DNA of 64,000 bases from contig CADCCQ010000009.1 in assembly GCA_902799955.1 (NCBI GenBank), positions 3,066 through 67,065 on the forward strand, given 5' to 3'. Below, one piece after another: positions 1 through 64,000 of the stretch; position 1 is the stretch's first letter, and each line of letters begins with the position of its first letter. Origin of the DNA: an uncultured bacterium (GTDB lineage: Bacteria > Verrucomicrobiota > Kiritimatiellia > RFP12 > UBA1067). Under the pieces are notes generated by a model. That model did not search any database and was not told the DNA's origin. It saw nothing but the letters and a program-made list of their open reading frames with translations. The position numbers and the translations under genes are program-made.

Positions 1-1
1 C

Positions 2-673
2 AACTACCAGACGTTCACGCTCGCCCCGGCGAGCGCGCAGGAGATGCTCGACCTCACCATGAAGGCGTTTGAGAAGTCCGCGAAGTGGCGCACGCCGGCG
101 ATCGTGTTCGCCGACGGGCTGCAGGGCCAGATGATGGAGTCCGTCAGGCTCCCCGAAAGGGAGATGGAGAGGCCCGACTTCGGCGAATGGGCGGCGCAGG
201 GCGAGCCGAGGACGCGCGCCAACCTGGTGAAGTCGATCTACCTCGACGCCGCCCAGCAGGAGGAGTTCAACCGCCATCTCCAGGAGAAGTACGAGCGCAT
301 GGAGGGGGACGCGATGGCGGAGACGTACCTCGCGGACGACGCGGAGCTGCTGATCGTGGCCTTCGGCATATCGAGCCGCATCGCGCGCACGACCGCCGAG
401 GAGCTGCGGAAGGGCGGCGTGAAGGCTGGCGTGTTCCGTCCGGTCACGCTCAACCCGTTCCCGCGCGGGGCGCTTGCCGCGGCCGCGAAGGGGCGGCGGG
501 TCATGGCGGTCGAGCTCGACGCGGGGCAGTTCGCCGACGACGTGCGCCTCAACCTGGCGAAGGCCGGGCTTGGCGCAGAGGCCGCAGGCGTGGCAATGGT
601 CAACCGCATGGGCGGACAGGTCGTGACGGTCGACGACGCAGTCAAGGCCGCGAGGACGATTCTGGGGAAGTGA
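2..673 (+). CDS. 2-oxoacid:ferredoxin oxidoreductase alpha subunit, C-terminal part (5' end outside the window)
   Basis: The reading frame is open from the window edge. The translation (NYQTFTLAPASAQEMLDLTMKAFEKSAKWRTPAIVFADG...) looks like the C-terminal half of KorA/PorA-type alpha subunits. The beta-subunit gene follows after a 1-nt gap. Confidence 0.7.
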   Translation, partial: NYQTFTLAPASAQEMLDLTMKAFEKSAKWRTPAIVFADGLQGQMMESVRLPEREMERPDFGEWAAQGEPRTRANLVKSIYLDAAQQEEFNRHLQEKYERMEGDAMAETYLADDAELLIVAFGISSRIARTTAEELRKGGVKAGVFRPVTLNPFPRGALAAAAKGRRVMAVELDAGQFADDVRLNLAKAGLGAEAAGVAMVNRMGGQVVTVDDAVKAARTILGK

Positions 674-674
674 C

Positions 675-2129
675 ATGAAGACGATCGAGCAAAAGGGAAT
701 GTATGCGAAGTTCCCGCGCAGCGGGAAGGACGTGAGCTACACGCACTACTGCCCGGGCTGCGGGCACGGGATAATCAACAAGCTGATCGCCGAGGCCTGC
801 GCGGAGCTGGGGCTCCAGGACCGCACGATCTTCGTGGATCCCGTCGGCTGCGGCGTGTTCACCTACTACTACTGGGACGCGGCGCACATCTCCGCCGCGC
901 ACGGACGCGCCTCCGCAGTGGCGACTGGCGTATGCCGCGCCAGGCCCGACGCCGTCGCCATCGCCTACCAGGGCGACGGCGACCTCGGCGCGATCGGCTT
1001 CAACAACGCCTTCCAGGCGGCCTCGCGCGGCGAGAGGTTCGGCTGCATCTTCGTCAACAACTCGCTGTACGGCATGACCGGCGGGCAGATGGCCCCGACG
1101 ACCCTCGAGGGCGAGGTCACAACGACGACGCCCTTCGGGCGCGACCCGGCGGTCGCCGGGCGTCCGCTCCACGTCTGCGAGGTCTTCAACCAGCTCAAGG
1201 CGCCGGTGTACATAGCCCGCGTCTCGGTGGCCGACACGCGGCGCATCATGCAGGCGAAGGCCGCGATCCGCAGGATGTTCGAGATCCAGCGCGACGGCAG
1301 GGGCTATGCGCTTCTGGAGATCCTCGCGCCATGCCCGACGAACTTCAAGATGGACCCGATGAAGGCCGCGGCCTTTTGCATCGACGAGATGGAGAGGGAG
1401 TACCCGCTGGGCGTGTTCAGGGACGCCGAGAAGGGGATTGGGCACGAGACGGCAGACGCGGGCCGTGAAGAGCCGGCTGCCGCGTCTGGTGCCGCGTCCG
1501 TCCTTGCGGTAAAGCCTGTGCCGCAGGTTGCGAGCTGCCATGGCCTGTTCCTGGAGAAGGACGCGGCGCCGGCCGCGGTCGACGACCCGTCGTTCCCGGA
1601 GCGGCGCTTCAAGTTCGCCGGGTATGGCGGGCAGGGCGTCTTGTCGCTCGGGCTCGTGATCGCCGAGGCCGCCAGGCTTGAGCGCCGCCATACGCTGTGG
1701 TTCCCGAGCTACGGGCCGGAACAGCGCGGCGGTAGCGCCAACTGCTCGGTCGTGGTCTCCGGCCTGCCGATCGGCGCGCCGACGGTGGAGCATCCCGACG
1801 TCCTCGTCTGCATGAACCAGCCCGCCTACGAGCGCTTCGCAGGCGACGTGAAGGCCGGCGGCACGGTGATTGTGGACGAGACGGTGCCGATCAACGTCAA
1901 GCCGCCGGAGGGTGTCAGGCTCGTCCGCTGGCCGGCGATCGCGATGGCGGAGGAGTTCGGCGTCCCGAAGGCCGCGAACACCATGATGCTCGCCGCGCTG
2001 AAGAAGTTCCGCTGCATGGGCCTTTCCGACGAAAGCCTGGAGAAGGCGCTCGTCGCAAGCTTCAGGAAGAAGCCCGCCCTCGGCGAGAAAAACCGCGACC
2101 TGCTCAGGCAGGCGGAGGCGCGCGGATGA
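675..2129 (+). CDS. 2-oxoacid:ferredoxin oxidoreductase beta (TPP-binding) subunit fused to a gamma-subunit-like C-terminal domain
   Basis: The N-terminal YCPGCGHG motif and the TPP-type motif YQGDGDLGAIGFNN are present. The C-terminal ~190 aa (FKFAGYGGQGVLSLGLVIAEAA...) resembles the gamma subunit. Confidence 0.75.
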   Translation: MKTIEQKGMYAKFPRSGKDVSYTHYCPGCGHGIINKLIAEACAELGLQDRTIFVDPVGCGVFTYYYWDAAHISAAHGRASAVATGVCRARPDAVAIAYQGDGDLGAIGFNNAFQAASRGERFGCIFVNNSLYGMTGGQMAPTTLEGEVTTTTPFGRDPAVAGRPLHVCEVFNQLKAPVYIARVSVADTRRIMQAKAAIRRMFEIQRDGRGYALLEILAPCPTNFKMDPMKAAAFCIDEMEREYPLGVFRDAEKGIGHETADAGREEPAAASGAASVLAVKPVPQVASCHGLFLEKDAAPAAVDDPSFPERRFKFAGYGGQGVLSLGLVIAEAARLERRHTLWFPSYGPEQRGGSANCSVVVSGLPIGAPTVEHPDVLVCMNQPAYERFAGDVKAGGTVIVDETVPINVKPPEGVRLVRWPAIAMAEEFGVPKAANTMMLAALKKFRCMGLSDESLEKALVASFRKKPALGEKNRDLLRQAEARG

Positions 2130-2938
2130 CGATGCGCCGCGTCCATTTCCATGTGAACCCGACGAAGGACGGCGCCGCGGCGGTGCACGCCGCGCTTGCC
2201 GCCGCGCTGCCTCGCTTCGGCATGGAGGAGTGCGCCTCAGCGGCGGACGCCGACGTGGTGATCGCGCTCGGCGGCGACGGCACGATCCTCCGCGCCGCGC
2301 ACGTCAACCCGCCGCGCCCGGTGGTCGGCTTCAACCTCGGCGGGCTTGGCTACCTCTCCGCCGTCGAGCGCAGGGACTTCGAGACGGCGCTGTCGCTGCT
2401 CGCGGAGGGGCGCTTCTCCATCTCGCGGCGCACGATGCTGGAGGCGTCGCGCGCCGGCGCCGCGGCGGTCCGCGCGTTGAACGACGTCGCGCTCATGCGC
2501 GAGCTCTCCGGGCACGCCGCCGTGCTGGACCTGGCGGTCGACGGACGCCCCGCCGCGCGCTATTTCGCCGACGGGCTCGTAATCGCGACCCCGACTGGCT
2601 CCACCGCGTACTCCCTTTCGGCGGGCGGCCCTGTGCTGATGCCGGACAGCGCCTCGTTCGTCGTCACGCCGATGAACCCCCACGCCCTAGGCGTGCGGCC
2701 GATCGTCGTGAGCGACTCCGTCACGCTCTCCGTGAGCGTCCGCGAGCGCACCGGCGAAGGGCGCGGCGGCAGGATAGGCGTCTACGCCGACGGCGAGAAC
2801 GCCATGATGCTTGACGACGGCGAGGCGATAGAGATTCGCAAGGCCGCCGAATGCGCCCTCTTCGTCGAGCTGGAGGGCTATGACCCATACGGAGTCCTCT
2901 CCAGGAAGCTGGGATGGGCGGGAAGGAGCGCGCTGTGA
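2126..2938 (+). CDS. nadK: NAD kinase
   Basis: Motifs GGDGTILRAA, NDVAL and ATPTGSTAYSLSAGGP are present. The start overlaps the upstream stop by 4 nt. Confidence 0.85.
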   Translation: MTMRRVHFHVNPTKDGAAAVHAALAAALPRFGMEECASAADADVVIALGGDGTILRAAHVNPPRPVVGFNLGGLGYLSAVERRDFETALSLLAEGRFSISRRTMLEASRAGAAAVRALNDVALMRELSGHAAVLDLAVDGRPAARYFADGLVIATPTGSTAYSLSAGGPVLMPDSASFVVTPMNPHALGVRPIVVSDSVTLSVSVRERTGEGRGGRIGVYADGENAMMLDDGEAIEIRKAAECALFVELEGYDPYGVLSRKLGWAGRSAL

Positions 2939-3861
2939 CGATTGAAGGGCTGAATGCGCTTGTCGAGTCGGGCGGCATCGACGAGTACATCCGCGTCTGC
3001 GAGGCGCGGCAGGTGAAGGCGCTGTCGAAGATCGCGGACGACATAACGTCGCGCCCCGGGGTCAGGCTCGCGCTGCTCGCGGGCGCGTCGTCCGCCGGCA
3101 AGACGACCACCGCAAAGCGGCTCTGCACGCAGCTAAGGGTCGACGACCGCGAGGCCATGCTCCTCTCCACCGACGACTACTTCGTCGGCAACTCGAGGAA
3201 CCCGCGCGACGAGAACGGCGAGTTCGACTACGAATGCGTGGAGTGCGTCGACATGCCGCGCCTGGCTGCGGACCTCAACGCGCTCATGCGCGGCGAGGCC
3301 GTGCACATGCGCCGCTTCGACTTCGTCGCCCACGAGGGATTCGACGAGGAGACGACGACCTCCCTTCCGGCCGGCGGCATCGTCGTCCTGGAGGGAATCC
3401 ACGCGCTCAACCCCATTCTCACCGAGCATGTCGCCGACGATTGCAAGTACCGGCTCTTCATCGAGCCGAAGACACAGCTCACCGTGTTCGCCAACACGCG
3501 CCTCCAGCCGGCCGACGGACGCCTCCTCAGGCGCCTTGTCAGGGACAACCAGTTCCGCAAGATGAGCCCGATTGACACGTTCAACATCTGGCCGAAGGTG
3601 CTTGCCGGCGAGCGCAAGTGGATAGACCCGTTCCGCCCCTTCGCGGACGCCGAGTTCGACTCCGGCCTGGAGTACGAGCTCTCCGTCCTCAAGAACTACG
3701 TCGGGGGGCTTCTTGAGATGGTGAAGATCAAGATGCCCGACGAAATGAGGGCGAGGTCGCTCGCGACGATGCTTTCCGCCATACTCCCGGCGGATCCGTC
3801 CAAGGTCCCGGGCGATTCGATACTGAGGGAGACGATAGGCGGAAGCCTTCTCGACTACTGA
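2914..3861 (+). CDS. P-loop nucleoside kinase of the uridine kinase/phosphoribulokinase family
   Basis: Walker A motif GASSAGKTTTAKRL followed by STDDYF and VVLEGIHALNP, as in Udk/PRK-family kinases. An alternative GTG start at 2935 would give a 4-nt overlap with nadK. Confidence 0.6.
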   Translation: MGGKERAVTIEGLNALVESGGIDEYIRVCEARQVKALSKIADDITSRPGVRLALLAGASSAGKTTTAKRLCTQLRVDDREAMLLSTDDYFVGNSRNPRDENGEFDYECVECVDMPRLAADLNALMRGEAVHMRRFDFVAHEGFDEETTTSLPAGGIVVLEGIHALNPILTEHVADDCKYRLFIEPKTQLTVFANTRLQPADGRLLRRLVRDNQFRKMSPIDTFNIWPKVLAGERKWIDPFRPFADAEFDSGLEYELSVLKNYVGGLLEMVKIKMPDEMRARSLATMLSAILPADPSKVPGDSILRETIGGSLLDY

Positions 3862-3871
3862 GGCTAAAGTC

Positions 3872-5808
3872 ATGGCAGTGGAACTCAACGAGGCGACGAT
3901 CGAGGAGCTCAAGGCCCGCACGGACCTGGGCGAGCTGATTGCGTCCTACGGGGTTTCTCTGCGTAGGTCGGGCTCAGGGGTGACGGCGTGCTGCCCGTTC
4001 CACAACGAAAAGACGCCGAGCTTCCACGTGAACGTCTCCAAGGGCTTCTACCACTGCTTCGGATGCGGGGAGTCCGGGGACGCGATCAAGTTCGTGCAGA
4101 AGTACGAGGGGCTGTCCTTCATGGACGCCGTGAAGAAGCTCGCCGCGATGTGCGGGATGGAGATAAAGTCCCGCGAGAACCCGGAGGCCGGGCGCTCGAA
4201 GAGGCTCTACGCCCTGATGGCCGACCTCGCCGCGTTCTACCACAGGTGCCTCGCCAAGACGAAGGAGGCGGCGATCGCGCGCGAATACCTCGAAAGGCGG
4301 CGGCTTGGGGCCGAGGCCCAGGAGGACTTCCTCATAGGGTACGCGCCAGCCGGGGCGGCCATCGTGATGAAGTGGGCGGAGAAGCACGGCTACACGCCCG
4401 AGGAGATGGCAGCCGCCGGGGTCGTCAAGCTCCCGGAGAGGCGCGGAGGCTCGTTCTACCACCGCTTCGCCGGGCGGCTCATGTTCACCGTTCGCGACAG
4501 GCAGGGGCGCGTAGTCGCCTTCTCCGGCCGACAGCTCGTCGAGGACAAGCGCTCCGGAAAGTACGTAAACTCCCCCGAGACGCCCATCTTCAAGAAGGGG
4601 CGCGTCCTCTTCGGCTTCGACAAGGCCGCGTCGAACATCGTCCGCTCCCCTCACCGCGAGGTGATATGCTGCGAAGGGCAGATAGACACCATCCGCCTAC
4701 ACATCTCCGGCTTCAACACCGCCGTCGCGTCGCAGGGCACGGCCTTCACCGAGGACCACGCCAGGATGATCCGCCGCGTCGCCGACTCCGCCGTCCTGAT
4801 GTACGACGACGACGCGGCGGGGCACAAGGCCACGGTCAAGGTCGCGTCCATGCTCCTCGCGATGGAGATGCCGGTCAGGGTCGTGAGCCTCCCCGACGGA
4901 GACGACCCGGACTCCTTCCTGCTGAAGCATCCGCCGGAGGATCTCGCGTCGCGGATCGCGTCGGCGGAGTCCATCGTCTCGTTCCAGTGCAGGATGGAGA
5001 GGGCGAAGGAGGCGAACCCCGGCTCGATAGACGCGGTGATGCGCGTCGCGAAGGCCGTCCTCGAGACGATTGCGTCGTGCCCCGGCGCCGTGCTGAGGTC
5101 CAGCATGGTCGACGAGGCGTCGCGCATACTTTCCATCCCCACCGCCGCGCTCATGGAGGACCTGGCGAAGCTGAAGGCCGCGAAGGCCGCCGCCCGCCCA
5201 GTTCCGGCGGCGGACAAGTCGCCTGCCGGGGGGGCGGAGGGCGTGGACGGCGGCCCGGCGACGGACGCGCCGGCGGCCGCGGACGGCCGCGACGAGGTCG
5301 TCGGGATGTCCGCCGCGGCGGCCGAGCCGCCGCCGGACCGCGAACTCGCGTTCATGGGGTTTCTGATGGCGAACGAGGACGACCCCGACCTCGTGCGCAT
5401 GGCCGTCGCGAACTTCGCCCCGGCGATGTTCGCCAGCGACTTCACGCGGCGCTTCCTCGGCCGCTGGCTTGGCGAGGCGAAGGACGGCGAGGACAGGTTC
5501 GCGGAGTTCCAGGAGGAGCTTGGGGAAGTCGAGAGGAAGTGGTTCGACGGCATCCTCTCCTCCTCCTACCGGAGCTACGCGAGCGGGCTCGACCGCGCGG
5601 AGATCATGCGCGACTTCGCGCGCTCCCTGTGGTGCGACCAGCTCAGGCGCGAGCGAGGTTCGCTCCCGGCGTCGGGCGACGATGCCGCCGCGTCGAGGAG
5701 AATCGAGATTTCAATGGACCTCAAGCGGCTCCAGCAGGCGAGCTGGGAAGACGCTTCGGGGCTGATCGCAGGCTTGGTTGCCAACATGACGAAAGGAGAA
5801 AAAGACAA

Positions 5809-5812
<4 letters not shown>
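3872..5812 (+). CDS. dnaG: DNA primase
   Basis: Zinc-ribbon motif CPFHNEKTPSFHVNVSKGFYHCFGCGESGDAIKF and Toprim region (EGQIDTI, YDDDAAG) are present. There is an Ala/Pro-rich linker before the C-terminal domain. Confidence 0.9.
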
Positions 5813-6767
<955 letters not shown>

Positions 6768-6771
<4 letters not shown>

Positions 6772-8015
6772 CACAAGCCCCCTGGCGCCCAATGCGCAAT
6801 TCCTCCATCGCATGGATAGTGTGCGCCGTCTCGCTCGGCGGACTTCTCTTCGGCTTCGACGCCGGGGTGATCTCCGGGTGCGAGAAGGCGATACAGGCCG
6901 AGTTCGACCTCAGGCCGTTCTGGCACGGGCTTGTCGTCGCGAGCGCGCTGATAGGCACGGTGTTCGGTGCCCTCGCGGCGGGCAGGATGTGCGACCTTCT
7001 GGGGCGCAAGCCCACGCTCGTCTGGATGGGCGTGCTGTTTCTGGTCTCCGCCGCCGGCTGCGCCTTCACGCCGCACGGCGGCGTGGTCGGACCGCACGTC
7101 CTGGGTTGGATGCGCTTTATCGGCGGAATCGCGACCGGCGGCGTGTCGATCGCAGTCCCGATGTACATCGCGGAGATCGCGCCGCCGGAAAGGCGGGGGC
7201 GGCTGGTCCTCGTCTACCAGTTCTGCATCGTCCTAGGAATCGTCGTCTCCTACGTCTCGAACTACTGCGTCGCGAGGTGGCTGCCGTTCCCGCCACGCGT
7301 CGTGTGGCGCGTGATGCTCGGCGCCGAGTGCCTCCCGATACTGATGTACCTCGCCGCCCTGACCAGCGTGCCGGAAAGCCCGCACCAGGCGAAGGTCCAG
7401 GCCTCCGCCCCGCTCTTCGTGCGGCGCAACATGCGTCCGATCCTCCTCTGCTTCACCGTAGCGTTCTTCAGCCAGCTCTCCGGCGTGAACGCCGTGAACT
7501 TCTACTCTCCAAGGATATTCGAAATGATATTCGGCGAGGGGAGCAAGCTCGTCTCGCTCGCCGGGACGATCGGCGTCGGGATCGTGAACCTCGTGTTCAC
7601 CGTCCTCGCGTTCTTCCTGATCGACTGGTTCGGAAGGCGCAGGCTGCTGATATCGGGATGCGTCGCCATGGCGGCGATGCACGGGCTCGTCGCATGGCAG
7701 ATTTCGCTCGGGCCCAATTGCACGCCCTGGCTCGCGCTCGCGGGCGTCTACGGGTTCATTGCGTCGGTCGCGTTCTCCGCGAGCGCGGTCATCTGGGTGT
7801 TCATCAGCGAGATATTCCCGCCGGACGTGCGGGCCAAGGGGCAGAGCTTCGGCGGCGCCGTGCACTGGATCATGTGTATGCTCGTCTCCTGGCTCTTCCC
7901 GGTCGCCGTCGAGCACACCGGGACGTACGCCTTCGCGTTCTTCGCGGCGATGATGCTGATCGAGGCCGTCTGGGCCATATTCGTGATGCCCGAGACTAAG
8001 GGCAAGAGCATCTAA
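6768..8015 (+). CDS. MFS sugar-porter family transporter
   Basis: Start taken at the ATG at 6768 inside track ORF 6342..8015 (4-nt overlap with the MoxR stop). Motifs LGGLLFGFDAGVISG, GRKP, PMYIAEIAPPERRG and PESP are present, along with multiple hydrophobic helices. Confidence 0.75.
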
Positions 8016-8028
8016 GGAGTGCAAGGGC

Positions 8029-9606
8029 ATGGAAGTCTCCCGTCTTGGTTTCCTGAAGGGACTGGCGTCCGCGTTCGGCGCAGGGGCGCTCGGGGGCGGC
8101 ACGCGGCTCTTCGCGGCGCCGCCCGGATGGAAGCCGCCGAAGAACGCCAACCTCGTGTTCGGCGTCGTGAGCGACACCCATCTGAGGACGACGACGGACG
8201 GGAAGTACAGCAAGAAGTACTGGTCCGACAAATGGTTCGTCTCCGCGCTCAAGTGCTTCCGGTCGCAGAATGTGGACGCCGTCCTGCACCTCGGGGACAT
8301 GGCACACACCGGACAGATCGCCGAGATGGAGTTTCACGCCGCCGCGTGGCGCAAGGTGTTCCCGAAGGACCTTGCACCGGACGGACACAAAGTGGAACGC
8401 CTGTTTGTGGCCGGCAACCACGATCTCGACGGAACCACCTACGGCATCGGCAAGCTAGTGAAGAATCTCTATCCCGATCCGGAGGAGTTCAAGAAGCACG
8501 TCCTCTGCACGGACATCGCCGGCAACTGGCAGCGCATCTGGGGCGAGCCGTACGCCGAGGCGTGGCACAGGGTTGTGAAGGGATACCACTTCTTCGGACG
8601 CCACTACGCGGGGAAGGGCTTCAATGCGTGCGAGGCGAAGACCCTTGCGCTCGTGAAGGAGGTCGACGCGAAATGCGGCCTCGCGAAGGACAAGAGGCCG
8701 TTCTTCCATTTCTCGCACATCAGGGCGCACGCCGCCTTCAACAAGGCGATGGCGCCGTATCGCAACGCCGTGGGGTTCTTTGGGCACTGGCACGCCAGCG
8801 CGTCCAACTGGAGCGTCATCCACATGTTCGGTTCCTCCCCGACGATTCAGTGTCCGTCATGCGCGCCGATGGGGTCGAACAGCCTGTCGCCCGGCACGTG
8901 CAAATGGGCGAAGGCGCCGTTCGCGGAAGTTACGCAGGACGACCTCGGCCGCAGCCGCCAGGGATACGTGGTGCGCGTCTACGACGACATGGTCGTGTTC
9001 GAGCGCCACGAGTTCGGGAAGAGCGGCAAGATCGGCGCGGACTGGATAATGCCGCTAGGCAAGTACGATCCGCATCCGTTCGTCCAATCGGAGCTCCTGA
9101 AGGCCATCGGCAAGCCGCAGTTTCGGAAGGGTGCGAAGCTGGAAATATGCAATTGTGGGAATGTGGAATCATGTAAACAGCCATTGTCCAATGGGCAAGA
9201 TGCAAATTCAAAGTCAAGCAACGAAGCGGCGTCACAGCCAATTGGCAATTCCGCTATTCCACAATCCTTGAAGATCTCCATCCCTCCGGCGGACGGCAAT
9301 CCGAAGTGCCGCGTGTTCGCGTACGAGGTCGCAGTTTGCGCCTCCCCCCTCTCGCCGACTCAACCACCCCCGACTCAAACACTCACAACTCAAACACCCA
9401 AACCCTTCTCCAAGCTCGTCTTCGCCACCGGATGCAATGTGAGCGCGGCGCACGCGCCCAAAGGCGGCGTCACTACTGTCGAGTTCAAGAGGGAGGAGCT
9501 TCCGCCGGGAGGGGAGTTGACTTTCCGCGTCACGCCGCGCTCATGCCTGGGCACGTCCGGCGCGCCACTTTGCGAAAATAAAAAGCTGGATTCAATCGTC
9601 TTATGA
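8029..9606 (+). CDS. Secreted calcineurin-like metallophosphoesterase with C-terminal extension
   Basis: The N-terminus is Tat/signal-like (SRLGFLKGLASAFGAGALGG). Phosphoesterase motifs GVVSDTHL, LHLGDMAHTG and GNHD are present. The C-terminal third contains a low-complexity Thr/Pro/Gln linker. Confidence 0.6.
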   Translation: MEVSRLGFLKGLASAFGAGALGGGTRLFAAPPGWKPPKNANLVFGVVSDTHLRTTTDGKYSKKYWSDKWFVSALKCFRSQNVDAVLHLGDMAHTGQIAEMEFHAAAWRKVFPKDLAPDGHKVERLFVAGNHDLDGTTYGIGKLVKNLYPDPEEFKKHVLCTDIAGNWQRIWGEPYAEAWHRVVKGYHFFGRHYAGKGFNACEAKTLALVKEVDAKCGLAKDKRPFFHFSHIRAHAAFNKAMAPYRNAVGFFGHWHASASNWSVIHMFGSSPTIQCPSCAPMGSNSLSPGTCKWAKAPFAEVTQDDLGRSRQGYVVRVYDDMVVFERHEFGKSGKIGADWIMPLGKYDPHPFVQSELLKAIGKPQFRKGAKLEICNCGNVESCKQPLSNGQDANSKSSNEAASQPIGNSAIPQSLKISIPPADGNPKCRVFAYEVAVCASPLSPTQPPPTQTLTTQTPKPFSKLVFATGCNVSAAHAPKGGVTTVEFKREELPPGGELTFRVTPRSCLGTSGAPLCENKKLDSIVL

Positions 9607-9637
9607 CAATAGGAGCTCAAGTGAAAGGGGTACGAAG

Positions 9638-11944
9638 ATGAAAACCATAAACGCGGGGATGTTTGTCGTGATGGCCGGGCTGTGCGCGGCGGCGAATGCC
9701 GTCGAGTTCTCGAAGGCCGGGTACTGGGAGGCGGCGGGGTCTCCGCGCCGAGTGGAGGCGCTGACGACGGGATGGGAGTTCTCCCTCGACGAGTTCAAGA
9801 CGGCGAAGCGCGTCACTCTCCCGCACTGCATAGACGAGGGGGAGCTGGGTCTCGAGGCTTCTGGATGCGTCAACCGCCAGCAGGCGGCGTGGTACCGCCG
9901 CCGCTTCGCGTGGAAGAAGGGCGGCGCGCGCCAGTTCCTGCACTTCGAGGCGATCATGGGCAAGAGCCGCGTGACGCTGAACGGCAGTAAGGTCGCCGAG
10001 CACTTCGGCGGATACCTCCCCATCCACGTCGAGGTGACGGGGATCCTGAAGGAGGGCGAGAACCTCCTGGAGGTCTGGTGCGACAACTCGGACGATCCCA
10101 ACTATCCGCCCGGGAAGCCGCAGACTGCGCTCGACTTCACCTACTTCGGCGGAATCTACCGAGACGCCTACCTGATCGAGACCGGCGAGGCGTACGTCGC
10201 CGACACCGACAGGGGCGGTGTGCGCATAACATCCAACCTCGGCAAGGACGGCAAGTGGACCGTTCGCGCCGACGTAGCCCTCGGGGGCGACGTCGACGGG
10301 GCGAAGGTAGAGCTGTTCTACGACGGGAAGCCGGTGACTTCGCCGTTCCATCCCGAGTCCCCCGCGCTCTGGACGCCCGAGACGCCGAATCTCCATTGGC
10401 TTCGCGTGGACGTCAGGAAGGGCGGCCGGCTCACGGACAGCGTGTGCGTCCGCTTCGGCATCCGCGACTTCACCCTCGACCACGGCGGGCTCACGCTCAA
10501 CGGGAAGCCGTATCCGAAGAAGCTCATCGGGGCGAACCGCCACCAGGACTACGCATTCATCGGGAACGCGCTTCCGAACTCGCTCCACTGGCGCGACGTG
10601 AAGAAGTTCAGGGACTGCGGCATGACCGTGTTCCGCTGCGCGCACTACCCCCAGGACCCGGCGTTCATGGACGCCTGCGACGAGATGGGGATGTTCGTGA
10701 TCGTGGCGACGCCCGGCTGGCAGTTCTGGAACAAGAAGAACCCCGAATTCGAGAAAAGGGTCTACGACGACATCGAGAAGATGGTCCGCCGCGACAGGTC
10801 GCGTCCGTCGCTTCTCATGTGGGAGCCGATACTGAACGAGACGTACTTCCCAGGCTACTTCACTACCAACGCCGTCGCGGCGGTCAAGCGCAACGCGCTG
10901 CCGCCGAACGACTACTGCGGATGCGACCTGCAGTCCGCCGGGAGCGGTGTGTGCGAGGTCAACTACTGCCACCACGGCGCGGGCGCGAACGTGTCGTTCC
11001 GCCGCGAGTGGGGCGACTTCGTCGACGACTGGTCGGCGCAGAACTCCCCGTCCCGCATCCCGTGGGAGTGGGGCGAGTGGCCGATGGTAGTGCAGGCCAA
11101 CCACTACATGTGGATGCTCGACGAGCTCCTGGCCGATCCGCCGCACCACTTCGGCGCGTGCCTCTGGCACGGCACCGACCACGCGCGCGGGTACCACCCC
11201 GACAACTTCTACGGCGGCATCATGACATACGCCCGCCAGAAGAAGTACTCCTGGTATGCCTTCAAGGCCAAGCTCACCGACAAGCCTTTCGTCTATGTCG
11301 CGCACGAACTGGCGTTCTGCTCGCCGGAGACGGTGACGGTGTTCTCGAACTGCTCGTACAAGGCGACGCTCATAGGCGAGCCGTTCAAGCCCGGCGAGAC
11401 GAAGTACGAATACCGCAAGGCGCACGGCAAGGCCTCCGCGTACAGGCGGCAGAGGCGCAGGAACGTGAGGGAGATAGAGAACTTCACGGCGACGCTCCAG
11501 GACGGGACGAAGGTCGTGAAGGTCCCTGCGAAGCGCTGCGTCAAGATCGCGCTCGCGCTGGACACCGAGGGCCTCGCGCCCGTCGCGGACGGCGGGGACC
11601 TCGTCGCGGTCACGGCGACGCTTTCCGACGGAGAGGGGAACCCCAAGCGCTACGAGACCGAGACGATCCGGTTCTCCGTGGAGGGCGAGGCGGACATCGT
11701 GGGCACGAACCCGCAGGTGACGCGCTGGGGCGAGGCCGTCGTGTTGGTGCGCCCGAGGGCGTCTGCGAACCCGAAGCCGATCAAGGTTCGGGCCGCGACG
11801 ATCCGGCAGGGCAGGTACGCCCCGTCGGCCGGCACGCTCGAGTTCACGCCCGGCGCGCCCGGCGTCAGCGTGACGTCCGACGCGGCTGGCTCCGACGCGG
11901 CGATACGCGCCGTCGGCCGCCAGCAGCAGGCTTTTGAACTGTAG
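9638..11944 (+). CDS. Glycoside hydrolase family 2 enzyme (beta-galactosidase/glucuronidase-like)
   Basis: A signal peptide is present. GH2-like blocks include NGSKVAEHFGGYLPIHVEVT, LIGANRHQDYAFIGNA and FRCAHYPQDPAFMDACDEMGMFV. Confidence 0.7.
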   Translation: MKTINAGMFVVMAGLCAAANAVEFSKAGYWEAAGSPRRVEALTTGWEFSLDEFKTAKRVTLPHCIDEGELGLEASGCVNRQQAAWYRRRFAWKKGGARQFLHFEAIMGKSRVTLNGSKVAEHFGGYLPIHVEVTGILKEGENLLEVWCDNSDDPNYPPGKPQTALDFTYFGGIYRDAYLIETGEAYVADTDRGGVRITSNLGKDGKWTVRADVALGGDVDGAKVELFYDGKPVTSPFHPESPALWTPETPNLHWLRVDVRKGGRLTDSVCVRFGIRDFTLDHGGLTLNGKPYPKKLIGANRHQDYAFIGNALPNSLHWRDVKKFRDCGMTVFRCAHYPQDPAFMDACDEMGMFVIVATPGWQFWNKKNPEFEKRVYDDIEKMVRRDRSRPSLLMWEPILNETYFPGYFTTNAVAAVKRNALPPNDYCGCDLQSAGSGVCEVNYCHHGAGANVSFRREWGDFVDDWSAQNSPSRIPWEWGEWPMVVQANHYMWMLDELLADPPHHFGACLWHGTDHARGYHPDNFYGGIMTYARQKKYSWYAFKAKLTDKPFVYVAHELAFCSPETVTVFSNCSYKATLIGEPFKPGETKYEYRKAHGKASAYRRQRRRNVREIENFTATLQDGTKVVKVPAKRCVKIALALDTEGLAPVADGGDLVAVTATLSDGEGNPKRYETETIRFSVEGEADIVGTNPQVTRWGEAVVLVRPRASANPKPIKVRAATIRQGRYAPSAGTLEFTPGAPGVSVTSDAAGSDAAIRAVGRQQQAFEL

Positions 11945-13121
11945 GAGGTGTAAAATGGCTGAAGAAGAAGGCACCAGGGAAGGCAAGGGGACGGCCGTGG
12001 CCAAATCGCGCCGTCTCGCGTCGATCGACGCGCTGCGCGGCTTCGACATGTTCTTCATCACCGGGGGGTCGGCGCTGATCTCCGGGCTCTGCATTGCGTT
12101 CGAAAGCCCCAAGTGCTGGCTTGCGACGCAGATGAACCACGTCGCGTGGACGGGGTTCGCGCACCACGACACCATCTTCCCGCTCTTCCTCTTCCTCGCC
12201 GGCGTGTCGTGGCCGTTCTCCCTCGCGTCGCAGCGGGACAGGGGGCGGGCGACATGGCGCATACAGCTGAAGATACTCGCAAGGGTAGCCGTGCTGTTCC
12301 TAATAGGGCTTTCCTTCGGCGGCATCCTCAAGTTCAAGCCAGAGTTCCGCCTGATGAGCGTCCTCGGCTTCATAGGGATCGGCTGGGGAATCGCGGCGAC
12401 GCTGTCGCTGTACATAAAGCGCTCCTGGCAGCTGTTCGCGATCGCCGTGCTGACGCTCGCCGGGTACTACTACATGCTGCACTGCTGCGTGGCGCCGGGC
12501 GCCCCCGCGGGCGCGGATTCGTATTCCATGGCGTGGAACTACCCCTCGTACCTGGACCGCCAGGCCTGGCCCACCCACCTGTACTACAAGGGCAAGTTCG
12601 ACCCAGAGTCGTTCTTCTCGTTCCCCGGCGGCGCGGCGCTCGCCATCCTCGGCGTCCTCGCCGGACGCCTTCTGAATAGGCAGGACGGCCCGTCGCCGTG
12701 GCTGAGGTCGCTTATCCTCGCGGCAGGGGCGCTCGCCGCCTTCCTCGCCGCCCTTGGAATGGAGAGGTATCTCGGCGACCAGTGCATAAAGAAGCTCTGG
12801 ACCCCCTCGTTCGTCCTCTACGCCGCGACGTACTCCCTTGCAATGCTAGCACTGTTCTACTTCATCGTCGACGTTCTGAAGCTGAGGCGGTGGACGGTCG
12901 TGTTCGACCCGGTCGGCAAGAACTCCATCCTCGCGTATGTCCTAGGCATGATCGGCGTCACCGCCACGATCCAGCGGTTCCTCTTCCCCGGCCTGTGCGA
13001 CTGGGTCGTGGAAAAGTACGGAAAGGAATGGCGCACGGCGGTTGTGGGCCTAACCACCTATCTTGTCGTCTGGGGGATAACGTTCTTCTTCAAGCGCAAG
13101 AAGGTGTTCCTAAAGGTCTAG
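11934..13121 (+). CDS. Polytopic membrane protein, DUF5009 / heparan-alpha-glucosaminide N-acetyltransferase-like
   Basis: The N-terminal motif RLASIDALRGFDMFFITGG is followed by about 10 hydrophobic helices. An alternative ATG at 11955 is possible. Confidence 0.55.
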   Translation: MNCRRCKMAEEEGTREGKGTAVAKSRRLASIDALRGFDMFFITGGSALISGLCIAFESPKCWLATQMNHVAWTGFAHHDTIFPLFLFLAGVSWPFSLASQRDRGRATWRIQLKILARVAVLFLIGLSFGGILKFKPEFRLMSVLGFIGIGWGIAATLSLYIKRSWQLFAIAVLTLAGYYYMLHCCVAPGAPAGADSYSMAWNYPSYLDRQAWPTHLYYKGKFDPESFFSFPGGAALAILGVLAGRLLNRQDGPSPWLRSLILAAGALAAFLAALGMERYLGDQCIKKLWTPSFVLYAATYSLAMLALFYFIVDVLKLRRWTVVFDPVGKNSILAYVLGMIGVTATIQRFLFPGLCDWVVEKYGKEWRTAVVGLTTYLVVWGITFFFKRKKVFLKV

Positions 13122-13229
13122 CAAACTACCTGAAAATGTGATAGAATATAGACAGCGGGCGAGAGGTTCGCCCGGGATGAATGAAAAACAGAGGGGGTCG
13201 AGTGGTGCTGCAGATTTCGGGAGAGACAG

Positions 13230-14051
13230 ATGAGGCCGTTTCCTGACATAGAGTTCACGATGCCAGGCGAGGAGGTCGCACGGACGTCTTATGGCGTGGT
13301 TACGCAGGACGACTGGGGGCGTTATGCATTGCTGAAGGGCGTCGGTCCGGATGATGCGTCGGCGCCGGGCCTCGACCAGACGTATTCTGCATTCGTCAAC
13401 GTCGAGCGCGAGCTGGAGGCGTTCGGCATGGACTTCCCCGACGTCGTCCGCACCTGGCTCTACGCCGACCGCATCCTCGACTGGTACGCCGACCTCAACA
13501 AGGCGCGTGACAGGTTCTTCACGGAGCGCGGCGTCTACGACCGCTACGTCCCCGCCTCCACGGGGATCGGATGGTCGGCGGGCGGGGGCGCGAAGATCGT
13601 CCTCGGCGCGTTTGCCGCGCAGGCGCTGCGGCCGGGCGCCGTCGAGTTCGAGGCGCTGCCCAGCCCGCTCCAGTGCCCGGCGCTGGAATACGGCTCCAGC
13701 TTCTCCCGGGCGGCGGAGGTCCGCACCCCAGGCTGGCGACGCGTGCTCGTCTCCGGCACGGCGTCGATCGAGCCGGAGAGCCACGACGTCGCGCATGTCG
13801 GCGACATCGACCGTCAGATCGACTGCACGATGAAGGCCGTCGCCGCGATCTACGAATCGCGCGGGATGTCGCTTTCGGACGTCACGGGCGCGCTTGTCTA
13901 CTTGAAGGAGGAATCGTTCACGGAACCATGGGAGAGGTGGCTCGATGCCCACCCGGAATACCCGCGAGACCACTCGCGGGCGATCGTGGCCGACGTGTGC
14001 CGGCCCGAATGGCTGTTTGAAATCGAATCGGACGCAACAACATGGAAATGA
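13230..14051 (+). CDS. RidA/YjgF-fold protein, FkbO/Hyg5/XanB2-type chorismatase-like
   Basis: Blocks VRTWLYADRILDWYADLNKARDRFF, PASTGIG and VSGTASIE...HVGDIDRQIDCTMKAVAAI resemble the chorismatase/RidA superfamily. Confidence 0.45.
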   Translation: MRPFPDIEFTMPGEEVARTSYGVVTQDDWGRYALLKGVGPDDASAPGLDQTYSAFVNVERELEAFGMDFPDVVRTWLYADRILDWYADLNKARDRFFTERGVYDRYVPASTGIGWSAGGGAKIVLGAFAAQALRPGAVEFEALPSPLQCPALEYGSSFSRAAEVRTPGWRRVLVSGTASIEPESHDVAHVGDIDRQIDCTMKAVAAIYESRGMSLSDVTGALVYLKEESFTEPWERWLDAHPEYPRDHSRAIVADVCRPEWLFEIESDATTWK

Positions 14052-15475
14052 CATCCACGAGAAGGTCCTTCATCTGGGGCGCGGCCGCGCTGTCGGCGTG
14101 GCCTGCCGCCGCGGCGGTGAAGCCTGGCGGCGCGAAGGGCGCCGCAAAGAAGGGCGCCGCAAAAGGCGCCGCGAAGAAGGCCGCGGTCAAGCCGGCCTTC
14201 GTCTCCCCATGGGAGAAGCCCGACGGCATGGCGACGGACAGCGTGATGGCCAGGCGGCTCTACCTCGACCTCGCCGGGCGCATCCCGACCAAGGACGAGG
14301 CGCGGGAGTACGTCCTTGACGCGAAGCCCGGCAAGCGCAAGCGCCTCGTCGATCGGCTCATGGCGTCCGACGACTTCGCCGACTACTGGGCGATGCGCTT
14401 CTGCGACATCCTCAGGGTCAAGAGCGAGTTCCCGATAAACCTCTGGCCGAACGCCGTGTACGTCTACCACGACCGCATCAGGAGGTTCGTGAAGCGTAAC
14501 GAGCCGTGGGAGGACTTCGGGCGGGCGCTGCTGACGGCGCAGGGAAGCGACTTCCGCGACGCGGAGGTCAACTTCCTCCGCGCCACCGACAAGCGCACCC
14601 CGGATGGCTGGGCGGAGGCGACCGCGCAGGTCTTCCTCGGCGTCGAGCCTTCGGCGCTCCCCAAGGCGAGGAGGGCCGAGATCGCCTCGTACTTCGCGAA
14701 CGTCAGGATAAAGACGACCCGCGAGTGGAAGGAGGAGATAGTCTACGTCGAGGGGCCCGACAGGCGCGGCGAGCTGTGCGACAGGCTGTTCGTGAAGGGC
14801 CGCACCGAGGTCGCCGCCGCGTTCACGCGCCGCGTGCGCGGCTGGCTGTTCGGCCCGGCCGCCGCCGGCGGGGCCGCGGGCCCGACGCGCCTGAAGGACG
14901 CGCTTGCCAGGATACTTCTCTCCGACGAATACGCCAGGGGCTCCGTCACCGGCGGCTTTCCCGTGCGTCGGCTCGACGCGGAGGTGCTGGACGACGTGTT
15001 CTGCACCTTGAGCGGGTCCGTGCGCAACTACCAGTCCCCGGCGCCGGAGCCGTTCACGTTCCTGCCGCCGAAGCGCAAGACGGTCTCCATAGAGGACGGT
15101 TCGATATCCAACGGCTTCCTCACCCTCTTCGGGCGCCCTGCGCGAGACACGGGCCTCGACAACGAGCGAGGCGAGGACGTCACGGCCAAGCAGCGGCTCT
15201 ACCTCTTCAACTCCGGCAAGCTCAACAGGCAGATCGGCAGCATGATCCTGCCCGGCGGGCAGAAAGTCGACGGCAGGCCCAATCCGCTCCTCGCCCTGAA
15301 CTTTCGCCAGCGCATCGAGGAGCTCTACTGGCGCATCGTGTCCCGCGCCCCGACGGAAAGCGAGGTCTGGACGCTCCAGGCCGAGCAGAAGAGGCGCAAG
15401 GGCAGGAACTGGGACCTCTACCGCGACCTCATCTGGTGCCTCGTCAACACCAAGGAGTTCCTCTTCAGGATCTGA
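14042..15475 (+). CDS. DUF1549/DUF1553 (PSD1-like) domain protein
   Basis: Signal peptide, DUF1549-like block ARRLYLDLAGRIPTKDEAREY...DDFADYWAMRFCDILRV, and the typical C-terminal end LVNTKEFLFRI. Confidence 0.7.
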   Translation: MEMTSTRRSFIWGAAALSAWPAAAAVKPGGAKGAAKKGAAKGAAKKAAVKPAFVSPWEKPDGMATDSVMARRLYLDLAGRIPTKDEAREYVLDAKPGKRKRLVDRLMASDDFADYWAMRFCDILRVKSEFPINLWPNAVYVYHDRIRRFVKRNEPWEDFGRALLTAQGSDFRDAEVNFLRATDKRTPDGWAEATAQVFLGVEPSALPKARRAEIASYFANVRIKTTREWKEEIVYVEGPDRRGELCDRLFVKGRTEVAAAFTRRVRGWLFGPAAAGGAAGPTRLKDALARILLSDEYARGSVTGGFPVRRLDAEVLDDVFCTLSGSVRNYQSPAPEPFTFLPPKRKTVSIEDGSISNGFLTLFGRPARDTGLDNERGEDVTAKQRLYLFNSGKLNRQIGSMILPGGQKVDGRPNPLLALNFRQRIEELYWRIVSRAPTESEVWTLQAEQKRRKGRNWDLYRDLIWCLVNTKEFLFRI

Positions 15476-15490
15476 CAACGGAGCAAGACC

Positions 15491-16693
15491 ATGAAACCAG
15501 CGAAGAGCGTAGTTGAGATATGGCTCTGGGGCGGACCCAGCCAGCTTGAGACCTTCGACCCCAAGCCCGACGCCCCGCGCGACTACAACGGCGGGCTGAA
15601 GGCGATCCCGACCAACGTGCCCGGGATGGAGCTGCACGAATGGTGGCCGGAGCTCGCGAAGTGCGCCGACCTTTTCTCCGTCATCAGGACGATGACTCAC
15701 AGGCACAACGGACACGAGAGTGCGGCGTACCTCATGCAGACCGGGCGCATGCCGGGCGGCGGCGAGGTGTGCCCTGCCATCGGCGCCGTGATCTCGCAGG
15801 CGAAGAAGGCCGGGTACAAGGGCGACCTTCCGCCGTACGTGATCCTGACTGCCGCGAAGGGGCGCTTCAGCGAAGTAGGCTTCCTCGGCGCCGAGGCCGC
15901 GCCGCTGGTGACGGGCGGACAGCCCAACTCGCAGCGCTTCGTGGTGGACGGCATCGTCGCGCCGGCCGGCGTCAACCCCGCGGCGTCGAACGCGCGCTTC
16001 GACATGCTCGCAGAGCTCGACGCGTGGCGCCCGAAGGAGGGCTCCGCCAACGCCGCGCGCGCCAGGGAGTTCGACGTCGCCGGCGTCGAGGCGCGGCGCA
16101 TCGCCGAGGGCGACGCCGCGAAGGTGTTCGACCTGTCGCTGGAGTCGGAGGAGACCCGCAACCGCTACGGACGCACCCACGTCGGGCAGTCCCTGCTCGC
16201 GGCGCGCCGCCTCGTCGAGTACGGTGTCCCGTACATAACCTTGAACCACCCGGGCTGGGACTCGCACAAGCGCCACTTCGAGACGATGAAGAAGCGCAGC
16301 GCGGATACCGACATGGCCGTCGCGGCGTTCCTGAAGGACCTCAAGGATCGCGGACTCCTCGACTCCACCATAGTGTGGATGGGCGGCGAGTTCGGGCGCA
16401 CTCCGAAGGTGGGATGGGATCCGCCGTGGAACGGCGGGCGCAACCACTTCGCGAACTGCTTCTCCATGCTCGTCGCGGGCGGCGGCTTCAAGGGCGGATG
16501 CGTCGTCGGCAAGTCCGACGAGACCGCCTCCAAGCCGGTTGAGCGCCCCGTCTCTCCGCAGGACTTCCTCGGCAGCATCTACGAGCTGTGCGGAATCGAC
16601 CCCGACGGCCCGCTCGCCAACAACAAGGGAAAGAAGCTGACGGTCCTGCCGCCGCAGTCCGAGGCCGGTCGCCTCAAGGAGATCTACGCATGA
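15491..16693 (+). CDS. DUF1501 (sulfatase-like) domain protein
   Basis: Blocks VEIWLWGGPSQLETFDPKP, HPGWDSHKRHF and GGEFGRTPKV are present. This is the usual partner of DUF1549/1553 genes in PVC bacteria. Confidence 0.75.
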   Translation: MKPAKSVVEIWLWGGPSQLETFDPKPDAPRDYNGGLKAIPTNVPGMELHEWWPELAKCADLFSVIRTMTHRHNGHESAAYLMQTGRMPGGGEVCPAIGAVISQAKKAGYKGDLPPYVILTAAKGRFSEVGFLGAEAAPLVTGGQPNSQRFVVDGIVAPAGVNPAASNARFDMLAELDAWRPKEGSANAARAREFDVAGVEARRIAEGDAAKVFDLSLESEETRNRYGRTHVGQSLLAARRLVEYGVPYITLNHPGWDSHKRHFETMKKRSADTDMAVAAFLKDLKDRGLLDSTIVWMGGEFGRTPKVGWDPPWNGGRNHFANCFSMLVAGGGFKGGCVVGKSDETASKPVERPVSPQDFLGSIYELCGIDPDGPLANNKGKKLTVLPPQSEAGRLKEIYA

Positions 16694-18579
16694 AACGCAT
16701 TCCGCTTCTCGCGCTCGCCTCCGCGCTCGCGCTCGCCGCGTCCGGCGCCGACCCGTACGCGGGCTACATCTACCCCGCCGGGATCCAGGCCGGGACGACC
16801 AACCGCTTCATCATCGGCGGACAGGGCCTCGGCGGCCTGAAGTCCGTCCACTTCGACAACCCGGGGCTCAGGGTCCTGGAGGTCGAGGTAGTCCCTAATT
16901 TCCCGAACCCCGCAAACGGTCTCCAGCGCAGGCACCTCGTGAAGTGGCTCGACGGCATCGCCGCCGGGAACACGGAGGAGCCGCCGCTGCCTGACGACCC
17001 GCACATCAACGAATGGCGCTCGAATGTCTGGTGGCGGGCGCTAGGCACGCTCGACAAGGGCAAGCTCGCCATCGTCGAGCGCGATCTCTTCGTGCCGAGA
17101 AACGCCCTCCAGGCGACGCCGTCGCTCAGGCAGATGAGGCTCGTCACGGTTGCGGCGGACAAGGACGCCAAGCCGGGATGGTGCAGCTTCATGGTCGTCA
17201 GCCCGGGCGGCATCTCCGCGCCGCGTCCGTTCGAGGTGACTGCCGCGCGCCATGTCGAGGAGCCGCTCTACGTCCCGCCGCACAGAAAGCAGCCCGAGCC
17301 GCCCCTCGTCGACGTCCGCGAGGTCGGCGCGGTTCTTGACGGACAGATCAGGCCGGGCTCCACGGACGTCTTCCGCCTCCACCTCGCGGCGAACAGCCCG
17401 TACGTCCTCTCCGCCACCGCGCGCGAATTGCAGCCCTACATCGGCGACGCGGTCCCGGGGTTCTTCAACGCCGTCCTCGTCCTGAAGAACGAGAAGGGCG
17501 CAACGGTGATGAAGACGGACGACTCGCTCCGGTTCCGCCCGGACCCGGTCATGTACTTCACGCCGAAGGCCGACGGGGTCTTCACGCTTGAGATCCACGA
17601 CGTCCTCTACCGTGGCCGCGCGGACTTCGTGTACTCGATCGCGGTCAACGCGCCGGCGCCGCGCATCCGCTATCCGCAGGGCGGATTCCCGAGGAGCGTG
17701 ATGAACAGAAATCCGGACGGGATTGTGTCCGCGCCAGGGGAGGTCTCCCGCAGGAAGTTCGTCGTGGACGCGCCCGGGCCGCATGTCCTGGAGGTCGTGG
17801 CCCGCCGCCGCGGTTCGCCGCTCGACGCAGTCCTTGCGCTTCGGAAGGCGTCCGGCGGCCCCGTCCTCGCGCAGTGGGACGACGTGACAAACAAGGTGTT
17901 CGTCGGCTCCGTCCCGCAGGGCGAGTGCGATCCGATAGGCGTTTACGACTTCAAGGAGGCCGGCGAGTACGTCGCGGAGGTGACGGACCGCACAGGTCAC
18001 GGAGGCAAGGGCTACAACTGGTGGCTCGACGTGCGCAGGGAGAAGCCGGAGTTTTACGTGTATTCCGCGCGCTCCACACTTCCGCTCGGCTGGAAGAACG
18101 CCCTGAAGGTCGATTTCGTCCTCGAGCGCAGGAACGGATTCACGGGCGATGTCGAGCTGGAGTTCCCGGCGGGCGTGCAGGCTGTGGAGAAGTGCGCCTT
18201 CACCGGTGGGGTGGAGAGGATTACGGCGAAGCTCGTCTACAGGGGGCTGGAGAAGGCGGACATGCGCCAGGTCAAGATGACGGCGCGCGCAAAGGTCGGC
18301 GGCGACGAGATCCTGCGCGTCCAGGTTCTGCCGTGCGACGAGTACGAGCAGGCGTTCGCCTGGAAGCATCTCCTCCCTGCGTCGGCCTTCACCCTGAACG
18401 CGCCGCCCCTGCCGCCGAATGTCGCGAAGAGGCTTCAGCAGCAGAGGCTTCAGCAGCAGAAGAAACTACAGCAACAGCAGAAGCAGCAGCAAAAGCAGCA
18501 GAAGAAGGATCCCCAGATGAAGAAGAATCAGGGGAAAGGCCAGAACAGGAAAGACCAGAAGAGGGAGATTAGGTCATGA
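16690..18579 (+). CDS. Secreted hypothetical protein with Gln/Lys-rich C-terminal tail
   Basis: Start taken at the ATG at 16690 (MKRIPLLALASALALAASGA signal peptide) inside track ORF 16588..18579. The tail is QQQRLQQQKKLQQQQKQQQKQQKKDPQMKKNQGKGQNRKDQK. I recognise no catalytic motif. Confidence 0.5.
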   Translation: MKRIPLLALASALALAASGADPYAGYIYPAGIQAGTTNRFIIGGQGLGGLKSVHFDNPGLRVLEVEVVPNFPNPANGLQRRHLVKWLDGIAAGNTEEPPLPDDPHINEWRSNVWWRALGTLDKGKLAIVERDLFVPRNALQATPSLRQMRLVTVAADKDAKPGWCSFMVVSPGGISAPRPFEVTAARHVEEPLYVPPHRKQPEPPLVDVREVGAVLDGQIRPGSTDVFRLHLAANSPYVLSATARELQPYIGDAVPGFFNAVLVLKNEKGATVMKTDDSLRFRPDPVMYFTPKADGVFTLEIHDVLYRGRADFVYSIAVNAPAPRIRYPQGGFPRSVMNRNPDGIVSAPGEVSRRKFVVDAPGPHVLEVVARRRGSPLDAVLALRKASGGPVLAQWDDVTNKVFVGSVPQGECDPIGVYDFKEAGEYVAEVTDRTGHGGKGYNWWLDVRREKPEFYVYSARSTLPLGWKNALKVDFVLERRNGFTGDVELEFPAGVQAVEKCAFTGGVERITAKLVYRGLEKADMRQVKMTARAKVGGDEILRVQVLPCDEYEQAFAWKHLLPASAFTLNAPPLPPNVAKRLQQQRLQQQKKLQQQQKQQQKQQKKDPQMKKNQGKGQNRKDQKREIRS

Positions 18580-19769
18580 CGAAAGGGAAAATGGCACTGG
18601 CGGCTGCGCTTATGGGCGTTTCCGCCTCCGCGTGGGGCGCAAACGCCCCGGTGAACGTCCCGGAGCTGATGAAGTCGTTCAGCGGAAATGCGATCAAGTC
18701 AGTTGCCGACTGGGAGAGCGTCAGGAACCCGGAGATACTTGAGGCCTACCGCACCGAGGTGTTCGGCGTCAGGCCCAAGGCGGCCGACGAACGCAAGCGC
18801 GTCTCCTTCGAGGTGTTCGACGTCGGCGAGGCGATGGACGGCAGGGCCGTCCGCAAGCAGGTGCGGATCAGGTATGCCGGGCCGCACGGACAGTTCGCGT
18901 TCCCGGTTACCGTCTACATCCCGAAGGGGAAGGCGCCGAGCCCGGCTTTCGTCTACGCCGCCATCTACCACGACACTGTGGTCGACAAGGACGGCTGCGT
19001 GGTGAAGAGCCGCTTCTGGCCTGCGGAGGAGATCATCTCCCGCGGCTATGCGACGGCGGCGTTCATGGTGACGAACGTGGCGGCGGACGCCAAGGCGGGC
19101 TTTTCGCAGGGCGTGTTCCCGTCCGTGCAGCCAGAGGGCGAACGCACGGCGGATAGCTGGGCGACAATCTCGGCCTGGGCGTGGGCCGCGAGCCGCGTCA
19201 TGGACTGGATAGAGGCTGAGCCGCTTATCGACGCGAAGCGCGTCGGCATAGTCGGGCATTCGCGCGGAGGCAAGACGGCGATCTGGACCGGCGCGAACGA
19301 CCGCCGCTTTGCTATGGTCTGCTCTAACGACTCCGGCTGCAGCGGCGCGAAGCTCAACCACATAAACCTCCCACGGTCCGAAAGCATAGCGAAGATAACG
19401 AATAGATTTCCGTACTGGTTCTGCGTCAACTACCGCAGGCACGTCGGCAGGGAGATGGAGATGCCCTTCGACCAGCACGAACTGCTTGCGCTCATAGCGC
19501 CGCGGCTTCTCTGCGTGGCGTCCGCCACTAACGACGCCTGGGCCGGCCCGGAGGGGGAGTGGTGGTCTGCGAAGCTTGCGTCGCCCGCCTGGGAGCTGTA
19601 CGGGAAGAAGGGGCTTGTGGCGGACTCCATGCCCGCCCCCGGGGCTCCACAGCAGGAGGGGTGCGTCTCGTACCACCTGCGCGCCGGTGGGCACGACCTC
19701 TCGCCCTACGACTGGAAGTGCTACATGGACTTCGCCGACCGCCACGGCTGGCGTCCAGCCGCTCCCTAG
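18576..19769 (+). CDS. Carbohydrate esterase family 15-like (glucuronoyl esterase) serine hydrolase
   Basis: A signal peptide and the nucleophile-elbow motif VGIVGHSRGGKTAIW are present. The overall layout is similar to bacterial CE15 enzymes. Confidence 0.6.
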   Translation: MTKGKMALAAALMGVSASAWGANAPVNVPELMKSFSGNAIKSVADWESVRNPEILEAYRTEVFGVRPKAADERKRVSFEVFDVGEAMDGRAVRKQVRIRYAGPHGQFAFPVTVYIPKGKAPSPAFVYAAIYHDTVVDKDGCVVKSRFWPAEEIISRGYATAAFMVTNVAADAKAGFSQGVFPSVQPEGERTADSWATISAWAWAASRVMDWIEAEPLIDAKRVGIVGHSRGGKTAIWTGANDRRFAMVCSNDSGCSGAKLNHINLPRSESIAKITNRFPYWFCVNYRRHVGREMEMPFDQHELLALIAPRLLCVASATNDAWAGPEGEWWSAKLASPAWELYGKKGLVADSMPAPGAPQQEGCVSYHLRAGGHDLSPYDWKCYMDFADRHGWRPAAP

Positions 19770-19807
19770 CCCCGCCCGCGGCCAGTGCGCAAAGTGTATT
19801 TTTCTCC

Positions 19808-19836
19808 TTGTTTTGTATCATTGTTTTTGATATAAT
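19808..19836 (+). promoter_or_regulatory. Possible sigma70-type promoter (TTGTTT-17 nt-TATAAT) at the left edge of the low-G+C island
   Basis: The sequence ttgttttgtatcattgtttttgatataat lies 16 nt upstream of the first ATG of the M48 gene. Promoter rules for this lineage are unknown. Confidence 0.3.
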
Positions 19837-19851
19837 TTATGCGTAACGGGG

Positions 19852-20805
19852 ATGTGCAATGTCGAGGTTGCATTGTGTCGGCATCCGCTACGTAAATCAA
19901 AGATGAGATATATGAACTACAAGGAATTCATACATCCCGAAGATGAAGCGGCGATGCGAAATCTGGAAGCAGTTCCTGGTTTTGACGCCGTGGCGCGTTT
20001 CATACTGGAGCATTATACGGAAGATTTGATGCACGGCCTCTACATGGCGCAGAATGTGCGCCTGTCGCCGACGCAACTTCCTGAGATTTACAACCTTCTG
20101 CCTCCGATATGCGGCAAGTTCGGTCTTGAGCTGCCAGAATTCTATTTGACGATGGATCCAGCGCCAAATGCCTGGACGATAGGAGACAAGAGGAAGTTTA
20201 TCGTCATCACGAGTGGCTTGCTGAATCATGTCACTGATAAAAAGGAACTACAGTCGATCATAGCCCATGAATGTGGGCATATACTTTGCCGACACGTGTT
20301 CTACAATACCATAGCCATGCTTTTAGTTAATTTTGGCGAGAGCCTTGGCTTTGGCAAGATTGTCCTTACGCCGATACTCCTGGCCATGAAGTACTGGCAG
20401 AGGCGCAGCGAACTTTCGGCAGACAGGGCCAGTGCGGTGTTCATTGGCGACTCTGATGTTCCGTGCCGTGCGCTTCTAAGAATATGCGGCGGGCCGGACA
20501 ATTTGACGAAGGACATCAATCTGCATGAGTATGCGGAGCAGGCGAAGTCCTATTATGCTCTTCTTGCAAACAGCAAATGGAACAAGTTTCTTCAAAACAT
20601 GGCCGTTATGAACGCTGAACATCCCTTTGCGGCAGTTCGCATAAACGAACTGCTGTCGTGGACGGGCAATGAGCAGTTTGCCAGTCTGAAAGAGGCGATT
20701 GCGAGCGCCGAGGTTGCCCCGATGTGCCCGAAGTGCGGTAGGCGCATATCCACCAAGGCAAAGTTTTGCAAGTTCTGTGGTAGCATTCTGAAAGGAGGAA
20801 GGTAA
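19852..20805 (+). CDS. M48-family zinc metalloprotease with C-terminal zinc ribbon
   Basis: HEXXH motif IAHECGHILCRH plus downstream SELSADR. The C-terminal motif is CPKCGRRISTKAKFCKFCG. In-frame alternative starts exist at 19903 and 19912. Confidence 0.7.
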   Translation: MCNVEVALCRHPLRKSKMRYMNYKEFIHPEDEAAMRNLEAVPGFDAVARFILEHYTEDLMHGLYMAQNVRLSPTQLPEIYNLLPPICGKFGLELPEFYLTMDPAPNAWTIGDKRKFIVITSGLLNHVTDKKELQSIIAHECGHILCRHVFYNTIAMLLVNFGESLGFGKIVLTPILLAMKYWQRRSELSADRASAVFIGDSDVPCRALLRICGGPDNLTKDINLHEYAEQAKSYYALLANSKWNKFLQNMAVMNAEHPFAAVRINELLSWTGNEQFASLKEAIASAEVAPMCPKCGRRISTKAKFCKFCGSILKGGR

Positions 20806-21044
20806 TGGATTTGCTGCAAAGGCTGGATGAACTAGTCCAGAAGTCGGCGTCATTCCAGAAGATCATGGAAGACGGTGTTGTTGATGATGTCGAGGTTGAA
20901 GAACAGGCAAGACTTGTTGACGCAATGCTGTCTGATCTGGAACGGACGTTGTCGCCTGCAGATTTCGCTCGTGTGACGGAGTTCATGGCGGAGCTTTCCG
21001 TGCTGCAGGTGATTATGCGCTACAACCAAATGGGAGGGCGGTGA
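20805..21044 (+). CDS. Small acidic hypothetical protein (79 aa)
   Basis: The start overlaps the M48 stop (TAATG) and the next gene starts 1 nt after its stop. No motif was recognised. Confidence 0.45.
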   Translation: MDLLQRLDELVQKSASFQKIMEDGVVDDVEVEEQARLVDAMLSDLERTLSPADFARVTEFMAELSVLQVIMRYNQMGGR

Positions 21045-21045
21045 C

Positions 21046-21543
21046 ATGGCATTCACTTCGACAAAGGTATTCATGGTCCCGGCAAATCGTATTCCAGACA
21101 TGACTCGGATGTTGGAGGCGGCGCTTCGCCTGGATGGATATGAGACGCGCAGTGACTCGCTGCTGGGCGGCGGTATGGTCGTGTCAATCACAAAGGGGGG
21201 ATTGTTCAAGGCGATCATCGGGATGAAGACGGCGCTCAAGGTGGAACTGCGCGCGGACAACGGGAACGTACTTGCAAAGACTAGCGTAGGCATCTGGGGG
21301 CACCAGATCGTGCCTACGATGATTATGTGGCTTTGGTTTTGGCCAGTTCTCATCACACAGATATGGGGGTTGGTACAGCAGAACCATCTGGATGCGCAAG
21401 TGATGGAGATACTGGCCAAGGCGGCGGAAAAGGATACAACTACAATGGATGGTCAACCGGCGGATGCGCCTGCATGCTTCTGCTCCGAGTGCGGCAAGCC
21501 AGTAGCCGGCAACTTCTGCTCTAATTGCGGTGCAAAGCTGTGA
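21046..21543 (+). CDS. Hypothetical membrane-associated protein with C-terminal zinc ribbon
   Basis: A hydrophobic segment (IVPTMIMWLWFWPVLITQIWGLV) is present. The C-terminal CSECGKPVAGNFCSNCG is the same ribbon type as on the M48 protein. Confidence 0.5.
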   Translation: MAFTSTKVFMVPANRIPDMTRMLEAALRLDGYETRSDSLLGGGMVVSITKGGLFKAIIGMKTALKVELRADNGNVLAKTSVGIWGHQIVPTMIMWLWFWPVLITQIWGLVQQNHLDAQVMEILAKAAEKDTTTMDGQPADAPACFCSECGKPVAGNFCSNCGAKL

Positions 21544-21634
21544 CGGGTGCAATTCCAGTGGAGAGTCAGAGGTTGTTACAAAGTCCCTAGGCATACTATG
21601 CAAGGTGTGTTGATGTAGAGGAAAGGAAAGAAAG

Positions 21635-23551
21635 ATGGCTATCGTATTTACACTTGCCGGTGTTGTCTTGTGTTGTTTTGTTGTCATGCGCCGCAAATGG
21701 ATGATTGTCACGGGGGTCGCGATCTTCGCATTGGGGTTCGCAATCTATGCGAGCCCGCATTTTTTCGGATGCCGGAGCGGAGGTAGCGGTCTTTTGGGGT
21801 CGTTCAGCAAGTCGTTGTCCGCCTTCTATCCATCCAGAGGCGGATTTGAGGAAGGCTTTGAGGCGTCTTCGTGGTATTGGGCTTTTCATGTGCTTGCAAT
21901 CTTCTACATAACGGTGCTTCTTGTGGCGTTGTTCGGCAGAGAGATGCTGAACAGACTGTCCATTGTCGTCCGCATGTTGCGAAAACGTCCTCTTAACGTC
22001 TTTTGGGGTTACGGCGAAGAGGCCAAGACAATTGCCCAGGGCATAAGCGACGGCAAGGACAGCGTCGTGTTCGTCATGCCGGAGTCCAAGCGCTTGTGGA
22101 CAGGGTTGAACGACGAAGACGACATCCATGCGGTGGCCAAGGCCGGATGGAAGTGGATCACCGGCAAGTCAAGCGCAAGGAGAAGCCTGATTCGCGCCAA
22201 GCGCCATTTCTTCATGGGAGGCGACGGACATCAGAACGTCGCGGACGCGGAGGCGCTGGTCAGGTCTTATGTTGGACGGGAAAAGATCGATGTCTATGTG
22301 CGAATCGCGGCGACGGCCGACGATGACGTGCTCTACAAGTGGGCCGACAAGTGGAACATGTCCGAAGACAAGAACGTCGAGATCGTCATAGTCCGGGAAG
22401 AGTCTCTGGTTTCAAGGCGTTTCCTCCTCGACAATCCCATGTGGCAGTGCAGGGGCGTGGAGATCGACACCAGGAGTGCGACTGTCGAGGGCGAATTCAA
22501 GGTTTTGCTCCTTGGCTTTGGCTCTCAGGGCAAGATTCTGCTGAACGACATGATATGCGATTCGCAGTTCCTGACGTCCAGCGGGACTCCCGTCCGCTTC
22601 ATGGCGCACGTCTTCGATCGCGACTGCGCGTCATTTGGCGCATACGAGGAGATATGCGGCGAGGCGGTCAAACGGTACAACATCACATTTGACTGCCTTG
22701 ACGTCGGGTCGGCGAGATTCTGGCGACGGTTTTCCGACGAGATGGCGAAGGGTCCGTACAGCAGGGTGGTCATCTGCCTTCGCGACGACCGCGAAAACAT
22801 TCGCATCGCAAACGACGTGGCGAGGGTGTTCCGGGAACGCGGGCTGAATCCGGGCTGCACGGTTTTCGCGAGGGTTCGTGACTCGCTGGTTGACGCCTAC
22901 ATCCGCTCCACCTTCCACGGCAACGAGAGCGGGCGCAGGTTTACGTCGTTCGGGGCGATGGGTGACACCTATTCATTTGCGAACATCGTCACGCGCAAGT
23001 GGGAGAAGGGGGCAATATGGATAAACGGCGACTACAGCCTGAAGCCCGATTCCCCCCACGACGAGAGGGCGGACGAGGTCAATTGGAAGAGGGCTTCGTT
23101 CTTCAACAAGGAGTCGTCGCGGGCGTCGTTCTTCTTCCAGAGAAATCTGCTTCGCCTCATCGGATACCGTGTCGACGAAACGTGTGACGACAACAACTGC
23201 TTCAACGACAGGGATCCGATGAATCACCTCGACATCCTTGCCGAGGACGAACATTTGCGATGGATGGCATACCATTTTGTGCGGGGCGTCAAGACGTGGA
23301 TCCCTACTCCGCAGGAGATCGAGGAGAAGCTGGCGCGGACGGGCAAGGCGGTCAAGCACAATGCCATTGACGACATAAACGCGCATGCTGATCTTGTCGA
23401 TTACGACGCACTGCCAGGGGTTGACGCGCTTTTCGATCCCATAAACGAGCGATATGGGTACAAGAAGGACAAGGACACGCAGGAAAAGGACAAGGGCTTC
23501 ATCCGCAGCGAGGCGATGAGGCGCTCAGGACTTGGCATCAGAAGAATATAG
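21635..23551 (+). CDS. Membrane protein with Rossmann-like (TrkA-N-like) regions and a C-terminal RyR-like module
   Basis: There are three to four N-terminal TM helices and a glycine-rich dinucleotide-fold-like motif (KVLLLGFGSQGKILLND). The C-terminal AEDEHLRWMAYHFVRGVKTW...HADLVDYDALP resembles the RyR-domain pattern (HxxW...GW...L.PY..LP). Confidence 0.35.
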   Translation: MAIVFTLAGVVLCCFVVMRRKWMIVTGVAIFALGFAIYASPHFFGCRSGGSGLLGSFSKSLSAFYPSRGGFEEGFEASSWYWAFHVLAIFYITVLLVALFGREMLNRLSIVVRMLRKRPLNVFWGYGEEAKTIAQGISDGKDSVVFVMPESKRLWTGLNDEDDIHAVAKAGWKWITGKSSARRSLIRAKRHFFMGGDGHQNVADAEALVRSYVGREKIDVYVRIAATADDDVLYKWADKWNMSEDKNVEIVIVREESLVSRRFLLDNPMWQCRGVEIDTRSATVEGEFKVLLLGFGSQGKILLNDMICDSQFLTSSGTPVRFMAHVFDRDCASFGAYEEICGEAVKRYNITFDCLDVGSARFWRRFSDEMAKGPYSRVVICLRDDRENIRIANDVARVFRERGLNPGCTVFARVRDSLVDAYIRSTFHGNESGRRFTSFGAMGDTYSFANIVTRKWEKGAIWINGDYSLKPDSPHDERADEVNWKRASFFNKESSRASFFFQRNLLRLIGYRVDETCDDNNCFNDRDPMNHLDILAEDEHLRWMAYHFVRGVKTWIPTPQEIEEKLARTGKAVKHNAIDDINAHADLVDYDALPGVDALFDPINERYGYKKDKDTQEKDKGFIRSEAMRRSGLGIRRI

Positions 23552-23573
23552 AAAGAACAAAAGGAGGTAAGCA

Positions 23574-24659
23574 ATGAAAAGAACGTCAATTGCAGTTGCC
23601 GCGCTGTGCGGCATGGGAATGGCGGCGCTGGCGGGGACGGCGAGGCCGATGGTCGAGGTTGCCCGCGTGGGGACCTGCCAGGATGTGCTGGAGAAGAACC
23701 TTCCGGGGCGCGCCATGGCCGTCGCGAACGTGGACGTGTTCCCGAATGTCGCCGGAACCGTGGTCGAGGCCGCGCTGCGCAACGGCGCACCGGTCAAGAA
23801 GGGGGATCTGCTCTACCGCATTGACGACTCCGGCTTCAAGGTCAAACTTCAAATCGCCGAGGCCAGGGCCGAGGGATGCCGCGTCAAGCTGGCAGCCGCG
23901 AAGAAGGGCTATGAACGCCGCCAGAAACTTGGCGGCGGCGGCATAAGCCAGGAGGCGCTGGAGAACGCCAAGAGCTCGATGGATGCCGCCCAAGCCGAAA
24001 TGAAGGCCGTCGAGGCCGACCTGGCCCTGGCCAAAGGAGATCTCGCCGGGTGTCGGATTGTCGCGCCCATAGACGGAACCGTCGCCAGGGTGCTAAAGGG
24101 CGTCGGTGACCGCGTCCGCGGTGAGACGGTGATGGCTTCAATTGTCAAGCTCTCGCCGATACTTGTTCGCTTCTCGCTTTCCGAGGGGGAGTATCTTCGC
24201 ATGTTCGGCGGCAAGGACTCTGTCGCAAGTTCCAATGCAGTTGTCAGCCTGACGTTGTCGGATGGTTCGGCATTCCCGGAGGAAGGCCGGTTTGAGCGTG
24301 CCGAGAAGTTTGTCGACGCGGCATCTGATTCTCTGCAGCTGTATGCCCAGTTCCCAAACCTGGAAGGGGTTCTCAGGCCTGGCGCATTTGTGTCCGTGAC
24401 GTTGAAGGACAGGCGTCCGATAGTGCGTCGCGTCATCCCGGCGTCGGCCGTCGCCTGGGACGCGAAAGGCCCGTTCGTATGGGTCGTGGATTCCGAGAAC
24501 GTGGTTTCGCGTCGTCCCGTCGAATGCGGGCGCATCGACGGCGGCAGCCGCCATGTCATGGGCGGGCTCGAGGAAGGTGAACGCGTGGTCGTGAGCGGGG
24601 TGCACAAACTCGCTTCCGGCATGAAGGTGGACGTGGCGAACGAGGGGGCTGCGAAATGA
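23574..24659 (+). CDS. RND efflux periplasmic adaptor (membrane fusion protein)
   Basis: Strong RBS (aaaggagg) and a lipoprotein-like signal. HlyD/AcrA-type blocks include GDLLYRIDDSGFKVKLQIAEA, IVAPIDGTVARV and a coiled-coil hairpin. Confidence 0.8.
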   Translation: MKRTSIAVAALCGMGMAALAGTARPMVEVARVGTCQDVLEKNLPGRAMAVANVDVFPNVAGTVVEAALRNGAPVKKGDLLYRIDDSGFKVKLQIAEARAEGCRVKLAAAKKGYERRQKLGGGGISQEALENAKSSMDAAQAEMKAVEADLALAKGDLAGCRIVAPIDGTVARVLKGVGDRVRGETVMASIVKLSPILVRFSLSEGEYLRMFGGKDSVASSNAVVSLTLSDGSAFPEEGRFERAEKFVDAASDSLQLYAQFPNLEGVLRPGAFVSVTLKDRRPIVRRVIPASAVAWDAKGPFVWVVDSENVVSRRPVECGRIDGGSRHVMGGLEEGERVVVSGVHKLASGMKVDVANEGAAK

Positions 24660-27600
24660 TCGCCCGTGGAATAGTTCGCCATCCTCGCGTGACGTTCGCG
24701 TTGACGGCGCTTGCCGTGGCCGTCGGATTGTTCTGCATGCGGCGCCTCCCGTTGGAGGTGTTTCCGGACGTCGCACCGCCGACATTTCAGCTTGTCGTAC
24801 ACGCCGACGGACTTGACGCCGTCGGGGCGAGTCGTTCCGTGGCGGCGCCGATTGAAGAGGCGTTTGCGGACGTTCCCGGCGTGCTTTACCATTCGTCGTC
24901 GTGCACGGACGACGGCATTTGCCGATGTGACGTGACCTTCCGGTCTGACGTTTCACAGGAGACCGCGCAGTCCCGGATCAAGGAACTGGTCCGCCGCATA
25001 GAGGGCAAGCTGCCTGCGTCTGCAGCCTCGCGGGGAGTCGAGATTGTGCAGGGGCTGAACGACACTGTCGCGCTTTATGCGTTTTCCTCCAGCCGTGGTG
25101 CTGTTCCAAGAGGCTTCGTCTCCGGTGCGTTGAAGTCTCGTCTTCTCGGCGTCGACGGCGTTGGGAGGGTGGAGGTCAGCGGCGAGCGCCGCCGGACTGT
25201 TCGGATTGTGCTGGATACCGTAAAGCTCTCCGGGCTGCGCATATCGCTTTCGAATGTCGCCACGAAACTCAGCGCCTGCCGTGGCAGGGGGGAGCGGCTG
25301 AGGGAGGAGAAGGGTGACATCGTCATCGAGGGGCTTGTCAACACACTTGGGGACTTCGGCGGCGTAGTTATATACGAAGACGCCAACACTGGCGGACGCG
25401 TTCTGCTGAAGGACATTTCGCGCATTGAGGTGTATGACTCGCCTGTTGACGGAAGGGGTCTTGACGGGCGGGAGGTTGTGATGATGCGCGTCCGCAAACG
25501 CGCCGGATCCAATGCGTCCGATACCGCAGTCCGCGTAAAGGGGCTCATGGAGGGTCTTGCCAAGGATTTCCCCGAGGGCGTCACCTGCGAACTGGTGACG
25601 GACGCGGCGTCTGGGGCGCGTACGTTCCTGCACGACATGGCGATCACGCCTTTGCTGGCGCTCTTGCTTGTCGGTGTTGTGTTGTTGGCATTCTGGCGCA
25701 GCTTCAAGCTGGCTGTGATACCTTTGATGGTCGCCGTCGTTTCCATTGTCTCCTCGTTCGTCCTGCAATGGTGGTTCGCATTCACGTTCAATGCCCTGAC
25801 TGTGTTTGGGTTTGTCCTTGTCATAGGGTCTCTCGTCGACACCGCGCTTATCGTGATTGAGCGGGCACGTATCGGCATGGCGTCAGGCGGCCAGCCGCCG
25901 CGCCAGGCGATGGAGGACGCCGTGCGCAGCTCCTTCGGTGTCATGTTTGCGTCGACCATCCTTGTGGCGGTTTGCTACATCCCCCTGTTCTTCTGCGGGG
26001 GCGTGGCATCGCGTCTGCACCTTCAATTCGCGTTCACGGCGTGCATGGCGCTTGCGCTGTCCGCAGTGTTTGCGCTTACGCTTGCGCCTGTCGTGTTTGC
26101 TCTTTTCGTCCGGGAGCCCTGCAAAGGAGGTCCGTCCAGAGGTTTCAGCCTGATGTTCCCGCTGCGTGGCTGGGAACGCCTGTACCTGTCTGTCGCGGGG
26201 TGGTTCGTCAGGCATCCCGTGTTTGCCTGCGTCGTCGTCATGGCCGGGCTTTGCTGTTTCCTGCCGTTGAAGTCGATCCTGCCCAAGGTTCTTTTCGGGA
26301 AGGACATGATCGACCGGGCGGTGGTCGAGGTCGTGCTTCCGCCTGAGTGTGGCGGCGACAAGGTCGAGCATGTCTGCGCGGAGGCATCTGCGGCGTTGAA
26401 GGACATGCCGGACCTGAAGCGCGTCATGTTCTCCGTCGGCGAGGGCGAGCTGCAGGGGAACTGCGGAAACTGCGGGAGGCTGTCAGTGGAGTTCAACCAG
26501 CGCCTCAGACCGGCCAGGGCCAATGCGGTCCTGTCGGAGATAAGAGAGCGGCTTTCGTCAATTCGCGATGCGCGGATAGGCGTGTTTGTGCCTTCCTCCG
26601 TCCGCGGAATCGGACGCTTCGACGGACTGGAGTTCAGTCTTTGCCGCCATGGCGGCGCGGCCGACGGATTGTCGGATGCCGCGCGTGCCTTTGCCGCGCA
26701 GATAGAGGGTCTTGACGGCGTGTTGAGCGTCGAATACGCGCCGGCGATGTTCAGGCGCCAGGCCAAGGTGACGTTTGACCATGCCAAGGTCGCGGCCTTT
26801 GGCGTCGCGCCTACAGCAGGGGAGGCTGCTATCCAGGAGGCCGTAATGCCCAAGAGGCTGCCGGCCTTCGGCCTTGCGGACGGTCCCTGCGATGTCATGC
26901 TCGTGAAGTCGGGCGGCGCGGTGGAGATGGATGTCTTGGAGAAGATCCAGCTTCGGGCGGCGGGCGACGCGCTTGTGCCCCTTGCCGCGCTTGGCAAGGT
27001 CAGCATGAAGCCCGTACCCCTTGTGGCCACTCATTTCAACGGCGTGGATTCGGTCGCCTTCGTCGTGAGGCTTGCGCCGGGCGCGTCGCCGGAAAGGCTT
27101 GTGCAGGCCATTGGCGACATTCAGCCGCCGGACGGGTGCACAGTTGCCTGGAGCGGAGTCGCCGTGCAGGAGAACGTCAATCGCGGGGGGACGCGCATTC
27201 TGGTCGGCATTGCCCTTTTCGCGATATATCTGCTGCTTGCGGCGTGGTATGAATCGTGGACGCTCCCCATCCCCGTCGTCGGCGCGGCGCTGGTGGCGAT
27301 TCTGGGCTCTCTGCTCGGCCTCCTTGTCACGGGCGCACCTCTGAACATATATGCCCAGGTCGCACTTGTCGTGGTCGTAGGAGTTGTCGTCAAGCTGGCC
27401 GTGTTGATAGTCGGTTCCGCGCGCAACAGGTTCGCGGAGGGGAAATCCGCAGTGGAGGCCGCGTCGGAAAGCATGCGGCGGACGTTCCTCCCGGTGCAGA
27501 TGGCCGCATGGACGTCGCTTGCCGGATGTGTGCCGTTGCTGTTTGCCGTCGGGTTGGGCACGAGCGAGCAGTTCGTGCTTGGTGTCGTCGCCGTCTTCGG

Positions 27601-27742
27601 CATATCCGCCACGATCTTCATCGGGCTGGTTCTCCTTCCCGCGCTGTATGTCGCGGCGGAGTACCTTGATGGGAAGATCGGCGCCGCGCCCCTTCGCATC
27701 CGCAGCCGCCGTCCGCGTGGGGGAAATCAAAGGAAACAGTAA
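24656..27742 (+). CDS. RND efflux permease (AcrB/HAE family)
   Basis: 1028 aa with a 12-TM layout and two large periplasmic loops. Its start overlaps the adaptor gene by 4 nt. Confidence 0.8.
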   Translation: MIARGIVRHPRVTFALTALAVAVGLFCMRRLPLEVFPDVAPPTFQLVVHADGLDAVGASRSVAAPIEEAFADVPGVLYHSSSCTDDGICRCDVTFRSDVSQETAQSRIKELVRRIEGKLPASAASRGVEIVQGLNDTVALYAFSSSRGAVPRGFVSGALKSRLLGVDGVGRVEVSGERRRTVRIVLDTVKLSGLRISLSNVATKLSACRGRGERLREEKGDIVIEGLVNTLGDFGGVVIYEDANTGGRVLLKDISRIEVYDSPVDGRGLDGREVVMMRVRKRAGSNASDTAVRVKGLMEGLAKDFPEGVTCELVTDAASGARTFLHDMAITPLLALLLVGVVLLAFWRSFKLAVIPLMVAVVSIVSSFVLQWWFAFTFNALTVFGFVLVIGSLVDTALIVIERARIGMASGGQPPRQAMEDAVRSSFGVMFASTILVAVCYIPLFFCGGVASRLHLQFAFTACMALALSAVFALTLAPVVFALFVREPCKGGPSRGFSLMFPLRGWERLYLSVAGWFVRHPVFACVVVMAGLCCFLPLKSILPKVLFGKDMIDRAVVEVVLPPECGGDKVEHVCAEASAALKDMPDLKRVMFSVGEGELQGNCGNCGRLSVEFNQRLRPARANAVLSEIRERLSSIRDARIGVFVPSSVRGIGRFDGLEFSLCRHGGAADGLSDAARAFAAQIEGLDGVLSVEYAPAMFRRQAKVTFDHAKVAAFGVAPTAGEAAIQEAVMPKRLPAFGLADGPCDVMLVKSGGAVEMDVLEKIQLRAAGDALVPLAALGKVSMKPVPLVATHFNGVDSVAFVVRLAPGASPERLVQAIGDIQPPDGCTVAWSGVAVQENVNRGGTRILVGIALFAIYLLLAAWYESWTLPIPVVGAALVAILGSLLGLLVTGAPLNIYAQVALVVVVGVVVKLAVLIVGSARNRFAEGKSAVEAASESMRRTFLPVQMAAWTSLAGCVPLLFAVGLGTSEQFVLGVVAVFGISATIFIGLVLLPALYVAAEYLDGKIGAAPLRIRSRRPRGGNQRKQ

Positions 27743-27768
27743 ACGAGAATGTAAAGGAGGCACAGCAT

Positions 27769-29652
27769 ATGTCCTTCGACAAACCAGGCAAGCGGGAGCC
27801 TAAGAAAACCGGAATGCCGCATTTCCCGTTGTTTTACGCAGCCGTCGGGATGTGTGCGCTCCTCTCCGTATTGGCTGACGGACAGTTGGAGCCGATGGCG
27901 GGAACTGGCGGAGTGATTCGTGACGCAGAACGTCGGGCCTTGGCCAAGCCCAAGCCTGTAAAGACAGACAAAGCCGTTCCCGACATCAAGCCAGATCCCG
28001 CCAAGGTGCCGTCTACGACCCAGAAGGACGTCGAGGGCAAGGTCGTAGGGCCTATCTCGAATGTGAGGGTATTCGGGTCGACGGCGTTTGCCGAGAAAGA
28101 GGGGGTCGCAGGATTGATGCTGGACGGGCTCGGGTCTGATGGCGACAAGACGGTCGGCGACATATTGAAGGCACTGCAGAAAGTCAGGGCCAGGCTTCTG
28201 GAGCGCGGCTTCTATCTGGTCCGGCTTTCGCTGGCGAGATCCGGCACATACGACAAAGACGGAAAGACGCTTTCCATTCTTGTCGATGAAGGGCGCTTCG
28301 GCAAGGTCAACATCAAGTTCGAGGGAAAGGAAGAGGGAACGTGGTTTTCCAGCGGCCAGATTGCCAGAAGGTTTAAAGACTTGGTGGAAGGCGAGACGTT
28401 CGACTACCGTCGGGTTCGCAATGCCCTTTTCGAAGCGAACTCCCATCCAGACCTTGTCATTGACACGTCAATCGACGTTCGCAAGCCGATTGAAGGCGAA
28501 GGGAACGACAGGCGCGTAGCCCGTTACGCAGACTTGAATCTCGACGTGCACGAGTCGTTGCCGTTTCATCTTCTGTGGTCAATCGACAACTATGGCCTAA
28601 AGGACGTGAACGAATGGCAGACGTCGTTGACCGCGCAGTATCTCAACCTCACAAAACACGACGACGTGCTGACGTTCTCGCCGGCCATGAGCCTTGGCGC
28701 GGAGTTGTTCAGTTGTGCGGCATCCTACATGCTTCCGCACGAATACTGGCTTGGGGGCAACACGACGATCTATGGCGGATGGTCTCGCGTAGATGTCGAC
28801 GACATCATCCCGACGCTAGACCTGGAGGGAACAGGTTACTTCCTGGGTCTTCAACATTCCGAGAACCTGTACAACACCGACAGCCACCAGTTTGCGCTTT
28901 CGGCCGGATTGCTGTGGCGCTATATTGAAGACCAGTACACCGTTTCGCACCGTTCGCTCAACGAACGCGGTGCGCACATCCTTCCTCTCACGCTCGCCCT
29001 GAGTTACACCGGCAAGAAGCCCGACATCCTTGGCGGACGCAATTTCGCAACGCTTCAGGGCGTGTACAACGTCATGAACGCCGGCGACGACCTTGAGCAG
29101 ATGTGGAACGGCGCGGACGAGAACTACTGGATTTTCCGCTGGCAGCTGGCCAGGCTCCAGCCGATCTTCGGGAGCACAGACGCCACGACGGAGCAGACGC
29201 TTCACAACTGGCAGCTTTTTGTGAAAGTCGAGGGGCAGTACACTGACGAGACGCTTATCCCCACAGAGAAGCTGATGCTGGGCGGGCATAACTGCCTGCG
29301 CGGCTATCGTACTCGCGGCTATGTCGGCGACTATGGCGTATACGGAACATTCGAGCTGCGTACACCGTTGCTGGTGGACAGTTTTGCCTCGCTTTTCGGC
29401 GACCGCAAGGACAAGGTGGCTTTCGACCGGGTACAGTTCCTGGCCTTCTGCGACTGGGGTGTGGCGCGGTATAACGACTTGCCGTCCGGTTATGACGACA
29501 ACGAGTTCCTGCTCTCGGCGGGCGTTGGCGTCCGCCTTGCCATAACCAAGTATTCCCAGCTCAGGTGCGACGTTGCATTCCCTTGTGTGGACGGTAACAA
29601 CGAAGACGATCGCGACATGGAGGTGTACTTGGCCGTCCAGTTCCAGTTCTGA
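27769..29652 (+). CDS. Two-partner secretion outer-membrane transporter (ShlB/FhaC/HecB family, TpsB)
   Basis: POTRA-like N-terminal part. The C-terminal barrel carries the family motif LMLGGHNCLRGYRTRGY and ends in an aromatic residue (QFQF). Confidence 0.8.
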   Translation: MSFDKPGKREPKKTGMPHFPLFYAAVGMCALLSVLADGQLEPMAGTGGVIRDAERRALAKPKPVKTDKAVPDIKPDPAKVPSTTQKDVEGKVVGPISNVRVFGSTAFAEKEGVAGLMLDGLGSDGDKTVGDILKALQKVRARLLERGFYLVRLSLARSGTYDKDGKTLSILVDEGRFGKVNIKFEGKEEGTWFSSGQIARRFKDLVEGETFDYRRVRNALFEANSHPDLVIDTSIDVRKPIEGEGNDRRVARYADLNLDVHESLPFHLLWSIDNYGLKDVNEWQTSLTAQYLNLTKHDDVLTFSPAMSLGAELFSCAASYMLPHEYWLGGNTTIYGGWSRVDVDDIIPTLDLEGTGYFLGLQHSENLYNTDSHQFALSAGLLWRYIEDQYTVSHRSLNERGAHILPLTLALSYTGKKPDILGGRNFATLQGVYNVMNAGDDLEQMWNGADENYWIFRWQLARLQPIFGSTDATTEQTLHNWQLFVKVEGQYTDETLIPTEKLMLGGHNCLRGYRTRGYVGDYGVYGTFELRTPLLVDSFASLFGDRKDKVAFDRVQFLAFCDWGVARYNDLPSGYDDNEFLLSAGVGVRLAITKYSQLRCDVAFPCVDGNNEDDRDMEVYLAVQFQF

Positions 29653-29679
29653 TGGAGATCTACATAAAGGAGCACCATA

Positions 29680-32600
29680 ATGAAAAACGCCAAAACCCTC
29701 TTCCTGATCCCGTGCATTGCAATAGGCCAAGTGCTGGCTGGCACGTCGTTTCTCAACAACAACGCGGTGCTGTCGCAGGCGACGCGCGCGGCCGTGTCGG
29801 CAAACGGCGACAGCCACGCCATAGCGACGGCGGACCCCAATGCCGCGTCGGCCGTCCTGGACTGGACGAAGTTCAACATCGGCAGCGGACAGCAGATGAC
29901 CTTCAACGGCGGCGGAACGACGTTCTTCAACCTTGTGGATGGCGCGGCCGGCAAGTCGCAGATCGACGGCATCATCAACGGCACGGCGGGGAACGTGTGG
30001 GTAATCAACCCGGCGGGCGTGGCGTTCAGCTCCACGGCGCAGATTGACATCGGCGGGCTTTTCGCCGCGGCGGCGGGCAATATCTCGAACGCCGACGCCC
30101 TCCGCTCCGGTTCGGCGTTGCTTCCCGAGTTCTCGTCGTTCGGGGGGCTTGTGTCGTCTGATGCCGGCGCCACTTTCTCGGCCGATCAGGTCGCGTTCCT
30201 GGGGAAGTCTATCTCCTCCGTCGGTGATTTCGCGGGGGTGAATTCGTTGGTTGTTGGCGCGTCGAGCGGGACGATGACAGTTGACGATGTCGGAGGAGGG
30301 AAGGTGTCGGTCAACATTGGCGACTTTACAGCTGCAGACGCAGAGGTGTCGCTTGGAGATTTGGACGTCGGCGGTTCGCTGTCTGTGAAGTCGGCTGGTG
30401 CAATCGTTTCTACATCTCCCAACGCGTCATCGGCACTGGGCCGGCCGATGCTGCGCACTACTACTACGACAGGGTCGATTATCCAGGCCGGCGACATAGA
30501 TATGATGGCTTACGACAATCTGGAAGTTGACGGCAAGTTGCAGTCTACGGCGGGGAACGTGTCACTGCTTTCGTACGGGAATATCGACGTCAACTCCGAA
30601 GTGGATGCCTACGGCAGTGTTTCGGCTGGGGCGCTTGGCAACATCAACATCTCGGCAGATGTCACGGCTCGAGGCGGAGATTCCGGCATTGGCGGTGTAG
30701 AATTATATGCCTATAATGGCAGTGCCACTGTAAACGAGGGCTCGGCGGTCAATTCCGTTGGAACCGTGAATATCACCGCCGGAATAAGTGCAGGTGCGGA
30801 AGGCAACATAAAGGTTGATGGACTCGTCGAGTCGAAGACTGGAGACGTTGAGCTATATTCTGCGTATGGAAATCACTCAACTGGGGACATAGAGATTAAT
30901 GGAACGGTCAATGGCAATGGTGTCCGAATAGGAAGTGGATTGGCTGACATTGTATATTATGCAGAGACTCGGCAACATGAACCTATGCATGCTTCGTCGG
31001 GTAATGGGAACATAACTGTACGGGGGGCTGTGCAGGGGGTTTCGGATATAGCAATTAATACAAACGAAGGTGACATTAATGTTTGTGTAGGAGGCGAAAT
31101 CAAAACCACGGGGAATCATGCTGCGCTTGATATCTCGGCAGGAGACGGAGTAACCATTTCTGGCAATGTGATAGCGGAAAATTCTGGAGACATTGAAATC
31201 GCCTCCTCGCAAGGCATATTCGAGTATGAGGGTAAGGGCATCACAATTGCATCTACGGGTCGGGTGGACGCAGAAGGGGATTTGACTTTTTATTCGGGGC
31301 TGGATGCTGTCTTCTATTCTAATGGGGACTTGCTAGATTTTTGGGGCCTTGGATATGGTGGAGGTGGGATTGTTGTTGACGGAGTAGTCAAATCAAGAGG
31401 TAATATGAGTATTTATTCCGTAGAAGGTGTAACGGGGAAGGGCTTTTTGGATTCAGGAGCGAGTATATTGAAGGTAGACGGAGGAATGGGCGCTATTAAG
31501 TTCACTGGGCAGATCGCTTCAGGGAATACAACTTTTCTGAGTACAACCTATCTTGACTATGACATTGTCGGCGATGTCAGTGTTCCTAATAGCGATAATG
31601 ATTTTAAAGGGGTTGTAAGCGCGTCGGGGAATAACATCTCAATTGTGGACGGGAATTCGCTTGCATTGGGCAATGTTATTGCGTTTGGGGATGTATTTCT
31701 TCGCTCTGGTGAAGGCATACAAGTTATGGCCGGAACTGTGCTTGCAGAGGGGGATGTTACATTGGCGGCAGGTGGTTCTGTGCTTGAGAATGCCGCCGGA
31801 GTTGTAGAGGCAGGACGGAATCTGGTTGTCACGGCCGAGAATGGGAGAATAGGACTTCTTGGAAGTGTCTCTGCTAACGGGGATGCATCTTTCAATGCCG
31901 ATGGACGAGTTGTCGTTGTTTCGGAGAATGGACTTATATCGTTTGGAGGCATAACGGCAAGAGGTAGCGATGTCGATCTGACGGGGCGTGGTGATGTGAG
32001 TGTTGGAGATGTCGTGGCGACTAGTGGAAATGTCAGACTGTACTGGTCAGAGGGGAATGTTCACATTAAAGAGGGATCAACGGTCAAAACATTGGGAGAT
32101 TCAGCCTCCGTGAATGTTGGCATAGATGTTGGCATTGGATCTGGTGGATTGACAGGTAATGGCGACGTTATAGTGGATGGCAATGTGTCAGCAGAGGGAG
32201 ATGGTGGTCGTGTTAATCTTTTGGCAAGGAATGGTAATGTCGTCGTCAATGGGGGGGTGGATTCTTCTGGCGATATTTATATGATGGCTCATGGCGATGG
32301 CGGGGCTGAGGTCGGTCATGATGCTTTAGTCGCCAGTAGGGAAGGTAAGGTAACGATCAGTTCAGATTCAAAGGCAATGTTTATTGACGGCAAGATTGAG
32401 GGAGAGACAGGGGTTTGGCTGATGACATACTCAGGCGACATAGAAGTTGGCAAATCCGCAACACTTCATTCCAGAGGGCCGGGCGGGGGAATTAACGTTT
32501 ACGCGGCCATGGAAAAAGGAGGGCGTGGTAATGCGATTATTAAGGGTAATCTTATTGCAGATGGCAAGGACGGTTCGGTGGCTGTTGCCACTGCAGGTCA

Positions 32601-33945
32601 CAGCGGAGCTAGCGGGGATGTGATTATTGATGGTAGTTTGACAGGGGGTTCCGAAGTGTCAGTACATGGTGCGACGGGTGCGAATGCGACGAAAGGAAAC
32701 GTAACCATAAATGGATCTATTAAGGCAGGCAATCAAGTTCATGCAATTACGGGTAATGGTGATATAGTTGTAAGTGGAACGGGAACGATAAACGTAGAGG
32801 GAGAAGATGGCCTAGTTGTCATGGGTACGGGATTGCGTAGTGGGCAACATGGAGACATTAATATCGGTGGTTCGGTTTTCGCAAATGCGATTGGTGGGGA
32901 GGTCTATTTGGATGCGGGGAGTTCAGATCCCTTTTCCACAGGAGGAATCCACCTTGGGGGCTCTTGTAATATAATGGCCGGGTCTGGTGCATATTTGATT
33001 ACACATAATGGCAATCTCACTCAGAGCGGGGCGAACATTAATCCGCCTGCTAATGGATATGTCTCTGCTGTGTCACTTCATTCTGCTGTGACGGCCCCGA
33101 CTGTGAATTTAAAGGTTGACGGGTCTGTCGGCAATGGGAATTACGGTTTTGTAGCCGTTGACGGCAAGGTGTTTGGAAGTGTAGAAGGCGATGCTTCCAT
33201 TGCCGCTGCGAATGGGAAGCCATTTGTCGGGGGAGAACACATTGGCTCCAAGATTATAAACTTTGGGAAATCTGATATGGGGGAATATGGCACCATGGAC
33301 TTTGGTAGTGTCATTCTCGACTGGGGGAATATGAATGGCGATTCAACGGTTCAGGTGAGAGGCGGTCTTTCCATATACACTGCGTCAAATATTGAGCCGT
33401 ACGGGAATCTCCTTTCTGGAAGGGACATGACGGTCTCTGCGCGCTCTTTCGGCGATGTGAGCTATCTTCGTGCAGGCGGGACGCTGACAATCAACAATGT
33501 TGGGCGCCCAAAATATCCTCGCATCGCGTACTTCGAGTCACTTGATGGCAAGGAGCCCAAAATCAACAACCTCCCCAACGACATGGTGATATTCGTGGAC
33601 GGCCGGCTCGCCGGCGGCAACATCAACATCATGAACATGTTCGGCGCGAACGAGGCGTTCCTCGTCTCGACTCCGGAGCTGAAGTCGACGCAGGGCATCT
33701 TCGGGAATCCGCCGTTCCTCCACAGCGACCTTGACGTTGCGAACCCGATGGAGGTGAGCGCAATCGACTACCTGATCCAGGAGGTGCCCCGCCTTACTCT
33801 TTCCAGCGAGTTCCCGGCGGACGTCGACCAGAAGGTCGAGGCGAACGGCCTGAGCCTCAAGGACAGCTACTGGTTCGGACAGGAACGCGTGGCGAAGAAG
33901 CCGAGCGAGGCGACAGACGGCAAGGTCGCATCAGCAGAGGAGTAG
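29680..33945 (+). CDS. Filamentous-haemagglutinin-type TpsA exoprotein (1421 aa)
   Basis: N-terminal TPS domain: LDWTKFNIGSGQQMTFNGGGTTFFNLVDG...IDGIINGTAGNVWVINPAGVAFSSTAQIDIGGLFAAA. This is followed by a long Gly/Asn/Val-rich beta-helix-like region. No C-terminal toxin motif was recognised. Confidence 0.8.
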   Translation: MKNAKTLFLIPCIAIGQVLAGTSFLNNNAVLSQATRAAVSANGDSHAIATADPNAASAVLDWTKFNIGSGQQMTFNGGGTTFFNLVDGAAGKSQIDGIINGTAGNVWVINPAGVAFSSTAQIDIGGLFAAAAGNISNADALRSGSALLPEFSSFGGLVSSDAGATFSADQVAFLGKSISSVGDFAGVNSLVVGASSGTMTVDDVGGGKVSVNIGDFTAADAEVSLGDLDVGGSLSVKSAGAIVSTSPNASSALGRPMLRTTTTTGSIIQAGDIDMMAYDNLEVDGKLQSTAGNVSLLSYGNIDVNSEVDAYGSVSAGALGNINISADVTARGGDSGIGGVELYAYNGSATVNEGSAVNSVGTVNITAGISAGAEGNIKVDGLVESKTGDVELYSAYGNHSTGDIEINGTVNGNGVRIGSGLADIVYYAETRQHEPMHASSGNGNITVRGAVQGVSDIAINTNEGDINVCVGGEIKTTGNHAALDISAGDGVTISGNVIAENSGDIEIASSQGIFEYEGKGITIASTGRVDAEGDLTFYSGLDAVFYSNGDLLDFWGLGYGGGGIVVDGVVKSRGNMSIYSVEGVTGKGFLDSGASILKVDGGMGAIKFTGQIASGNTTFLSTTYLDYDIVGDVSVPNSDNDFKGVVSASGNNISIVDGNSLALGNVIAFGDVFLRSGEGIQVMAGTVLAEGDVTLAAGGSVLENAAGVVEAGRNLVVTAENGRIGLLGSVSANGDASFNADGRVVVVSENGLISFGGITARGSDVDLTGRGDVSVGDVVATSGNVRLYWSEGNVHIKEGSTVKTLGDSASVNVGIDVGIGSGGLTGNGDVIVDGNVSAEGDGGRVNLLARNGNVVVNGGVDSSGDIYMMAHGDGGAEVGHDALVASREGKVTISSDSKAMFIDGKIEGETGVWLMTYSGDIEVGKSATLHSRGPGGGINVYAAMEKGGRGNAIIKGNLIADGKDGSVAVATAGHSGASGDVIIDGSLTGGSEVSVHGATGANATKGNVTINGSIKAGNQVHAITGNGDIVVSGTGTINVEGEDGLVVMGTGLRSGQHGDINIGGSVFANAIGGEVYLDAGSSDPFSTGGIHLGGSCNIMAGSGAYLITHNGNLTQSGANINPPANGYVSAVSLHSAVTAPTVNLKVDGSVGNGNYGFVAVDGKVFGSVEGDASIAAANGKPFVGGEHIGSKIINFGKSDMGEYGTMDFGSVILDWGNMNGDSTVQVRGGLSIYTASNIEPYGNLLSGRDMTVSARSFGDVSYLRAGGTLTINNVGRPKYPRIAYFESLDGKEPKINNLPNDMVIFVDGRLAGGNINIMNMFGANEAFLVSTPELKSTQGIFGNPPFLHSDLDVANPMEVSAIDYLIQEVPRLTLSSEFPADVDQKVEANGLSLKDSYWFGQERVAKKPSEATDGKVASAEE

Positions 33946-33957
33946 GCGTGGCGGGCA

Positions 33958-36900
33958 ATGGGTAGTGTCGACACAGACATTCTGGGCGGCTTCAGGCTGC
34001 TGAAAGAGCTTGGCTCGGGTGGCGAAGCCAAGGTCTACAAGGCTGTATGTGTGCGCAATATGCATAAGATTGTGCCCAAGGGCAAGGTTGTCGCGCTCAA
34101 GATTGTATACGAGCACGGTGCGGATGCTGATGGCCATTGGCAGAAGTTGCAGACACGCGTCAAGGAGTTGATGCGTCTCGACAATCCGTATGTTGTCCGC
34201 TATCTGGGATGTTTTCGCGAACGCGGACAAGATGGCGAAAAACATGTGGTGGTACAGGAGTTCCTTGAGGGTCGGACACTTAAAGAGCAGCTTGCGCTAT
34301 CCCGGCTGGGACTTGACGTTGATGAAGGCAGGCGTGTGGTGAATCAGGTGCTTGAAGGACTCGACTATACCACCGGCCAAGGCATATATCATCGTGACAT
34401 AAAACCGGCGAATGTCTTTCTTTGCGCGGACGGCGGAGTCAAACTGATAGATTTCGGGGTCGCCAAGCAGGTGGCAGCCAATGTGACCGTGACCGTGTCG
34501 GACAATATTCGCGGAACATGGAACTACATGGCACCAGAGTTCACGTCCCCGTCCTTTAGCGGAGATGTGAGAAGCGATGTCTTTTCCGTGGGCGTGTTGT
34601 TGCACGAGATACTTGTCGGGACCTTGCCTTATGCCGACTTGAACAGCCTCGGCATGTCTGGCTATTATTCCCGCTGGTCGCAGCAGGCCGCCCCGGATGT
34701 CCCTGCAATCAGAGTCGATCCGATGGCGGAACGTCTCTTGATTGGCGTGGAGAACATCCTGTCCGTGGCTCTGGCACGGAATCCTGCCGCTCGATATGCT
34801 TCGTTTAGGGATTTTCGCAGGGCGTTTGACAGGGTGGAGCCAGTCTGCACAAAGGGTGGGGGGCATACGTATCAACGTTTGAAATTCGTCGGCAGGGGTG
34901 GATTTGGCGAGGTGTTCAAGGCACGATGCCAGGAGACAGGCGAGTTGGTGGCCATCAAGAAGCTTCTCAAACCGGAATATGCCAGCCGGTTCCGGCGCGA
35001 GGCCAAGATTATGCGTCGGCTAGACGATCCTTGCTTTGTCAAGTTCATTGATTTCTTCGAATTGCGCGACGGCGCGTTCCTCGTCATGCGCTTTCTTGAG
35101 GGCATGCCAGGCGGCTCGCTGCACGACGCAATCATACGGGCTGGCGAGAAATGCAGAAATGACGACAACAAAGACTGCGGTCTGCCCAAAGCGCTTGTCC
35201 TTGCCGCCTTCGAGCGCTATGCACGCGGACTTGCCGTGTTGCACGGACGGGGGATTGTCCATCGCGACATAAAGCCAAGCAATCTCTACTACCCGGAAGG
35301 ACATCCAGATTGCGTTGCAATCATGGACTTTGGCATAGTTCGAGCCAAGGACACCACGTTTACATACGGGAACGTGCCATGTACGCCAGACTACGCGCCG
35401 CCGGAAATCGTGATTTCCGGTGATCGCGGAGAGCCGGCGATGGACATCTTTTCGCTGGGGCTTTGCATGTACGAGGCGCTGACAGGTGGGCGAAAGTCGT
35501 ATCCAACGCTTGCTTCCGGCACGGCTGGATACAACGCATTATGTCAGCGCGCCAAGACGATGCAGGAACCGAATTTCGACGATTGCCGGGTTCGGGCCGA
35601 CAGTGAGCTTCTCGAATTGCTTCAGCGGATGACGGCTCCCGACAAATCCGTGCGCATGAATGACGCCAACGAGGTCGCCCGGGAGCTCCGCAGGCTCTTC
35701 TACCGTCCAAGTACGGCCCCGGATTGCCCGACGACGGCTGTGTTCGGTTCGTCCCCTGATATTTCCACGCCCATTGATGCCGCGAAATTGCTGGATTGGT
35801 TCAAGGCATGGAGGGAGAAGCACCCCGTTGAAAAGCCCACGCCGTTACCTGAGCCGTGGCCACATCCTGGTCCGCGAAAGACTGCATGGAAGAGTGTGAT
35901 AGTGGTAGCGCTAGTCGTTGCTTCCCTGGGCGTGGCTACATGGCGGGTCGCGAGATTACGATACGGGAAAGACGATTTTGTGCATCCTGAAACTAGGCAG
36001 GATACTGGCAGTTTGACCGAAACAAATCCAGTACAGAAGGTCGTGGCAGAGGTGCCTACGGTTAAACCTGTCCCCGATGACTACATCAAATTGAAGCATC
36101 AGGCGTTTAAAAACGATTTCGACATCCGCATGAGGGACGAGCCTGTGACAAACCGTCGGGACCGTATTGCAAGTGCGGAAAGGCTGCTTCGAAAGGCGAT
36201 TGTCGAGGATCATCTCTGCACCGAAGGGGAGGCTGCGCGTTTTCGTGCGGAAATCGAAGCCGCCAGGAAGAGGGTCGTGGGCGTCTTGAAGAACGGCAGC
36301 GGTCTGGAGCTCGTTGTGGACGGCAGAAAACTTCCCGCAGGTGTTGAACATACGTTCTCCTTCGACGACGGAGAGCCAATAAAACGTACAATGCGGCTGT
36401 TTGGCCACGACGAACGTCCGCTGCCTTCCAACCTTGACGAGAAGGTCATGGTTGTCACGACAAACGATTTCAATGTGTCTACGGTCAAAGTGGAGTTGCC
36501 GGAATCGCTTGAAGGGGGCGTTACGTGTTTCTTCAACGGGAAGCAAGTAGGCGGGGCCGGCTTGTCGCTTACGCCAGGATCGTATGAATGCGTTTACCGG
36601 AGAGAAGGTTATGAAGAGCAAAGGATTGCCTTTGACGTTTTGTTGGGAACGGGCAGATCCATTCCCGAACCAGATCATTGGAAGGCAAAACCCGTAGATG
36701 TCGAATTGCCCGCTTTTGGCAAGGATGTTGTTTGTTCGGTTGATGGCAAACCGTCATCGGAGGTGAAAAGGCTTATGCCAGGTGAACACGCGGTAGAGTA
36801 TAGGCGAAAGGGGTATTTTAATCAGACGATTCCATTCGTGGCAAGATTGTCCGAGCCTGTTTCCGTGCCGTTGCCAGACAGGGAATGGCGCGTGAGGCCC

Positions 36901-37638
36901 GTGCCTGTGGCGGTGCCGGAGCTGGAGCGTGGCGTCTGGTGTGCTATAGACGGGACGAACGTCGCATCCAAGTCTTCCGTTGAATTGATGCCGGGCAAAC
37001 ACGCGCTTGAGTACGAGAGGTACGGATATGTGCGGCAGGGAACCAACTTTGTCGTCAAGGTTGGCGAGGAGAAGGTGGAAGTGCGCGGGCCTTGTCCATG
37101 GGAGATTGCAAAGGTAAGGGTTTCCGTGCCGAAACTGGAACGGGGTGTCGAATGTAGGATCGACGGCAAGAGCGTGGCAGAGGAAATTGACCTCGTCCCG
37201 GGCGGGTATTCATACGAGTATGTTCGGACAGGATTTAAGACGCAGGCCGATCGATTCGTAGTGATGGCAAATCACCCGATGAATCTGCCAGAACCGGGAG
37301 AATGGGTCATGGTGCCCAGTCCAAAAGCAGTGCCGTCAAGTCCCGATGTCCTGTCGCCGTCGTACAAGGAGGCACTGGAACGGTATGCATTTCAGGATTA
37401 TGGTGGTGCACTTGAGAAGTTCCACGCGGCGCTCAAGGAGGACTGCCGCCCTCGTGCGGATGACATGGATAAAATCGAGGATGCTTTCAAGAAGCGCCTT
37501 GAAGAGATAAATGGCCTGATAAATCGGACCAAGGCCGACATTTCGATTGGTCGGGACCCCAAACGCAGCCTGGATGACTTGGACAATGATCGAAAGACCC
37601 TCATCAAGTGGTATAATGAGCTAAAGGCAGCTCGGTAA
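33958..37638 (+). CDS. Membrane-spanning tandem Ser/Thr protein kinase (two Hanks-type kinase domains, one TM helix, PEGA-like repeats)
   Basis: Kinase 1: LGSGGEAKV, VALK, HRDIKPAN, DFGVAK, YMAPE. Kinase 2: GRGGFGEV, VAIKK, HRDIKPSN, DFGIVR, YAPPE. The TM helix is AWKSVIVVALVVASLGVATW. Four ~70-aa repeats and a helical tail follow. Confidence 0.8.
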   Translation: MGSVDTDILGGFRLLKELGSGGEAKVYKAVCVRNMHKIVPKGKVVALKIVYEHGADADGHWQKLQTRVKELMRLDNPYVVRYLGCFRERGQDGEKHVVVQEFLEGRTLKEQLALSRLGLDVDEGRRVVNQVLEGLDYTTGQGIYHRDIKPANVFLCADGGVKLIDFGVAKQVAANVTVTVSDNIRGTWNYMAPEFTSPSFSGDVRSDVFSVGVLLHEILVGTLPYADLNSLGMSGYYSRWSQQAAPDVPAIRVDPMAERLLIGVENILSVALARNPAARYASFRDFRRAFDRVEPVCTKGGGHTYQRLKFVGRGGFGEVFKARCQETGELVAIKKLLKPEYASRFRREAKIMRRLDDPCFVKFIDFFELRDGAFLVMRFLEGMPGGSLHDAIIRAGEKCRNDDNKDCGLPKALVLAAFERYARGLAVLHGRGIVHRDIKPSNLYYPEGHPDCVAIMDFGIVRAKDTTFTYGNVPCTPDYAPPEIVISGDRGEPAMDIFSLGLCMYEALTGGRKSYPTLASGTAGYNALCQRAKTMQEPNFDDCRVRADSELLELLQRMTAPDKSVRMNDANEVARELRRLFYRPSTAPDCPTTAVFGSSPDISTPIDAAKLLDWFKAWREKHPVEKPTPLPEPWPHPGPRKTAWKSVIVVALVVASLGVATWRVARLRYGKDDFVHPETRQDTGSLTETNPVQKVVAEVPTVKPVPDDYIKLKHQAFKNDFDIRMRDEPVTNRRDRIASAERLLRKAIVEDHLCTEGEAARFRAEIEAARKRVVGVLKNGSGLELVVDGRKLPAGVEHTFSFDDGEPIKRTMRLFGHDERPLPSNLDEKVMVVTTNDFNVSTVKVELPESLEGGVTCFFNGKQVGGAGLSLTPGSYECVYRREGYEEQRIAFDVLLGTGRSIPEPDHWKAKPVDVELPAFGKDVVCSVDGKPSSEVKRLMPGEHAVEYRRKGYFNQTIPFVARLSEPVSVPLPDREWRVRPVPVAVPELERGVWCAIDGTNVASKSSVELMPGKHALEYERYGYVRQGTNFVVKVGEEKVEVRGPCPWEIAKVRVSVPKLERGVECRIDGKSVAEEIDLVPGGYSYEYVRTGFKTQADRFVVMANHPMNLPEPGEWVMVPSPKAVPSSPDVLSPSYKEALERYAFQDYGGALEKFHAALKEDCRPRADDMDKIEDAFKKRLEEINGLINRTKADISIGRDPKRSLDDLDNDRKTLIKWYNELKAAR
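36484..37323 (+). repeat. Four tandem ~70-codon PEGA-like repeats inside the kinase gene
   Basis: Repeat starts are at 36484 (VKVELPES), 36694 (VDVELPAF), 36901 (VPVAVPEL) and 37114 (VRVSVPKL). Each contains a conserved C..(D/N)GK...L.PG.(Y/H)..(V/E)Y.R.G(Y/F) core. Confidence 0.7.
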
Positions 37639-37652
37639 GGAGATGTGCTGTC

Positions 37653-38828
37653 ATGGGCGAGAATCTTGAAGCTGCAAAATACGATGTATTCATCAGTTAC
37701 TCTAGACGGGATATGGGAAGTGTGCAGCCTGTTGTCGACCGGCTGAGGGCAGAGGGGTATAGTTGCTGGATGGACGTGAACGGCATTGAAAGTGGTGATG
37801 AATTCCGTTCAAAACTGGTTGATGCCATAGAGCGCTCCTGCATTGTGGTGTTCTTCTCGTCTGCTGATTCCAATGTGTCAAAATGGACCAGGCGGGAGCT
37901 TTCGGTTGCCGATGAATGTCACAAGCCGATAATTCCCGTCAGGCTTGACCACGCACCATATTCCAATGCCATCAAGCTTATTCTGACGGGCGTGGACTAC
38001 ATTGATTTCCAGGCGGTGGAATTGCGCATGGCGGCAACTGAGAGGTTGCTCAGAAGTGTCAAGGAGAAGACGGAAGATGTCTTGTCGGGACATACGGGGA
38101 TGAAGGGTTTGACCTTGCCCGGTGGTGTGTCAATGCGTTTTAGGTGGTGTCCGCCCGGGACGTTTATGATGGGGAGTCCGCAGACAGAGGAGGGGCATGC
38201 CCAAGATGAGATTCTACATCGCGTCACGCTTACAAAAGGCTTCTGGATGGGGGAGACCCCTGTGACGCAGAGGCAGTGGGAAGCCGTCATGGGTGACAAC
38301 CCTTCTGTTTGCCGGGGCGCGGATCATCCCGTTGAAGGGGTCTCGTGGCATGACTGCATGGATTTCATCAGAAAGGTGAACGAGCAGCAGAAATGCGCAC
38401 TGCGTCTGCCGACGGAGGCGGAATGGGAATATGCCTGTCGTGCCGAGACGAACGGACCATTTGGCGGGAATGGGGTCTTGTGCGAGATGGGGTGGTATAA
38501 TGACGACAGCTACGGCGAAATGCAACCATCGCGGTCGTCCCATCCTGTCAAGAAGAAAGAGCCTAACAAATGGGGCCTCTACGATATGCATGGGAATGTC
38601 TGGGAATGGTGCAGCGACTGGTACGGGGCGTATTCTGCGGAATCGGTCACAGACCCCATTGGGCCGCCCGAAGGGAAGCTGAAGATACGTCGCGGCGGTT
38701 CGTGGCAAGACGAGGCGATGGCATGTCGCTCCGCCTACCGTTTAGTGTTTTCGCCCGAGTCGCGGCACAGCCTCCTGGGTTTCCGTGTCGCATTCGATGC
38801 TGACGCATACGAGGAGAAGGAGAAATGA
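37653..38828 (+). CDS. TIR domain fused to an FGE-sulfatase (SUMF1/PvdO-type) domain
   Basis: TIR motifs: YDVFISYSRRD ... SKWTRRELSVA (conserved Glu). FGE-type motifs: FMMGSP, HRVTLTKGFWMGETPVTQRQWEAVMG, PVEGVSWHDCMDFI, RLPTEAEWEYACR, HGNVWEWCSDWY, RRGGSW...CRSAYR...GFRVAF. There is no signal peptide or TM helix. Confidence 0.8.
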   Translation: MGENLEAAKYDVFISYSRRDMGSVQPVVDRLRAEGYSCWMDVNGIESGDEFRSKLVDAIERSCIVVFFSSADSNVSKWTRRELSVADECHKPIIPVRLDHAPYSNAIKLILTGVDYIDFQAVELRMAATERLLRSVKEKTEDVLSGHTGMKGLTLPGGVSMRFRWCPPGTFMMGSPQTEEGHAQDEILHRVTLTKGFWMGETPVTQRQWEAVMGDNPSVCRGADHPVEGVSWHDCMDFIRKVNEQQKCALRLPTEAEWEYACRAETNGPFGGNGVLCEMGWYNDDSYGEMQPSRSSHPVKKKEPNKWGLYDMHGNVWEWCSDWYGAYSAESVTDPIGPPEGKLKIRRGGSWQDEAMACRSAYRLVFSPESRHSLLGFRVAFDADAYEEKEK

Positions 38829-39136
38829 TGAAATGCAATGAGACAGACAAAGAGTGTTGTCGTCCGCAATCGACGGATACGGGCGATGTCGCATTGCCTG
38901 AATCGCTCATGCCGCTCATCGAGGCGTTGGCGGAGAACGTCCATGACACATGGGCGAAGGGACGAATGGACGAGGGCTGGACATACGGCCCCGTCCGCGA
39001 CGACGCAAGGAAACAGCATCCTTGCCTTGTCCCCTACGCCGACCTTCCCGAATCCGAGAAGGCATACGACCGTGCCACGGCAATTTCAACACTGAAGTTC
39101 ATCTGCAAGATGGGATACGAACTTTGTCTTAGATGA
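38825..39136 (+). CDS. Stand-alone RyR (ryanodine-receptor repeat) domain protein, 103 aa
   Basis: LIEALAENVHDTWAKGRMDEGWTYGPVRDDARKQHPCLVPYADLPESEKAYDRATA matches the RyR-domain consensus almost position by position. The ATGA overlap with the TIR-FGE stop suggests translational coupling. Confidence 0.75.
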   Translation: MMKCNETDKECCRPQSTDTGDVALPESLMPLIEALAENVHDTWAKGRMDEGWTYGPVRDDARKQHPCLVPYADLPESEKAYDRATAISTLKFICKMGYELCLR

Positions 39137-39171
39137 GTAATATGAATTCAAAGGAGAACAGATAACTCGCC

Positions 39172-39510
39172 ATGAAAATGATTACACTTAATGTTACGCG
39201 TGATAAATCACTTGTCGGAGCGGGAATGTCCTATCGCATTTTCATCAATGACAAGGAGGTTGCCAAACTAAGAATCGGCAAGACTTTCTCCTGCCAGTTG
39301 CCAGGCGAACAGTTTACATTGCGCGCTTCAATGGTTGGGAACGCATTGTCATTTCATAAAATCGGGAAGGAGGTCGCAGTATTCCCAGAATACAGTAAGT
39401 CGGGCGTGATTAACTGTAAATTGAGAACACGACAAAATTGGCTGGGTTTTCTTACGCTTGGGATGTTTCAGGCGATTGGCAGAACGGAAATTGAGGTGTT
39501 GTATCAATGA
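39172..39510 (+). CDS. Hypothetical protein (112 aa)
   Basis: Good RBS (aaaggaga) and a beta-rich sequence (YRIFINDKEVAKLRIGKTFSCQLPGEQFTL). No motif was recognised with confidence. Confidence 0.45.
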   Translation: MKMITLNVTRDKSLVGAGMSYRIFINDKEVAKLRIGKTFSCQLPGEQFTLRASMVGNALSFHKIGKEVAVFPEYSKSGVINCKLRTRQNWLGFLTLGMFQAIGRTEIEVLYQ

Positions 39511-39520
39511 GGATTGAACG

Positions 39521-41086
39521 ATGAAGTATTTGGTGATGTTTCTGTCCTGGGCGTTTGGCGTACTGACGGTTCTTTTCCTTGTGTTCATGTCAATGACGCT
39601 TCTGGACGTAGGATCGGCAGACATACCGATAGTATTGGAGAATACAGATGAATACGCCCGTGTCAAATGGGAATTGGAGGGACGTGATTTTGGGCAACCA
39701 ATCATGCTGGTCGTTAGTTATTTTCTGTTCGCCGTTACACATTCGCTTCATCATAGGCTACGAAAAAAGAAATGCGACACGCTCAACGTCGATGCCATAG
39801 AAGGGCCCTTCGTGCTTTATCTGCGCTCCTTTATCGCGGACAGGATAACATCCAGACGGATTTCTCTGTTTGCAGACATCCGTTCGGAGGAAGAGACTCT
39901 AGTTGATGTTCTTTCTGAAATTGCCCCGGTCTATGCAATCGGGGACCCCAAGGACAAGAAAATGCCCGTGGGAGCTTCGCGGATATATGTGGACGACGGG
40001 CACTGGAAGACCACTGTGGAGAAGTTGTCCCAAAAAGCCGTCGTTGTTGTTTTACGACTTGGGGAAACCGACAGTTTCTGGTGGGAAGTGGAAATGGCCG
40101 CACAGAAAGTCCCTCTTGAGAAACTGTTGTTTGTCGTGCCAGAATGCAAGACGTTCAGTAATGTCGCAACGCTATATAAGGTACTACTCGATAATAAAAT
40201 TGACATAAAATCGGCAGGAATCAGCATTGACAGGAAATCGAGGGGGTCAATTTCCAGTTTCATGTTCTTTGGTCGTGACGGAACTCCTGTCGCCAAATCG
40301 GTTAAAATTCCCAGATTTACGCAAATCGTTGTTTCATATGAAAACATACTGAGAAATGCGCTGGCCGAGTTCCGTGCCAAGTACGGATTGCATGCCAGAT
40401 GGGGTGCTGCCATAAGATGGGCGCAATTGCTCCAGATAGTTGTGGTTGGCAGTATGTTTCTTACATTTGTGTCCTTGGGCGTTAGAGATTTCACCAGATT
40501 GAACTGCCAAATGCCGTATGAACTGCTGGAGAAATGCGTTGAGTATCCAGAGTTTACGTCTAAATATTCCAATGATATAAATGGTTCATGCCTAATTTGT
40601 GCGATTGATGAATCTGTAAAAGGTTATTTATGGCTTGCCGACGAGAAGTATAAATTTATGTTATGCACTGAAGCAAAAGCTATTCGGGCAATGAGTCAAG
40701 GCGAACTTAGACAATTGTCAAAGGCACAAAAGAACTCTTTGCTAATGATTAAGAAATACGTTCCTGAATGCTATGATGAGTATGTCGGCATCCTAGCGGA
40801 GGCGGCGATTCTGTCAATTCAACGCCCTAAAGAGACAGAGGATCTAATAAAAGCATATAAGCGCAAGATTGATATGCTTCCGCAATGGATGATAGATTTT
40901 GAGATGAGTCTGCATGATGAATGTGACAACATGCTGATGCGGCTTTCCGACGAAGTTGTCAAACACATTGACGAAAGCAATATTGTCGAAACATTAAAGA
41001 TACTTCATAGTCAAACCATAAATGTTGGTAATACCTCAACTCAAGGGGAAAGTCAACCGTTGGATGAGGATTCGGCGGATATGTGA
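39521..41086 (+). CDS. Hypothetical three-TM membrane protein, possible divergent TIR-like/flavodoxin-fold cytoplasmic domain
   Basis: Two N-terminal TM helices, a basic stretch (HHRLRKKK) and a third TM helix around AIRWAQLLQIVVVGSMFLTFV. The intervening domain shows the strand-helix pattern FVLYLRSF ... PVYAIGDP ... AVVVVLRLGETDSFWWEVEMA. Confidence 0.45.
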   Translation: MKYLVMFLSWAFGVLTVLFLVFMSMTLLDVGSADIPIVLENTDEYARVKWELEGRDFGQPIMLVVSYFLFAVTHSLHHRLRKKKCDTLNVDAIEGPFVLYLRSFIADRITSRRISLFADIRSEEETLVDVLSEIAPVYAIGDPKDKKMPVGASRIYVDDGHWKTTVEKLSQKAVVVVLRLGETDSFWWEVEMAAQKVPLEKLLFVVPECKTFSNVATLYKVLLDNKIDIKSAGISIDRKSRGSISSFMFFGRDGTPVAKSVKIPRFTQIVVSYENILRNALAEFRAKYGLHARWGAAIRWAQLLQIVVVGSMFLTFVSLGVRDFTRLNCQMPYELLEKCVEYPEFTSKYSNDINGSCLICAIDESVKGYLWLADEKYKFMLCTEAKAIRAMSQGELRQLSKAQKNSLLMIKKYVPECYDEYVGILAEAAILSIQRPKETEDLIKAYKRKIDMLPQWMIDFEMSLHDECDNMLMRLSDEVVKHIDESNIVETLKILHSQTINVGNTSTQGESQPLDEDSADM

Positions 41087-41096
41087 CAATCTTGAA

Positions 41097-41234
41097 ATGA
41101 AAAGGGAACCAGGGATGGAGAGATCAATCATCAAGACTCATGTATTCGTCAGCTACGCTCGTAGTGATGTGACGGAAGTGGCTAACCTGCTTCAGCGGAG
41201 ACTTTGGGCGATATTTCCACGGGGAAGGGGTTGA
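41097..41234 (+). pseudogene. 45-codon fragment resembling the N-terminus of a TIR-domain gene
   Basis: Hand translation gives MKREPGMERSIIKTHVFVSYARSDVTEVANLLQRRLWAIFPRGRG*. A TIR betaA-type motif (VFVSYARSD) is present, but the ORF stops after 45 codons. Confidence 0.4.
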
Positions 41235-41238
41235 ATAA

Positions 41239-41376
41239 ATGACACCTAAACGAATCATCCTTGTGCGGCATGTGCGGTCGGCGGCGAATGACGATCCGAC
41301 CGTGTACAGCCGAGTGCCCGACTACAAGATTGAGTCTGTGGATGAGGGGCGCGAACAGTCTGGAGATCTTGCATGA
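41239..41376 (+). pseudogene. 45-codon fragment resembling the N-terminus of a histidine-phosphatase-superfamily gene (copy 1)
   Basis: Hand translation gives MTPKRIILVRHVRSAANDDPTVYSRVPDYKIESVDEGREQSGDLA*. The family RHG motif is degraded to RHV. A paralogous copy lies at 42989..43126. Confidence 0.4.
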
Positions 41377-41510
41377 ATGTTGTCGACAGAATGGCGCGGT
41401 TGGCGATGATCGCGCATAACGGCGTTAACCGAAAGGGACCAGGCAATAAGCCGTATATTGTTCATCCTCATGCCGTTGTGGTGATGTTGAAGGATATGCC
41501 GGTGCGATAA
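41373..41510 (+). pseudogene. 45-codon fragment resembling the N-terminus of an HD-domain (RelA/SpoT-type (p)ppGpp hydrolase-like) gene
   Basis: Hand translation gives MNVVDRMARLAMIAHNGVNRKGPGNKPYIVHPHAVVVMLKDMPVR*. Compare the canonical AHxGQxRKxxGxPYIxHPLxVAxIL. The ORF stops before the HD dyad. Its ATGA overlaps the preceding fragment. Confidence 0.4.
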
Positions 41511-41571
41511 TGAAGTCATGGCGATTTGTCCAAGAAAACGTTTGTAAGTTCAAACAGGAAAAGAACAACTG

Positions 41572-41718
41572 ATGGAATATGGCATCTACATCTCATATCG
41601 CCGCGAGGGGACTCTATCGGTTTTGCAATTGCCTCTTAAGTTAGTGACGCCCTATGCGGAATATATTCGGCATGAGAGGTTCTGTTGCGAGAAGCGCGGA
41701 GTGTGTTCCGCATTTTAG
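41572..41718 (+). pseudogene. 48-codon fragment resembling the N-terminus of the TIR paralogs at 43895/45712
   Basis: Hand translation gives MEYGIYISYRREGTLSVLQLPLKLVTPYAEYIRHERFCCEKRGVCSAF*. IYISYRREG matches the IFISYRREGG of the downstream TIR genes. Confidence 0.35.
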
Positions 41719-41735
41719 TTGCCGCATTTTAGTTG
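41708..41735. repeat. Perfect 14-bp tandem duplication (ccgcattttagttg x2)
   Basis: Read directly from the sequence: 41708-41721 is identical to 41722-41735. It lies about 50 nt upstream of the ATPase start. Confidence 0.9.
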
Positions 41736-41786
41736 TGTTTTGGTACGAATTATGGTATACTTGTGTGCAAAATAGAGGATTTGAAC

Positions 41787-42992
41787 ATGATAGATCGTCC
41801 TTATGGACTTAAGTGGCTTTGGCAATGGAAAGACCAGGAGCCGATAAAAGTCGTCACCGGCATACGCCGGTGCGGCAAATCAACATTGCTTTCAATGTTT
41901 CAGGGGCAATTGCGCGAAGACGGCATCAACGCCGATCAGATTGTCGCCATCAACTTTGAGCATCCGGATTTCATGGAACTTGACAATTCTGTCGCCGTAT
42001 GGAAATACTTGAAACCGAAAATTGTTCAGGGACGAAATACATACGTCTTTCTTGATGAAATTCAACGTGTAAGGGACTTTGAAAAGGTGGTTGACGGACT
42101 TTTTGTGCTGCCTGACGTTGATGTGTACATAACGGGGTCCAATGCCTATCTTCTGTCTGGGGAATTGGCTACATATCTGTCCGGTCGCTATGTCGCGCTC
42201 CATTTGACGCCGCTGTCTTTCCGCGAGTACTATGATGGCGTTGCCTCGTCCGAGTCGCCGGAACGTGCATATCGCGACTATCTTGCATTCAGTTCGTTCC
42301 CCCACAATCGCGCATGGGACAAGGAGCCGGGGCTTGTCGACGATTACATGGAGGGCATCTTAAACACGGTTCTACGAAAGGACGTCATAAACAGAAATGC
42401 ATTTCGCAATCCTGTTGCGCTTGATGCCGTGGCACGATACGTCTTCGGCAACATCGGGAATCTCACGAGCATGCGGAATATCGCGACAGTCCTGAAGTCC
42501 GAAGGTGTTTCAATTGATGCTTCTTCAGTCGAGGACTATGTCTCCGCCCTATGTGGGGCGTATCTAGCCTACAAGGCAGTCCCTAAAGATCTGCGCGGCA
42601 GGGAATTGCTCAAATCGGGCGCAAAATACTATGTCGTGGACATGGGATTGCGTCGGTTTATTCTCGGAAGCCGTGCATTCGACATGGGGCGCGTACTTGA
42701 GAATGTCATATATCTTGAACTTGCCAGGCGTCATCAAGAAGTCTATGTCGGCAGGGTGGATGGACGCGAGGTCGATTTTGTCACGCGGGACGGAGGTGAT
42801 GTCAGATACTGGCAGGTGGCGGAGACATTACGTGGTGAAGGTGTCCGCGACAGGGAGTTCGCTCCGCTAAAGGCGATTGCCGACCATTGTCCCAAGACGA
42901 TTCTATCCCTTGATCTTGACCCCGTTGGCTACGACATCGGCATCAAGACTATGAATGCGCTTGATTTTCTGCTGGAGAAGGGAGAGGAATGA
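41787..42992 (+). CDS. AAA_14/DUF4143-family ATPase
   Basis: N-terminus MIDRPYGLKWLWQWKDQEPIKVVTGIRRCGKSTLL (Walker A) and Walker B-like VFLDEIQRV. An RBS (gagga) lies 9 nt upstream of 41787. The track ORF starts earlier, at 41733. Confidence 0.7.
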   Translation: MIDRPYGLKWLWQWKDQEPIKVVTGIRRCGKSTLLSMFQGQLREDGINADQIVAINFEHPDFMELDNSVAVWKYLKPKIVQGRNTYVFLDEIQRVRDFEKVVDGLFVLPDVDVYITGSNAYLLSGELATYLSGRYVALHLTPLSFREYYDGVASSESPERAYRDYLAFSSFPHNRAWDKEPGLVDDYMEGILNTVLRKDVINRNAFRNPVALDAVARYVFGNIGNLTSMRNIATVLKSEGVSIDASSVEDYVSALCGAYLAYKAVPKDLRGRELLKSGAKYYVVDMGLRRFILGSRAFDMGRVLENVIYLELARRHQEVYVGRVDGREVDFVTRDGGDVRYWQVAETLRGEGVRDREFAPLKAIADHCPKTILSLDLDPVGYDIGIKTMNALDFLLEKGEE

Positions 42993-43126
42993 CGCTGAAG
43001 CAAACAATTCTTGTACGGTATGGTCGGTTGGTGGCGAATGACGATCCGACCATGTATAGCCGTATCCCCGACTACAAGATCGAGCCTGTCAAACAGGGTT
43101 CGTGGCCTGGAGGGTATGAGACATGA
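42989..43126 (+). pseudogene. 45-codon histidine-phosphatase-like N-terminal fragment (copy 2)
   Basis: Hand translation gives MTLKQTILVRYGRLVANDDPTMYSRIPDYKIEPVKQGSWPGGYET*. It is the same length as the copy at 41239 and has the same ATGA junction to the next ORF (MNAVG vs MNVVD). RHG is degraded to RYG. Confidence 0.4.
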
Positions 43127-43869
43127 ATGCTGTCGGTGATAATGGCCGTATGAAATATGATGTCTTCATTTCGGCGAAAAGAGAGGATTACAATCTTGCC
43201 AAGGGCGTTTTCAGGTTTTTGGTGGACAATGGATTGTCTGTTTTCTTGGCAAATGCGGAATTGAGGAAGATTGGAATGTCTCAATATGCAGAAGCTATAG
43301 ACATGGCCTTGGATGCAGCAAAGCACATGATTGTCGTTGCGTCGTGCATAGACCACATTCGCTCGTCTTATGTGCATTATGAATGGTCGGTGTTCAGTAA
43401 TGACCTGAAGAGTGGGTATAGGTCAGGTAATTTGCTAACCATTCTGACCGATGAAGTGCATTTGAGGGAGTTGCCGCCCAGTTTGAGACATCAGCAATCA
43501 TATTGCATTGATACATATCAGCAAGAGATACTAGGATATTTGGGCAAGGGTGAAGATGAAGTCTTTCCGGTAAAACAAAGGCTGACAAGAAATGGAAACA
43601 AACAGGCGAGGCGTGCTATTAATTTAATGTTGATAGTGGGGGTGTTAATTGGTTTTTGTAGTGGAATTATAGTGGAGATTTGGCGATCGAGATTTCCATC
43701 TTCTCAGGTCACAAGTGTGCCTACTGATTTATTGAAAGCGAAAGAAGGGGAAACCAGGCGTATGGAAGCGATTTATGAAAGGGCGCAGAAGCAAAATGTG
43801 GAAAACAAACTTGACAAGGCATTGCAACCACTAGTGCCCGTTGTTGATCGACATGAAATGACAGAGTGA
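43123..43869 (+). CDS. TIR-domain protein with one C-terminal-proximal TM helix
   Basis: TIR motifs: KYDVFISAKREDYNLAKGVFRFL ... MIVVAS ... SSYVHYEWSVFSN (conserved Glu). The TM helix is AINLMLIVGVLIGFCSGIIVEIW, preceded by basic residues. Confidence 0.7.
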   Translation: MNAVGDNGRMKYDVFISAKREDYNLAKGVFRFLVDNGLSVFLANAELRKIGMSQYAEAIDMALDAAKHMIVVASCIDHIRSSYVHYEWSVFSNDLKSGYRSGNLLTILTDEVHLRELPPSLRHQQSYCIDTYQQEILGYLGKGEDEVFPVKQRLTRNGNKQARRAINLMLIVGVLIGFCSGIIVEIWRSRFPSSQVTSVPTDLLKAKEGETRRMEAIYERAQKQNVENKLDKALQPLVPVVDRHEMTE

Positions 43870-43894
43870 AAAATGCCAATGTGGAAAGGGAAAT

Positions 43895-44281
43895 ATGAAT
43901 AAGTCACAGCAATACGACATCTTCATTTCATACCGTCGCGAGGGCGGGTATGACACGGCGCAACTGCTGTATGACAGGCTGACGCAGATGCGCTATCGCG
44001 TATCGTTCGACCTGGAGACATTGCGAGGCGGAAAGTTCAACACGCAACTTTACAAGCGCATTGAGCAATGCTCGGACGTGCTTGTCGTCATGAGCAGGGA
44101 TTCTCTGAACCTTCGCGAGAACCCGGAGGACGACTGGTTCCGACTTGAGATTGCCCATGCGCTGAAGCACAAGAAGAACATCGTCCCAGTGTTCCTAAGG
44201 GACTTCAAGTTCCCGCAGAAAGGGGAGCTGCCCGAAGACATAGCCGACCTGGTGAACTATAGCATTTCGACAGTGTACTGA
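43895..44281 (+). CDS. TIR-domain ORF (128 aa); 5' part of a TIR-TM-PDZ-like gene split by a 35-nt insertion
   Basis: YDIFISYRREGGYDTAQLLYDRL ... DDWFRLEIAHAL. It is nearly identical in protein sequence to residues 8-127 of the 45712 paralog and then diverges into SISTVY*. Confidence 0.7.
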   Translation: MNKSQQYDIFISYRREGGYDTAQLLYDRLTQMRYRVSFDLETLRGGKFNTQLYKRIEQCSDVLVVMSRDSLNLRENPEDDWFRLEIAHALKHKKNIVPVFLRDFKFPQKGELPEDIADLVNYSISTVY

Positions 44282-44331
44282 AGCGAATATGCAGGAACTT
44301 CAAGGCGAAGCCCCATCGGCACAAATGGCCG

Positions 44332-45678
44332 GTGGTCGCCGCCATTGCCGCTGCCCTTCTTGTCGGCGCGGGGATTGGAGTCTGGCTGAAGGCAGACAAG
44401 ATTTTCCCCTATCCTTTTACCAGAGAGGCAAGACAGGAGGTTGATGCATACTATGGAACTGTGTTGCGGATTGGGGCCGCCTATAATGAATTTCTGTCCG
44501 CAAAGATGGAACTTCTTGACAAGGTCAGTTTGAGTATAGAATCTGAAGACAAGGCGCCATATCAAGCCGCCGTACCAGAGTTCTTGCATCGACGCGGAAT
44601 GGCGAGAAAAAATCTCGACGCCGCTGCTGAGGCGTTGGAAAGAGTTGTCAAGGAGAACCCCGGATTGCGTGTGGATCGCGCATACATACCGAATTTCCTA
44701 GAGGGGGTACGACAGGAATTCGGCGATGCGGATGAGTGGGCTGCTCTTTTCAGCCTCCCGTGTGATCCTGATTACGTATGCTCAAAGGCAAACAGGATTA
44801 GGATTGTCATGCTCAATCGCAAGGAGATTGAGATATATGCCGACGTGTTTGCCTATGGCGTCATGTTCCTTTTCGACATGATTTCGCCGGAAGCGCTCGC
44901 TGACTTTAGGGAAGTCGCGGCAAAACAGTGGACGATGTTGAAGCGGTTCAGAGGCGAATGGCTGTCAGATCAAAAGCAGATTGAACAGAATGGCGAGGCT
45001 TCGCTGAACCAGCTTCAAGAAGTGGTCGAGGAGCTTGCGCAGATAATAGGAAATACGGCACAGGCCCTGGAGCAGGCTAAGCGCAACACCAAGCAAATGA
45101 GAATAGACGCGGGAATGTCGCCGGAACAAGCCGAGAGAATCGGCAAGAAGGAGGAGGAGCTTGAGAATTTGAAGGCGCAGAGGAAAGAGACGCAAAAAGC
45201 GATAGCGGATACGCGAGAGCGGATTCGCAAGAAGTTTGCGCCGAAGGATGATGACGACATTGGAATACTTTGGGGCAAAGCGTTGCGGTTCATGTCGGTT
45301 AATATGCCTGAAGACGCCAAGTTATGCATTGATGCGTTACGTCGGCGCAACACTTCGGAGTTTCCGCCCGTGGCGCTTGACACGGCGGAGGCGATATTCT
45401 TGTCTAAGGAACCGTTGCCTTTTGTGGACGGCGTCCTGGTTTGCGCATACGAACCGCCGGCGACGTCTCATGCCATATTCAAAGTCGGAGACGTCATCAC
45501 GAAAGTGAACGAGAAGCCATGTCGGCGTTATGAAGACTATCGTAACAAGGCCGGCAACACCTACACGATATACCGTAGGAACGCGAAGGGCCAGTTTGAC
45601 AAGCTGACGGCAACCATGCCTGAAGGCCAGCCGCGTGTGGCTCTGGTGGATTTGACGGAGAAGGGCTCTGGCAAGTAA
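44332..45678 (+). CDS. TM-coiled-coil-PDZ-like ORF; 3' part of the split TIR paralog (GTG start in the track)
   Basis: It is colinear with residues ~141-626 of the 45712 paralog. The TM helix is VVAAIAAALLVGAGIGVWL. The C-terminus GVLVCAYEPPATSHAIFKVGDVITKVNEKPC...YTIYRRNAKGQFDKLT is PDZ-like. Confidence 0.6.
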   Translation: MVAAIAAALLVGAGIGVWLKADKIFPYPFTREARQEVDAYYGTVLRIGAAYNEFLSAKMELLDKVSLSIESEDKAPYQAAVPEFLHRRGMARKNLDAAAEALERVVKENPGLRVDRAYIPNFLEGVRQEFGDADEWAALFSLPCDPDYVCSKANRIRIVMLNRKEIEIYADVFAYGVMFLFDMISPEALADFREVAAKQWTMLKRFRGEWLSDQKQIEQNGEASLNQLQEVVEELAQIIGNTAQALEQAKRNTKQMRIDAGMSPEQAERIGKKEEELENLKAQRKETQKAIADTRERIRKKFAPKDDDDIGILWGKALRFMSVNMPEDAKLCIDALRRRNTSEFPPVALDTAEAIFLSKEPLPFVDGVLVCAYEPPATSHAIFKVGDVITKVNEKPCRRYEDYRNKAGNTYTIYRRNAKGQFDKLTATMPEGQPRVALVDLTEKGSGK

Positions 45679-45711
45679 ACAGACGGAATAAAGACATTGG
45701 AGGGTGAACAC

Positions 45712-47592
45712 ATGGGAGAAGCACAGCAATACGACATCTTCATTTCGTACCGCCGCGAGGGCGGATATGATACGGCGCAGTTGCTGTACGACCGGCTGAC
45801 GCAGATGCGCTACCGCGTCTCGTTCGACCTGGAGACGTTGCGCGGCGGGAAGTTCAACACGCAGCTCTACCGGCGCATCGAGCAATGCTCCGACGTGCTT
45901 GTCATCATGAGCAGGGATTCTCTTAATCTTCGCGAGAACCAGGAGGACGACTGGTTCCGGCTGGAGATCGCCCATGCACTGAAGCACAAGAAGAACATCG
46001 TCCCAGTGTTCCTAAGGGACTTCAAGTTCCCGCAGAAAGGGGAGCTGCCCGAAGACATAGCCGACCTGGTGAACTATAACTTCAAGGCGAAGCCCCATCG
46101 GCGCAGGTGGCCTGTGGTCGCCGCAATCGCCGCTGCTCTTCTCATCGGTGCGGGAATCGGGGTTTGGTTGAAGTCCGACAAGATTTTCCCATATCCATTC
46201 ACGACAGAGCAGAAGAAACAGGTGGAATCGCTTGCGGCCAACATCATGCTAGTCGGCACTGCCTACAACGACTACCTGTCCGCAGAAAATGACCTGCTTG
46301 TGGCAGCTAGACTCAGTGTGGAGGCCGGAAGCCGGAAAGCGTTTGATGATGCGGCACCGACCTATCTGCATAGGCTGCGGAAAGCGCGAGACAGATTTGC
46401 TTCGGCGTTTACGGCGACTTCTGACTTCGCCAGGCATGTCAGCAACATGCCGATTGACTATGCGGGGATGCAGGTGTTTCTCGAGGGGTTGAAGCAGGAA
46501 CTCCAGCTTGCGGATGATGAGGTGCCGAGTCTGGAACGGGTATGCAACCCGGACTTCCCTTGCGAGAAAGCGGATAGGCTGCGGATGATCAACCACAAGC
46601 AAAAGGATTGGAAACTTCGGTCCGACCTGTTCTCCGTGTCGGTGATGGGAATATTCTGCAATATCGCCCCGGAGGCATTGACGGATTTCAAGAAGGTCGC
46701 GGGAGAATGGATTCACATCCGCCTTCTTCACGATCCATGGCTCCGCGATGAAAAGGAAATTGAGCGCAAAATGGAAGCGCTGTGCAATGAGTTGGCGGCT
46801 GTTGTGGGAGAGATGCAGACGATCCTCGGCAATCAGAATTCTGCACTTGCGAAAGAAACGCAGAAGTTCCGCCATGATATGGCGGAGATTGGCATGTCGT
46901 CCGATCAAGTTGAGAAGATGCTGGCAGCGGAGCGTACGCTTGCGGATATTAGGGGTCTCATTGATACGACGAAAAAACTGCCGGAACAAGAACTTGCCCT
47001 CTATAAGAAGCAATTGATCGAAGCTGGCATGACAGAGGCCCAGGCAGATTCGCTAGTGGGGAAGTTCCGAAAACTCGCCGAACAGAAGCTCGCGTTGTCG
47101 TCGGCGCAAGAACAACTGGCAGAGGCACATGACAGGCTCCGTGAGAAGTTCGCGCCGAGGGATGATGACGACATCGGGATCCTCTGGGGCAAGGCGTTGC
47201 GGTTCATGTCGGTTAATATGCCGGAGGAGGCGAAGCGGTGTTCCGATGTTCTGCGTCGGCGCAATACGCCGGATTTCCCGCCATCGGCGATTGACACGGC
47301 GGAGGCGATTATTCTGTCTAAAGGCGCGTTGCCGTTTGTGGGTGGTGTCTTGGTTTGCTCATACGAACCACCGGCTACGTCTCATGCGATATTCAAAATC
47401 GGAGACGTCATCACGGAAGTGAACGAGAAACCATGTCAGTATTTCGAGGATTACAGCAGCAAGACCGGCAACACCTACACGATATACCGTAGGAACGCAA
47501 AGGGCGAGTTTGACAAGCTGACGGCAACCATGCCCGAGAACCAGCCGCGCGTGGCTCTGGTGAATCTTACGGAGAAAGGCGACGGCAAGTAA
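45712..47592 (+). CDS. TIR-TM-coiled-coil-PDZ-like membrane protein (intact paralog)
   Basis: An RBS (ggaggg) lies 7 nt upstream of the ATG at 45712; the track start at 45697 is also possible. The order is TIR (YDIFISYRREGG, DDWFRLEIAHAL), basic patch KAKPHRRR, TM helix WPVVAAIAAALLIGAGIGVWL, a helical region of about 330 aa, then a PDZ-like end GDVITEVNEKPC. Confidence 0.75.
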   Translation: MGEAQQYDIFISYRREGGYDTAQLLYDRLTQMRYRVSFDLETLRGGKFNTQLYRRIEQCSDVLVIMSRDSLNLRENQEDDWFRLEIAHALKHKKNIVPVFLRDFKFPQKGELPEDIADLVNYNFKAKPHRRRWPVVAAIAAALLIGAGIGVWLKSDKIFPYPFTTEQKKQVESLAANIMLVGTAYNDYLSAENDLLVAARLSVEAGSRKAFDDAAPTYLHRLRKARDRFASAFTATSDFARHVSNMPIDYAGMQVFLEGLKQELQLADDEVPSLERVCNPDFPCEKADRLRMINHKQKDWKLRSDLFSVSVMGIFCNIAPEALTDFKKVAGEWIHIRLLHDPWLRDEKEIERKMEALCNELAAVVGEMQTILGNQNSALAKETQKFRHDMAEIGMSSDQVEKMLAAERTLADIRGLIDTTKKLPEQELALYKKQLIEAGMTEAQADSLVGKFRKLAEQKLALSSAQEQLAEAHDRLREKFAPRDDDDIGILWGKALRFMSVNMPEEAKRCSDVLRRRNTPDFPPSAIDTAEAIILSKGALPFVGGVLVCSYEPPATSHAIFKIGDVITEVNEKPCQYFEDYSSKTGNTYTIYRRNAKGEFDKLTATMPENQPRVALVNLTEKGDGK

Positions 47593-47627
47593 ATGGTACT
47601 TGAACACACAAAGAAAGGAACACGCAA

Positions 47628-47885
47628 ATGATGACTCAAAAGGAACTACATGATGAATTCTGGCTTCTGACGAAGAGCGTACTTCAGGACTCGCGGATAG
47701 ATGCCGCCGAGGCCACGGTGTTGAAGCGCTGGTTGGAGGAACATCAGCAAGGAGATGAGTTTGACTACTTGATCGGCAAGTTGTCTGAACTCCTCTCCGA
47801 CAAATATGTGGATCGCAATGAATCCAGGATTGTCGTTGATGCGCTCGGACGTGTCCTTGCGCAACTTCGCAGTCAACATGAATAG
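47628..47885 (+). CDS. Small helical hypothetical protein (85 aa), faint TerB-like pattern
   Basis: RBS (aaaggaa). DSRIDAAEATVLKRWL...DRNESRIVVDAL is reminiscent of TerB-type helical bundles, but this is weak. Confidence 0.35.
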   Translation: MMTQKELHDEFWLLTKSVLQDSRIDAAEATVLKRWLEEHQQGDEFDYLIGKLSELLSDKYVDRNESRIVVDALGRVLAQLRSQHE

Positions 47886-47999
47886 TCCACGTCGATTATC
47901 CATTGACAGTGGGGCGATAGGCCCTTTACTTGATTTGTTTGTCGTTGCATGGCAAACGCCCGTGAAAACGCGCAATCAACAATCAAGGAGAAGGGCGAG

Positions 48000-48521
48000 A
48001 TGAACGGCAGCGGCAATCTGAAGTCTGGTCGCATTGCGCTGCGCAGGTGGCGGGAGAGCGACGCGGACGCGCTGTTCGCGTTGGCGAGCGAACCGGTTGT
48101 GGGTGAGATGGCGAAGTTCCCTGTCCATGTCGACAGGGCCGAGAGCCTTCGCGTGATCCACGAGATATTCTGCCGGCCGGAGTTCTATGCTGTGACTTCG
48201 TCCGATGGCGATACCGTTCTAGGTTCCATCAGCCTGCATCCCGCCGTGAAGGGCTTGGACGTGTATGAGGCCGAGGAGCTCATCATTGGGTACTGGATGG
48301 GGAGGCCGTACTGGGGGAAGGGGTTCATGACGGAGGCCGTCAAAGCGCTTTGCGAGCGTTGCCGAAGCTCCGGGATGTTCTGGTGCAGGCGGATAATCGG
48401 CTACACAAACAGGGACAACGCGGGCTCGCGGCGCGTCATGGAGAAGGCGGGGTTTCGCCTTCTCGAGACGACGGACGCCGCGGTCCGGTATGCCTTTGAC
48501 GTCGTGGCAAAGGGCGTCTAG
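48000..48521 (+). CDS. GNAT-family N-acetyltransferase (RimJ/RimL-like)
   Basis: Start chosen at the ATG at 48000 behind the RBS aaggag. Motifs: [55 protein letters not shown]. Confidence 0.75.
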
Positions 48522-50134
48522 GCCCTGCCGACGGCCTTGCGGTAGCGGGCGATGAGCTGGTTCGTCGAGGAGTCGTGCTTCAGCGACGGCTTCTTCGCGA
48601 CGAGGTCGGAGAGGACCCCCTTCGCCAGCACCTTGCCGAGCTGCACACCCCACTGGTCGTAGCTGTAGACGTTCCAGATCACGCCCTGCACGAACACCTT
48701 GTGCTCGTAGAGCGCGACGAGCGCGCCCAGGGTCTCCGGCGTCAGCTTGTCGCAGAGGAGCGTGTTCGTCGGGCGGTTGCCCTCGAACGTCTTGAAGGGG
48801 ATCAGCTTCTCCGGCTCTCCCTCCTTCCGGCATTCCTCGGCGGTCTTTCCGAAGGCCAGCGCCTCGGTCTGCGCGAAGAGGTTCGCCATCAGCTTGTCGT
48901 GGAGGTCGCCGATCGGGTTGTGCGTGTTCGAGCACCCGATGAAGTCGCACGGGATGAGGTGCGTCCCCTGGTGGATGAGCTGGTAGAAGGAGTGCTGCCC
49001 GTTCGTGCCCGGCTCGCCCCACTCGATGGGCCCGGTGGAGTAGGTGACGGGGTTGCCGTCCTTGTCCACGCTCTTGCCGTTTGACTCCATGTCCATCTGC
49101 TGGCAGTACGCCGGGAAGCGCGAGAGGTACTGGTCGTACGGGAGGATGCAGTAGCTCTCCGCGCCGTACCCGTTGACGTAGAGGATGCCGAGGAGCGCGA
49201 GGACGACCGGCATGTTGCGCTCGAAGCGCGCGGTGCGGAAGTGGCGGTCCATCTTGTAGTAGCCGCGGAGGAGCCTCTTGTAGTTGTTCCTTCCGATGGC
49301 GATCATCAGGGAGAGCCCGATGGCGGACGGGAGCGAGTACCTGCCGCCGACCCAGTCCCAGAACCCGAACATGTTCTTCGTGTCGATCCCGAACGCGGCG
49401 ACCTCCTTCTCCGCGGTGGAGACGGCGACGAAGTGCTTCGCGACGGCCTTGGCGCTGCCGAGCTTCTCGACGAGCCAGTCCCTGGCGGCGCCGGCGTTGG
49501 ACATCGTCTCCTGGGTCGTGAAGGTCTTGGATGCGACGATGAAGAGCGTCTGCTCGGCCTTCACCTCGCGCAGGGTCTCGGCGAGGTGGGTGGAGTCGAC
49601 GTTCGAGACGAAGAAGAACTTCATGCTGCGCTTCGAGTACGGTGTGAGCGCGATGTTCGCCATGACGGGGCCGAGGTCGGAGCCGCCGATGCCGATGTTG
49701 ACGACGTACTTGATGCGCTTGCCGGTGAATCCCTTCCATTCGCCGCGCCTGACCTTGTCGGAGAAGTCGCCCATCGCCGCGAGGACCTTCCTGACGCCGG
49801 GCATGACGTCCTTGCCGTCGACCTTGACCTTCGCCTTGGGGTCCATGTTGCGCAGGGCCGTGTGAAGCACCGCGCGCCCCTCGGTGGCGTTGATCTTCTT
49901 GCCGGTGAACATCTTCTCGATCTCGTCCTTGAGGCCCGCGCTTTCCGCGAGCTTCACGAGGGCCTTCATCATCTTGGCGTCTATGAGGTTCTTAGAGTAG
50001 TCGAGGAACCACCCCGCCGCCTCGATCGAGAACCTTGACGCGCGGTCGGGATCCTCCGCGAAGTATTCCCTAAGGGTCTTTCCCTGGCTCCTGTCGATGA
50101 GTTCGTCGACCTTTGCCCATGCCTGTGCGTTCAT
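48518..50134 (-). CDS. pgi: Glucose-6-phosphate isomerase
   Basis: 538 aa with blocks [37 protein letters not shown] and [15 protein letters not shown]. Confidence 0.9.
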
Positions 50135-50178
50135 TTTCTTTGTTTCCTTTCTTTTGGCTTTCAGCTTATGGCTTTCAA

Positions 50179-50227
50179 CTTTACACTTTACACTTTACAT
50201 TTTACACTTTACACTTTACATTTTACA
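50179..50227. repeat. Seven tandem heptamers (CTTTACA x5, TTTTACA x2) between argS and pgi
   Basis: Read directly from the sequence: ctttaca ctttaca ctttaca ttttaca ctttaca ctttaca ttttaca. These are preceded by two GGCTTTCA copies at 50156 and 50170. The nearest heptamer is 45 nt, and the GGCTTTCA copy at 50156 is 22 nt, upstream of the pgi start codon (minus strand). Confidence 0.9.
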
Positions 50228-50235
50228 CTCGCTCC

Positions 50236-51906
50236 TCATATCCTGCGCGGCGCCTCGATGCCGAGGAGCCCCAGGCCCTCCTTCAGGATGCGCCCGAAGA
50301 GGGAGACCAGCGCGAGGCGCGAGGCGCGCTCGGCGGCGTCCGCCTTCAGCACCGGCGTGCTCTGGTAGAAGCTGGAGTAGATCTGCGAGGTCTGGAAGAG
50401 GTAGTCGGCGAGGACGCTCGGCTTGTACGCCTCGGCGGCGCGCACGACGGCGCCCGGGAACTCCAGGAGTTGCAGGGCGAGGCGGCGCTCGGCGGGCGTG
50501 GAGGGCGCGAACGCGCCGGGCGCGGCGCCCTCCGCCGCGGCCTTGTCCATGAGGGAACAGACGCGCGCGTGCGCGTACTGGAGGTACGGCCCGGAGTTGC
50601 CCTCCAGGGCGAGCGCCTTGTCCCAGCTGAAGTCGATGGCCGTCGCGGGGTCGTGCGAGAGGTCGGTGTACTTGACCGCGCCGTAGCCGATCTGCTCGGC
50701 GAGCCTTTCGTCGCCGCCGCGGTCCTTCACGATGTCGAGCGCGCGGCGCTTTGCCTCGGCGAGGAGGTCGTCGAGGCGGATGAGGTTGCCCTCGCGCGTG
50801 GATATCGCCTTGCCCTGGAAGCTCATGAGCCCGAAGGGGACGTGGACAAGCGCGGCGGTGACGCCCATCTTGCGGGCGATGGAGAAGAACTGCCTGAAGT
50901 GGAGCTGCTGGCGGTCGTCGGTGACGTAGACGATGCGCTCGGGCGCGTACTCGGCCACGCGGCTCTCGACGCACGCGAGGTCGCTCGTGGTGTAGTTGTA
51001 GCCGCCGTCGGACTTCCTGACGATCGCGACGCCGAGCTTCTCGTCCTCGAGCTTCACGACGAGCGCGCCCTCGCTCTCCTCCGCGAGGCCGGCCTTGACG
51101 AGGCGCTCGACCACGCCGGGCATCATGTCGTTGTAGTACGACTCGCCGCGGTAGGTGTCGAACTTCACGCCGAGCTTCGCGTACATGCGCTCGAACTCGC
51201 CGATGGATATGTCGATGAAGCGCCTCCAGAGCGCGAGGTTCTCCGCGTCGCCCTGCTGGAGCTTCACGAGCTCGGCGCGGCACGCGTCCTTCCACGCGCC
51301 GTCCTCCTCCTTCGCCTTCGCGGCGGAGAGGACATAGCACTTCTCCAGGCTGGCGACGGTGAGGTTCTCGCGCTCGGCGCTCGTCAGGCACTCGCGGTAG
51401 CCCTTGATGAGGATGCCGAACTGCGTGCCCCAGTCGCCGAGGTGGTTGTCCGCGACGACGTCGTATCCGAGGGCGCGGAAGATCCTGTCGATGGCGTTGC
51501 CGATGACGGTCGAGCGGATGTGACCGATGTGCATCTGCTTGGCGGCGTTGGGCGAGGAGTAGTCGATGACTATCCTCTTGCCGGCGCCGGACTGCGGGAT
51601 GCCGCACTTCGGCGCGGCGTCGAGCGCGGCGAGGCTCGACGCGAGCCACGAGGCGGAGACGGTGAGGTTGAGGAAGCCGGGCCCGGCGACCTCCACCTTG
51701 TCGAAGAGCGCCCTGTCGAGGGCGTCCGCAACGCGCTGCGCGGCGTCCCTCGGCTTCATGCCGGCCTTCTTCGCGATCTTCAGCGCGTCGTTGCACTGGT
51801 AGTCGCCAAACCTCGGGTCGGTCGCGGGCACGACCCTCGCGGAGGGGGCCTCCACGCCGGGGAACGCGCTTGCGAACGCCGCATTTACCGTTTCGTCTAG
51901 TGTCAT
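50236..51906 (-). CDS. argS: Arginine--tRNA ligase
   Basis: 556 aa with the HIGH-type motif NAAKQMHIGHIRSTVIGN and a DALR-type anticodon-binding C-terminus. Confidence 0.9.
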   Translation of the reverse strand: MTLDETVNAAFASAFPGVEAPSARVVPATDPRFGDYQCNDALKIAKKAGMKPRDAAQRVADALDRALFDKVEVAGPGFLNLTVSASWLASSLAALDAAPKCGIPQSGAGKRIVIDYSSPNAAKQMHIGHIRSTVIGNAIDRIFRALGYDVVADNHLGDWGTQFGILIKGYRECLTSAERENLTVASLEKCYVLSAAKAKEEDGAWKDACRAELVKLQQGDAENLALWRRFIDISIGEFERMYAKLGVKFDTYRGESYYNDMMPGVVERLVKAGLAEESEGALVVKLEDEKLGVAIVRKSDGGYNYTTSDLACVESRVAEYAPERIVYVTDDRQQLHFRQFFSIARKMGVTAALVHVPFGLMSFQGKAISTREGNLIRLDDLLAEAKRRALDIVKDRGGDERLAEQIGYGAVKYTDLSHDPATAIDFSWDKALALEGNSGPYLQYAHARVCSLMDKAAAEGAAPGAFAPSTPAERRLALQLLEFPGAVVRAAEAYKPSVLADYLFQTSQIYSSFYQSTPVLKADAAERASRLALVSLFGRILKEGLGLLGIEAPRRI

Positions 51907-51967
51907 TTTCTCGTAGCCTCTTTTCTTTTGTAGGGCGCATATTATACCAAATTTTCCGCGTCTAGTG

Positions 51968-51996
51968 TTGACTGAAAGAGATTTTTAGAGTATAAT
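51968..51996 (+). promoter_or_regulatory. Canonical sigma70-type promoter (TTGACT-17 nt-TATAAT) upstream of the sugar transporter/galK genes
   Basis: The sequence is ttgactgaaagagatttttagagtataat. An RBS (aaaaggaga) lies at 52011-52019 and the ATG at 52025. Confidence 0.5.
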
Positions 51997-52024
51997 TTAT
52001 GGAAACCTAAAAAAGGAGAACTCT

Positions 52025-53446
52025 ATGAATACACAAGAAAAGGGCGGCACCAACTGGGTTGCCGTGATAACGATGATGTTCATCTACGGCATGATTTCGT
52101 TCGTGACGAATCTAGCCGCGCCAATGGGCAAGGTCTGGCTCCTGCAGAAGGGCATAGACGGCTCGACCACGCTTGGCATGATGGGCAACATGATGAACTT
52201 CGCCGCGTACCTCTTCATGGGGATCCCGGCCGGCAAGATGCTCGTCAAGTGCGGCTACAAGAAGACGGCGATGATCGGCATCGCGACCGGCTTCGTCGGC
52301 GTGGCCATCCAGTTCCTCTCGGGCAAGGTGCCGTTCGCGGCGGACGGCAACGCGATCGTCCCGTTCTGCGTGTACCTCTTCGGCGCGTTCGTCTGCGGCT
52401 TCGCGGTGTGCATGCTCAACATGGTGGTGAACCCGATGCTCAACCTGCTGGGCGGCGGCGGCAACCGCGGCAACCAGCTCAACATGATCGGCACGACGTT
52501 CAACTCGCTGTGCGCGACCGCGACGCCCGTCCTCGTCGGCGCGCTCATCGGCCAGATCACCAAGACGACGAAGGTCGCGGACGTCAACCTCGTGATGTAC
52601 ATCGCGATGACCGTCTTCGCGGCGGCGTTCGTGATCCTCTCGTTCATCCCGATCGCGAACCCCGAGCAGGGCCAGACGACCGAGGACATCCCGGTCTTCG
52701 CCCCGCTGAAGTTCCGCCACTGCCTGCTCGGCGTCATCGGCATCTTCATGTACGTCGGCATCGAGATCGGCATCCCCGCCACGATGGACCTCTGGCTCTC
52801 GTCCAAGGGCGGCCCGCTCATGAACTCCTCCGACCCCAAGATCGTCGCCAGCGCCGCGACCATCGGCGGGCTCATGGCCGGCTCCTACTGGTTCCTGATG
52901 CTCGTCGGGCGCACCATCGGCGCGTTCATCGGCGGCAAGATCTCCTCGCGTGTCCTCATGACGTTCACGACGTTCGTCGCCATCTGCCTTATCGTCGCCG
53001 GCACGATGACCACCGGCGTCCAGTCGAAGATGTTCGTCCTCGACTTCTTCCACAAGCTTAGCGACAAGGGGCCGGTCATCCAGATCGTCAACGTCCCGCT
53101 CACCGCGGTCCTCTTCGCGATCTGCGGCCTGATGACCTCGATCATGTGGCCCTCGACGTTCAACCTCGCGACCGAGAAGCTCGGCAAGTACACCGCCGCG
53201 GCGTCCGGCCTCTTCATGGTGATGGTCGTCGGCGGCGGCATCCTCCCGCTCCTCCAGAGCACCCTCGCCGGCGCGGCGGGCGGCAAGATCGCGGCCGACG
53301 TCGTCGTCACCGCCGAGGCCGCGTCGAAGTGCACTTCCGCGTTCATGTGGTCGTACATCGTCCCGGGCGTCGCGCTCGCGTACCTCTTCGTCTACTCGGC
53401 GTTCCTCTCGAAGCCGCCGGCGGACATCGACGAGCAGGTGAAGTGA
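52025..53446 (+). CDS. MFS sugar transporter of the FucP/GluP (fucose or glucose/galactose:H+ symporter) type
   Basis: 12-TM MFS layout with a FucP/GluP-like N-terminus (WVAVITMMFIYGMISFVTNLAAPMG). It sits immediately upstream of galK. Confidence 0.7.
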   Translation: MNTQEKGGTNWVAVITMMFIYGMISFVTNLAAPMGKVWLLQKGIDGSTTLGMMGNMMNFAAYLFMGIPAGKMLVKCGYKKTAMIGIATGFVGVAIQFLSGKVPFAADGNAIVPFCVYLFGAFVCGFAVCMLNMVVNPMLNLLGGGGNRGNQLNMIGTTFNSLCATATPVLVGALIGQITKTTKVADVNLVMYIAMTVFAAAFVILSFIPIANPEQGQTTEDIPVFAPLKFRHCLLGVIGIFMYVGIEIGIPATMDLWLSSKGGPLMNSSDPKIVASAATIGGLMAGSYWFLMLVGRTIGAFIGGKISSRVLMTFTTFVAICLIVAGTMTTGVQSKMFVLDFFHKLSDKGPVIQIVNVPLTAVLFAICGLMTSIMWPSTFNLATEKLGKYTAAASGLFMVMVVGGGILPLLQSTLAGAAGGKIAADVVVTAEAASKCTSAFMWSYIVPGVALAYLFVYSAFLSKPPADIDEQVK

Positions 53447-53505
53447 GAGGAGAGCTTGGAGCTAAGAGCTAAGAGAAAAACATCAAACTGAAAGGAATGT
53501 TTAAT

Positions 53506-54678
53506 ATGCAGAACCAGGAAGTCTACGAGGAGCTCGTCTCCAAGTTCGAGAAGATGTACGGCGAGAAGCCGCAGGTGGTGGCGTACGCCCCGGGCCGCAT
53601 CGAGGTTCTCGGCAACCACACTGACTACAACGAGGGCTACGTGTTCTCCGCCGCGATCGACAAGGGCACGTTCTTCGCCGTCTCGCCGACGGCGGACGCC
53701 ACGTGCGAGCTGACGGCCGGCGACTTCATGGAGACGGCGAAGTTCACCACCTCCACCGTCGCCCCGGCCAAGGAGATGACGTGGCAGAACTACGTGACCG
53801 GCACGTTCAACTGGCTCTTCGACGGGAATCCCGCCTCCGCGCCCCACGGCTGGAAGGCGATGTTCCTCGGCAACATCCCGCTCGGCGCGGGCCTCTCCTC
53901 CTCCGCCGCGCTCGAGATGTGCACGGCCCTCGCGCTCTGCAAGCTCTACAGGATCGAGAAGGACAGGACGACGCTCGCGAAGATCGGGCAGAAGGCCGAG
54001 CACACGTTCGCCGGATGCCCCTGCGGGCTCCTCGACCAGGCCTCGTCGATGTACGGCAAGGCCGGCGCGCTTGTGAAGAGCGACTTCCGCACCAACGAGT
54101 TCGAGACCGTCGAGATGGGGCCGTCCGTCGCGTTCATGATGGTCAAGTCCAACGCCAAGCACGCGCTCGTCGACGGCGCGTACGCCTCGCGCCGCCAGGC
54201 GTGCGAGGACGCCGCCAAGTACTTCGCGGGCGTGCTGCGCAAGAAGGTCACGCACCTGCGCGACGTCACGATGGCCGAGTGGGTCCTCTACCGCGGCGGG
54301 CTGGGCGAGACGACGGCGAAGCGCGCGGTGCACCCGATCGGCGAGGACGAGCGCGTCCTCCAGGGCGCGGCGCTCCTCGAGAAGGGCGACCTCCAGGGCT
54401 TCGGCGCGCTGATGTACGACTCCCACGAGTCCAGCCGCAACTGGTTCGAGAACTCCTGCGAGGAGCTCGACGCCATCGTCGACGCCGCGAAGGCGATCCC
54501 CGAGGTCTACGGCGCGCGCCTCTCCGGCGGCGGGTTCGGCGGCAGCTGCTGCCTCCTCGTCGACCCGACGGCGGCGGACAAGATATCCGCGAAGATCATC
54601 AAGGAGTACAAGGCCAGGTTCGGGGACGAGCCGGTCTGCAGCCTCATCAAGCCCTCCGACGGCGCCCATCTCGTCTGA
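53506..54678 (+). CDS. galK: Galactokinase
   Basis: Motifs APGRIEVLGNHTDYNEGYV, GNIPLGAGLSSSAALE and GARLSGGGFGG. The start at 53506 is preferred over 53497 because of RBS spacing. Confidence 0.9.
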   Translation: MQNQEVYEELVSKFEKMYGEKPQVVAYAPGRIEVLGNHTDYNEGYVFSAAIDKGTFFAVSPTADATCELTAGDFMETAKFTTSTVAPAKEMTWQNYVTGTFNWLFDGNPASAPHGWKAMFLGNIPLGAGLSSSAALEMCTALALCKLYRIEKDRTTLAKIGQKAEHTFAGCPCGLLDQASSMYGKAGALVKSDFRTNEFETVEMGPSVAFMMVKSNAKHALVDGAYASRRQACEDAAKYFAGVLRKKVTHLRDVTMAEWVLYRGGLGETTAKRAVHPIGEDERVLQGAALLEKGDLQGFGALMYDSHESSRNWFENSCEELDAIVDAAKAIPEVYGARLSGGGFGGSCCLLVDPTAADKISAKIIKEYKARFGDEPVCSLIKPSDGAHLV

Positions 54679-54713
54679 TGCGGCGCTTCAGGCACAATTC
54701 CGAAAGGACAGCC

Positions 54714-55901
54714 ATGAAAGCGAAAGTTCCAGTTCTCGCCGCGGCGTGCGCGGCCCTTGCGCTTGGCGCCCGCGCCGCGGACGACATTGACGCGCTTCTC
54801 GGCGACGACCCCAAGCCGGCCGCCGCCGAGGCCCCCGCGGCGGAGGAAGGGGCCCCCGCGGCGGCCGACGGCGAGGCCCTCCCGCAGAAGGGCGACCTGT
54901 CCAAGCTGTTCTACCTCCTGCCCTACTGCAGGGAGCTCGACGGAAAGGGCGAGGTCAGGATGCCGGGCGCCTCGGAATGGAAGGCGGTCGAGGAGGGCAA
55001 GTACTACCCACTCGGCTCAGAGTACCGCTGCATAGGCGCGTCTTCCAAGATGACGATACGCTTCGGGCCCGACAGCGACGTGACCGTCCTGGGGGCGTCC
55101 TCGTTCTCCACCAGGATCCACCCGATCCGCGAGTTCAAGAGGGCGATCAACCTCCTCGGCGGCACGATCCTGGTCTCGCTGCCCAACAACCTCCCCGCTG
55201 ACACGTTCACCGTGAACGCGCCGGGCTTCTCGGTCTACAACCCCGCCGGCAGGTCCCGCTACACGTACAAGACGATGGACGACGGCGAAGGCGACGAGGC
55301 GCTGGTGCGCTGCGTGACGCAGACGATGTCCATCAAGGGCCGCCACTTCGACATAACCGGGATGAAGGCCGCCAACGAGCTTCGCATACGCACGTCGAAG
55401 GACAACCTCTTCACCGCGCTGTACGGCAAGAGCGGCGACATCGCCGTGAAGCTCGACCAGGGGCGCATCTTCGTCAAGGACTTCGCGACAGGCAAGGTGA
55501 ACCAGGAGGACAAGTTCCTCGACTGGCGGCTCTCGCCGGAGACCGTCGTTAGGATCCACCGCGCGCTGCCCGCGATTGGCGAGAGGATGTCCGTCACCGT
55601 CATGACGTTCGACTCCCACGGCGAGCTCAAGAACCGCTGCGCGTTCGCCGAGGGCCTCGCCGAGGTCAACTCCGGCGAGCTCGGCCCGACCTCCAAGAAG
55701 GACATGGAGGAGCTTGAGAAGCGCGCCGCGAGCCTGACCGACACGATTGACGCCGACGCGAACGCCGGCGCGGCCACCACCGAGGAGCCGTCCGCCGACG
55801 CCGCCTCGCCGGCGCCTGCGCCGGCCCCCTCCAAGCCCGCTTCCGCGCCGGCTCCGGAGCCGGCCCCCGCCCCCGCGCAGGACGACGGATTCGGATTCTA
55901 G
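54714..55901 (+). CDS. Secreted hypothetical protein with Ala/Pro-rich C-terminal tail
   Basis: Start at the ATG at 54714 (MKAKVPVLAAACAALALGARA signal peptide) inside track ORF 53703..55901. The tail is SPAPAPAPSKPASAPAPEPAPAPAQDDGFGF. Confidence 0.5.
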   Translation: MKAKVPVLAAACAALALGARAADDIDALLGDDPKPAAAEAPAAEEGAPAAADGEALPQKGDLSKLFYLLPYCRELDGKGEVRMPGASEWKAVEEGKYYPLGSEYRCIGASSKMTIRFGPDSDVTVLGASSFSTRIHPIREFKRAINLLGGTILVSLPNNLPADTFTVNAPGFSVYNPAGRSRYTYKTMDDGEGDEALVRCVTQTMSIKGRHFDITGMKAANELRIRTSKDNLFTALYGKSGDIAVKLDQGRIFVKDFATGKVNQEDKFLDWRLSPETVVRIHRALPAIGERMSVTVMTFDSHGELKNRCAFAEGLAEVNSGELGPTSKKDMEELEKRAASLTDTIDADANAGAATTEEPSADAASPAPAPAPSKPASAPAPEPAPAPAQDDGFGF

Positions 55902-55953
55902 CAGAACAATATCGCAGTACAAAAAAACAAACAAAGGAAAGAGCAGTCAACAA

Positions 55954-57657
55954 ATGGTTATTCTCCAGTTCAACAAGCTCATCAGAAACAAATGGGTCTG
56001 GGGCGTGTTCGCGATTGTAGTGTCCCTCGCCTTCGTGGCGCCGGACGAGTGGTTCAGGGGCCGCGACGACGACCGCCGCGGCGCGGACGGGCGCAACAGG
56101 CTCGAAAACGTCGAGATGGACGACGCGCTCTACGAGCAGTGCCGCATGCTCTCCGACGGGTTCCTCGAGAAGTTCCCGTCGCGCGTCGGGGCGCTGTTCG
56201 CTGGCAAGACCGAGCGCGACGTGTGGAAGATGTACGCCGCCGTCACCACCTTCAGGAAGGCCGGCTTCACGATTCCGGACGCCGTCCTGGCCGAGAGGGT
56301 CCGCGCAGTCTTCGTCGGAGAGGACGGCGGCTTCAACGAGGAAGAATATGCCGCCCGCGTCAAGAACTACTTCAACGCGGACGTCAAGACCTTCGAGACG
56401 ATGGTCCGCCTCGTCATGACGCTTGAGTACGGCCTCGGCAACGTGATCGGCACATCCAGCTGGCCCTCGCCGATGGAGGCCGACCAGGCAGCCAGGGACT
56501 TCACCGACAAGCTCACCGTCCAGGTCGCGACGTTCACCGAGGACAAGGACGTCAAGGAGATGAAGCTCGACGACAAGGGCCTCAAGGAGTGGTTCGACGA
56601 GAACGTCTCCAAGCTCTCCGTCCCCGACCGCTTCAAGCTCAGGTACGTGAAGTTCGAAGCCGACTCGTCGAACGCCCTCGCGCGCGTGAAGCTTTCCGAG
56701 GAGGACATCAAGGCCCGCTACGACGCCAACGCCGAGAAGGGCATGTACGACATCAAGCCCGCGACGACAAACGACGTCAAGAAGGTCAAGCCGCTCGCGG
56801 ACGTCCGCGCCGACATCGAGAAGGCTCTTCGCGCGGAGGGCGCGCTTGAGCTGGTGAAGGGCGACGTCGACGACCTCACGGGCGACGACATCTACTGGAA
56901 CAACCCGGAGGCGGCGAAGGGCCTGCTCCCCAAGGTCGCGCAGTCGACAAAGCGCGAGCTCAAGACGAGCGGATGGCTCTCCCTGGGCTACAACCAGCTC
57001 CGCGCCCTCTCGAACCCCATCGAGACCGAGTTCCCCGGCGTGAGGCGCGCGAAGCCCGACATCCTCGCCAGCGTCTGCAACGGCGACAGGCCGTTCGGCA
57101 TCGTCGCGTCCGACAAGGCTGTGTGGCTCGTCGACCTCGTCGAGAAGAGCCCCAAGCACACCCCAACGTTTGACGAGGCCAAGTCGTCCATCGGCGACAT
57201 GGCGCTTCGCGACGCCAAGGCCAAGGCCTTCAAGACCAAGGTCGAGGACTTCGCCAAGAAGGGCGTGAAGGCGGTCCTGGAATCCGGGAACGTCACGACG
57301 AACTTCACGTTCGCGGCGTGCGACTTCGTCCGCGACGAGGCGATGGGCTGGGCCAACCGCTACGGCGAGTGGGACTTCTCGAAGGCGGGCTTCCAGAACG
57401 CCGAGCCCGTGGTCTTCGCCGCGAGGAAGCTCTCCAAGGGGGAGGTCTCCGAGTTCATCCCGCTCGGCTTCGGGCGCGGGCTTCTCGTCGTCTGCAACGA
57501 CCGCAGGAGCGGCGACGCCGCCGAGCTTCTGCGCGGCGAGAGGTTCGCGAAGCGCGTCTCCGCCGGGATGCAGTCCGCCGAGATCCTCGAGAACTGGCTC
57601 GAGAGCAATCTTGTTGCCCTCGGCTTCAAGGAGCGTAGCGGAGACAGGCGCGAATGA
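55954..57657 (+). CDS. Membrane-anchored PpiD/SurA-N-like periplasmic chaperone
   Basis: Start at the ATG at 55954. The N-terminus MVILQFNKLIRNKWVWGVFAIVVSLAFV is typical of PpiD-like proteins. No clear parvulin motif was seen. Confidence 0.45.
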   Translation: MVILQFNKLIRNKWVWGVFAIVVSLAFVAPDEWFRGRDDDRRGADGRNRLENVEMDDALYEQCRMLSDGFLEKFPSRVGALFAGKTERDVWKMYAAVTTFRKAGFTIPDAVLAERVRAVFVGEDGGFNEEEYAARVKNYFNADVKTFETMVRLVMTLEYGLGNVIGTSSWPSPMEADQAARDFTDKLTVQVATFTEDKDVKEMKLDDKGLKEWFDENVSKLSVPDRFKLRYVKFEADSSNALARVKLSEEDIKARYDANAEKGMYDIKPATTNDVKKVKPLADVRADIEKALRAEGALELVKGDVDDLTGDDIYWNNPEAAKGLLPKVAQSTKRELKTSGWLSLGYNQLRALSNPIETEFPGVRRAKPDILASVCNGDRPFGIVASDKAVWLVDLVEKSPKHTPTFDEAKSSIGDMALRDAKAKAFKTKVEDFAKKGVKAVLESGNVTTNFTFAACDFVRDEAMGWANRYGEWDFSKAGFQNAEPVVFAARKLSKGEVSEFIPLGFGRGLLVVCNDRRSGDAAELLRGERFAKRVSAGMQSAEILENWLESNLVALGFKERSGDRRE

Positions 57658-58082
57658 CGGTTGAGTTCAAGAGGGTCCATCCCGACGCGGTCCTGCCTGG
57701 CTACGCAAAGCCCGGCGACGCTGGGATGGACCTGAGGAGCGTGGACGAGCTGTCCGTGCCGCCGCGCGGCAGGGCGCTCGTCCGCACCGGCCTCGTCATG
57801 GCCCTCCCGCCCGGCTACGAGGCGCAGGTGCGCCCCAGGTCGGGGCTCGCGCTCAAGAGCGGGATAACCGTCCTCAACACGCCCGGCACGATAGACTCCG
57901 GCTACCGCGGAGAGGTGGGCGTGATTCTCTTCAACACGACGGACGAGCCTTTCGCCGTCCGCAAGGGCGACAGGATCGCCCAGCTTGTCGTCGCCGCCGT
58001 CGTCGAGGCGCAGGTGGCCGAGGTCGCCGAGCTTGGCGAGACGGAGCGCGGCGCCGGCGGCTTCGGCTCGACTGGCGTTTGA
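57654..58082 (+). CDS. dut: dUTP diphosphatase
   Basis: Motifs GDAGMDL, RSGLALKSGITVLNTPGTIDSGYRGEV and ERGAGGFGSTG. Confidence 0.9.
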   Translation: MTVEFKRVHPDAVLPGYAKPGDAGMDLRSVDELSVPPRGRALVRTGLVMALPPGYEAQVRPRSGLALKSGITVLNTPGTIDSGYRGEVGVILFNTTDEPFAVRKGDRIAQLVVAAVVEAQVAEVAELGETERGAGGFGSTGV

Positions 58083-58104
58083 TTCGCCGGCAGGAGGTCT
58101 GCAA

Positions 58105-58650
58105 GTGGTTCTTCCAGTTGTCAAGTATGGCGACAAGGTCCTCCGCGAGAAGGCGAAGGACGTAGGCGTGATAACCGACGAGCTGCGCCAGCTCGCGCAG
58201 GACATGATCGACACCATGCACAAGTCCAAGGGCGTCGGCCTCGCCGCCGAGCAGGTCGGCCGCCTGGAGAAGGTGTGCGTCATAGACATACCCAAGGGCT
58301 GTGACGAAGTGGACGACGAGCTTTTCAACGCCCCGATCCCCATGCCGCTTGTCATGTTCAACCCCGTAGTCGTGGCCAGGGAGGGCTCCTGCCGCGAGAA
58401 GGAGGGCTGCCTCAGCTTCCCGGGCATCGGCGGCTCCATCACGAGGGCCACCCAGGTCACGTGCCAGTACGTCGACGCGGATGGGCGCGCCCAGATGATC
58501 ACCGCGCGAGGCTATCTCGCCAGGGCGATACAGCACGAGACGGACCACCTCAACGGCGTCCTCTACGTCGACCACATGACCGCGATTGAGCGGCTTTCAT
58601 TTTCCGGCAAGCTGAAGAAGCTTGCCAAGGCAAACGGAGGCGTCCGCTAG
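58105..58650 (+). CDS. def: Peptide deformylase
   Basis: GTG start at 58105. Motifs GVGLAAEQVG, EGCLSFPG and QHETDHLNG. Confidence 0.85.
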   Translation: MVLPVVKYGDKVLREKAKDVGVITDELRQLAQDMIDTMHKSKGVGLAAEQVGRLEKVCVIDIPKGCDEVDDELFNAPIPMPLVMFNPVVVAREGSCREKEGCLSFPGIGGSITRATQVTCQYVDADGRAQMITARGYLARAIQHETDHLNGVLYVDHMTAIERLSFSGKLKKLAKANGGVR

Positions 58651-58668
58651 ACGCATCGCTCCCACGCC

Positions 58669-59100
58669 ATGAAGATCCTAGTTCTCAACGGGCCGAACCT
58701 CAACCTCCTAGGGCTTCGCGAGCCCGAATTGTACGGAAGCAGGACGTATCCAGACCTGGTCGAATTCTGCCGGGGGGCGGCGTCCGCCGCCGGCGCCGAG
58801 GCTGAAGTCCGCCAGACGAACCACGAAGGCGTTCTCGTCGACTGGATACAGCAGGCGCGGGGCGTCTTCGACGCGATAGTCCTGAACGCCGCCGCCTACA
58901 CCCACACGTCCGTCGCCATCCTCGACGCCATCAAGGCCGTCAGGATCCCGGTCGCCGAGGTGCACCTCACCGAACCGAAGGAGCGGGAGCCGTTCCGGCG
59001 CGTCTCCTACGTCGGCATGGCCGCGGAGGCCGTGTTCTCCGGACGCGGCTTTGATTCATACGCCGACGCAATCCGCCATTTCGCCGCGAAGGGGGCATGA
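58669..59100 (+). CDS. aroQ: Type II 3-dehydroquinate dehydratase
   Basis: MKILVLNGPNLNLLGLREPELYG plus NHEGVLVDWIQ and NAAAYTHTSVAILDA. Confidence 0.9.
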   Translation: MKILVLNGPNLNLLGLREPELYGSRTYPDLVEFCRGAASAAGAEAEVRQTNHEGVLVDWIQQARGVFDAIVLNAAAYTHTSVAILDAIKAVRIPVAEVHLTEPKEREPFRRVSYVGMAAEAVFSGRGFDSYADAIRHFAAKGA

Positions 59101-59104
59101 GGGA

Positions 59105-59356
59105 ATGCCGCTCTATGTCTACGAGGCCAGGGACCCGAAGAGGTCCTGCGGCAAGTGCAAGGACGGCTTCGAAATCGTCCAGAAGCTCTCCGACCCGAAG
59201 CTGGAGACGTGCCCGGACTGCGGGGCGCCGATTGTCAAGGTGATCGGCACGCCCGGGATCGGACACTCCCGCACCGACCTCCACTACCGCGCGAAGCGGG
59301 CCGGCTTCCACACGCTCAAGCGTGTCGGCAAGGGCGAATACGAGAAGATGTACTGA
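59105..59356 (+). CDS. FmdB/CxxC_CxxC_SSSS-family zinc-ribbon protein
   Basis: [48 protein letters not shown]. The start is inside track ORF 59051..59356. Confidence 0.7.
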
Positions 59357-59372
59357 CAAGGAGGATGCAGAA

Positions 59373-60137
59373 ATGAGGGATCTTGTAATCGGCGGGAGGA
59401 AGTTCACCAACCGCTTTTTCCTGGGCACGGGTAAGTTCGCATCGCGCGACGTCATGGAAAGGGCGCTCGCCGCGTCCGAAACTGAGCTCGTCACAGCCGC
59501 GCTCACGCGCGTCCACGAGGGCGACGCCGCGCATGACGACATACTCTCCGTCATCGACCGCTCGAAGGTCGAGGTAATGCTCAACACGTCGGGCGCCAGG
59601 AACGCCGACGAGGCCGTGAGGATCGCGAAGATCGGCAAGGCCGCCGGCTTCAACTGGGTGAAGCTCGAGATCCACCCAGACGCACGCTATCTCCTCCCCG
59701 ACCCCGTCGAGACGCTGAAGGCCGTCGAGGAATGCGCGAAACTGGGGATGGTGGTCCTGCCGTATATCAACGCCGACCCCGTCCTCGCGCGCCACTGCGA
59801 GGACGCCGGCGCGGCGGCGGTCATGCCGCTCGGCTCGCCGATAGGCTCCAACAGGGGTATCAGGACCCGCGACATGATCGAGATCATCGTCGAGCAGTGC
59901 AGGGTGCCGGTCGTCGTGGACGCCGGGATCGGCCTTCCGTCCCATGCCGCGGAGGCGATAGAGCTGGGTGCGGACGCCGTCCTCGCCAACACAGCCGTCG
60001 CCGCCGCAGGCGACCCCGTGGCGATGGCCGAGGCGTTCAAGCTCGCCGTCCGCGGCGCGGAACTCGCCGTCGCGGCGCATCCGCCGTCCGTCCGCGCCAC
60101 CGCCTCCGCCACCAGCCCGATGGACATCTTCAAGTAG
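59373..60137 (+). CDS. thiG: Thiazole synthase
   Basis: Start at the ATG at 59373 behind the RBS aaggagg. Blocks: [55 protein letters not shown]. Confidence 0.85.
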
Positions 60138-60231
60138 CCGTTGCCCACTCCCCCAGGGCTTCCCGATTCGATTCACTTGATTGTACAACTTTCCACTTCC
60201 TCTTTGGTTGTTGGATAGGTTGTATATTGAC

Positions 60232-60395
60232 TGAGATTTTGGTATAATATCGCGCAGAGAGCGAATGACTGATGAGAGGTAAATCGACAGATAGCGTCCT
60301 TGCGCGTGACATTCTGGAATGGAACGTTCCAGAAGAGGTGCTTGCGGTTCTGCTGAAGGACCGCTCGACGGGCCGCAATCTCATCTGGGCGACGG
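60232..60395. repeat. 164-bp direct repeat, copy 1 (partner at 61864..62027)
   Basis: Hand alignment shows 15 mismatches over 164 nt, and the last 82 nt differ at a single position. It contains the start of the small ORF MRGKSTDS... Confidence 0.85.
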
Positions 60396-60490
60396 ATGAC
60401 TACGCCGCACGCGGCAAGGTCATGGACTGGAACGCAGGCGAGCCAGTCGAATTCAGGGCGATTGCAGAAAACGGAGGCGGACATGGGTAA
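60272..60490 (+). pseudogene. 72-codon remnant ORF (MRGKSTDSVLARDILEWNVPEEVLAVLLKDRSTGRNLIWATDDYAARG...), probably the 5' end of a displaced restriction-modification-type gene
   Basis: The first 41 codons are duplicated at 61904..62065. The ORF ends inside the start region of the DUF1016 gene. Family assignment is uncertain. Confidence 0.35.
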
Positions 60491-61826
60491 TAAGCACAAA
60501 ACGCAGGTTGCTGTTTATAATGCGGAGGCGACGCATGGATCAATGCCGAGTGATTTTGTGTCGGCGGTAAAGGACATTAAGCTTGCGATTCTGCAGGCTA
60601 GGGCAAATGCCGCTCGTCTCGCAAACGCCGAGGCGTTGAAGCTCTACTTTTTTGTTGGCGGATACATTTCAAAGAAGACTCGCAACGCGAAATGGGGCAG
60701 TGGCGCTATAGATGCGCTCTCCAATCAGTTGCAAGTAGAATTGCCGGGGTTGCGTGGGTTCTCTGCGATGAGCATGAAGTATATGCGTCTGTTTTTCGAG
60801 GCGTGGGCTGGGACGCCTGAAATTCGGCACTTGGCAAGTGTCGAATTTGGGAATTCGGCATTTCGACACTTGTCAAGTGGCGAAATTCGACAGTTGTCAA
60901 CTGCCGAATTTCATTACTTGCCAAGTAAGGAATTCGACGGCGCCAAGAATCGTCAGATGGCGTCTGACGATTTTCGACCAACGGCATTGGGCGAATTGGA
61001 TAAGGATGATCTTGCCGCATTCTTTTCAATAGGATTTACGCATCACCGCGAGATTATCCGTTTCTGCAAAGATTTCGACGAACGCCTCTACTATATCCGG
61101 GAGTGCGCTAAAGGGATGTGGTCTGTCGAGCAGCTGCAACATCATCTTCGCGCCGACGACTATCATCACATCGGCGCGTTGCCGAACAACTTCGAAAAGA
61201 CGCTTTCGCCGATGGCTTTGGCGTCAAGGGCGGTACGCTCGTTCCGCGACGAATACTTGCTGGAACTGGTGAATCTCGACAATGTGGATGCAAGAGGCGA
61301 TCAGGATGTGGACGAGCGCGTTCTGTCGAAGGCGCTTGTTGCGGATGTCGAAAAGACAATACAGGCATTGGGCGGTGACGACTTCTGTTTCATGGGACGT
61401 GAGAAACGGCTTGTGTTTGAAGACGAGGAGTTCTTCATCGATCTTCTTTTCTACCACCGAGGACTCCGCGCTCTCGTCGCTGTCGAGTTGAAGATGGGAA
61501 AATTCCGTCCGTCATATCTTGGACAGCTGAACTTCTACCTTTCGGCGCTCGACAAGATTGTGAAGAGGGCTGACGAGAATCAATCGATCGGGCTGCTTCT
61601 CTGCGAAGAGATGAAGAAGCCTGTAGTTCAGCTCGCTGTGCAGGATGTTTCCAAGCCGATAGGCGTCGCGACATACAAAACCCTCAAGTCTATTCCCCAG
61701 CCGTACAAGACGCTCGCGCCGGTCATCGAGGGCGTGAAGCGCGTCATGGCGAACGCACGGGCCGAATCCGAGTCGAAGCCGAAAAAGAAGTCTGCGCCTC
61801 GCAAGACCTCGAAAGGAGGCAAGTGA
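60483..61826 (+). CDS. DUF1016/YhcG-type PD-(D/E)xK nuclease-fold protein
   Basis: Start at the ATG at 60483 inside track ORF 60396..61826. N-terminal block: AILQARANAARLANAEALKLYFFVGGYIS. Core: FFIDLLFYHRGLRALVAVELKMGKFRPSYLGQLNFYLSALD (D...ELK motif). Confidence 0.7.
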   Translation: MGNKHKTQVAVYNAEATHGSMPSDFVSAVKDIKLAILQARANAARLANAEALKLYFFVGGYISKKTRNAKWGSGAIDALSNQLQVELPGLRGFSAMSMKYMRLFFEAWAGTPEIRHLASVEFGNSAFRHLSSGEIRQLSTAEFHYLPSKEFDGAKNRQMASDDFRPTALGELDKDDLAAFFSIGFTHHREIIRFCKDFDERLYYIRECAKGMWSVEQLQHHLRADDYHHIGALPNNFEKTLSPMALASRAVRSFRDEYLLELVNLDNVDARGDQDVDERVLSKALVADVEKTIQALGGDDFCFMGREKRLVFEDEEFFIDLLFYHRGLRALVAVELKMGKFRPSYLGQLNFYLSALDKIVKRADENQSIGLLLCEEMKKPVVQLAVQDVSKPIGVATYKTLKSIPQPYKTLAPVIEGVKRVMANARAESESKPKKKSAPRKTSKGGK

Positions 61827-61863
61827 TGTCATATCATCAGCTATTGGGAGGTCGTTTGATGGT

Positions 61864-62027
61864 TGAGTTTTTGGTATACTATTGCTCAGAGAGCGAATGA
61901 CGAATGAGAGGTAAATCGACAGATAGCGCATTAAAGCGCGACATACTGGAATGGAACGTTCCAGAAGAGGTGCTTGCGGTCCTGCTGAAGGACCGCTCGA
62001 CGGGCCGCAATCTCATCTGGGCGACGG
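61864..62027. repeat. 164-bp direct repeat, copy 2 (partner at 60232..60395)
   Basis: See copy 1. It lies immediately upstream of the type IIG-like gene. Confidence 0.85.
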
Positions 62028-62065
62028 GGACGGGCGAGAAGGAGAACTTCAAAAATGGGATCTGA
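61904..62065 (+). pseudogene. 53-codon remnant ORF, second copy of the MRGKSTDS... leader
   Basis: Hand translation gives MRGKSTDSALKRDILEWNVPEEVLAVLLKDRSTGRNLIWATGTGEKENFKNGI*. It overlaps the start of the next gene in another frame. Confidence 0.35.
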
Positions 62066-64000
62066 GGCAAAGACAATCAAAGCGGTGACGGAATATGTTG
62101 CCGAGGTGGCGCGGCTGGCGAAAACTGGCAAGGCGACTGAGCACACGTTTCGCGGCGCGTTGGCCGCGCTCATTGATGCGCTCGCTCCGGGGCTTAAGGC
62201 CGTGAACGAGCCGAAACGCTCCGACTGCGGCGCTCCAGATTACATTGTCCAGAATAAGACGGGCCTTGGTGTTTTCTACGTCGAGGCGAAGGACTTGGGC
62301 GACGACGATCTCGACGGCAAAAAGCGCACCGGACACAAGGAGCAGTTCGACCGCTACAAAGCCGCGCTTGATACGATCGTCTTTACCGATTACCTCGACT
62401 TCCACCTCTATCGCCACGGACAGTTCGCCAACTCGGTCAGAATCGCGGATTGGGATGGAGAGGGCAAGGTCTCTGGCAGGCCTGCGGCATACGCAGACTT
62501 CGCCGCGTTTGTAGCCGATGCCGCCGCCGGCGACCCCCAGAAGATAGACAGCGCCAAGCGTCTCGCCGAATTGATGGCGGGAAAGGCTCGTCTCCTTCAG
62601 CGCAACGCAGAGGAGTATCTTACTCCTCTCTCTAAGGCATACGATGACGCGCCCGACGGAGCAAAGCCGCCTGTAACGCCGATTCTCGAGCTTCTGCTTG
62701 GTCTGCGCGACGTGCTGATGCCCGATGTCGGCGCGGACGAGTTCTCCGACATCTTCGCCCAGACCCTCACCTACGGCATGTTCGCCGCACGGCTCAACGA
62801 CCCGACGCCAGAGGACTTTTCGCGCTACGAGGCAATGGCGCTCATTCCCAAGACAAACCCGTTCCTCAAGCAGCTCTTCCAGTATGTCGCCAACAACCTT
62901 GAAGACGAGCTGGAGTGGATGGTGGACGATCTCGCCGATCTCTTTCGCTCCGCCGATGTCGCAAAGATCGTGCGCGGCTACGGGCGAGCCGGCGCAGATC
63001 CGATGATTCACTTCTACGAAGACTTCCTCGCCGCATACGACGCGGGGCTCCGGAAAGACCGCGGAGTGTGGTATACACCGATTCAGGTCGTGAAGTTCAT
63101 CGTCGGCGCGGCGGATTGGGCGCTTCGCACACGCTTTGGTTTGCCCGACGGACTCGCCGACCGCTCGAAGGTCGAGATCGAGCGAGAGGAAGTTGCGCCC
63201 CACGGAAAGCGCATGGCGCACAAGGTGAAAAAGACCGTCCACCGCGTTCAGCTTCTTGATCCCGCGACTGGAACAGGCACATTCATCGCGGAGTCAATTC
63301 GCCAGATATTCGAGAAGTTCAAGGGCAACGAGGGAATGTGGCCCGGCTACGTCGAAAGCGACCTTCTACCGCGCCTCAATGGCTTTGAGCTTTTGATGGC
63401 GTCTTACACGATGGCGCACATCAAGATCGACTTTGCGCTGCGCGAGACAGGTGCCGCGCCATCCGGCAAAGAACGTTTCCGCGTGTTTCTCACCGACTCG
63501 CTCTCCGATTGGCACAAGGAACTTCCGGGCGGACTCTTCGCCTCTGCCCTCGCCCCAGAGCAGCAGGGCGCGGACGAGGTGAAGCGCGACACGCCCGTCA
63601 TGGTCGTCATGGGCAATCCGCCATACAATGTTTCCTCGTCTAACAAGAGCGGCTGGATAGAAAAACTCATGGCCGACTACAAGGCGAATCTCAACGAACG
63701 CAACATACAACCGCTTTCTGACGATTACATAAAGTTCGTTAGATTGGGACATCACTATGTTGAGAAGAATGGAGAAGGAATCCTTGCCTATATCACAAAC
63801 AACTCTTTTCTCGATGGCTTGATTCATCGTGAAATGCGGCGTCGCTTGTTGGGGACATTCGATGAGATATACGTATTGAATCTTCACGGCAATTCTCGCA
63901 AGAAAGAAACCGCGCCAGACGGATCGAAGGACGAGAATGTCTTCAATATCATGCAGGGTGTGGCTATTACGCTGTTCGTGAAGAAGGGTGGTTTAGCCAT
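62055..64000 (+). CDS. Type IIG-like restriction-modification enzyme: N-terminal PD-ExK nuclease motif fused to gamma-class N6-adenine DNA methyltransferase (3' end outside the window)
   Basis: This ORF is not in the supplied track because it has no stop inside the window. My hand translation from the ATG at 62055 is open to position 64000. Motifs: GAPDYIVQNKTGLGVFYVEAKD (PD...ExK), VQLLDPATGTGTF (SAM motif I), VMGNPPYNV (motif IV). Confidence 0.75.
   Translation, partial: MGSEAKTIKAVTEYVAEVARLAKTGKATEHTFRGALAALIDALAPGLKAVNEPKRSDCGAPDYIVQNKTGLGVFYVEAKDLGDDDLDGKKRTGHKEQFDRYKAALDTIVFTDYLDFHLYRHGQFANSVRIADWDGEGKVSGRPAAYADFAAFVADAAAGDPQKIDSAKRLAELMAGKARLLQRNAEEYLTPLSKAYDDAPDGAKPPVTPILELLLGLRDVLMPDVGADEFSDIFAQTLTYGMFAARLNDPTPEDFSRYEAMALIPKTNPFLKQLFQYVANNLEDELEWMVDDLADLFRSADVAKIVRGYGRAGADPMIHFYEDFLAAYDAGLRKDRGVWYTPIQVVKFIVGAADWALRTRFGLPDGLADRSKVEIEREEVAPHGKRMAHKVKKTVHRVQLLDPATGTGTFIAESIRQIFEKFKGNEGMWPGYVESDLLPRLNGFELLMASYTMAHIKIDFALRETGAAPSGKERFRVFLTDSLSDWHKELPGGLFASALAPEQQGADEVKRDTPVMVVMGNPPYNVSSSNKSGWIEKLMADYKANLNERNIQPLSDDYIKFVRLGHHYVEKNGEGILAYITNNSFLDGLIHREMRRRLLGTFDEIYVLNLHGNSRKKETAPDGSKDENVFNIMQGVAITLFVKKGGLA

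Follow-up and report, generated by a model that had tools for sequence, protein, structure and literature searches.

Thoeris systems share a layout in which one conserved effector accompanies several variable TIR genes, and the 29 proposed types often use a transmembrane (TM) effector (10.64898/2025.12.03.692087). In type III several TIR proteins occur with a single SLOG effector, and types II, VI, VII and X have TM effectors (Doron 2018; Ofir 2021; van den Berg 2024; Yirmiya 2025 preprint, 10.64898/2025.12.03.692087). Phage proteins with a RyR domain (RyDEP) were found to bind 2'cADPR and 3'cADPR, which are products of TIR, or to hydrolyse them (2026 preprint, PMC13232231), and the FGS domain, when fused to TIR, has been proposed as a lectin-like sensor of invaders (PMC8195603).

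The island described here, from a rumen bacterium, lies in a window of 64,000 nucleotides (the whole stretch of DNA analysed) and looks like a so far undescribed variant of TIR-based signalling. An earlier note had presented five genes of this region as matching no known system. This was borne out insofar as no system or effector model of PADLOC, NCBIfam or Pfam covers 33958–41086, where PADLOC gave the five proteins only domain-level matches; the kind of system, however, is not unknown, because variable TIR genes plus one conserved partner follow the logic of Thoeris. The region is tentatively read, at somewhat less than an even chance, as a multi-TIR system akin to Thoeris, gained by horizontal transfer and comprising a new membrane module (p112–p521) and RyR as a host-encoded regulator of the signal.

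Layout and acquisition of the island

The five same-strand ORFs claimed previously were reproduced exactly in the ORF check, with spacings, in order, of 14, −4, 35 and 10 nt (Table 1), and the first starts 12 nt beyond the stop of a TpsA ORF at 33945. Pfam recovered the kinase, TIR, FGE and RyR domains attributed to them, with two Pkinase stretches (E = 1.8e-78), TIR_2 (1.1e-23) followed by FGE-sulfatase (2.6e-47), and RyR (6.2e-33; 113 bits, the cut-off being 27.4). The 112- and 521-aa proteins, which had been called unknown, gave no Pfam match even at E ≤ 10. Likewise, the reported absence of known partner genes agrees with the families listed (25 of 29) for the other window ORFs of at least 170 aa, among which SIR2, SLOG, Macro, CD-NTase, pAgo, SAVED and STAND did not appear. 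Three more TIR genes (43123–47592), an AAA_14/DUF4143 gene (41733–42992) and TIR/His_Phos/HD pseudogene fragments (41115–41631) had been overlooked.

Table 1. Features of the island and of a second low-GC patch in the window.
Feature	Coordinates	Strand	Length (aa)	Description
M48 peptidase + Zn-ribbon gene	19852–20805	+		Pfam; second low-GC patch
Zn-ribbon protein gene	21046–21543	+		Pfam; second low-GC patch
Hanks-type tandem Ser/Thr kinase	33958–37638	+	1226	Pkinase x2, one TM helix, four beta-sandwich repeats
TIR–FGE	37653–38828	+	391	TIR (6–122), catalytic Glu82; FGE-sulfatase/C-type-lectin-like domain (166–380)
Stand-alone RyR (Repeat12-type)	38825–39136	+	103	Overlaps TIR–FGE stop by 4 nt
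p112	39172–39510	+	112	All-beta; conserved Gly-rich hydrophobic loop (89–103); always immediately 5' of p521 gene
p521	39521–41086	+	521	Three TM: TM1–TM2, Rossmann-like alpha/beta domain (~95–290), TM3, all-helical C-terminal domain (330–500)
TIR N-terminal fragment, decayed	41115–41234	+		Sequence reading; TIR HMM match in the 41115–41631 remnants
His_Phos_1 fragment, decayed	41239–41361	+		tblastn, 90% identity to intact L004 gene
HD_4 fragment, decayed	41373–41498	+		tblastn, 83% identity to intact L004 gene
Second TIR fragment, decayed	41566–41631	+		Sequence reading
AAA_14/DUF4143 ATPase	41733–42992	+		Pfam; PADLOC candidate PDC-S01, 1.6e-135
TIR248	43123–43869	+		TIR, one TM helix (164–188), short C-terminal tail; TIR_2 9.2e-8 (Pfam)
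Broken TIR gene	43895–45678	+		128-aa TIR ORF (43895–44281) plus 448-aa ORF (44332–45678); TIR_2 1.1e-13 (Pfam)
TIR631	45697–47592	+		TIR, TM helix (138–159), C-terminal region of ~470 aa; TIR_2 2.1e-14 (Pfam)

The AAA_14/DUF4143 gene lies between two copies of the His_Phos fragment (direct repeat D4, 41238–41348 and 42988–43098) and was probably inserted as a defence-type gene in its own right; its family also occurs near p112–p521 in locus L032. Horizontal acquisition of the island is concluded from the low GC3 of the genes from the kinase to TIR631 (0.44–0.69, and 0.73 in the short TIR128 fragment, versus about 0.9 in core genes). Searches of the island for tRNA genes and flanking att-like repeats gave none, and the ORFs scanned included no phage structural gene. 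The second patch (GC3 0.59–0.66 versus about 0.9 in core genes) holds M48/Zn-ribbon and Zn-ribbon genes with 48% and 39–42% identity to genes of L036 and L032 that lie beside p112–p521–PrsW–TIR; both are thus homologous to genes found with the pair in Bacteroidales islands. The unit does not end at 41086, as had been supposed: it reaches on to the TIR genes at 43.1–47.6 kb and also shares content with the M48/Zn-ribbon genes at 19.8–21.5 kb.

The p112–p521 pair and its TIR and RyR neighbours

Twenty distinct loci were compared, from this Kiritimatiellae MAG and from gut or rumen Bacteroidales, a set that is not phylogenetically independent, and in all 20 (Kiritimatiellae and several Bacteroidales genera) p112 stood immediately upstream of p521, with 37–95% identity. 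TIR genes were found on the same strand within 10 kb of the pair in 16 of the 20 loci, often two to six per locus, and none was detectable within 10 kb in the other four (L010, L011, L033 and L034); L033 carries the pair alone between housekeeping genes and L034 carries it with RyR only. The five-gene array therefore did not hold as a unit: the core is p112–p521 (20/20), the TIR genes vary in number and type, RyR is accessory (8/20) and the kinase occurs here only. Conservation elsewhere was thus found for part of the gene set (p112–p521, TIR, RyR and TIR–FGE) and not for the kinase. Around the pair, both the order and the set of genes differ widely between loci, as in any defence island, and defence-type genes (PDC-S01, HSDR_N, RhuM, CHAT and nSTAND1) are interspersed. 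Other neighbours are PrsW and M48 membrane proteases, MscS-like channels, and BACON, LRR and Sel1 proteins. L032 presents a Macro gene directly upstream of p112, a SIR2_2–TIR fusion and DUF4062, a SIR2 gene lies near the pair in L014, and His_Phos_1 and HD_4 follow the p521 homologue in L004.

Neither p112 nor p521 matched anything in Pfam, PADLOC, NCBIfam or PDB sequences. The AlphaFold2 model of p112, which is 58% identical to a Prevotella copy, is a beta-sandwich (pLDDT 85) whose best Foldseek matches, to the membrane-binding domain 4 of cholesterol-dependent cytolysins, were not significant (E 0.02–0.05, TM 0.5–0.57); the protein matches PHROG 890 'lipoprotein' (1.2e-7). For p521 (pLDDT 83), three long hydrophobic helices (2–27, 43–81 and 300–328) agree with the three TM helices claimed before, and no Foldseek PDB match was obtained at E < 0.001. 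Its topology, read from hydropathy and the positive-inside rule only, would place the central domain in the cytoplasm and, probably, the C-terminal domain outside it. The central domain displays the motifs YLRSFxxD, EEE, AIGxPxD, GAxRxY and LRxGxT..WWE, its invariant Arg, Glu and Trp suggest an active site, and it had no detectable relation to known signal-binding domains such as SLOG, Macro, SAVED, CARF, DUF2270 and DUF6650. Homologues of p521 number more than 150, chiefly in Bacteroidales, and none of its relatives was found on viral contigs; the central domain was found in 7223 50%-identity clusters. Distant relatives of this domain are solo genes in unrelated contexts, and in P0307 it is fused to FGE-sulfatase, as TIR is; these contexts fit a receiver no better than an autonomous domain for output or catalysis. 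In the L016–L018 variants the C-terminal domain is swapped, with the N-terminal part and central domain kept.

TIR–FGE has no TM helix and is predicted to be a cytoplasmic sensor plus NAD-processing enzyme. The Glu of its SKWTRRELSV motif is retained, as had been stated, and aligns with the catalytic Glu kept in all 34 distinct TIR domains of the alignment across the compared loci. This type of fusion adjoins the pair in 8 of the 20 loci. TIR248 matched the TIR HMM at 6e-28, with the Glu conserved. The broken TIR gene was disrupted by a 22-bp deletion and is otherwise identical in the alignment to 16243–18048 of L001; intact 601-aa counterparts are present in L001 and L027. TIR631 is its tandem paralogue (direct repeats D1–D3, 78–91% nucleotide identity). 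A TIR domain, one TM helix and a variable C-terminal part make up 22 of the 42 TIR proteins in the compared loci, and many neighbouring ones are fused to NPHP3_N/TPR, SIR2 or RHS modules.

Among PDB sequences, the RyR protein matched 3NRT, a 'putative ryanodine receptor' of B. thetaiotaomicron (E = 8.7e-33). The residues H40, W43, H65 and D82 of the window RyR are spaced exactly like H75, W78, H100 and D117 of RyDEP and are also conserved in the RyR proteins of related loci, and the protein is predicted from its sequence to be a binder or glycosidase of TIR-made cADPR isomers. A role for it in reading or regulating what TIR produces is plausible, with experimental precedent in the phage RyDEP proteins (PMC13232231). 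In four loci (the window, L003, L015 and L034) RyR is the direct neighbour of p112 or of a TIR gene, and it recurs within TIR arrays, in chromosomal contexts, across genera. Small RyR proteins close to it (51–62% identity, 93–127 aa) are common on IMG/VR viral contigs, where 1 of 80 had a TIR neighbour.

Proposed mechanism and alternative readings

In the multi-TIR reading, the TIR proteins, including TIR–FGE with its lectin-like FGE domain as sensor and the downstream TIR–TM–ectodomain paralogues, would be sensor-synthases that, when triggered, convert NAD+ to a cyclic ADP-ribose-type signal. The p112–p521 pair would receive this signal through the p521 cytoplasmic domain and act as effector at the membrane, and RyR would bind or hydrolyse it, setting a threshold or resetting the system as a host-encoded counterpart of the type III CRISPR ring nucleases. 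The pairing of p112 with p521 in all 20 loci, the TIR linkage in 16 of them, the retained catalytic Glu and RyR residues and the Thoeris precedent speak for such a system, as do the clustering of NAD/ADPR domains besides TIR (Macro, SIR2, DUF4062 and His_Phos_1 with HD_4) with p112–p521, the rarity of viral RyR genes near TIR and the absence of p521 from viral contigs. Against it stand the four loci without TIR, the variable gene order, the elaborate modules of the TIR proteins themselves, typical of self-contained sensor-effectors, and a p521 cytoplasmic domain unlike known signal-binding domains.

The main rival, possible though doubtful, is co-localisation only in a defence or conflict island, where TIR-X proteins would be autonomous NAD+-depleting sensor-effectors and p112–p521, RyR, AAA_14/DUF4143 and the kinase functionally unrelated co-travellers. 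Composition and order differ between loci, L033 has the pair by itself and L034 adds only RyR, defence-type genes are interspersed, and the TIR fusions to NPHP3_N/TPR, SIR2_2, RHS and FGE could be complete systems. Nevertheless, the TIR linkage in 16 of 20 loci is strictly same-strand and tightly spaced with p112–p521, across genera and two phyla, TIR–FGE and RyR overlap by 4 nt in the window, and RyR, although its biochemical specificity is for TIR products, adjoins p112 in several loci.

An unlikely alternative to phage defence is a membrane receptor network that responds to envelope or extracellular cues. Here p521, with its cytoplasmic domain, TM helix and variable ectodomain, would work in parallel with the TIR–TM–ectodomain proteins as a transmembrane receptor, its central domain serving for output or catalysis by analogy with TIR, and a local NAD/ADPR signal would be tuned by RyR, Macro, SIR2 and His_Phos. 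The TIR–TM architecture of 22 of 42 proteins, the swapped p521 C-terminal domain, the FGE fusion of P0307, the putative active-site residues and the PrsW, M48, MscS-like, BACON, LRR and Sel1 neighbours are consistent with this, but the central domain matched no known fold or family, the topology comes from hydropathy and the positive-inside rule only, and defence-type genes are also among the neighbours.

The five-gene operon of the earlier note, with the kinase and its periplasmic repeats as input, TIR–FGE as output and RyR or the unknown proteins as receptor or effector, is very improbable and is already weakened by the comparative data. The single strand and close spacing would suit it, as would the finding that noncoding sequence from 33958 to 41086 holds no terminator-like site on the + strand and the similarity of the kinase, TIR–FGE and RyR genes in GC (0.55) and GC3 (0.61–0.64). 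However, none of the 19 other loci bearing p112–p521 has a kinase homologue, so that the kinase as input is without comparative support; its start 12 nt past TpsA makes linkage to the TpsBA genes as tight as to TIR–FGE, directly ahead of which lies a promoter-like site (37590–37617). As described previously, there are two complete kinase domains (VA[LI]K, HRDIKPxN and DFG kept in both), a single hydrophobic helix (641–667) and four tandem repeats of ~70 aa (843–1122), but Pfam called no PEGA, the sole match to the repeats being a sub-threshold CarboxypepD_reg (E = 0.0065), and the 'PEGA-like' label thus reflects the visible repeat pattern alone. The PADLOC and NCBIfam matches of the kinase are generic (MAD6 scored 218 bits, the cut-off being 460). 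Judged by sequence comparison, the kinase is a neighbour specific to this lineage; it may be co-transcribed but does not belong to the TIR system.

That RyR is an anti-defence (anti-Thoeris) gene on a mobile element, as in phages, unrelated to the adjacent host TIR genes, is scarcely credible, for although its relatives are common on viral contigs and phage immune-evasion proteins are the sole experimentally characterised members, the island showed no tRNA gene, att-like repeat or, among ORFs scanned, phage structural gene, p521 (counted as abutting RyR) is never on viral contigs, and RyR recurs in chromosomal TIR arrays across genera, against the single TIR neighbour among 80 viral cases.

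Comparison with described systems

The window TIR–FGE resembles the FGS (FGE-sulfatase, C-type-lectin fold) conflict-system fusions (Kaur et al. 2021, PMC8195603) in joining a TIR effector to an FGE-sulfatase-type domain, proposed to bind invaders, and in the several diversified paralogues per genome. It differs from them in that neither a STAND NTPase nor an EAD/Death-like adaptor nor a diversity-generating retroelement was recognised beside the window gene, and the link to p112–p521 and RyR is not described in Kaur et al. 2021.

With phage RyDEP (RyR, Repeat12, PF02026; Lopez Rivera et al. 2026 preprint, PMC13232231), the window RyR shares the Pfam domain, a stand-alone size of ~100 aa and four ligand-binding/catalytic residues at identical spacing, but it is chromosomal, amid the host's own TIR genes and abutting p112–p521. 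Being embedded among host TIR genes, it would regulate self-made signals instead of evading host immunity, as a glycosidase or sponge. Host ring nucleases of type III CRISPR (such as Crn1 and Csx3) degrade cyclic oligoadenylate and so reset signalling; the inferred likeness is a functional analogy only, a small host protein that would remove the second messenger of its own system, and the RyR fold and ligand are unrelated.

Like Thoeris, the island combines catalytically competent, often several diverse TIR genes with one conserved partner gene in a horizontally mobile, defence-island-like setting, and, as in the TM-effector types, this partner is a membrane protein. Unlike Thoeris, the partner is a two-gene pair outside known effector families (Pfam, PADLOC and NCBIfam) that sometimes occurs without TIR, large TIR proteins are numerous and roughly half of all have a TM anchor and additional domains, whereas ThsB is small and cytoplasmic, and the locus has a RyR-domain gene within it.

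The gene array and the unit conserved around it

The earlier note had read five same-strand ORFs, from a tandem kinase to a three-TM protein of unassigned function, as an operon-like array and a candidate TIR-based system. The five + strand ORFs and their spacing (14, −4, 35 and 10 nt) were found to be exact, and the kinase, TIR, FGE-sulfatase and RyR assignments were recovered by Pfam. The AAA_14/DUF4143 ATPase and three further TIR genes that lie 3' of the p521 gene had been missed in that reading.

Features of the island from the tandem kinase to the last TIR gene
Feature	Position	Strand	Annotation
Tandem kinase ORF	33958-37638	+	Pfam Pkinase x2, E 1.8e-78
TIR-FGE ORF	37653-38828	+	Pfam TIR_2 1.1e-23, FGE-sulfatase 2.6e-47
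RyR ORF	38825-39136	+	Pfam RyR 6.2e-33
p112 ORF	39172-39510	+	Pfam: none at E ≤ 10
p521 ORF	39521-41086	+	Pfam: none at E ≤ 10
Gene remnants	41115-41631		Two TIR fragments, His_Phos_1 N-terminus, HD_4 N-terminus; truncated
AAA_14/DUF4143 ATPase	41733-42992		PADLOC candidate defence family PDC-S01, 1.6e-135
TIR248	43123-43869		N-terminal TIR, one TM, C-terminal part
Broken TIR gene	43895-45678		128-aa ORF and 448-aa ORF; intact form 601 aa
TIR631	45697-47592		TIR, one TM, C-terminal part; tandem paralogue of the 43895-45678 gene

Both kinase domains carry VA[LI]K, HRDIKPxN and DFG (K48/HRD145/DFG165 and K334/HRD435/DFG457) and thus have the residues of Hanks-type Ser/Thr kinases, and the single TM helix was located at residues 641–667. 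The PEGA-like repeats stood as repeats, four clear units of about 70 aa at residues 843–1122, but not as PEGA (PF08308), which was absent from residues 641–1226 in Pfam at E ≤ 0.1, the sole match being CarboxypepD_reg (E 0.0065). The kinase does not qualify as a MADS MAD6/PD-T4-6 defence kinase: it scores 218 bits where NCBIfam antiphage_MADS6 requires 460; the PADLOC kinase matches were confined to the generic kinase core and no MADS partner gene was seen. Directly 5' of the kinase lies a two-partner secretion pair (27769–33945), TpsB (ShlB/Omp85) and a 1421-aa TpsA; the kinase starts 12 nt past the end of the TpsA ORF (33945), as had been noted, and may therefore belong to the TpsBA transcription unit. 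Since no + strand terminator-like site was found between the genes within 33958–41086, the kinase may also be co-transcribed with the genes downstream; a promoter-like site is present at 37590–37617. From the kinase to TIR631 the GC3 is 0.44–0.69 (0.73 in the short TIR128 fragment) against about 0.9 in core genes, and the region lies in a low-GC island. No tRNA gene or att-like repeat was found there, and the long direct repeats detected were those of duplicated genes, none of them flanking the island. Window proteins have matches of more than 90% identity deposited under Kiritimatiellae bacterium MBQ61402xx, in agreement with a rumen Kiritimatiellae MAG as host.

Twenty distinct loci with a full-length p521 homologue were annotated with Pfam, BLAST and a TIR HMM run iteratively; at least three of the full-length loci came from a metagenome scan. 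The p521 homologues, more than 150 and mostly 40–60% identical, belong in the main to Bacteroidales from gut and ruminant metagenomes, Prevotella and Alistipes among them. The p112 gene was directly upstream of p521 in 20/20 loci, same-strand TIR genes were found within 10 kb of p521 in 16/20 (often 2–6 per locus), and a RyR gene and a TIR-FGE fusion near p521 in 8/20 in each case, whereas a kinase homologue was present in the window only (1/20). By these counts, the conserved unit is the p112-p521 core pair, accompanied by a varying set of TIR genes and by RyR as an accessory, and not the five-gene array. Of the neighbourhood expected earlier, TIR-FGE and RyR thus recur and the kinase does not; having no homologue in the other core-pair loci, the kinase was set aside both as a component of the system and as its proposed input. 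Four loci (L010, L011, L033 and L034) carry the core pair without a nearby TIR gene. The order in a Prevotella genome is RyR - x - x - p112 - p521 - TIR-FGE - TIR - x - TIR-NPHP3_N-TPR - TIR, with 49%, 58% and 52% identity to the window for RyR, p112 and p521, respectively.

Other genes also recur beside the core pair: Macro, directly upstream of p112, SIR2, a SIR2_2-TIR fusion, DUF4062 (recently described as a TIR-like NADase) and His_Phos_1 with HD_4, as well as PrsW, M48 proteases with a Zn-ribbon and small Zn-ribbon proteins. M48 peptidase/Zn-ribbon and Zn-ribbon genes occupy a separate low-GC patch of the window (19852–21543) and are 39–48% identical to genes beside p112-p521-PrsW-TIR in Bacteroidales (L032 and L036), so that one island gene pool is split here across 18 kb. 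L032 also has a member of the AAA_14/DUF4143 family close to its core pair. In the TIR-rich locus L028 (4176–5531), a second, divergent protein with the p521 central domain (E 9e-9) is encoded between TIR-FGE and other TIR genes. A conserved uncharacterised protein of 737–842 aa precedes RyR-p112-p521 in L034 (5892–10258) and L006 (2704–9521), with 28% mutual identity; the L006 copy has weak TrkA_N and RyR matches, and the L034 set is flanked by housekeeping genes with no TIR nearby. Outside the island, single window ORFs matched PDC-S02 (1e-104), PD_DExK and RT_UG29 (1.9e-51) in PADLOC, and a 476-aa protein in the low-GC patch at 60–62 kb (60396–61823) has a C-terminus resembling, by eye, a DUF1016/YhcG-type PD-(D/E)XK nuclease; no PDB match was obtained for the ORFs at 60.4–63.2 kb.

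TIR and RyR proteins

TIR_2 was found by Pfam on four window proteins, and the catalytic Glu, to which the earlier note had drawn attention, is kept in 34/34 distinct TIR domains of the related loci. The FGE-sulfatase domain of TIR-FGE (PF03781, 162 bits against a cut-off of 23.3) belongs to a protein with no TM helix. After RGGSW it reads QDEAMACRSAYR, with one Cys on direct reading; true formylglycine-generating enzymes have two Cys at what is probably the corresponding place. The FGE-sulfatase module ('FGS'), of C-type lectin fold, has been proposed to sense invaders when fused to effectors including TIR (Kaur et al. 2021, PMC8195603). An N-terminal TIR followed by a single TM (at about 150–220) and a variable C-terminal part was found in 22/42 TIR proteins of the loci, TIR248 and TIR631 of the window among them and further examples being L003 (2443–6453) and L029 (12732–18177); in some of these proteins the TM is followed by RHS repeats or FGE. 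This predicted arrangement is a receptor-like topology. The tandem TIR-TM paralogues of the window (43895–47592) share three blocks of 78–91% nucleotide identity, consistent with recent duplication and diversification. The first of them is split by a 22-bp deletion relative to otherwise identical metagenomic contigs in which it is intact (L001 and L027). This is explained by pseudogene formation in this strain or, alternatively, by a fault of the assembly. Among the remnants that follow p521, His_Phos_1 is 90% identical over 41 aa and HD_4 83% over 42 aa to intact genes of L004, where both lie 3' of the p521 homologue. The His_Phos_1 N-terminus is present twice (the second copy at 42989–43099), as a 111-nt direct repeat of 77% identity, and these flanking fragments suggest that the AAA_14/DUF4143 gene was inserted there.

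The assignment of a stand-alone RyR protein was upheld (PF02026, 113.3 bits against a cut-off of 27.4). In the window its first 4 nt are shared with the end of the TIR-FGE gene, and its closest solved structure is 3NRT (E 8.7e-33), a 'putative ryanodine receptor' of B. thetaiotaomicron, followed by animal RyR repeats (E about 1e-20). Phage RyDEP proteins of the same family (PF02026) hydrolyse the ribose-ribose bond of 2'cADPR/3'cADPR or sequester these molecules, with a catalytic dyad H75/D117, while W78 and H100 take part in binding the ligand (2026 preprint, PMC13232231). The window RyR has H40, W43, H65 and D82, of which the spacing (+3, +25 and +42) is identical to that of RyDEP, the equivalence being drawn from this spacing. 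These H/W/H/D residues are kept in the RyR proteins of related loci.

Small RyR proteins 51–62% identical to that of the window are common on IMG/VR viral contigs, a TIR neighbour was found at 1/80 viral RyR loci, and no p521 relative was found on viral contigs. The island RyR genes are thus closely related to the anti-Thoeris proteins of phages, but lie among the host's own TIR genes. The sole viral locus with a TIR gene (L051, 5345–7754) encodes a 698-aa TIR protein 20 nt after RyR and, given that arrangement, may be a misclassified host island. A phage immune-evasion gene was considered and rejected for the window RyR, which lies in a chromosomal island with no tRNA gene or att-like repeats, beside a p521 gene that is absent from viral contigs.

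The p112-p521 pair

The AlphaFold2 model of p521 (41-sequence alignment, pLDDT 83) presents two N-terminal TM helices, then a Rossmann-like alpha/beta domain at about 95–290, and after it a third TM helix and a C-terminal domain built of helices throughout. The positive-inside rule would put the alpha/beta domain in the cytoplasm and make the C-terminal domain extracytoplasmic. Foldseek against the PDB gave nothing at E < 0.001, the best matches being generic Rossmann folds (MthK RCK, methyltransferase and CARF), and a profile search of the PDB with the p521 alignment gave no match at E ≤ 10. To the eye, the motifs YLRSFxxD and WWE (the latter following strand three) resemble TIR; a divergent TIR was nevertheless rejected, as the probability was 0.2% in an hhalign comparison with 47 aligned TIR sequences and Foldseek returned no TIR structure. 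When 1.8 billion representatives were searched by profile, the central domain (residues ~95–215, window 39803–40165) was found in 7223 clusters at 50% identity, 3448 of them at E ≤ 1e-10, mostly TM-anchored solo proteins of about 300 aa. The family (relatives P0214–P0323) has the signature YLRSFxxD..EEE..AIGxPGE..GAxRxY..W..LRxGxT..WWE, and no Pfam model covers this domain in the 17 members tested (p521 and distant relatives searched at E ≤ 10). One relative (P0307) has the domain fused to FGE-sulfatase, as TIR is in the window; two distant relatives are solo genes in unrelated contexts, and the L016–L018 variants retain the N-terminal part and the central domain but have a different C-terminal domain. 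The partner p112 was modelled as a small beta-sandwich (pLDDT 85). It has a hydrophobic, Gly-rich loop that is conserved, and PHROG gives a weak 'lipoprotein' match; its best structural matches, which are non-significant, were to domain 4, which binds membranes, of cholesterol-dependent cytolysins (E 0.02–0.05, TM 0.5–0.57).

Possible pathways and comparison with known systems

The reading favoured, tentatively, is a Thoeris-like system, because several diverse, catalytically competent TIR genes surround one conserved partner. The TIR proteins would sense a trigger and produce a cyclic ADPR-type signal, p112-p521 would act as the conserved membrane receiver and effector, with p521 as the putative receiver, and RyR would hydrolyse or buffer the signal in a regulatory role. 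The main rival, that independent defence genes merely share one island, is somewhat unlikely. Less likely again is a membrane-embedded TIR receptor pathway of gut and rumen bacteria, in which arrays of TM TIR receptors with variable ectodomains would generate cyclic ADP-ribose-type messengers, the p521 central domain, a very widespread cytoplasmic domain not recognised before (about 7,000 clusters at 50% identity), would be either a dedicated messenger receiver or a new TIR-swapping NAD/nucleotide-processing output domain, and a host-encoded RyR-domain glycosidase or sponge would tune the signal. Also improbable is a membrane network of receptor type, with the p521 domain itself as an output or enzymatic domain that swaps with TIR. 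The kinase-input operon is very unlikely, having no comparative support even though the kinase may be co-transcribed.

If the Thoeris-like reading is true, p112 and p521 would be a new conserved membrane module among the partners of TIR signalling, and a handle would be gained on a large unannotated domain family (7223 clusters, no Pfam model). A host-encoded RyR-domain protein placed to regulate the host's own TIR-derived signal would be the first in the papers searched, the RyR-domain members characterised so far being phage counter-defence proteins only. Much of the TIR signalling of gut Bacteroidales may then be membrane-anchored and receptor-like. The membrane-receptor pathway, if true, would bring the cADPR-RyR-domain relationship, familiar from calcium signalling in animals, into a TIR pathway of bacteria and identify the source of the phage RyDEP anti-defence genes. 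With a soluble protein of 103 aa, the evolutionary link proposed for cADPR-type molecules and RyR Repeat12 domains becomes open to direct test.

In searches with PADLOC (2023), NCBIfam (2026) and Pfam, no existing model went beyond domain level on the five-gene region, and no SIR2, SLOG, Macro, CD-NTase, pAgo, SAVED or STAND was found in the rest of the window among the 25 of 29 PADLOC families listed, in line with the earlier note. The claim that the gene set matches no known system holds for its domain-level matches but not for its layout, which is that of Thoeris: several TIR genes with one partner, many known or proposed effectors being TM proteins (10.64898/2025.12.03.692087). RyR-TIR operons, FGE fusions and p112/p521 are not mentioned in that survey preprint or in the RyDEP preprint. 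In the part of the survey's Table S1 that was covered (Yirmiya 2025, 10.64898/2025.12.03.692087), a '3TM' putative effector class is represented by TIR domain sequences only, and this unverified class may overlap p521. The region resembles Thoeris in its TIR domains with a catalytic Glu and in the conserved linkage of TIR genes to one partner (16/20 loci); unlike Thoeris, p112 and p521 match no described effector class in Pfam, PADLOC or NCBIfam, the described effectors being SIR2-SLOG, TM-Macro, SLOG, caspase-like, DUF2270, DUF6650, SLATT, CMP hydrolase, TIR, ion channel and HIT hydrolase. The region is rated as a candidate for signalling of the TIR/Thoeris type, in which the conserved membrane module would be new and the RyR regulator encoded by the host.

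Follow-up and report, generated by a model that had tools for sequence, protein, structure and literature searches.

The window analysed here, a 64-kb stretch of DNA (64,000 nucleotides) whose host genome is probably a gut member of the Kiritimatiellae, contains an island at ~20-48 kb with a GC content of 45-56%, versus ~65% in the flanks. Protein X, a stand-alone RyR-domain protein, a fusion of a TIR and an FGE-sulfatase domain (TIR-FGS, or TIR-FGE) and three or four further TIR genes are all encoded on the + strand of this one low-GC island. The features to which we refer are the following:

21635..23551, + strand: protein X, 638 aa, candidate effector, with N-terminal helices, a tandem Rossmann/RCK-like core and an RyR-like C-terminal domain
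27769..29652, + strand: TpsB (ShlB/FhaC-type) outer-membrane transporter (Pfam ShlB, E 5e-19), in the same place in locus L005
29680..33945, + strand: TpsA-type exoprotein, 1421 aa, with a TPS domain (Pfam TPS, E 8.5e-17), 12 bp upstream of the kinase gene
33958..37638, + strand: dual Ser/Thr kinase, 1226 aa, with two Pkinase domains, a TM helix at aa 647-665 and a C-terminal region of ~560 aa
37653..38828, + strand: TIR-FGS fusion protein, 391 aa, predicted cytoplasmic (ORF; Pfam TIR_2 and FGE-sulfatase; no hydrophobic segment)
37686..38018, + strand: TIR domain, aa 12-122 (Pfam TIR_2, E 1.1e-23; PADLOC ThsB and Aga-TIR matches)
37896-37898, + strand: codon GAG of the catalytic Glu82 of TIR-FGS
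38148..38792, + strand: FGE-sulfatase / C-type-lectin-fold ('FGS') domain, aa 166-380 (Pfam, E 2.6e-47)
38724-38726, + strand: codon TGT of the single Cys358 of the FGS domain
38825..39136, + strand: RyR (Repeat12-type) protein, 103 aa (Pfam RyR PF02026, residues 13-100, E 6.2e-33)
39172..41086, + strand: variable cassette of a 112-aa ORF and a 521-aa membrane ORF (~45% GC; no Pfam match)
41733..42992, + strand: AAA_14 / DUF4143 ATPase (PADLOC candidate PDC-S01), with a 98.8% identical copy in locus L009
43123..43869, + strand: TIR protein, 248 aa (Pfam TIR_2), with a TM segment at aa 166-184, after the TIR domain
43895..45678, + strand: split copy (128 aa TIR plus 448 aa) of the next TIR gene, with TIR_2 in the 128-aa ORF and direct repeats D1, D2 and D6
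45697..47592, + strand: TIR-TM-ectodomain protein, 631 aa (Pfam TIR_2), with a TM segment at aa 140-158

The two ORFs of the TIR-FGS/RyR pair, and the TIR, FGE and RyR domains that the original prediction assigned to them, are all supported by Pfam matches far over the curated cut-offs (TIR_2, 84.4 bits against a cut-off of 28; FGE-sulfatase PF03781, 162 bits; RyR PF02026, 113 bits against 27.4), and every TIR and FGE motif quoted in that prediction is present in the translation. The proposed ATGA at 38825-38828, in which the stop codon of TIR-FGS overlaps the start of RyR, is confirmed, and a GGAG-rich stretch (GAGGAGAAGGAGAAATGA) lies ahead of it. No strong + strand terminator was found between the kinase, TIR-FGS and RyR genes in a sigma-70/terminator scan, which is uninformative for this phylum. 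Neither protein has a signal peptide or TM helix, as had been claimed for TIR-FGS: the highest 19-residue Kyte-Doolittle mean is 1.02 in TIR-FGS and 0.97 in RyR, compared with the 2.2-2.5 reached by true membrane proteins of the island.

Homologs of TIR-FGS fall into six clusters with 51-99% identity. Glu82 (WTRRE) corresponds to the Glu of AbTIR (WTNYE) and SARM1 (WVHKE) in HMMER alignments to the respective chains and is invariant in seven TIR-FGE homologs, and the best PADLOC matches of the protein belong to the pAgo-associated TIR effector class. After GGSW the FGS domain has a single cysteine, as previously noted; this residue, Cys358, aligns in HMMER with the Cys of '...HRSYC' in human FGE, which we take to be C341. 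Asp353 occupies the position of Cys336 in wild-type human FGE, where the matched PDB chains print Ser, and this first position is Asp or Ser and never Cys in 7/7 TIR-FGE homologs, all of which have Cys358. The prediction of a non-catalytic domain had been made to depend on whether both cysteines survive proper alignment, and only one does: the copper-binding pair that marks a true FGE (human C336 and C341) is absent as a pair. Because one of the two catalytic cysteines is missing family-wide, the FGS domain cannot, judging from its sequence, be a bona fide formylglycine-generating enzyme.

The best PDB sequence match of the FGS domain is TvpA (2y3c), followed by human FGE, and the matches include FGE (E 1e-23), PvdO and EgtB. 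TvpA is a target of diversity generation (DGR; PMC10907252), and we considered such a reading for TIR-FGS but ruled it out: no direct repeat of the 64-kb window touches 37653-38828 and could serve as template repeat, no RT domain is present among the annotated neighbours, and in seven homologs the C-terminal RGGSWQDEAxACRSAYRFVFSP block shows the same level of conservation as the remainder, with no hypervariable positions. FGS domains are viewed in published computational work as intracellular invader-binding modules (PMC7159879, PMC8195603), and the position of the domain C-terminal to an effector domain in TIR-FGS agrees with that view and with the cytoplasmic sensor role suggested originally. 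The conflict systems described there by Kaur, Burroughs, Iyer and Aravind likewise combine an N-terminal effector with a C-terminal, non-catalytic, lectin-like FGS domain; unlike them, TIR-FGS has no MoxR, vWA or STAND NTPase partner beside it, and its host is apparently a gut Kiritimatiellae species rather than a multicellular cyanobacterium or actinobacterium. An AlphaFold2 model of TIR-FGS, built from a 7-sequence alignment, was unusable (pLDDT 48).

The RyR protein of the window is similar to the stand-alone RyR protein 3nrt of Bacteroides (E 8.7e-33) and to repeat 1 of RyR2 (E 6.7e-20), with conservation of the ligand-contacting His, Trp and His. Its residues H40, W43, H65 and D82 reproduce the spacing of H75/W78/H100/D117 in the phage protein RyDEP (+3, +25, +42), a correspondence based on motif and spacing rather than direct alignment; H40, W43 and D82 are invariant among the aligned RyR homologs and H65 is found in 16/18 of them. 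Two 2026 preprints report that phage PF02026 proteins bind 2'/3'cADPR with nanomolar affinity or hydrolyse it (PMC13232231; 10.64898/2026.06.04.730250), and the cADPR-binding and catalytic residues defined in these phage homologs are kept in the window RyR at the sequence level. The suggestion that RyR binds a TIR-derived nucleotide is therefore strongly backed by the preprints and by the four kept residues. The accompanying statement that no characterised system of this kind exists still holds for the gene set as such, but the link between RyR domains and cADPR is no longer unknown. The RyDEP glycosidase and the RyR-Tad sponge resemble the window protein in their PF02026 domain, small size class and H/W/H/D residues, and RyRs on viral contigs are 51-62% identical to it; unlike them, the window RyR is chromosomal and shares an operon with a TIR gene, with no surrounding phage genes. 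For this locus we rejected the idea that the RyR gene stems from a prophage or an anti-defence region, since PHROGs gave no phage-function matches among the island genes and nearly all viral RyR loci lack X and TIR. All RyR-domain proteins assayed to date are inhibitors (sponges or a glycosidase) and none is a signal transducer, and the preprints leave open the host-side meaning of the many bacterial RyR genes (PMC13232231; 10.64898/2026.06.04.730250). For bacterial RyR in combination with TrkA/RCK or with TIR, our literature search returned only these two preprints.

The conserved two-gene system of TIR-FGE and RyR proposed in the original prediction is not borne out by the related loci. RyR lies 3' of TIR-FGE in two of the three lineages with readable downstream sequence, namely window/L009 and L004/L005 (52% identity), but does not follow it in L001-L003 (70% identity), and in L188, a 30%-identity fusion, no RyR is found within 2.7 kb downstream. 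The steady neighbour of TIR-FGE is instead a membrane-anchored dual kinase behind TpsB/TpsA, which is located 5' of TIR-FGE in five of six lineages (L001, L002/L003, L004/L005, L006 and L009/L010), accompanied by a PP2C in L004/L005. In the window the kinase gene (PADLOC mad6 and PD-T4-6-like) ends 14 bp before TIR-FGS. The order TpsB, TpsA, kinase, TIR-FGE is kept in several lineages with gaps of 10-30 bp, the TpsA gene itself being syntenic in L001, L004/L005 and L009/L010, and no toxin domain was detected in TpsA by Pfam. A metagenome scan with the TIR-FGE alignment mostly retrieved FGE-only paralogs, the loci of which served as background control, together with three distant fusions. An 800-aa protein encoded after TIR-FGE in L001-L003 was considered as a relative of X and rejected, as it has no HMM match and carries a signal peptide and beta-rich repeats.

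Downstream of RyR, the variable cassette sits where the close relative L009 has a TIR-RHS gene; the DNA homology between the two is lost at 39114 and picks up again at 41625. The ORFs of 112 aa and 521 aa, the latter with TM segments, were rejected as conserved partners because related loci contain no homologs of them and they lie in a swapped cassette. Further along, the split TIR copy matches a 639-aa TIR protein of L004 in tblastn, and the 631-aa TIR protein is 49% identical to the product of an L004 TIR gene two genes downstream of RyR. The best reading of this arrangement is that the RyR/TIR-FGS pair belongs to a horizontally acquired, TIR-rich island of an apparent immune type.

To place the RyR gene in a broader context we surveyed its neighbours within 8 kb at 80 species-level loci, with 15 viral RyR loci for contrast. 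Both X and TIR-sensor genes show linkage to stand-alone bacterial RyR genes. X is the commonest neighbour (43/80 loci), and mostly lies directly upstream of RyR with gaps of -37 to +26 bp, often overlapping it, while a TIR gene is present at 31/80 loci. All 46 TIR calls were verified as Pfam TIR_2, and 41 of them are co-oriented with RyR (p 4e-8). TIR density declines from 0.085/kb beside RyR to 0 at 7-8 kb (near versus far, p 0.0016), and amounts to 44.7 genes/Mb at RyR loci compared with 1.8-7.2/Mb at FGE-centred control loci (p 1.8e-5). X, RyR and TIR form one tight co-directional cluster at 13 of the 80 loci, and X and RyR are adjacent in TIR-containing operons of sister Kiritimatiellae loci (L015-L022, L023); across the 80 loci, the presence of X and that of TIR are statistically independent of each other. 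Neither gene was found at 23/80 loci (about half of these contigs are truncated), versus 14 of the 15 viral loci (Fisher test against the genomic loci, p 0.0006 for X and 0.017 for TIR). Other neighbours of RyR are CHAT, STAND and kinase-nuclease genes. Because genomic RyRs associate with X and TIR and viral ones do not, the window RyR probably has a host-side role, as receptor or buffer, rather than one in counter-defence.

Protein X has no Pfam match. Its two BLAST clusters constitute one family (hhalign 99.8%), with hydrophobic helices in the window protein at 1-19, 22-40 and 83-101 and a C-terminus that is RyR-like (hhalign probability 95.5%, E 1.5e-8) and in which H540, W543, H584 and D619 are invariant. 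In one locus, L045, the RyR-like domain of X and a canonical RyR domain occur in tandem in a single protein, the only X-RyR fusion found. The AF2 model of X (pLDDT 87.6) has its top Foldseek matches in the GsuK channel (the best) and other RCK entries, the DMI1 gating ring and MthK. X shares with the RCK-gated channels GsuK and MthK the order of N-terminal helices followed by tandem Rossmann-type RCK domains, and one of the matched GsuK entries is deposited as 'bound to ADP'. It differs from them by its additional RyR-like C-terminal domain, and ion conduction is only predicted for it; because the TM-scores are low (0.29-0.46, at 11-14% sequence identity) and a K+-selectivity motif (TVGYG-type filter) is missing, we only infer that X is a channel. 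X together with RyR, and the L045 fusion, recreate the tandem RyR-repeat module of the animal ryanodine receptor Repeat12 on a channel-like membrane protein, but the membrane portion of X has no relationship to the RyR/IP3R pore and is combined with RCK-like Rossmann domains. To our knowledge, direct binding of cADPR to the animal R12 is unproven. In the window, X lies 15 kb upstream of RyR, the interval holding an HlyD/AcrB efflux pair as well as the TPS genes, and an 83%-identity homolog of this X (L103) occurs in a different gene context.

We suggest, with a probability of roughly 0.45, that the locus is an island for TIR signalling of a Thoeris-like kind, with RyR as the component that binds the nucleotide, probably as a subunit of the effector X. 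The FGS domain would bind an invader-derived ligand, with the other TIR proteins of the island using TM-anchored, outward-facing domains, and this binding would activate the TIR domain, which would then make an ADPR-derived signal (a cADPR isomer) from NAD+. The RyR protein may then bind the TIR-made signal and associate with the C-terminal RyR-like domain of X, so that the two make up a Repeat1-2-like tandem module of the kind seen in the natural X-RyR fusion. This module would switch on the membrane effector X, leading to ion leak or depolarisation and abortive infection. The layout would thus comprise several TIR sensors and one effector, with an RyR domain in place of SLOG or Macro as receptor, and the dual kinase would probably gate or prime TIR-FGS.

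A recent Thoeris survey describes types I-XI of these anti-phage systems, of which type X combines TIR with an 'ion channel' effector (ThsK) and type II uses a TM-Macro effector (Yirmiya et al. bioRxiv 2025, 10.64898/2025.12.03.692087). Thoeris systems place TIR gene(s) beside an effector with a domain able to bind an ADPR-derived signal, and membrane-targeting effectors are frequent; the X-RyR-TIR(-TIR) clusters at 13/80 loci share this layout. In the window, TIR-FGS is coupled to RyR and the candidate effector X is 15 kb upstream; PADLOC and Pfam gave only ThsB-like TIR matches at the island and no ThsA-type protein. Differences from Thoeris are the lack of any known Thoeris effector domain (such as SIR2-SLOG, Macro, caspase-like, DUF2270, DUF6650 or SLATT), a putative receptor whose RyR/Repeat12 domain would be divided between X and the 100-aa protein, and TIRs fused to large sensor modules (FGS, TPR, WD40, TM-ectodomains). 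Bacterial RyR-domain proteins and FGE are not mentioned in the available portions of the type I-XI paper and its supplementary text (10.64898/2025.12.03.692087).

Several observations count against this explanation: the 15-kb distance of X from the window RyR, the context of the L103 homolog, the RyR-less relatives at 70% identity, the inhibitor-only record of the assayed RyR proteins, the 23/80 loci without X or TIR, the mutual independence of X and TIR, and the low TM-scores and missing K+-selectivity motif of X. The main rival is a built-in signal buffer or off-switch, in which RyR would act as a host sponge or glycosidase for the cADPR isomers of leaky TIRs. Made stoichiometrically with TIR-FGS by translational coupling, it could set an activation threshold and protect from autoimmunity, similar to ring nucleases in type III CRISPR, and phages would have borrowed the protein as an anti-Thoeris weapon. 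The coupling of RyR to TIR-FGS rather than to X fits a buffer at least as well, and the same overlap is seen in L009 and L004; the signal is sequestered or cleaved by all assayed RyR homologs (PMC13232231; 10.64898/2026.06.04.730250), H40 and D82, the positions of the catalytic dyad, are retained, viral-contig RyRs are close in sequence (51-62% identity), and the 100-aa protein has no output domain. However, RyR is most commonly partnered by X, their genes often overlapping and in one case fused in tandem, which suggests a complex over a free sponge; a constitutive nanomolar sponge within a signalling operon would blunt defence, and the cited preprint knows of no cellular 2'/3'cADPR hydrolases. 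We consider the buffer a serious candidate, although on the unlikely side.

It is improbable, but still conceivable, that TIR-FGS is an NAD+-depleting executioner instead of a signal maker, regulated by the adjacent receptor-type dual kinase (and PP2C in relatives), with RyR as a facultative accessory or passenger. The kinase before TIR-FGE in five of six lineages, the PP2C of L004/L005, the RyR-less L001-L003, the pAgo-associated TIR effector class of the best PADLOC matches and the CHAT, STAND and kinase-nuclease genes adjoining RyR elsewhere would all fit such a role. The retention of RyR immediately 3' of TIR-FGE in two lineages that share only 52% identity in the TIR-FGE protein argues against it, as do the proximity, co-orientation and distance decay of RyR and TIR across phyla, which are unexpected for a passenger, and the fact that TIR products are the ligands of RyR domains. 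The TpsB and TpsA genes, the latter with its TPS domain, also recall a polymorphic toxin or CDI locus, in which the two proteins would deliver or display a toxin, and the TIRs and RyR would be toxin/immunity cassettes, with RyR neutralising the TIR products of incoming toxins. Both the tight synteny of TpsB, TpsA, kinase and TIR-FGE in several lineages (gaps of 10-30 bp) and the cassette swap right after RyR, including the TIR-RHS gene of L009, are consistent with this. Polymorphic toxins, however, bear their toxin domain at the C-terminus, whereas the TIR domains here stand at the N-termini of separate proteins that are either non-secreted or TM-anchored, and TIR-FGS lacks a secretion signal; moreover, TPS genes are missing among the scanned neighbours at most RyR loci of other phyla, and the neighbours are typical intracellular conflict-system proteins, so we regard this scenario as very improbable. 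There is an equally slight chance that the FGE-fold domain is a true enzyme (FGE-like or an EgtB/PvdO-like oxidase) coupling a redox or modification reaction to TIR instead of serving as a ligand sensor. The strong FGE-sulfatase match, the conserved core motifs including Cys358 and the PDB matches to FGE, PvdO and EgtB speak for an enzyme, but every homolog lacks one of the two FGE catalytic cysteines, the annotated island genes include neither a sulfatase nor a partner enzyme, and the best PDB match, TvpA, is a ligand-binding DGR variable protein.

Returning to the Thoeris-like reading, a more far-reaching version of it is that X and RyR constitute a TIR-nucleotide-gated membrane channel, the effector of a widespread, undescribed Thoeris-like system of gut Bacteroidales, Clostridia, Kiritimatiellae and Planctomycetes. 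Such a channel would be a prokaryotic antecedent of cADPR-to-ryanodine-receptor signalling, and the phage sponges would be decoy copies of a host receptor subunit. This extension is tentative, and we would put it well short of an even chance.

ADPR derivatives made by TIR domains are immune signals in bacteria, plants and animals, and the question of whether ryanodine receptors are a direct target of cADPR is decades old. Our survey suggests that bacterial RyR genes belong with TIR loci and with a channel-like protein that has an RyR-like domain of its own, and that the RyR-TIR-X loci may represent a new branch of TIR nucleotide-signalling immunity across gut bacteria. If true, this would add a new receptor domain and a new effector class to TIR signalling, explain the origin of the phage sponges, and provide a simple bacterial system in which nucleotide gating via an RyR repeat module could be tested.

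The TIR-FGE fusion (also TIR-FGS, where FGS denotes the FGE-sulfatase/C-type-lectin-fold domain) and the downstream RyR gene overlap at ATGA (38825-38828), which holds the stop codon of the former and the start codon of the latter and is preceded by a GGAG-rich stretch.

37653..38828, + strand: TIR-FGE ORF, 391 aa
38825..39136, + strand: RyR ORF, 103 aa

Pfam places TIR_2 at residues 12-122 (E = 1.1e-23) and FGE-sulfatase at residues 166-380 (E = 2.6e-47) of the fusion, and PF02026 RyR at residues 13-100 (E = 6.2e-33) of the 103-aa protein. Both proteins were scanned and neither TIR-FGE nor RyR has a hydrophobic segment, in agreement with the claim that the fusion lacks a signal peptide and a TM helix. 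The Glu proposed as a TIR hallmark is Glu82, which aligns opposite the catalytic Glu of AbTIR and SARM1 and is unchanged in 7/7 full-length TIR-FGE homologs. Likewise, the single Cys reported after GGSW is Cys358; in the HMMER alignment with human FGE it pairs with the second catalytic Cys, and Asp353 takes the place of the first, where none of the TIR-FGE homologs aligned has a Cys. The original prediction was right on every point about the two ORFs, including their domains and their overlap.

The best solved sequence relative of the FGE-fold domain is TvpA, and true FGEs rank next. TvpA binds ligands and is the variable protein of a diversity-generating retroelement (DGR). TIR-FGE was rejected as a DGR target: no repeat matching the gene occurs within the 64-kb window, reverse transcriptase is absent among the neighbour genes, and the C-terminal block is conserved as much as the rest of the protein in the homolog alignment. 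The domain is thus a fixed, non-FGE lectin-fold module. A truly enzymatic FGE-like domain is rated as most improbable. Proteins in which an effector domain precedes an FGS domain have been computationally proposed as intracellular invader-binding sensors, and TIR-FGS has this layout in common with them (PMC7159879, PMC8195603); the fusion by itself is ordinary, a further case of an already described architectural theme.

Full-length TIR-FGE homologs are rare, forming six clusters (51-99% identity) among 5.8 billion proteins.

Genes following TIR-FGE in the window and related loci (identity to the window TIR-FGE)
Window and L009/L010 (98%): RyR
L004/L005 (52%): RyR, 74% identical
L001 and L002/L003 (70%): 800-aa signal-peptide surface protein
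L006 (72%) and L007/L008 (51%): contigs stop too early downstream
L188, a distant fusion (30%): RyR absent from 2.7 kb downstream

The other contigs with distant fusions, L125 and L154, end at or just past the fusion gene. The suggestion that TIR-FGE is regularly followed by RyR thus holds for the window/L009 and L004/L005 lineages and fails for L001-L003 and, over the 2.7 kb downstream, for L188; because RyR follows only some TIR-FGE lineages, the pairing is recurrent yet facultative.

The window RyR has the size of the solved Bacteroides stand-alone RyR 3nrt, which it matches at E = 8.7e-33. [quoted passage not shown] H40, W43, H65 and D82 of the window RyR have offsets identical to those of RyDEP H75/W78/H100/D117, and among 18 RyR homologs H40, W43 and D82 are invariant while H65 is kept in 16. 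Given the phage biochemistry and the retained ligand residues, the guess of a TIR-derived nucleotide as the ligand of RyR is well founded. Since glycosidase and sponge-type homologs are highly conserved between the two in sequence (PMC13232231), binding and cleavage by the window RyR cannot be told apart from its sequence.

Scanning a single genome for each species gave at least 592 RyR matches, and the best 80 loci of these, mainly from animal-gut Bacteroidales, Clostridia, Kiritimatiellae and Planctomycetes, were analysed. At least one TIR gene lies within 8 kb of RyR in 31 of these 80 loci. Pfam TIR_2 confirmed each of the 46 TIR calls; most of these proteins carry the TIR at the N-terminus and TPR, WD40 or other sensor-like modules at the C-terminus, and 41 of the 46 genes have the orientation of RyR (p = 4e-8). 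TIR density is 0.085/kb close to RyR and reaches zero within 8 kb (p = 0.0016); it amounts to 44.7/Mb at RyR loci vs 1.8-7.2/Mb in FGE-centred control loci totalling 556 kb. The commonest neighbour is X, an unannotated protein family of 630-990 aa found in 43/80 loci, usually directly upstream of RyR with the genes overlapping or a gap near zero; in 13/80 all three genes, X, RyR and TIR, lie in one tight cluster and point the same way. RyR loci without X have TPR-CHAT, nSTAND1-LRR and a kinase fused to a Card1-like nuclease as conflict-system neighbours. At locus L053 (3562-7977) a 1472-aa protein kinase plus Card1-like endonuclease is encoded immediately upstream of RyR, possibly another type of RyR-linked effector. 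On viral contigs (L104-L118, IMG/VR), where RyR is 51-62% identical to that of the window, 14 of the 15 RyR loci lack both X and TIR; the exception, L117, has RyR-TIR with X on the other strand and might be bacterial DNA that was misclassified.

By hhalign, both BLAST clusters of X belong to a single family (99.8%, E = 6.5e-29), and all 72 clusters of X homologs are unnamed and without a Pfam domain. Members have 2-4 hydrophobic helices near the N-terminus and a GxGxxG Rossmann, tandem Rossmann/RCK-like core with weak TrkA_N/NAD-binding matches. Their C-terminal segment aligns with the RyR profile as a divergent RyR-like domain (hhalign 95.5%, E = 1.5e-8), and its ligand positions are occupied by an invariant His, Trp, His and Asp, which in the window X are H540, W543, H584 and D619. 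AlphaFold2 gave a confident model of the window X (pLDDT 87.6, pTM 0.84), which among PDB structures best matches, at low TM-scores of 0.29-0.46, the GsuK channel and its tandem RCK ring, the DMI1 gating ring and MthK; one matched GsuK entry was deposited as 'bound to ADP'. X has no K+ filter motif, and from the model we infer that it may be 'channel-like'. In many gut bacteria X adjoins a stand-alone RyR (L015-L024, L026, L033-L035, L040, L041, L044-L049 and others), and at locus L045 (1654-4038) one protein joins X to a canonical RyR domain, placed straight after the RyR-like domain of X itself. The eukaryotic RyR Repeat1-2 are likewise tandem repeats, and this common arrangement argues by analogy that the separate RyR protein would normally dock onto X.

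In the window these genes occupy a low-GC stretch at ~20-48 kb (45-56% GC vs ~65% in the flanks), in this order:

21635-23551, + strand: X, the first island gene listed, 638 aa
+ strand: HlyD/AcrB efflux pair, TpsB, TpsA
33958-37638, + strand: dual Ser/Thr kinase, TM helix at aa 647-665 between the kinase domains
+ strand: TIR-FGS, RyR
+ strand, after RyR: 2.5-kb variable cassette, AAA_14/DUF4143 ATPase, three further TIR loci

X adjoins RyR in TIR-containing operons of sister Kiritimatiellae loci, ordered TIR-RHS ... X-RyR in L015-L022 and X-RyR-TIR-TIR in L023. The window thus holds all three components, but with RyR moved behind TIR-FGS. Two further TIR proteins (43123-43869 and 45697-47592) have a TM helix right behind the N-terminal TIR, predicted to leave TIR inside and the C-terminal domain outside the cytoplasm, a topology similar to that of Toll-like receptors, here in a bacterium. 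The second of them has a tandem duplicate (43895-45678; repeats D1, D2 and D6 at 78-91% identity), which is probably a frameshifted pseudogene or split gene because it is broken into 128-aa and 448-aa ORFs.

The cassette directly after RyR is swapped between the window (39115-41624) and the 98%-related locus L009 (8291-12833), within flanking DNA that is 92-97% identical. In the window the cassette (about 45% GC) comprises ORFs of 112 aa and 521 aa, the longer with two TM segments and neither with homologs found; in L009 it holds a 1466-aa TIR + RHS-repeat gene. A 111-nt direct repeat (77% identity; 41238-41348 and 42988-43098) encloses the AAA_14/DUF4143 ATPase gene and was possibly left behind when a cassette inserted. 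Another inserted element may lie in a second low-GC patch at 60-62 kb, where a 179-nt direct repeat (88% identity; 60217-60395 and 61849-62027) stands on either side of a 476-aa ORF (60396-61826). L009 also encodes a 576-aa TIR-Macro-TIR protein (14371-16101). The Macro domain is a known binder of ADPR derivatives, and this protein adds to the nucleotide-signalling character of the island.

The best-supported reading is a Thoeris-like signalling island, to which we give a probability of about 0.45. A ligand bound by the FGS domain would activate the TIR, which would produce an ADPR-derived signal; RyR would capture this signal and, together with the RyR-like domain of X, would turn on a membrane effector. 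Of this scheme the analysis shows which domains are present, which residues are conserved and how the genes are linked in genomes, whereas the signal, a complex of RyR with X and a channel role are inferred. The main rival takes RyR as a host-encoded buffer or off-switch, which fits the only biochemistry available on RyR-domain proteins as well as the coupling of RyR to TIR-FGS in the window; we hold it to be rather unlikely.

A dual Ser/Thr kinase gene (~1130-1230 aa) precedes TIR-FGE in 5/6 lineages, with a PP2C phosphatase gene inserted upstream of it in L004/L005. Pfam matches nothing in the ~560-aa C-terminal region of the kinase, whose single TM helix suggests that it is probably a receptor kinase. 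TIR-FGS could be an NADase effector gated by a kinase, RyR being a passenger, which we regard as improbable. TpsA lies upstream of the kinase and TpsB farther upstream where the contig extends (window, L005); a TPS-linked toxin/immunity locus is very doubtful.

The systematic Thoeris survey of Yirmiya et al. describes 29 effector types, including type X, whose effector, known from Bacillus and Vibrio, is termed an 'ion channel'; its main text, and its supplementary text as far as available, make no mention of bacterial RyR-domain proteins or FGE (bioRxiv 2025, 10.64898/2025.12.03.692087). Neither a link of bacterial RyR genes to TIR loci nor a description of protein X was found in the literature searched, and as far as we can tell, with the type X Thoeris effector known here by description only, the wider RyR-X-TIR association is undescribed. 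We rate this association as falling within TIR nucleotide signalling, an already known kind of system; the coupling of RyR to TIR-FGS is real, recurrent and mechanistically meaningful.

Follow-up and report, generated by a model that had tools for sequence, protein, structure and literature searches.

Short gene fragments in a bacterial TIR defence island are probably the remains of a single eroded operon

Positions 41097-41651 of the window (the whole stretch of 64,000 nucleotides that was analysed) are probably the wreck of one translationally coupled operon that was gutted by separate internal deletions. The original gene order would have been TIR (437-aa type), histidine phosphatase (HP), HD_4 hydrolase and TIR (601-aa type), within a low-GC TIR defence island that an uncultured ruminant-gut bacterium gained by horizontal transfer. 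A separate internal deletion, probably with short repeats at its ends, would have removed the body of each gene, and each gene would retain its first 12-45 codons and, where visible, its last few codons with the junction to the next gene. The short ORFs found there would be the view that a gene finder gives of the operon remains. Most likely this is ordinary gene decay that left an unusually tidy stack.

Four short ORFs, all on the forward strand, lie between a gene for a 521-aa protein and an ATPase gene, as an earlier note made from the letters of the window had described. f1 (41097-41234, from the ATG at 41097), f2 (41239-41376) and f3 (41373-41510) are each 138 nt long, that is 45 codons plus the stop, and in the sequence and the ORF list f2 and f3 share the ATGA at 41373-41376, as the note had reported; f4 (41572-41718) has 48 codons. 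The length of f1 depends on the start, since its frame has further ATGs at 41022 (70 aa) and 41115 (39 aa) and the value of 45 hinges on the one chosen; the 70-aa form overlaps the 521-aa gene, which ends at 41086. A fifth 45-codon ORF, f5 (42989-43126, forward strand), is absent from the note. The motifs VFVSYARSD, ILVRHVRSAAND, AHNGVNRKGPGNKPYIVHP and IYISYRREG were all found in the window sequence. None of the five stub peptides matched Pfam, at E <= 0.1 or even at E <= 10, and the family calls were based on full-length relatives, the search for which the note had proposed as a check. Such relatives were found; they put the assignment of f1, f2 and f3 far above chance and bear out all four family guesses (TIR, histidine phosphatase, HD hydrolase, TIR), the one for f4 less strongly. 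In the window's own genome no paralogues of the stubs were found outside the island, and Rfam gave 0 matches on 41097-41718 and its surroundings (40500-43500, E <= 1).

Both f2 and f5 are His_Phos_1 stubs. They are 78% identical to residues 1-41 (f2) and 69% identical to residues 3-37 (f5) of an intact 219-aa gene from a genus relative (G021), which scores His_Phos_1 (PF00300) at E 4.1e-26. The DNA homology of f2 to full HP genes spans 41237-41361, and the ORF is made up of HP codons 1-41 and a short tail ending in the ATGA of the next gene. Between f5 and f2 the identity is 62% over 42 aa and 77% over 111 nt (repeat family D4), and f5 shares an ATGA with a neighbour at either end, with the stop of the ATPase gene on one side and with the start of a 248-aa TIR gene (TIR248) on the other. 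A complete histidine phosphatase domain needs an intact RHG motif and a later catalytic His. The motif, which the note had seen as degraded in its histidine phosphatase ORF, indeed reads RHV in f2, and RYG in f5, and in both nothing of the His_Phos_1 domain (~190 residues) is left beyond the first strand and loop. The 3' part of the HP gene was not found anywhere in the 92%-complete genome; in the species genomes, 68 of 69 related loci match at least 193 residues of the intact 219-aa gene. A PDB sequence search with f2 gave a chance-level match only (E 1.4). The two stubs differ in their junctions: that of f2 is the 48-codon type of locus L121 minus 9 nt, whereas that of f5 is the type of L042, also seen in L126, with codons 1-38 and a tail of ~7 codons.

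Residues 13-36 of f1 are identical at 20 of 24 positions to residues 38-61 of a 437-aa ORF (L128:191-1501; pairwise E 8e-12) that scores TIR_2 at E 2.5e-11, and in the DNA 41140-41191 matches L128 309-360 at 83%. f1 is accordingly the 5' stub of a TIR_2-domain gene of the 'TIR437' type. Its tail matches the L128 junction weakly, at a level equalled by 8 of 300 shuffles. A word-based search for longer relatives of f1 gave 7 candidates, none of which scored, and a scan of the species genomes with the 437-aa relative gave 53 pattern matches, 0 of them confirmed.

The homology of f3 covers 41373-41494 (codons 1-41). All 40 of its database matches are 74-96% identical, and in 39 of them, proteins of 180-281 aa, f3 aligns to the first 40-42 residues; 11 of the 40 carry a precomputed PF13328. 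The DNA is 94% identical to L042 1256-1377. H59 and D60, invariant in 41 full HD_4 proteins, both lie beyond the end of the f3 homology, in agreement with the remark in the note that this ORF ends before the HD dyad. The protein P0002 scores HD_4 at E 4e-5 (23.8 bits, under the cut-off of 27.2) and spoT_relA at E 2.8e-10, and the PDB SpoT chain 7qps_A scores E 0.058. f3 is by these comparisons the 5' part of an HD_4 (RelA/SpoT-hydrolase-like) gene of ~180-198 aa. The 3' remnant of HD_4 is present at 41504-41571 on the forward strand, as the last ~22 codons in a frame other than that of f3 (both frames were derived from coordinates). The stretch 41504-41609 aligns to L121 930-1036, which holds an HD_4 3' end and a TIR start, with a score of 44 that 0 of 300 shuffles reach. 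Since the remnant is out of frame with f3, the stop of f3 stems from an out-of-frame internal deletion, and HD_4 has the features of an internal-deletion pseudogene: both ends kept, the middle missing and the frame disrupted. Of the 3' ends of HP and TIR437 just a few nt remain, and the evidence for deletion there is weak.

Just as in L121, no gap separates the start of f4 from the HD_4 3' end. The homology of f4, at 41572-41609 (~12 codons), is to a TIR gene of the 601/631-aa type, with 34 nt matching at 82% the TIR starts at 43911 and 45728 (repeat family D5). From this match and the L121 synteny f4 is a candidate TIR gene start, a weaker call than those for f1, f2 and f3; no homologue was found for its remainder at 41610-41651. 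In f1 and f4 the TIR domain (PF13676, ~120 residues) is incomplete, with the first strand and part of the first helix only. To judge from what the five ORFs retain, the coding of an active enzyme or domain is impossible for any of them.

The order of f1 to f4 is collinear with the intact pairs TIR437-HP, HP-HD_4 and HD_4-TIR of other loci, a collinearity that is demonstrated pairwise, no single locus having been found with all four genes intact in order. L128 has TIR437, ATGA and HP; in L052 a full HP adjoins HD_4; L121 has an HP stub of 48 codons, ATGA and HD_4 (189 aa), followed by a 1-nt overlap into the TIR gene; and L042 has an HP stub of 45 codons, ATGA and HD_4 (180 aa). L051 has a full HP, ATGA, TIR245 and TIR647, with a TIR248 orthologue placed behind the intact HP gene, and is the parent arrangement of f5-TIR248. 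In relatives, HP has TIR effectors as neighbours, together with nSTAND1, RHS-PDZ or TCAD9 proteins. This agreement of stub order with intact neighbour order, together with the kept HD_4 3' end, argues for one operon eroded in place. Internal deletions are common in these islands: HP is internally deleted in L122 (127 aa) and P0064 (92 aa), and HD_4 in L142 (117 aa), while the window's two TIR paralogues show deletions of 22 nt and 57 nt, both between CAGG repeats.

The same stub arrangement was found in contigs of three other bovine-gut studies and in the metagenome locus L119. One study has a 4,672-nt contig across 40500-43934, with 19 differences; in two others the stubs are covered in pieces; and L119, an independent metagenome locus, is 97.4% identical over 809 nt. 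The arrangement is therefore not the artefact of a single assembly. The source genome consists of 148 contigs, with 92% completeness and 5% contamination, and an island so rich in paralogues makes chimeric joins conceivable; that the stubs were made by an assembler joining paralogous island genes is nevertheless extremely improbable, given their reproduction in these contigs and in L119 and given that P0001 and P0041-P0046 stem from other sources. The samples differ in reading frames: the frames of f3 in P0001 and of f4 in L119 each run to 85 aa, and in X2 and X5 there are 8 nt inserted after 41566.

The earlier note had proposed that displaced 5' ends were left at a recombination hot spot by repeated cassette replacement. 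In each round, a crossover within or close to the 5' end of the first resident gene would have exchanged the body of that gene for incoming DNA and left one displaced 5' stub, and the stack would be a record of successive acquisitions. Part of this proposal stood: the HP 5' end behaves as a recombination patch and shows gene conversion. Among intact HP genes dS is 0.5-1.0 over codons 1-37 and 1.7-2.5 further on, and 8 of the 21 substitutions between the window and L119 (over 3,066 nt) are clustered at 41301-41370, inside f2. The genes around HP are varied as well: intact or as a stub, it follows nSTAND/RHS-PDZ, TCAD9, TIR601, TIR437, ATPase and FGE genes, and the stubs precede more kinds of gene (HD_4, TIR248, TIR601, TIR-FGE, RyR, TIR-LRR) than intact HP does, which speaks against erosion and is what cassette exchange would predict. 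Replacement also inherently retains 5' ends and fits the result that four random deletions, in a crude model, would spare all three internal gene starts with a probability of about 3e-5. The serial stacking of unrelated 5' ends was not supported, however, because the stubs follow the former operon order, matching intact neighbours elsewhere, and the HD_4 3' end persists between f3 and f4, where rightward replacement from the breakpoint would have removed it. The junction of the HP stub with HD_4 is common to L042, L121 and L119 and so predates this locus, 3 DNA runs showed no other joints, and integrase, transposase and tRNA genes were all absent from the parts of the window examined (0 tRNA genes in the window; no integrase or transposase among 29 window ORFs scanned with Pfam). 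We consider serial replacement unlikely. The tree of the HP 5' 111 nt was left with 9 of its 10 inner branches open.

For an operon eroded in place, the probability of about 3e-5 means that plain neutral decay is insufficient, and we infer that coupling fills the gap. The deletions would have occurred in place and stepwise, and the gene starts would have survived because each start and stop/start overlap was needed for translating the next, then-useful gene, so that deletions had to preserve that translation. The deletion in f3 shifts the frame and stops about 60 nt short of f4; coupling was thus not preserved there, which counts against this argument. The equal 45-codon length looks like a coincidence, since the f3 and f4 frames vary and the junction types of f2 and f5 differ.

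The note had also raised the possibility that the equal length marks maintained small ORFs. This is not supported for f3 and f4, whose frames differ between samples as described above. For HP the corresponding proposal is that a stub of 45-48 codons is kept by selection, whether for the small protein it encodes or as a translated leader that brings ribosomes to the overlapping start of the gene behind it; on that reading the remaining stubs may be kept too. Repeatedly, an HP stub ends in the ATGA that begins an intact gene, which is HD_4 in L042 and L121 and TIR248 in the window (f5) and L126, so that the stop overlaps an intact downstream start in all four, as in a leader ORF; both junction types end at ATGA, and in L124 the stub stops 4 nt before the TIR-FGE gene. 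Stubs with a common junction differ mostly at synonymous sites, which is evidence against erosion in that it could mean selection: their pN/pS is 0.13-0.23 (p 4e-4 to 0.012) and 0.47 (p 0.04), compared with 0.11-0.16 in intact genes. Six of the 16 short database relatives are exactly 45 aa. According to PMC10666635, overlaps of -4 and -1 nt couple tightly and gaps of about 20 nt abolish coupling. HP stubs that overlap intact HD_4 or TIR starts may be kept for translational coupling. On the other hand, f2 now precedes a dead HD_4, where coupling would be purposeless, and the genes downstream of f3 and f4 are dead too. The catalytic motif is degraded, the short HP forms span 19 to 145 aa, L043 has an intact HD_4 behind a broken stub frame, and L137, L138 and L139 have an intact HD_4 without a stub. 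Gene conversion from intact HP copies accounts for the excess of synonymous differences; its signs are the clustered tract in f2 and the fact that same-junction stubs are not nearest neighbours. Gene calls are biased towards intact ORFs. Selection on the HP stubs is on balance distinctly improbable. A hairpin hiding the ribosome site was unsupported at the four stub/next-gene junctions (folding z-scores 0.06, -0.25, -0.07 and -1.51). Both ideas would be joined if, in the TIR islands of these ruminant-gut bacteria, the first ~110 nt of HP were a standing recombination linker that joins effector genes to a sensor gene upstream of them, and the stub were kept as a translated leader of the HD_4 or TIR effector. 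We hold this for rather doubtful; if true, the stubs would be working adaptors of a modular cassette-exchange system rather than debris.

Deletions that leave short remnants of unneeded genes are known from bacterial pseudogene erosion, in Rickettsia and other lineages. The stubs resemble such remnants in being homologous to intact relatives and mis-called as small ORFs; they differ in that four adjacent genes each keep the 5' end and the junction to the next gene, and in that they lie in a recently acquired defence island and not in a decaying genome. In Rhs/CDI polymorphic-toxin loci, orphan 3' cassettes without starts are kept with immunity genes and re-activated by recombination. Fragment arrays beside intact paralogues in a conflict locus and recombination between conserved segments are common to both, whereas the fragments here are 5' ends with starts, from four families and in former-operon order, with no partner genes between them, and so do not form an orphan-cassette array. 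In the putative coupling, the overlaps of 4 nt at f2/f3, ATPase/f5 and f5/TIR248 are like those of the overlapping pairs in PMC10666635, as is the 1-nt overlap at the former HD_4/TIR junction, kept in intact relatives; the upstream partner here is a gutted relic and not, as there, a subunit gene. The locus is also like the TIR/STAND conflict islands (Pfam nSTAND1 and TCAD9; PADLOC PDC-S01), where the HP relatives are found and whose candidate system PDC-S01 the ATPase matches. No described system that names the trio His_Phos_1, HD_4 and TIR was found in the libraries searched, and PADLOC had no model matching the HP or HD_4 genes.

An operon eroded in place means that runs of small ORFs in defence islands can be tidy operon remains, and that a lost operon can be rebuilt from intact gene pairs in relatives, which helps annotation and adds to the natural history of such islands. 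The comparison documents a recurring trio of histidine phosphatase, HD_4 hydrolase and TIR beside STAND/TCAD9-type genes in uncultured ruminant-gut bacteria, with repeated inactivation of its phosphatase gene. Were the retention of starts and stop/start overlaps selected, this would be a clear case of relics kept solely for ribosome hand-over.

The genes on either side were examined in the same way, all on the forward strand. The gene for the 521-aa protein on the left (39521-41086 in the ORF list) is of no known family, with no Pfam, NCBIfam or PADLOC match and no orthologue elsewhere in the genus (0 of 116 genomes); it accompanies the stubs in L119. A conserved region upstream of the ATPase gene (41652-41786; 90% to L126 164-312 and 78-89% to G021) contains a terminator-like hairpin at 41696-41711 and a perfect 14-nt tandem repeat at 41708-41735. 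A promoter scan gave 7 promoter-like sites against 3.3 expected, none of them telling, and one terminator-like hairpin. The intact AAA_14/DUF4143 ATPase gene (41787-42992; AAA_14 E 2e-32, DUF4143 E 2.6e-14) was set to start at the ATG at 41787, the longest ORF beginning with the TTG at 41733, and matches the PADLOC candidate system PDC-S01 at E 7.7e-135. f5 is followed by the intact TIR248 gene (43123-43869, 248 aa; TIR_2 E 9.2e-8). In one RNA run, of which contigs were used, pieces lay on the ATPase and TIR248 genes and none fitted the stubs, which speaks neither for nor against their expression. Next comes a split TIR gene (43895-45678; ORFs of 128 aa and 448 aa), 91% identical to an intact 601-aa gene of G021 and broken by the 22-nt deletion (alignment A6). 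It is a paralogue of the intact 631-aa TIR gene behind it (45697-47592; TIR_2 E 2.1e-14), to which repeat families D1-D3 link it. The metagenome record behind L124 and L126 has ~3 kb more than the window between the TIR-FGE and ATPase genes.

The host genome (3.8 Mb in 148 contigs, 62% GC) carries a low-GC block at about 28,000-48,000 of the window, with 43-59% GC against 62-70% in the surroundings and with its genes on the + strand throughout. The block runs from a ShlB/TPS secretion pair, a double protein kinase (PD-T4-6/mad6-like by PADLOC), a TIR-FGE gene and a RyR-domain gene, through a 112-aa ORF, a 521-aa gene of no known family, four short ORFs (f1-f4) and an AAA_14/DUF4143 ATPase gene (candidate defence system PDC-S01 by PADLOC, E 7.7e-135), to a fifth short ORF (f5), a 248-aa TIR gene, a split TIR gene, its intact 631-aa paralogue and a GNAT gene. 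The small RyR-domain gene (38825-39136, E 6.2e-33) overlaps the last part of the TIR-FGE gene, and at two related loci, L129 and L130, RyR genes lie downstream of histidine phosphatase (HP) stubs. All four canonical TIR starts of the whole genome are inside the block. A search of the window found no tRNA gene, and none of the 29 scanned ORFs proved to be an integrase or transposase gene. The related loci are labelled in their records as ruminant-gut MAGs of Kiritimatiellae/Kiritimatiellia or Verrucomicrobia.

The stack of consecutive 5' gene fragments described in an earlier note is real: the coordinates of the short ORFs (f1, 41097-41234; f2, 41239-41376; f3, 41373-41510; f4, 41572-41718), their lengths and the ATGA overlap were confirmed in the sequence and in the ORF list. 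The 45 codons of f1 hold only if the ATG at 41097 is chosen, and same-frame ATGs also occur at 41022 and 41115. An additional 45-codon ORF, f5 (42989-43126), is f2 in a second, diverged copy (62% amino acid and 77% nucleotide identity); an ATGA overlap joins it to the ATPase stop on one side, and another to the 248-aa TIR gene (43123-43869), at its start, on the other. Pfam gave no match to these peptides; the families are settled because full-length relatives exist, and the guesses of TIR, HP, RelA/SpoT-type HD hydrolase (HD_4) and TIR proved right. The matches of f2 and f5 are limited to residues 1-41 and 3-37, respectively, of a 219-aa ORF (His_Phos_1, E 4.1e-26) in the genus relative G021. 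Some match at E <= 0.01 occurs in 29 of 117 genus genomes; members of this HP subfamily are near full length only in G021, G056 and G109, and truncated in G000 and at a second place in G021. In the species genomes, 68 of 69 HP-related loci cover at least 193 residues and one covers residues 1-38 only. No 3' part of HP was found anywhere in the host genome. The f3 peptide matches 39 proteins, 180-281 aa in length, over their first 40-42 residues at 74-96% identity; 11 of them are annotated with PF13328, and the HD dyad of these relatives (H59, D60) lies past the end of f3. For f1, 20 of 24 residues are identical to residues 38-61 of a 437-aa ORF (TIR_2, E 2.5e-11) at the metagenome locus L128, and f4 matches the starts of the large TIR genes of the island over 34 nt (82% identity).

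The best reading of the stack is an operon of TIR, HP, HD_4 hydrolase and TIR genes that was eroded in place. The order of the stubs is that of intact genes at other loci. In L128 the 437-aa TIR gene overlaps by ATGA an HP gene carrying a nonsense codon, and in L052 a full HP gene is followed by HD_4. An HP stub of 48 codons in L121 and of 45 codons in L042 is joined through ATGA to an intact HD_4 gene (189 and 180 aa, respectively); in L121 a large TIR gene of the 601-aa type follows, with one base common to the HD_4 stop and the TIR gene. The f5-TIR-TIR series of the window has its intact form in L051 (full HP, ATGA, 245-aa TIR, 647-aa TIR). Homology can be assigned in the window to the 5' end of the 437-aa TIR gene type (41140-41191), HP codons 1-41 (41239-41361), HD_4 codons 1-41 (41373-41494), the HD_4 3' end (41504-41571) and a TIR start (41572-41609); 41610-41651 has no assigned homology, and from 41652 on the sequence corresponds to that preceding the ATPase gene in G021 and L126. 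The f3-f4 spacer and what follows (41504-41609) align to the last ~22 codons of the L121 HD_4 gene plus the TIR start with a score of 44, which none of 300 shuffled controls reached (mean 16.3, peak 24). This alignment is the decisive piece for collinearity. The HD_4 3' remnant and f3 are in different frames, which shows that HD_4 underwent an out-of-frame internal deletion, the stop of f3 being a by-product. Serial cassette replacement at a recombination hot spot, proposed in the earlier note as the source of displaced 5' ends, is less likely, since the collinearity and the retained HD_4 3' end favour erosion in place.

Recombination does nevertheless act on the HP 5' end, so that part of the hot-spot idea stands. 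Between the window and the metagenome locus L119, 8 of 21 substitutions over 3,066 nt fall within 41301-41370 in f2, six of them inside 19 nt, and in L119 this tract is similar to other HP copies (L120, 89%; L124, 87%). HP stubs with the same junction have their nearest relatives elsewhere and not among each other, and in intact HP genes the dS of codons 1-37 is smaller, by a factor of two to four, than that of the later codons. Recombination with other copies thus homogenises the HP 5' end. Differences among same-junction stubs are mainly synonymous, with pN/pS of 0.13-0.23 for f2, L119 and L121 (p 4e-4 to 0.012) and 0.47-0.48 for f5 and L126 against L042 (p ~0.04), the intact HP genes giving 0.11-0.16. 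The low pN/pS of the stubs need not imply selection on the peptide.

The same stack occurs in other samples. L119 holds the 521-aa gene, f1, f2, f3, f4 and the ATPase gene with 97.4% identity over 809 nt, one 4,672-nt contig from another bovine-gut study covers 40500-43934, and two more studies yielded the stubs in pieces; none of these contigs showed an alternative joint. The stub frames vary among these copies: an 8-nt insertion (AACTGATG) after 41566, present in L119 and in X2 and X5 from other samples, lengthens the f4 frame of L119 to 85 aa, and the f3 frame extends to 85 aa in the database protein P0001. Shortly before the ATPase gene, a 14-nt sequence (CCGCATTTTAGTTG) is perfectly duplicated in tandem (41708-41735) and overlaps a terminator-like hairpin (41696-41711); X2, X5 and L119 have an identical T>C change in both copies (41716 and 41730).

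The equal length of 45 codons had been offered as a sign of maintained small ORFs, and the stub lengths and junctions argue against any meaning in it. Short HP forms measured 38, 39, 43, 45 (six), 46, 48 (two), 54 (two), 61 and 67 aa in a near-length search (16 of 16 candidates), and 45-99 aa plus fusions in a representative search. At loci (15 returned, 13 with matches of more than 15 residues taken, three full length) they measured 19, 30, 45, 48, 62, 103, 127 and 145 aa. The stubs f2 and f5 reached 45 codons by different routes: f2 is an L121-type stub (48 codons, HP homology to codon 46) minus 9 nt, and f5 is joined as in L042, with HP codons 1-38 followed by a tail matching the 3' end of the full L052 HP gene. 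The length of f3 results from a frame shift. Three equal lengths have a probability of ~8e-4 under a uniform 20-80-codon model, a post-hoc figure.

A crude model that places four deletions at random in a 4.3-kb operon kept all three internal starts in 60 of 2,000,000 trials, so something favours gene starts. We prefer a stepwise loss of genes in which starts would be retained by selection keeping the next gene translated. Neighbouring genes in these operons share 4 nt or 1 nt, and such overlaps couple translation tightly, an effect that gaps of ~20 nt abolish (PMC10666635). HP stubs whose end coincides with the ATGA of an intact gene are seen repeatedly (L042, L121, f5 and L126), with at least two independent origins, as there are two junction types, and the L124 HP stub stops 4 nt ahead of an intact gene. 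However, L043 has a broken stub ahead of an intact HD_4, HD_4 occurs without any stub in L137, L138 and L139, the f3 deletion did not preserve the frame, and RNA folding placed no hairpin over the downstream ribosome sites. What survives of the maintained-ORF alternative is that an HP stub could possibly serve as a coupling leader in f5; f2-f4 in their present state are ruled out for this role.

Deletions between short repeats do occur in the island, the split TIR gene having lost 22 nt and its paralogue 57 nt between CAGG repeats. These tandem paralogues (43895-45678 and 45697-47592) are 91% identical across the first 300 nt. Compared with the intact 601-aa G021 gene, the 22-nt deletion of the first is frame-shifting and the 57-nt deletion of the second in frame, and both begin after the same base (~44260 and ~46077).

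The G021 island has gene stubs too (L009, G021:C30, 7097-7667 and 10231 onward): an ATPase gene broken by an internal deletion of ~286 nt runs into a 51-nt HP remnant, and an intact HP gene overlaps by ATGA a TIR-like start (MKYDIFAS) opening an ORF of <35 codons. Some TIR genes may also carry fused HD_4 stubs: in L128 the 437-aa TIR protein opens with 17 in-frame HD_4 codons (191-241, 90% nucleotide identity to window 41373-41423), and codons 1-9 of the window's 248-aa TIR gene (43123-43149, MNAVGDNGR) resemble the HD_4 start. In a second context (L011 of G032, L013 of G056, L053, L125 and L127) an intact HP gene follows an upstream ORF with an ATGA overlap and precedes large membrane proteins. 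The upstream protein of L011 scored as TCAD9, with a receiver domain, and the other four look alike by eye, so the second gene of such conflict systems seems regularly to be the phosphatase. HD_4 is ended by a nonsense codon after 56 aa in L141 (1501-1671) and has an in-frame internal deletion in L142 (1501-1854, 117 aa).
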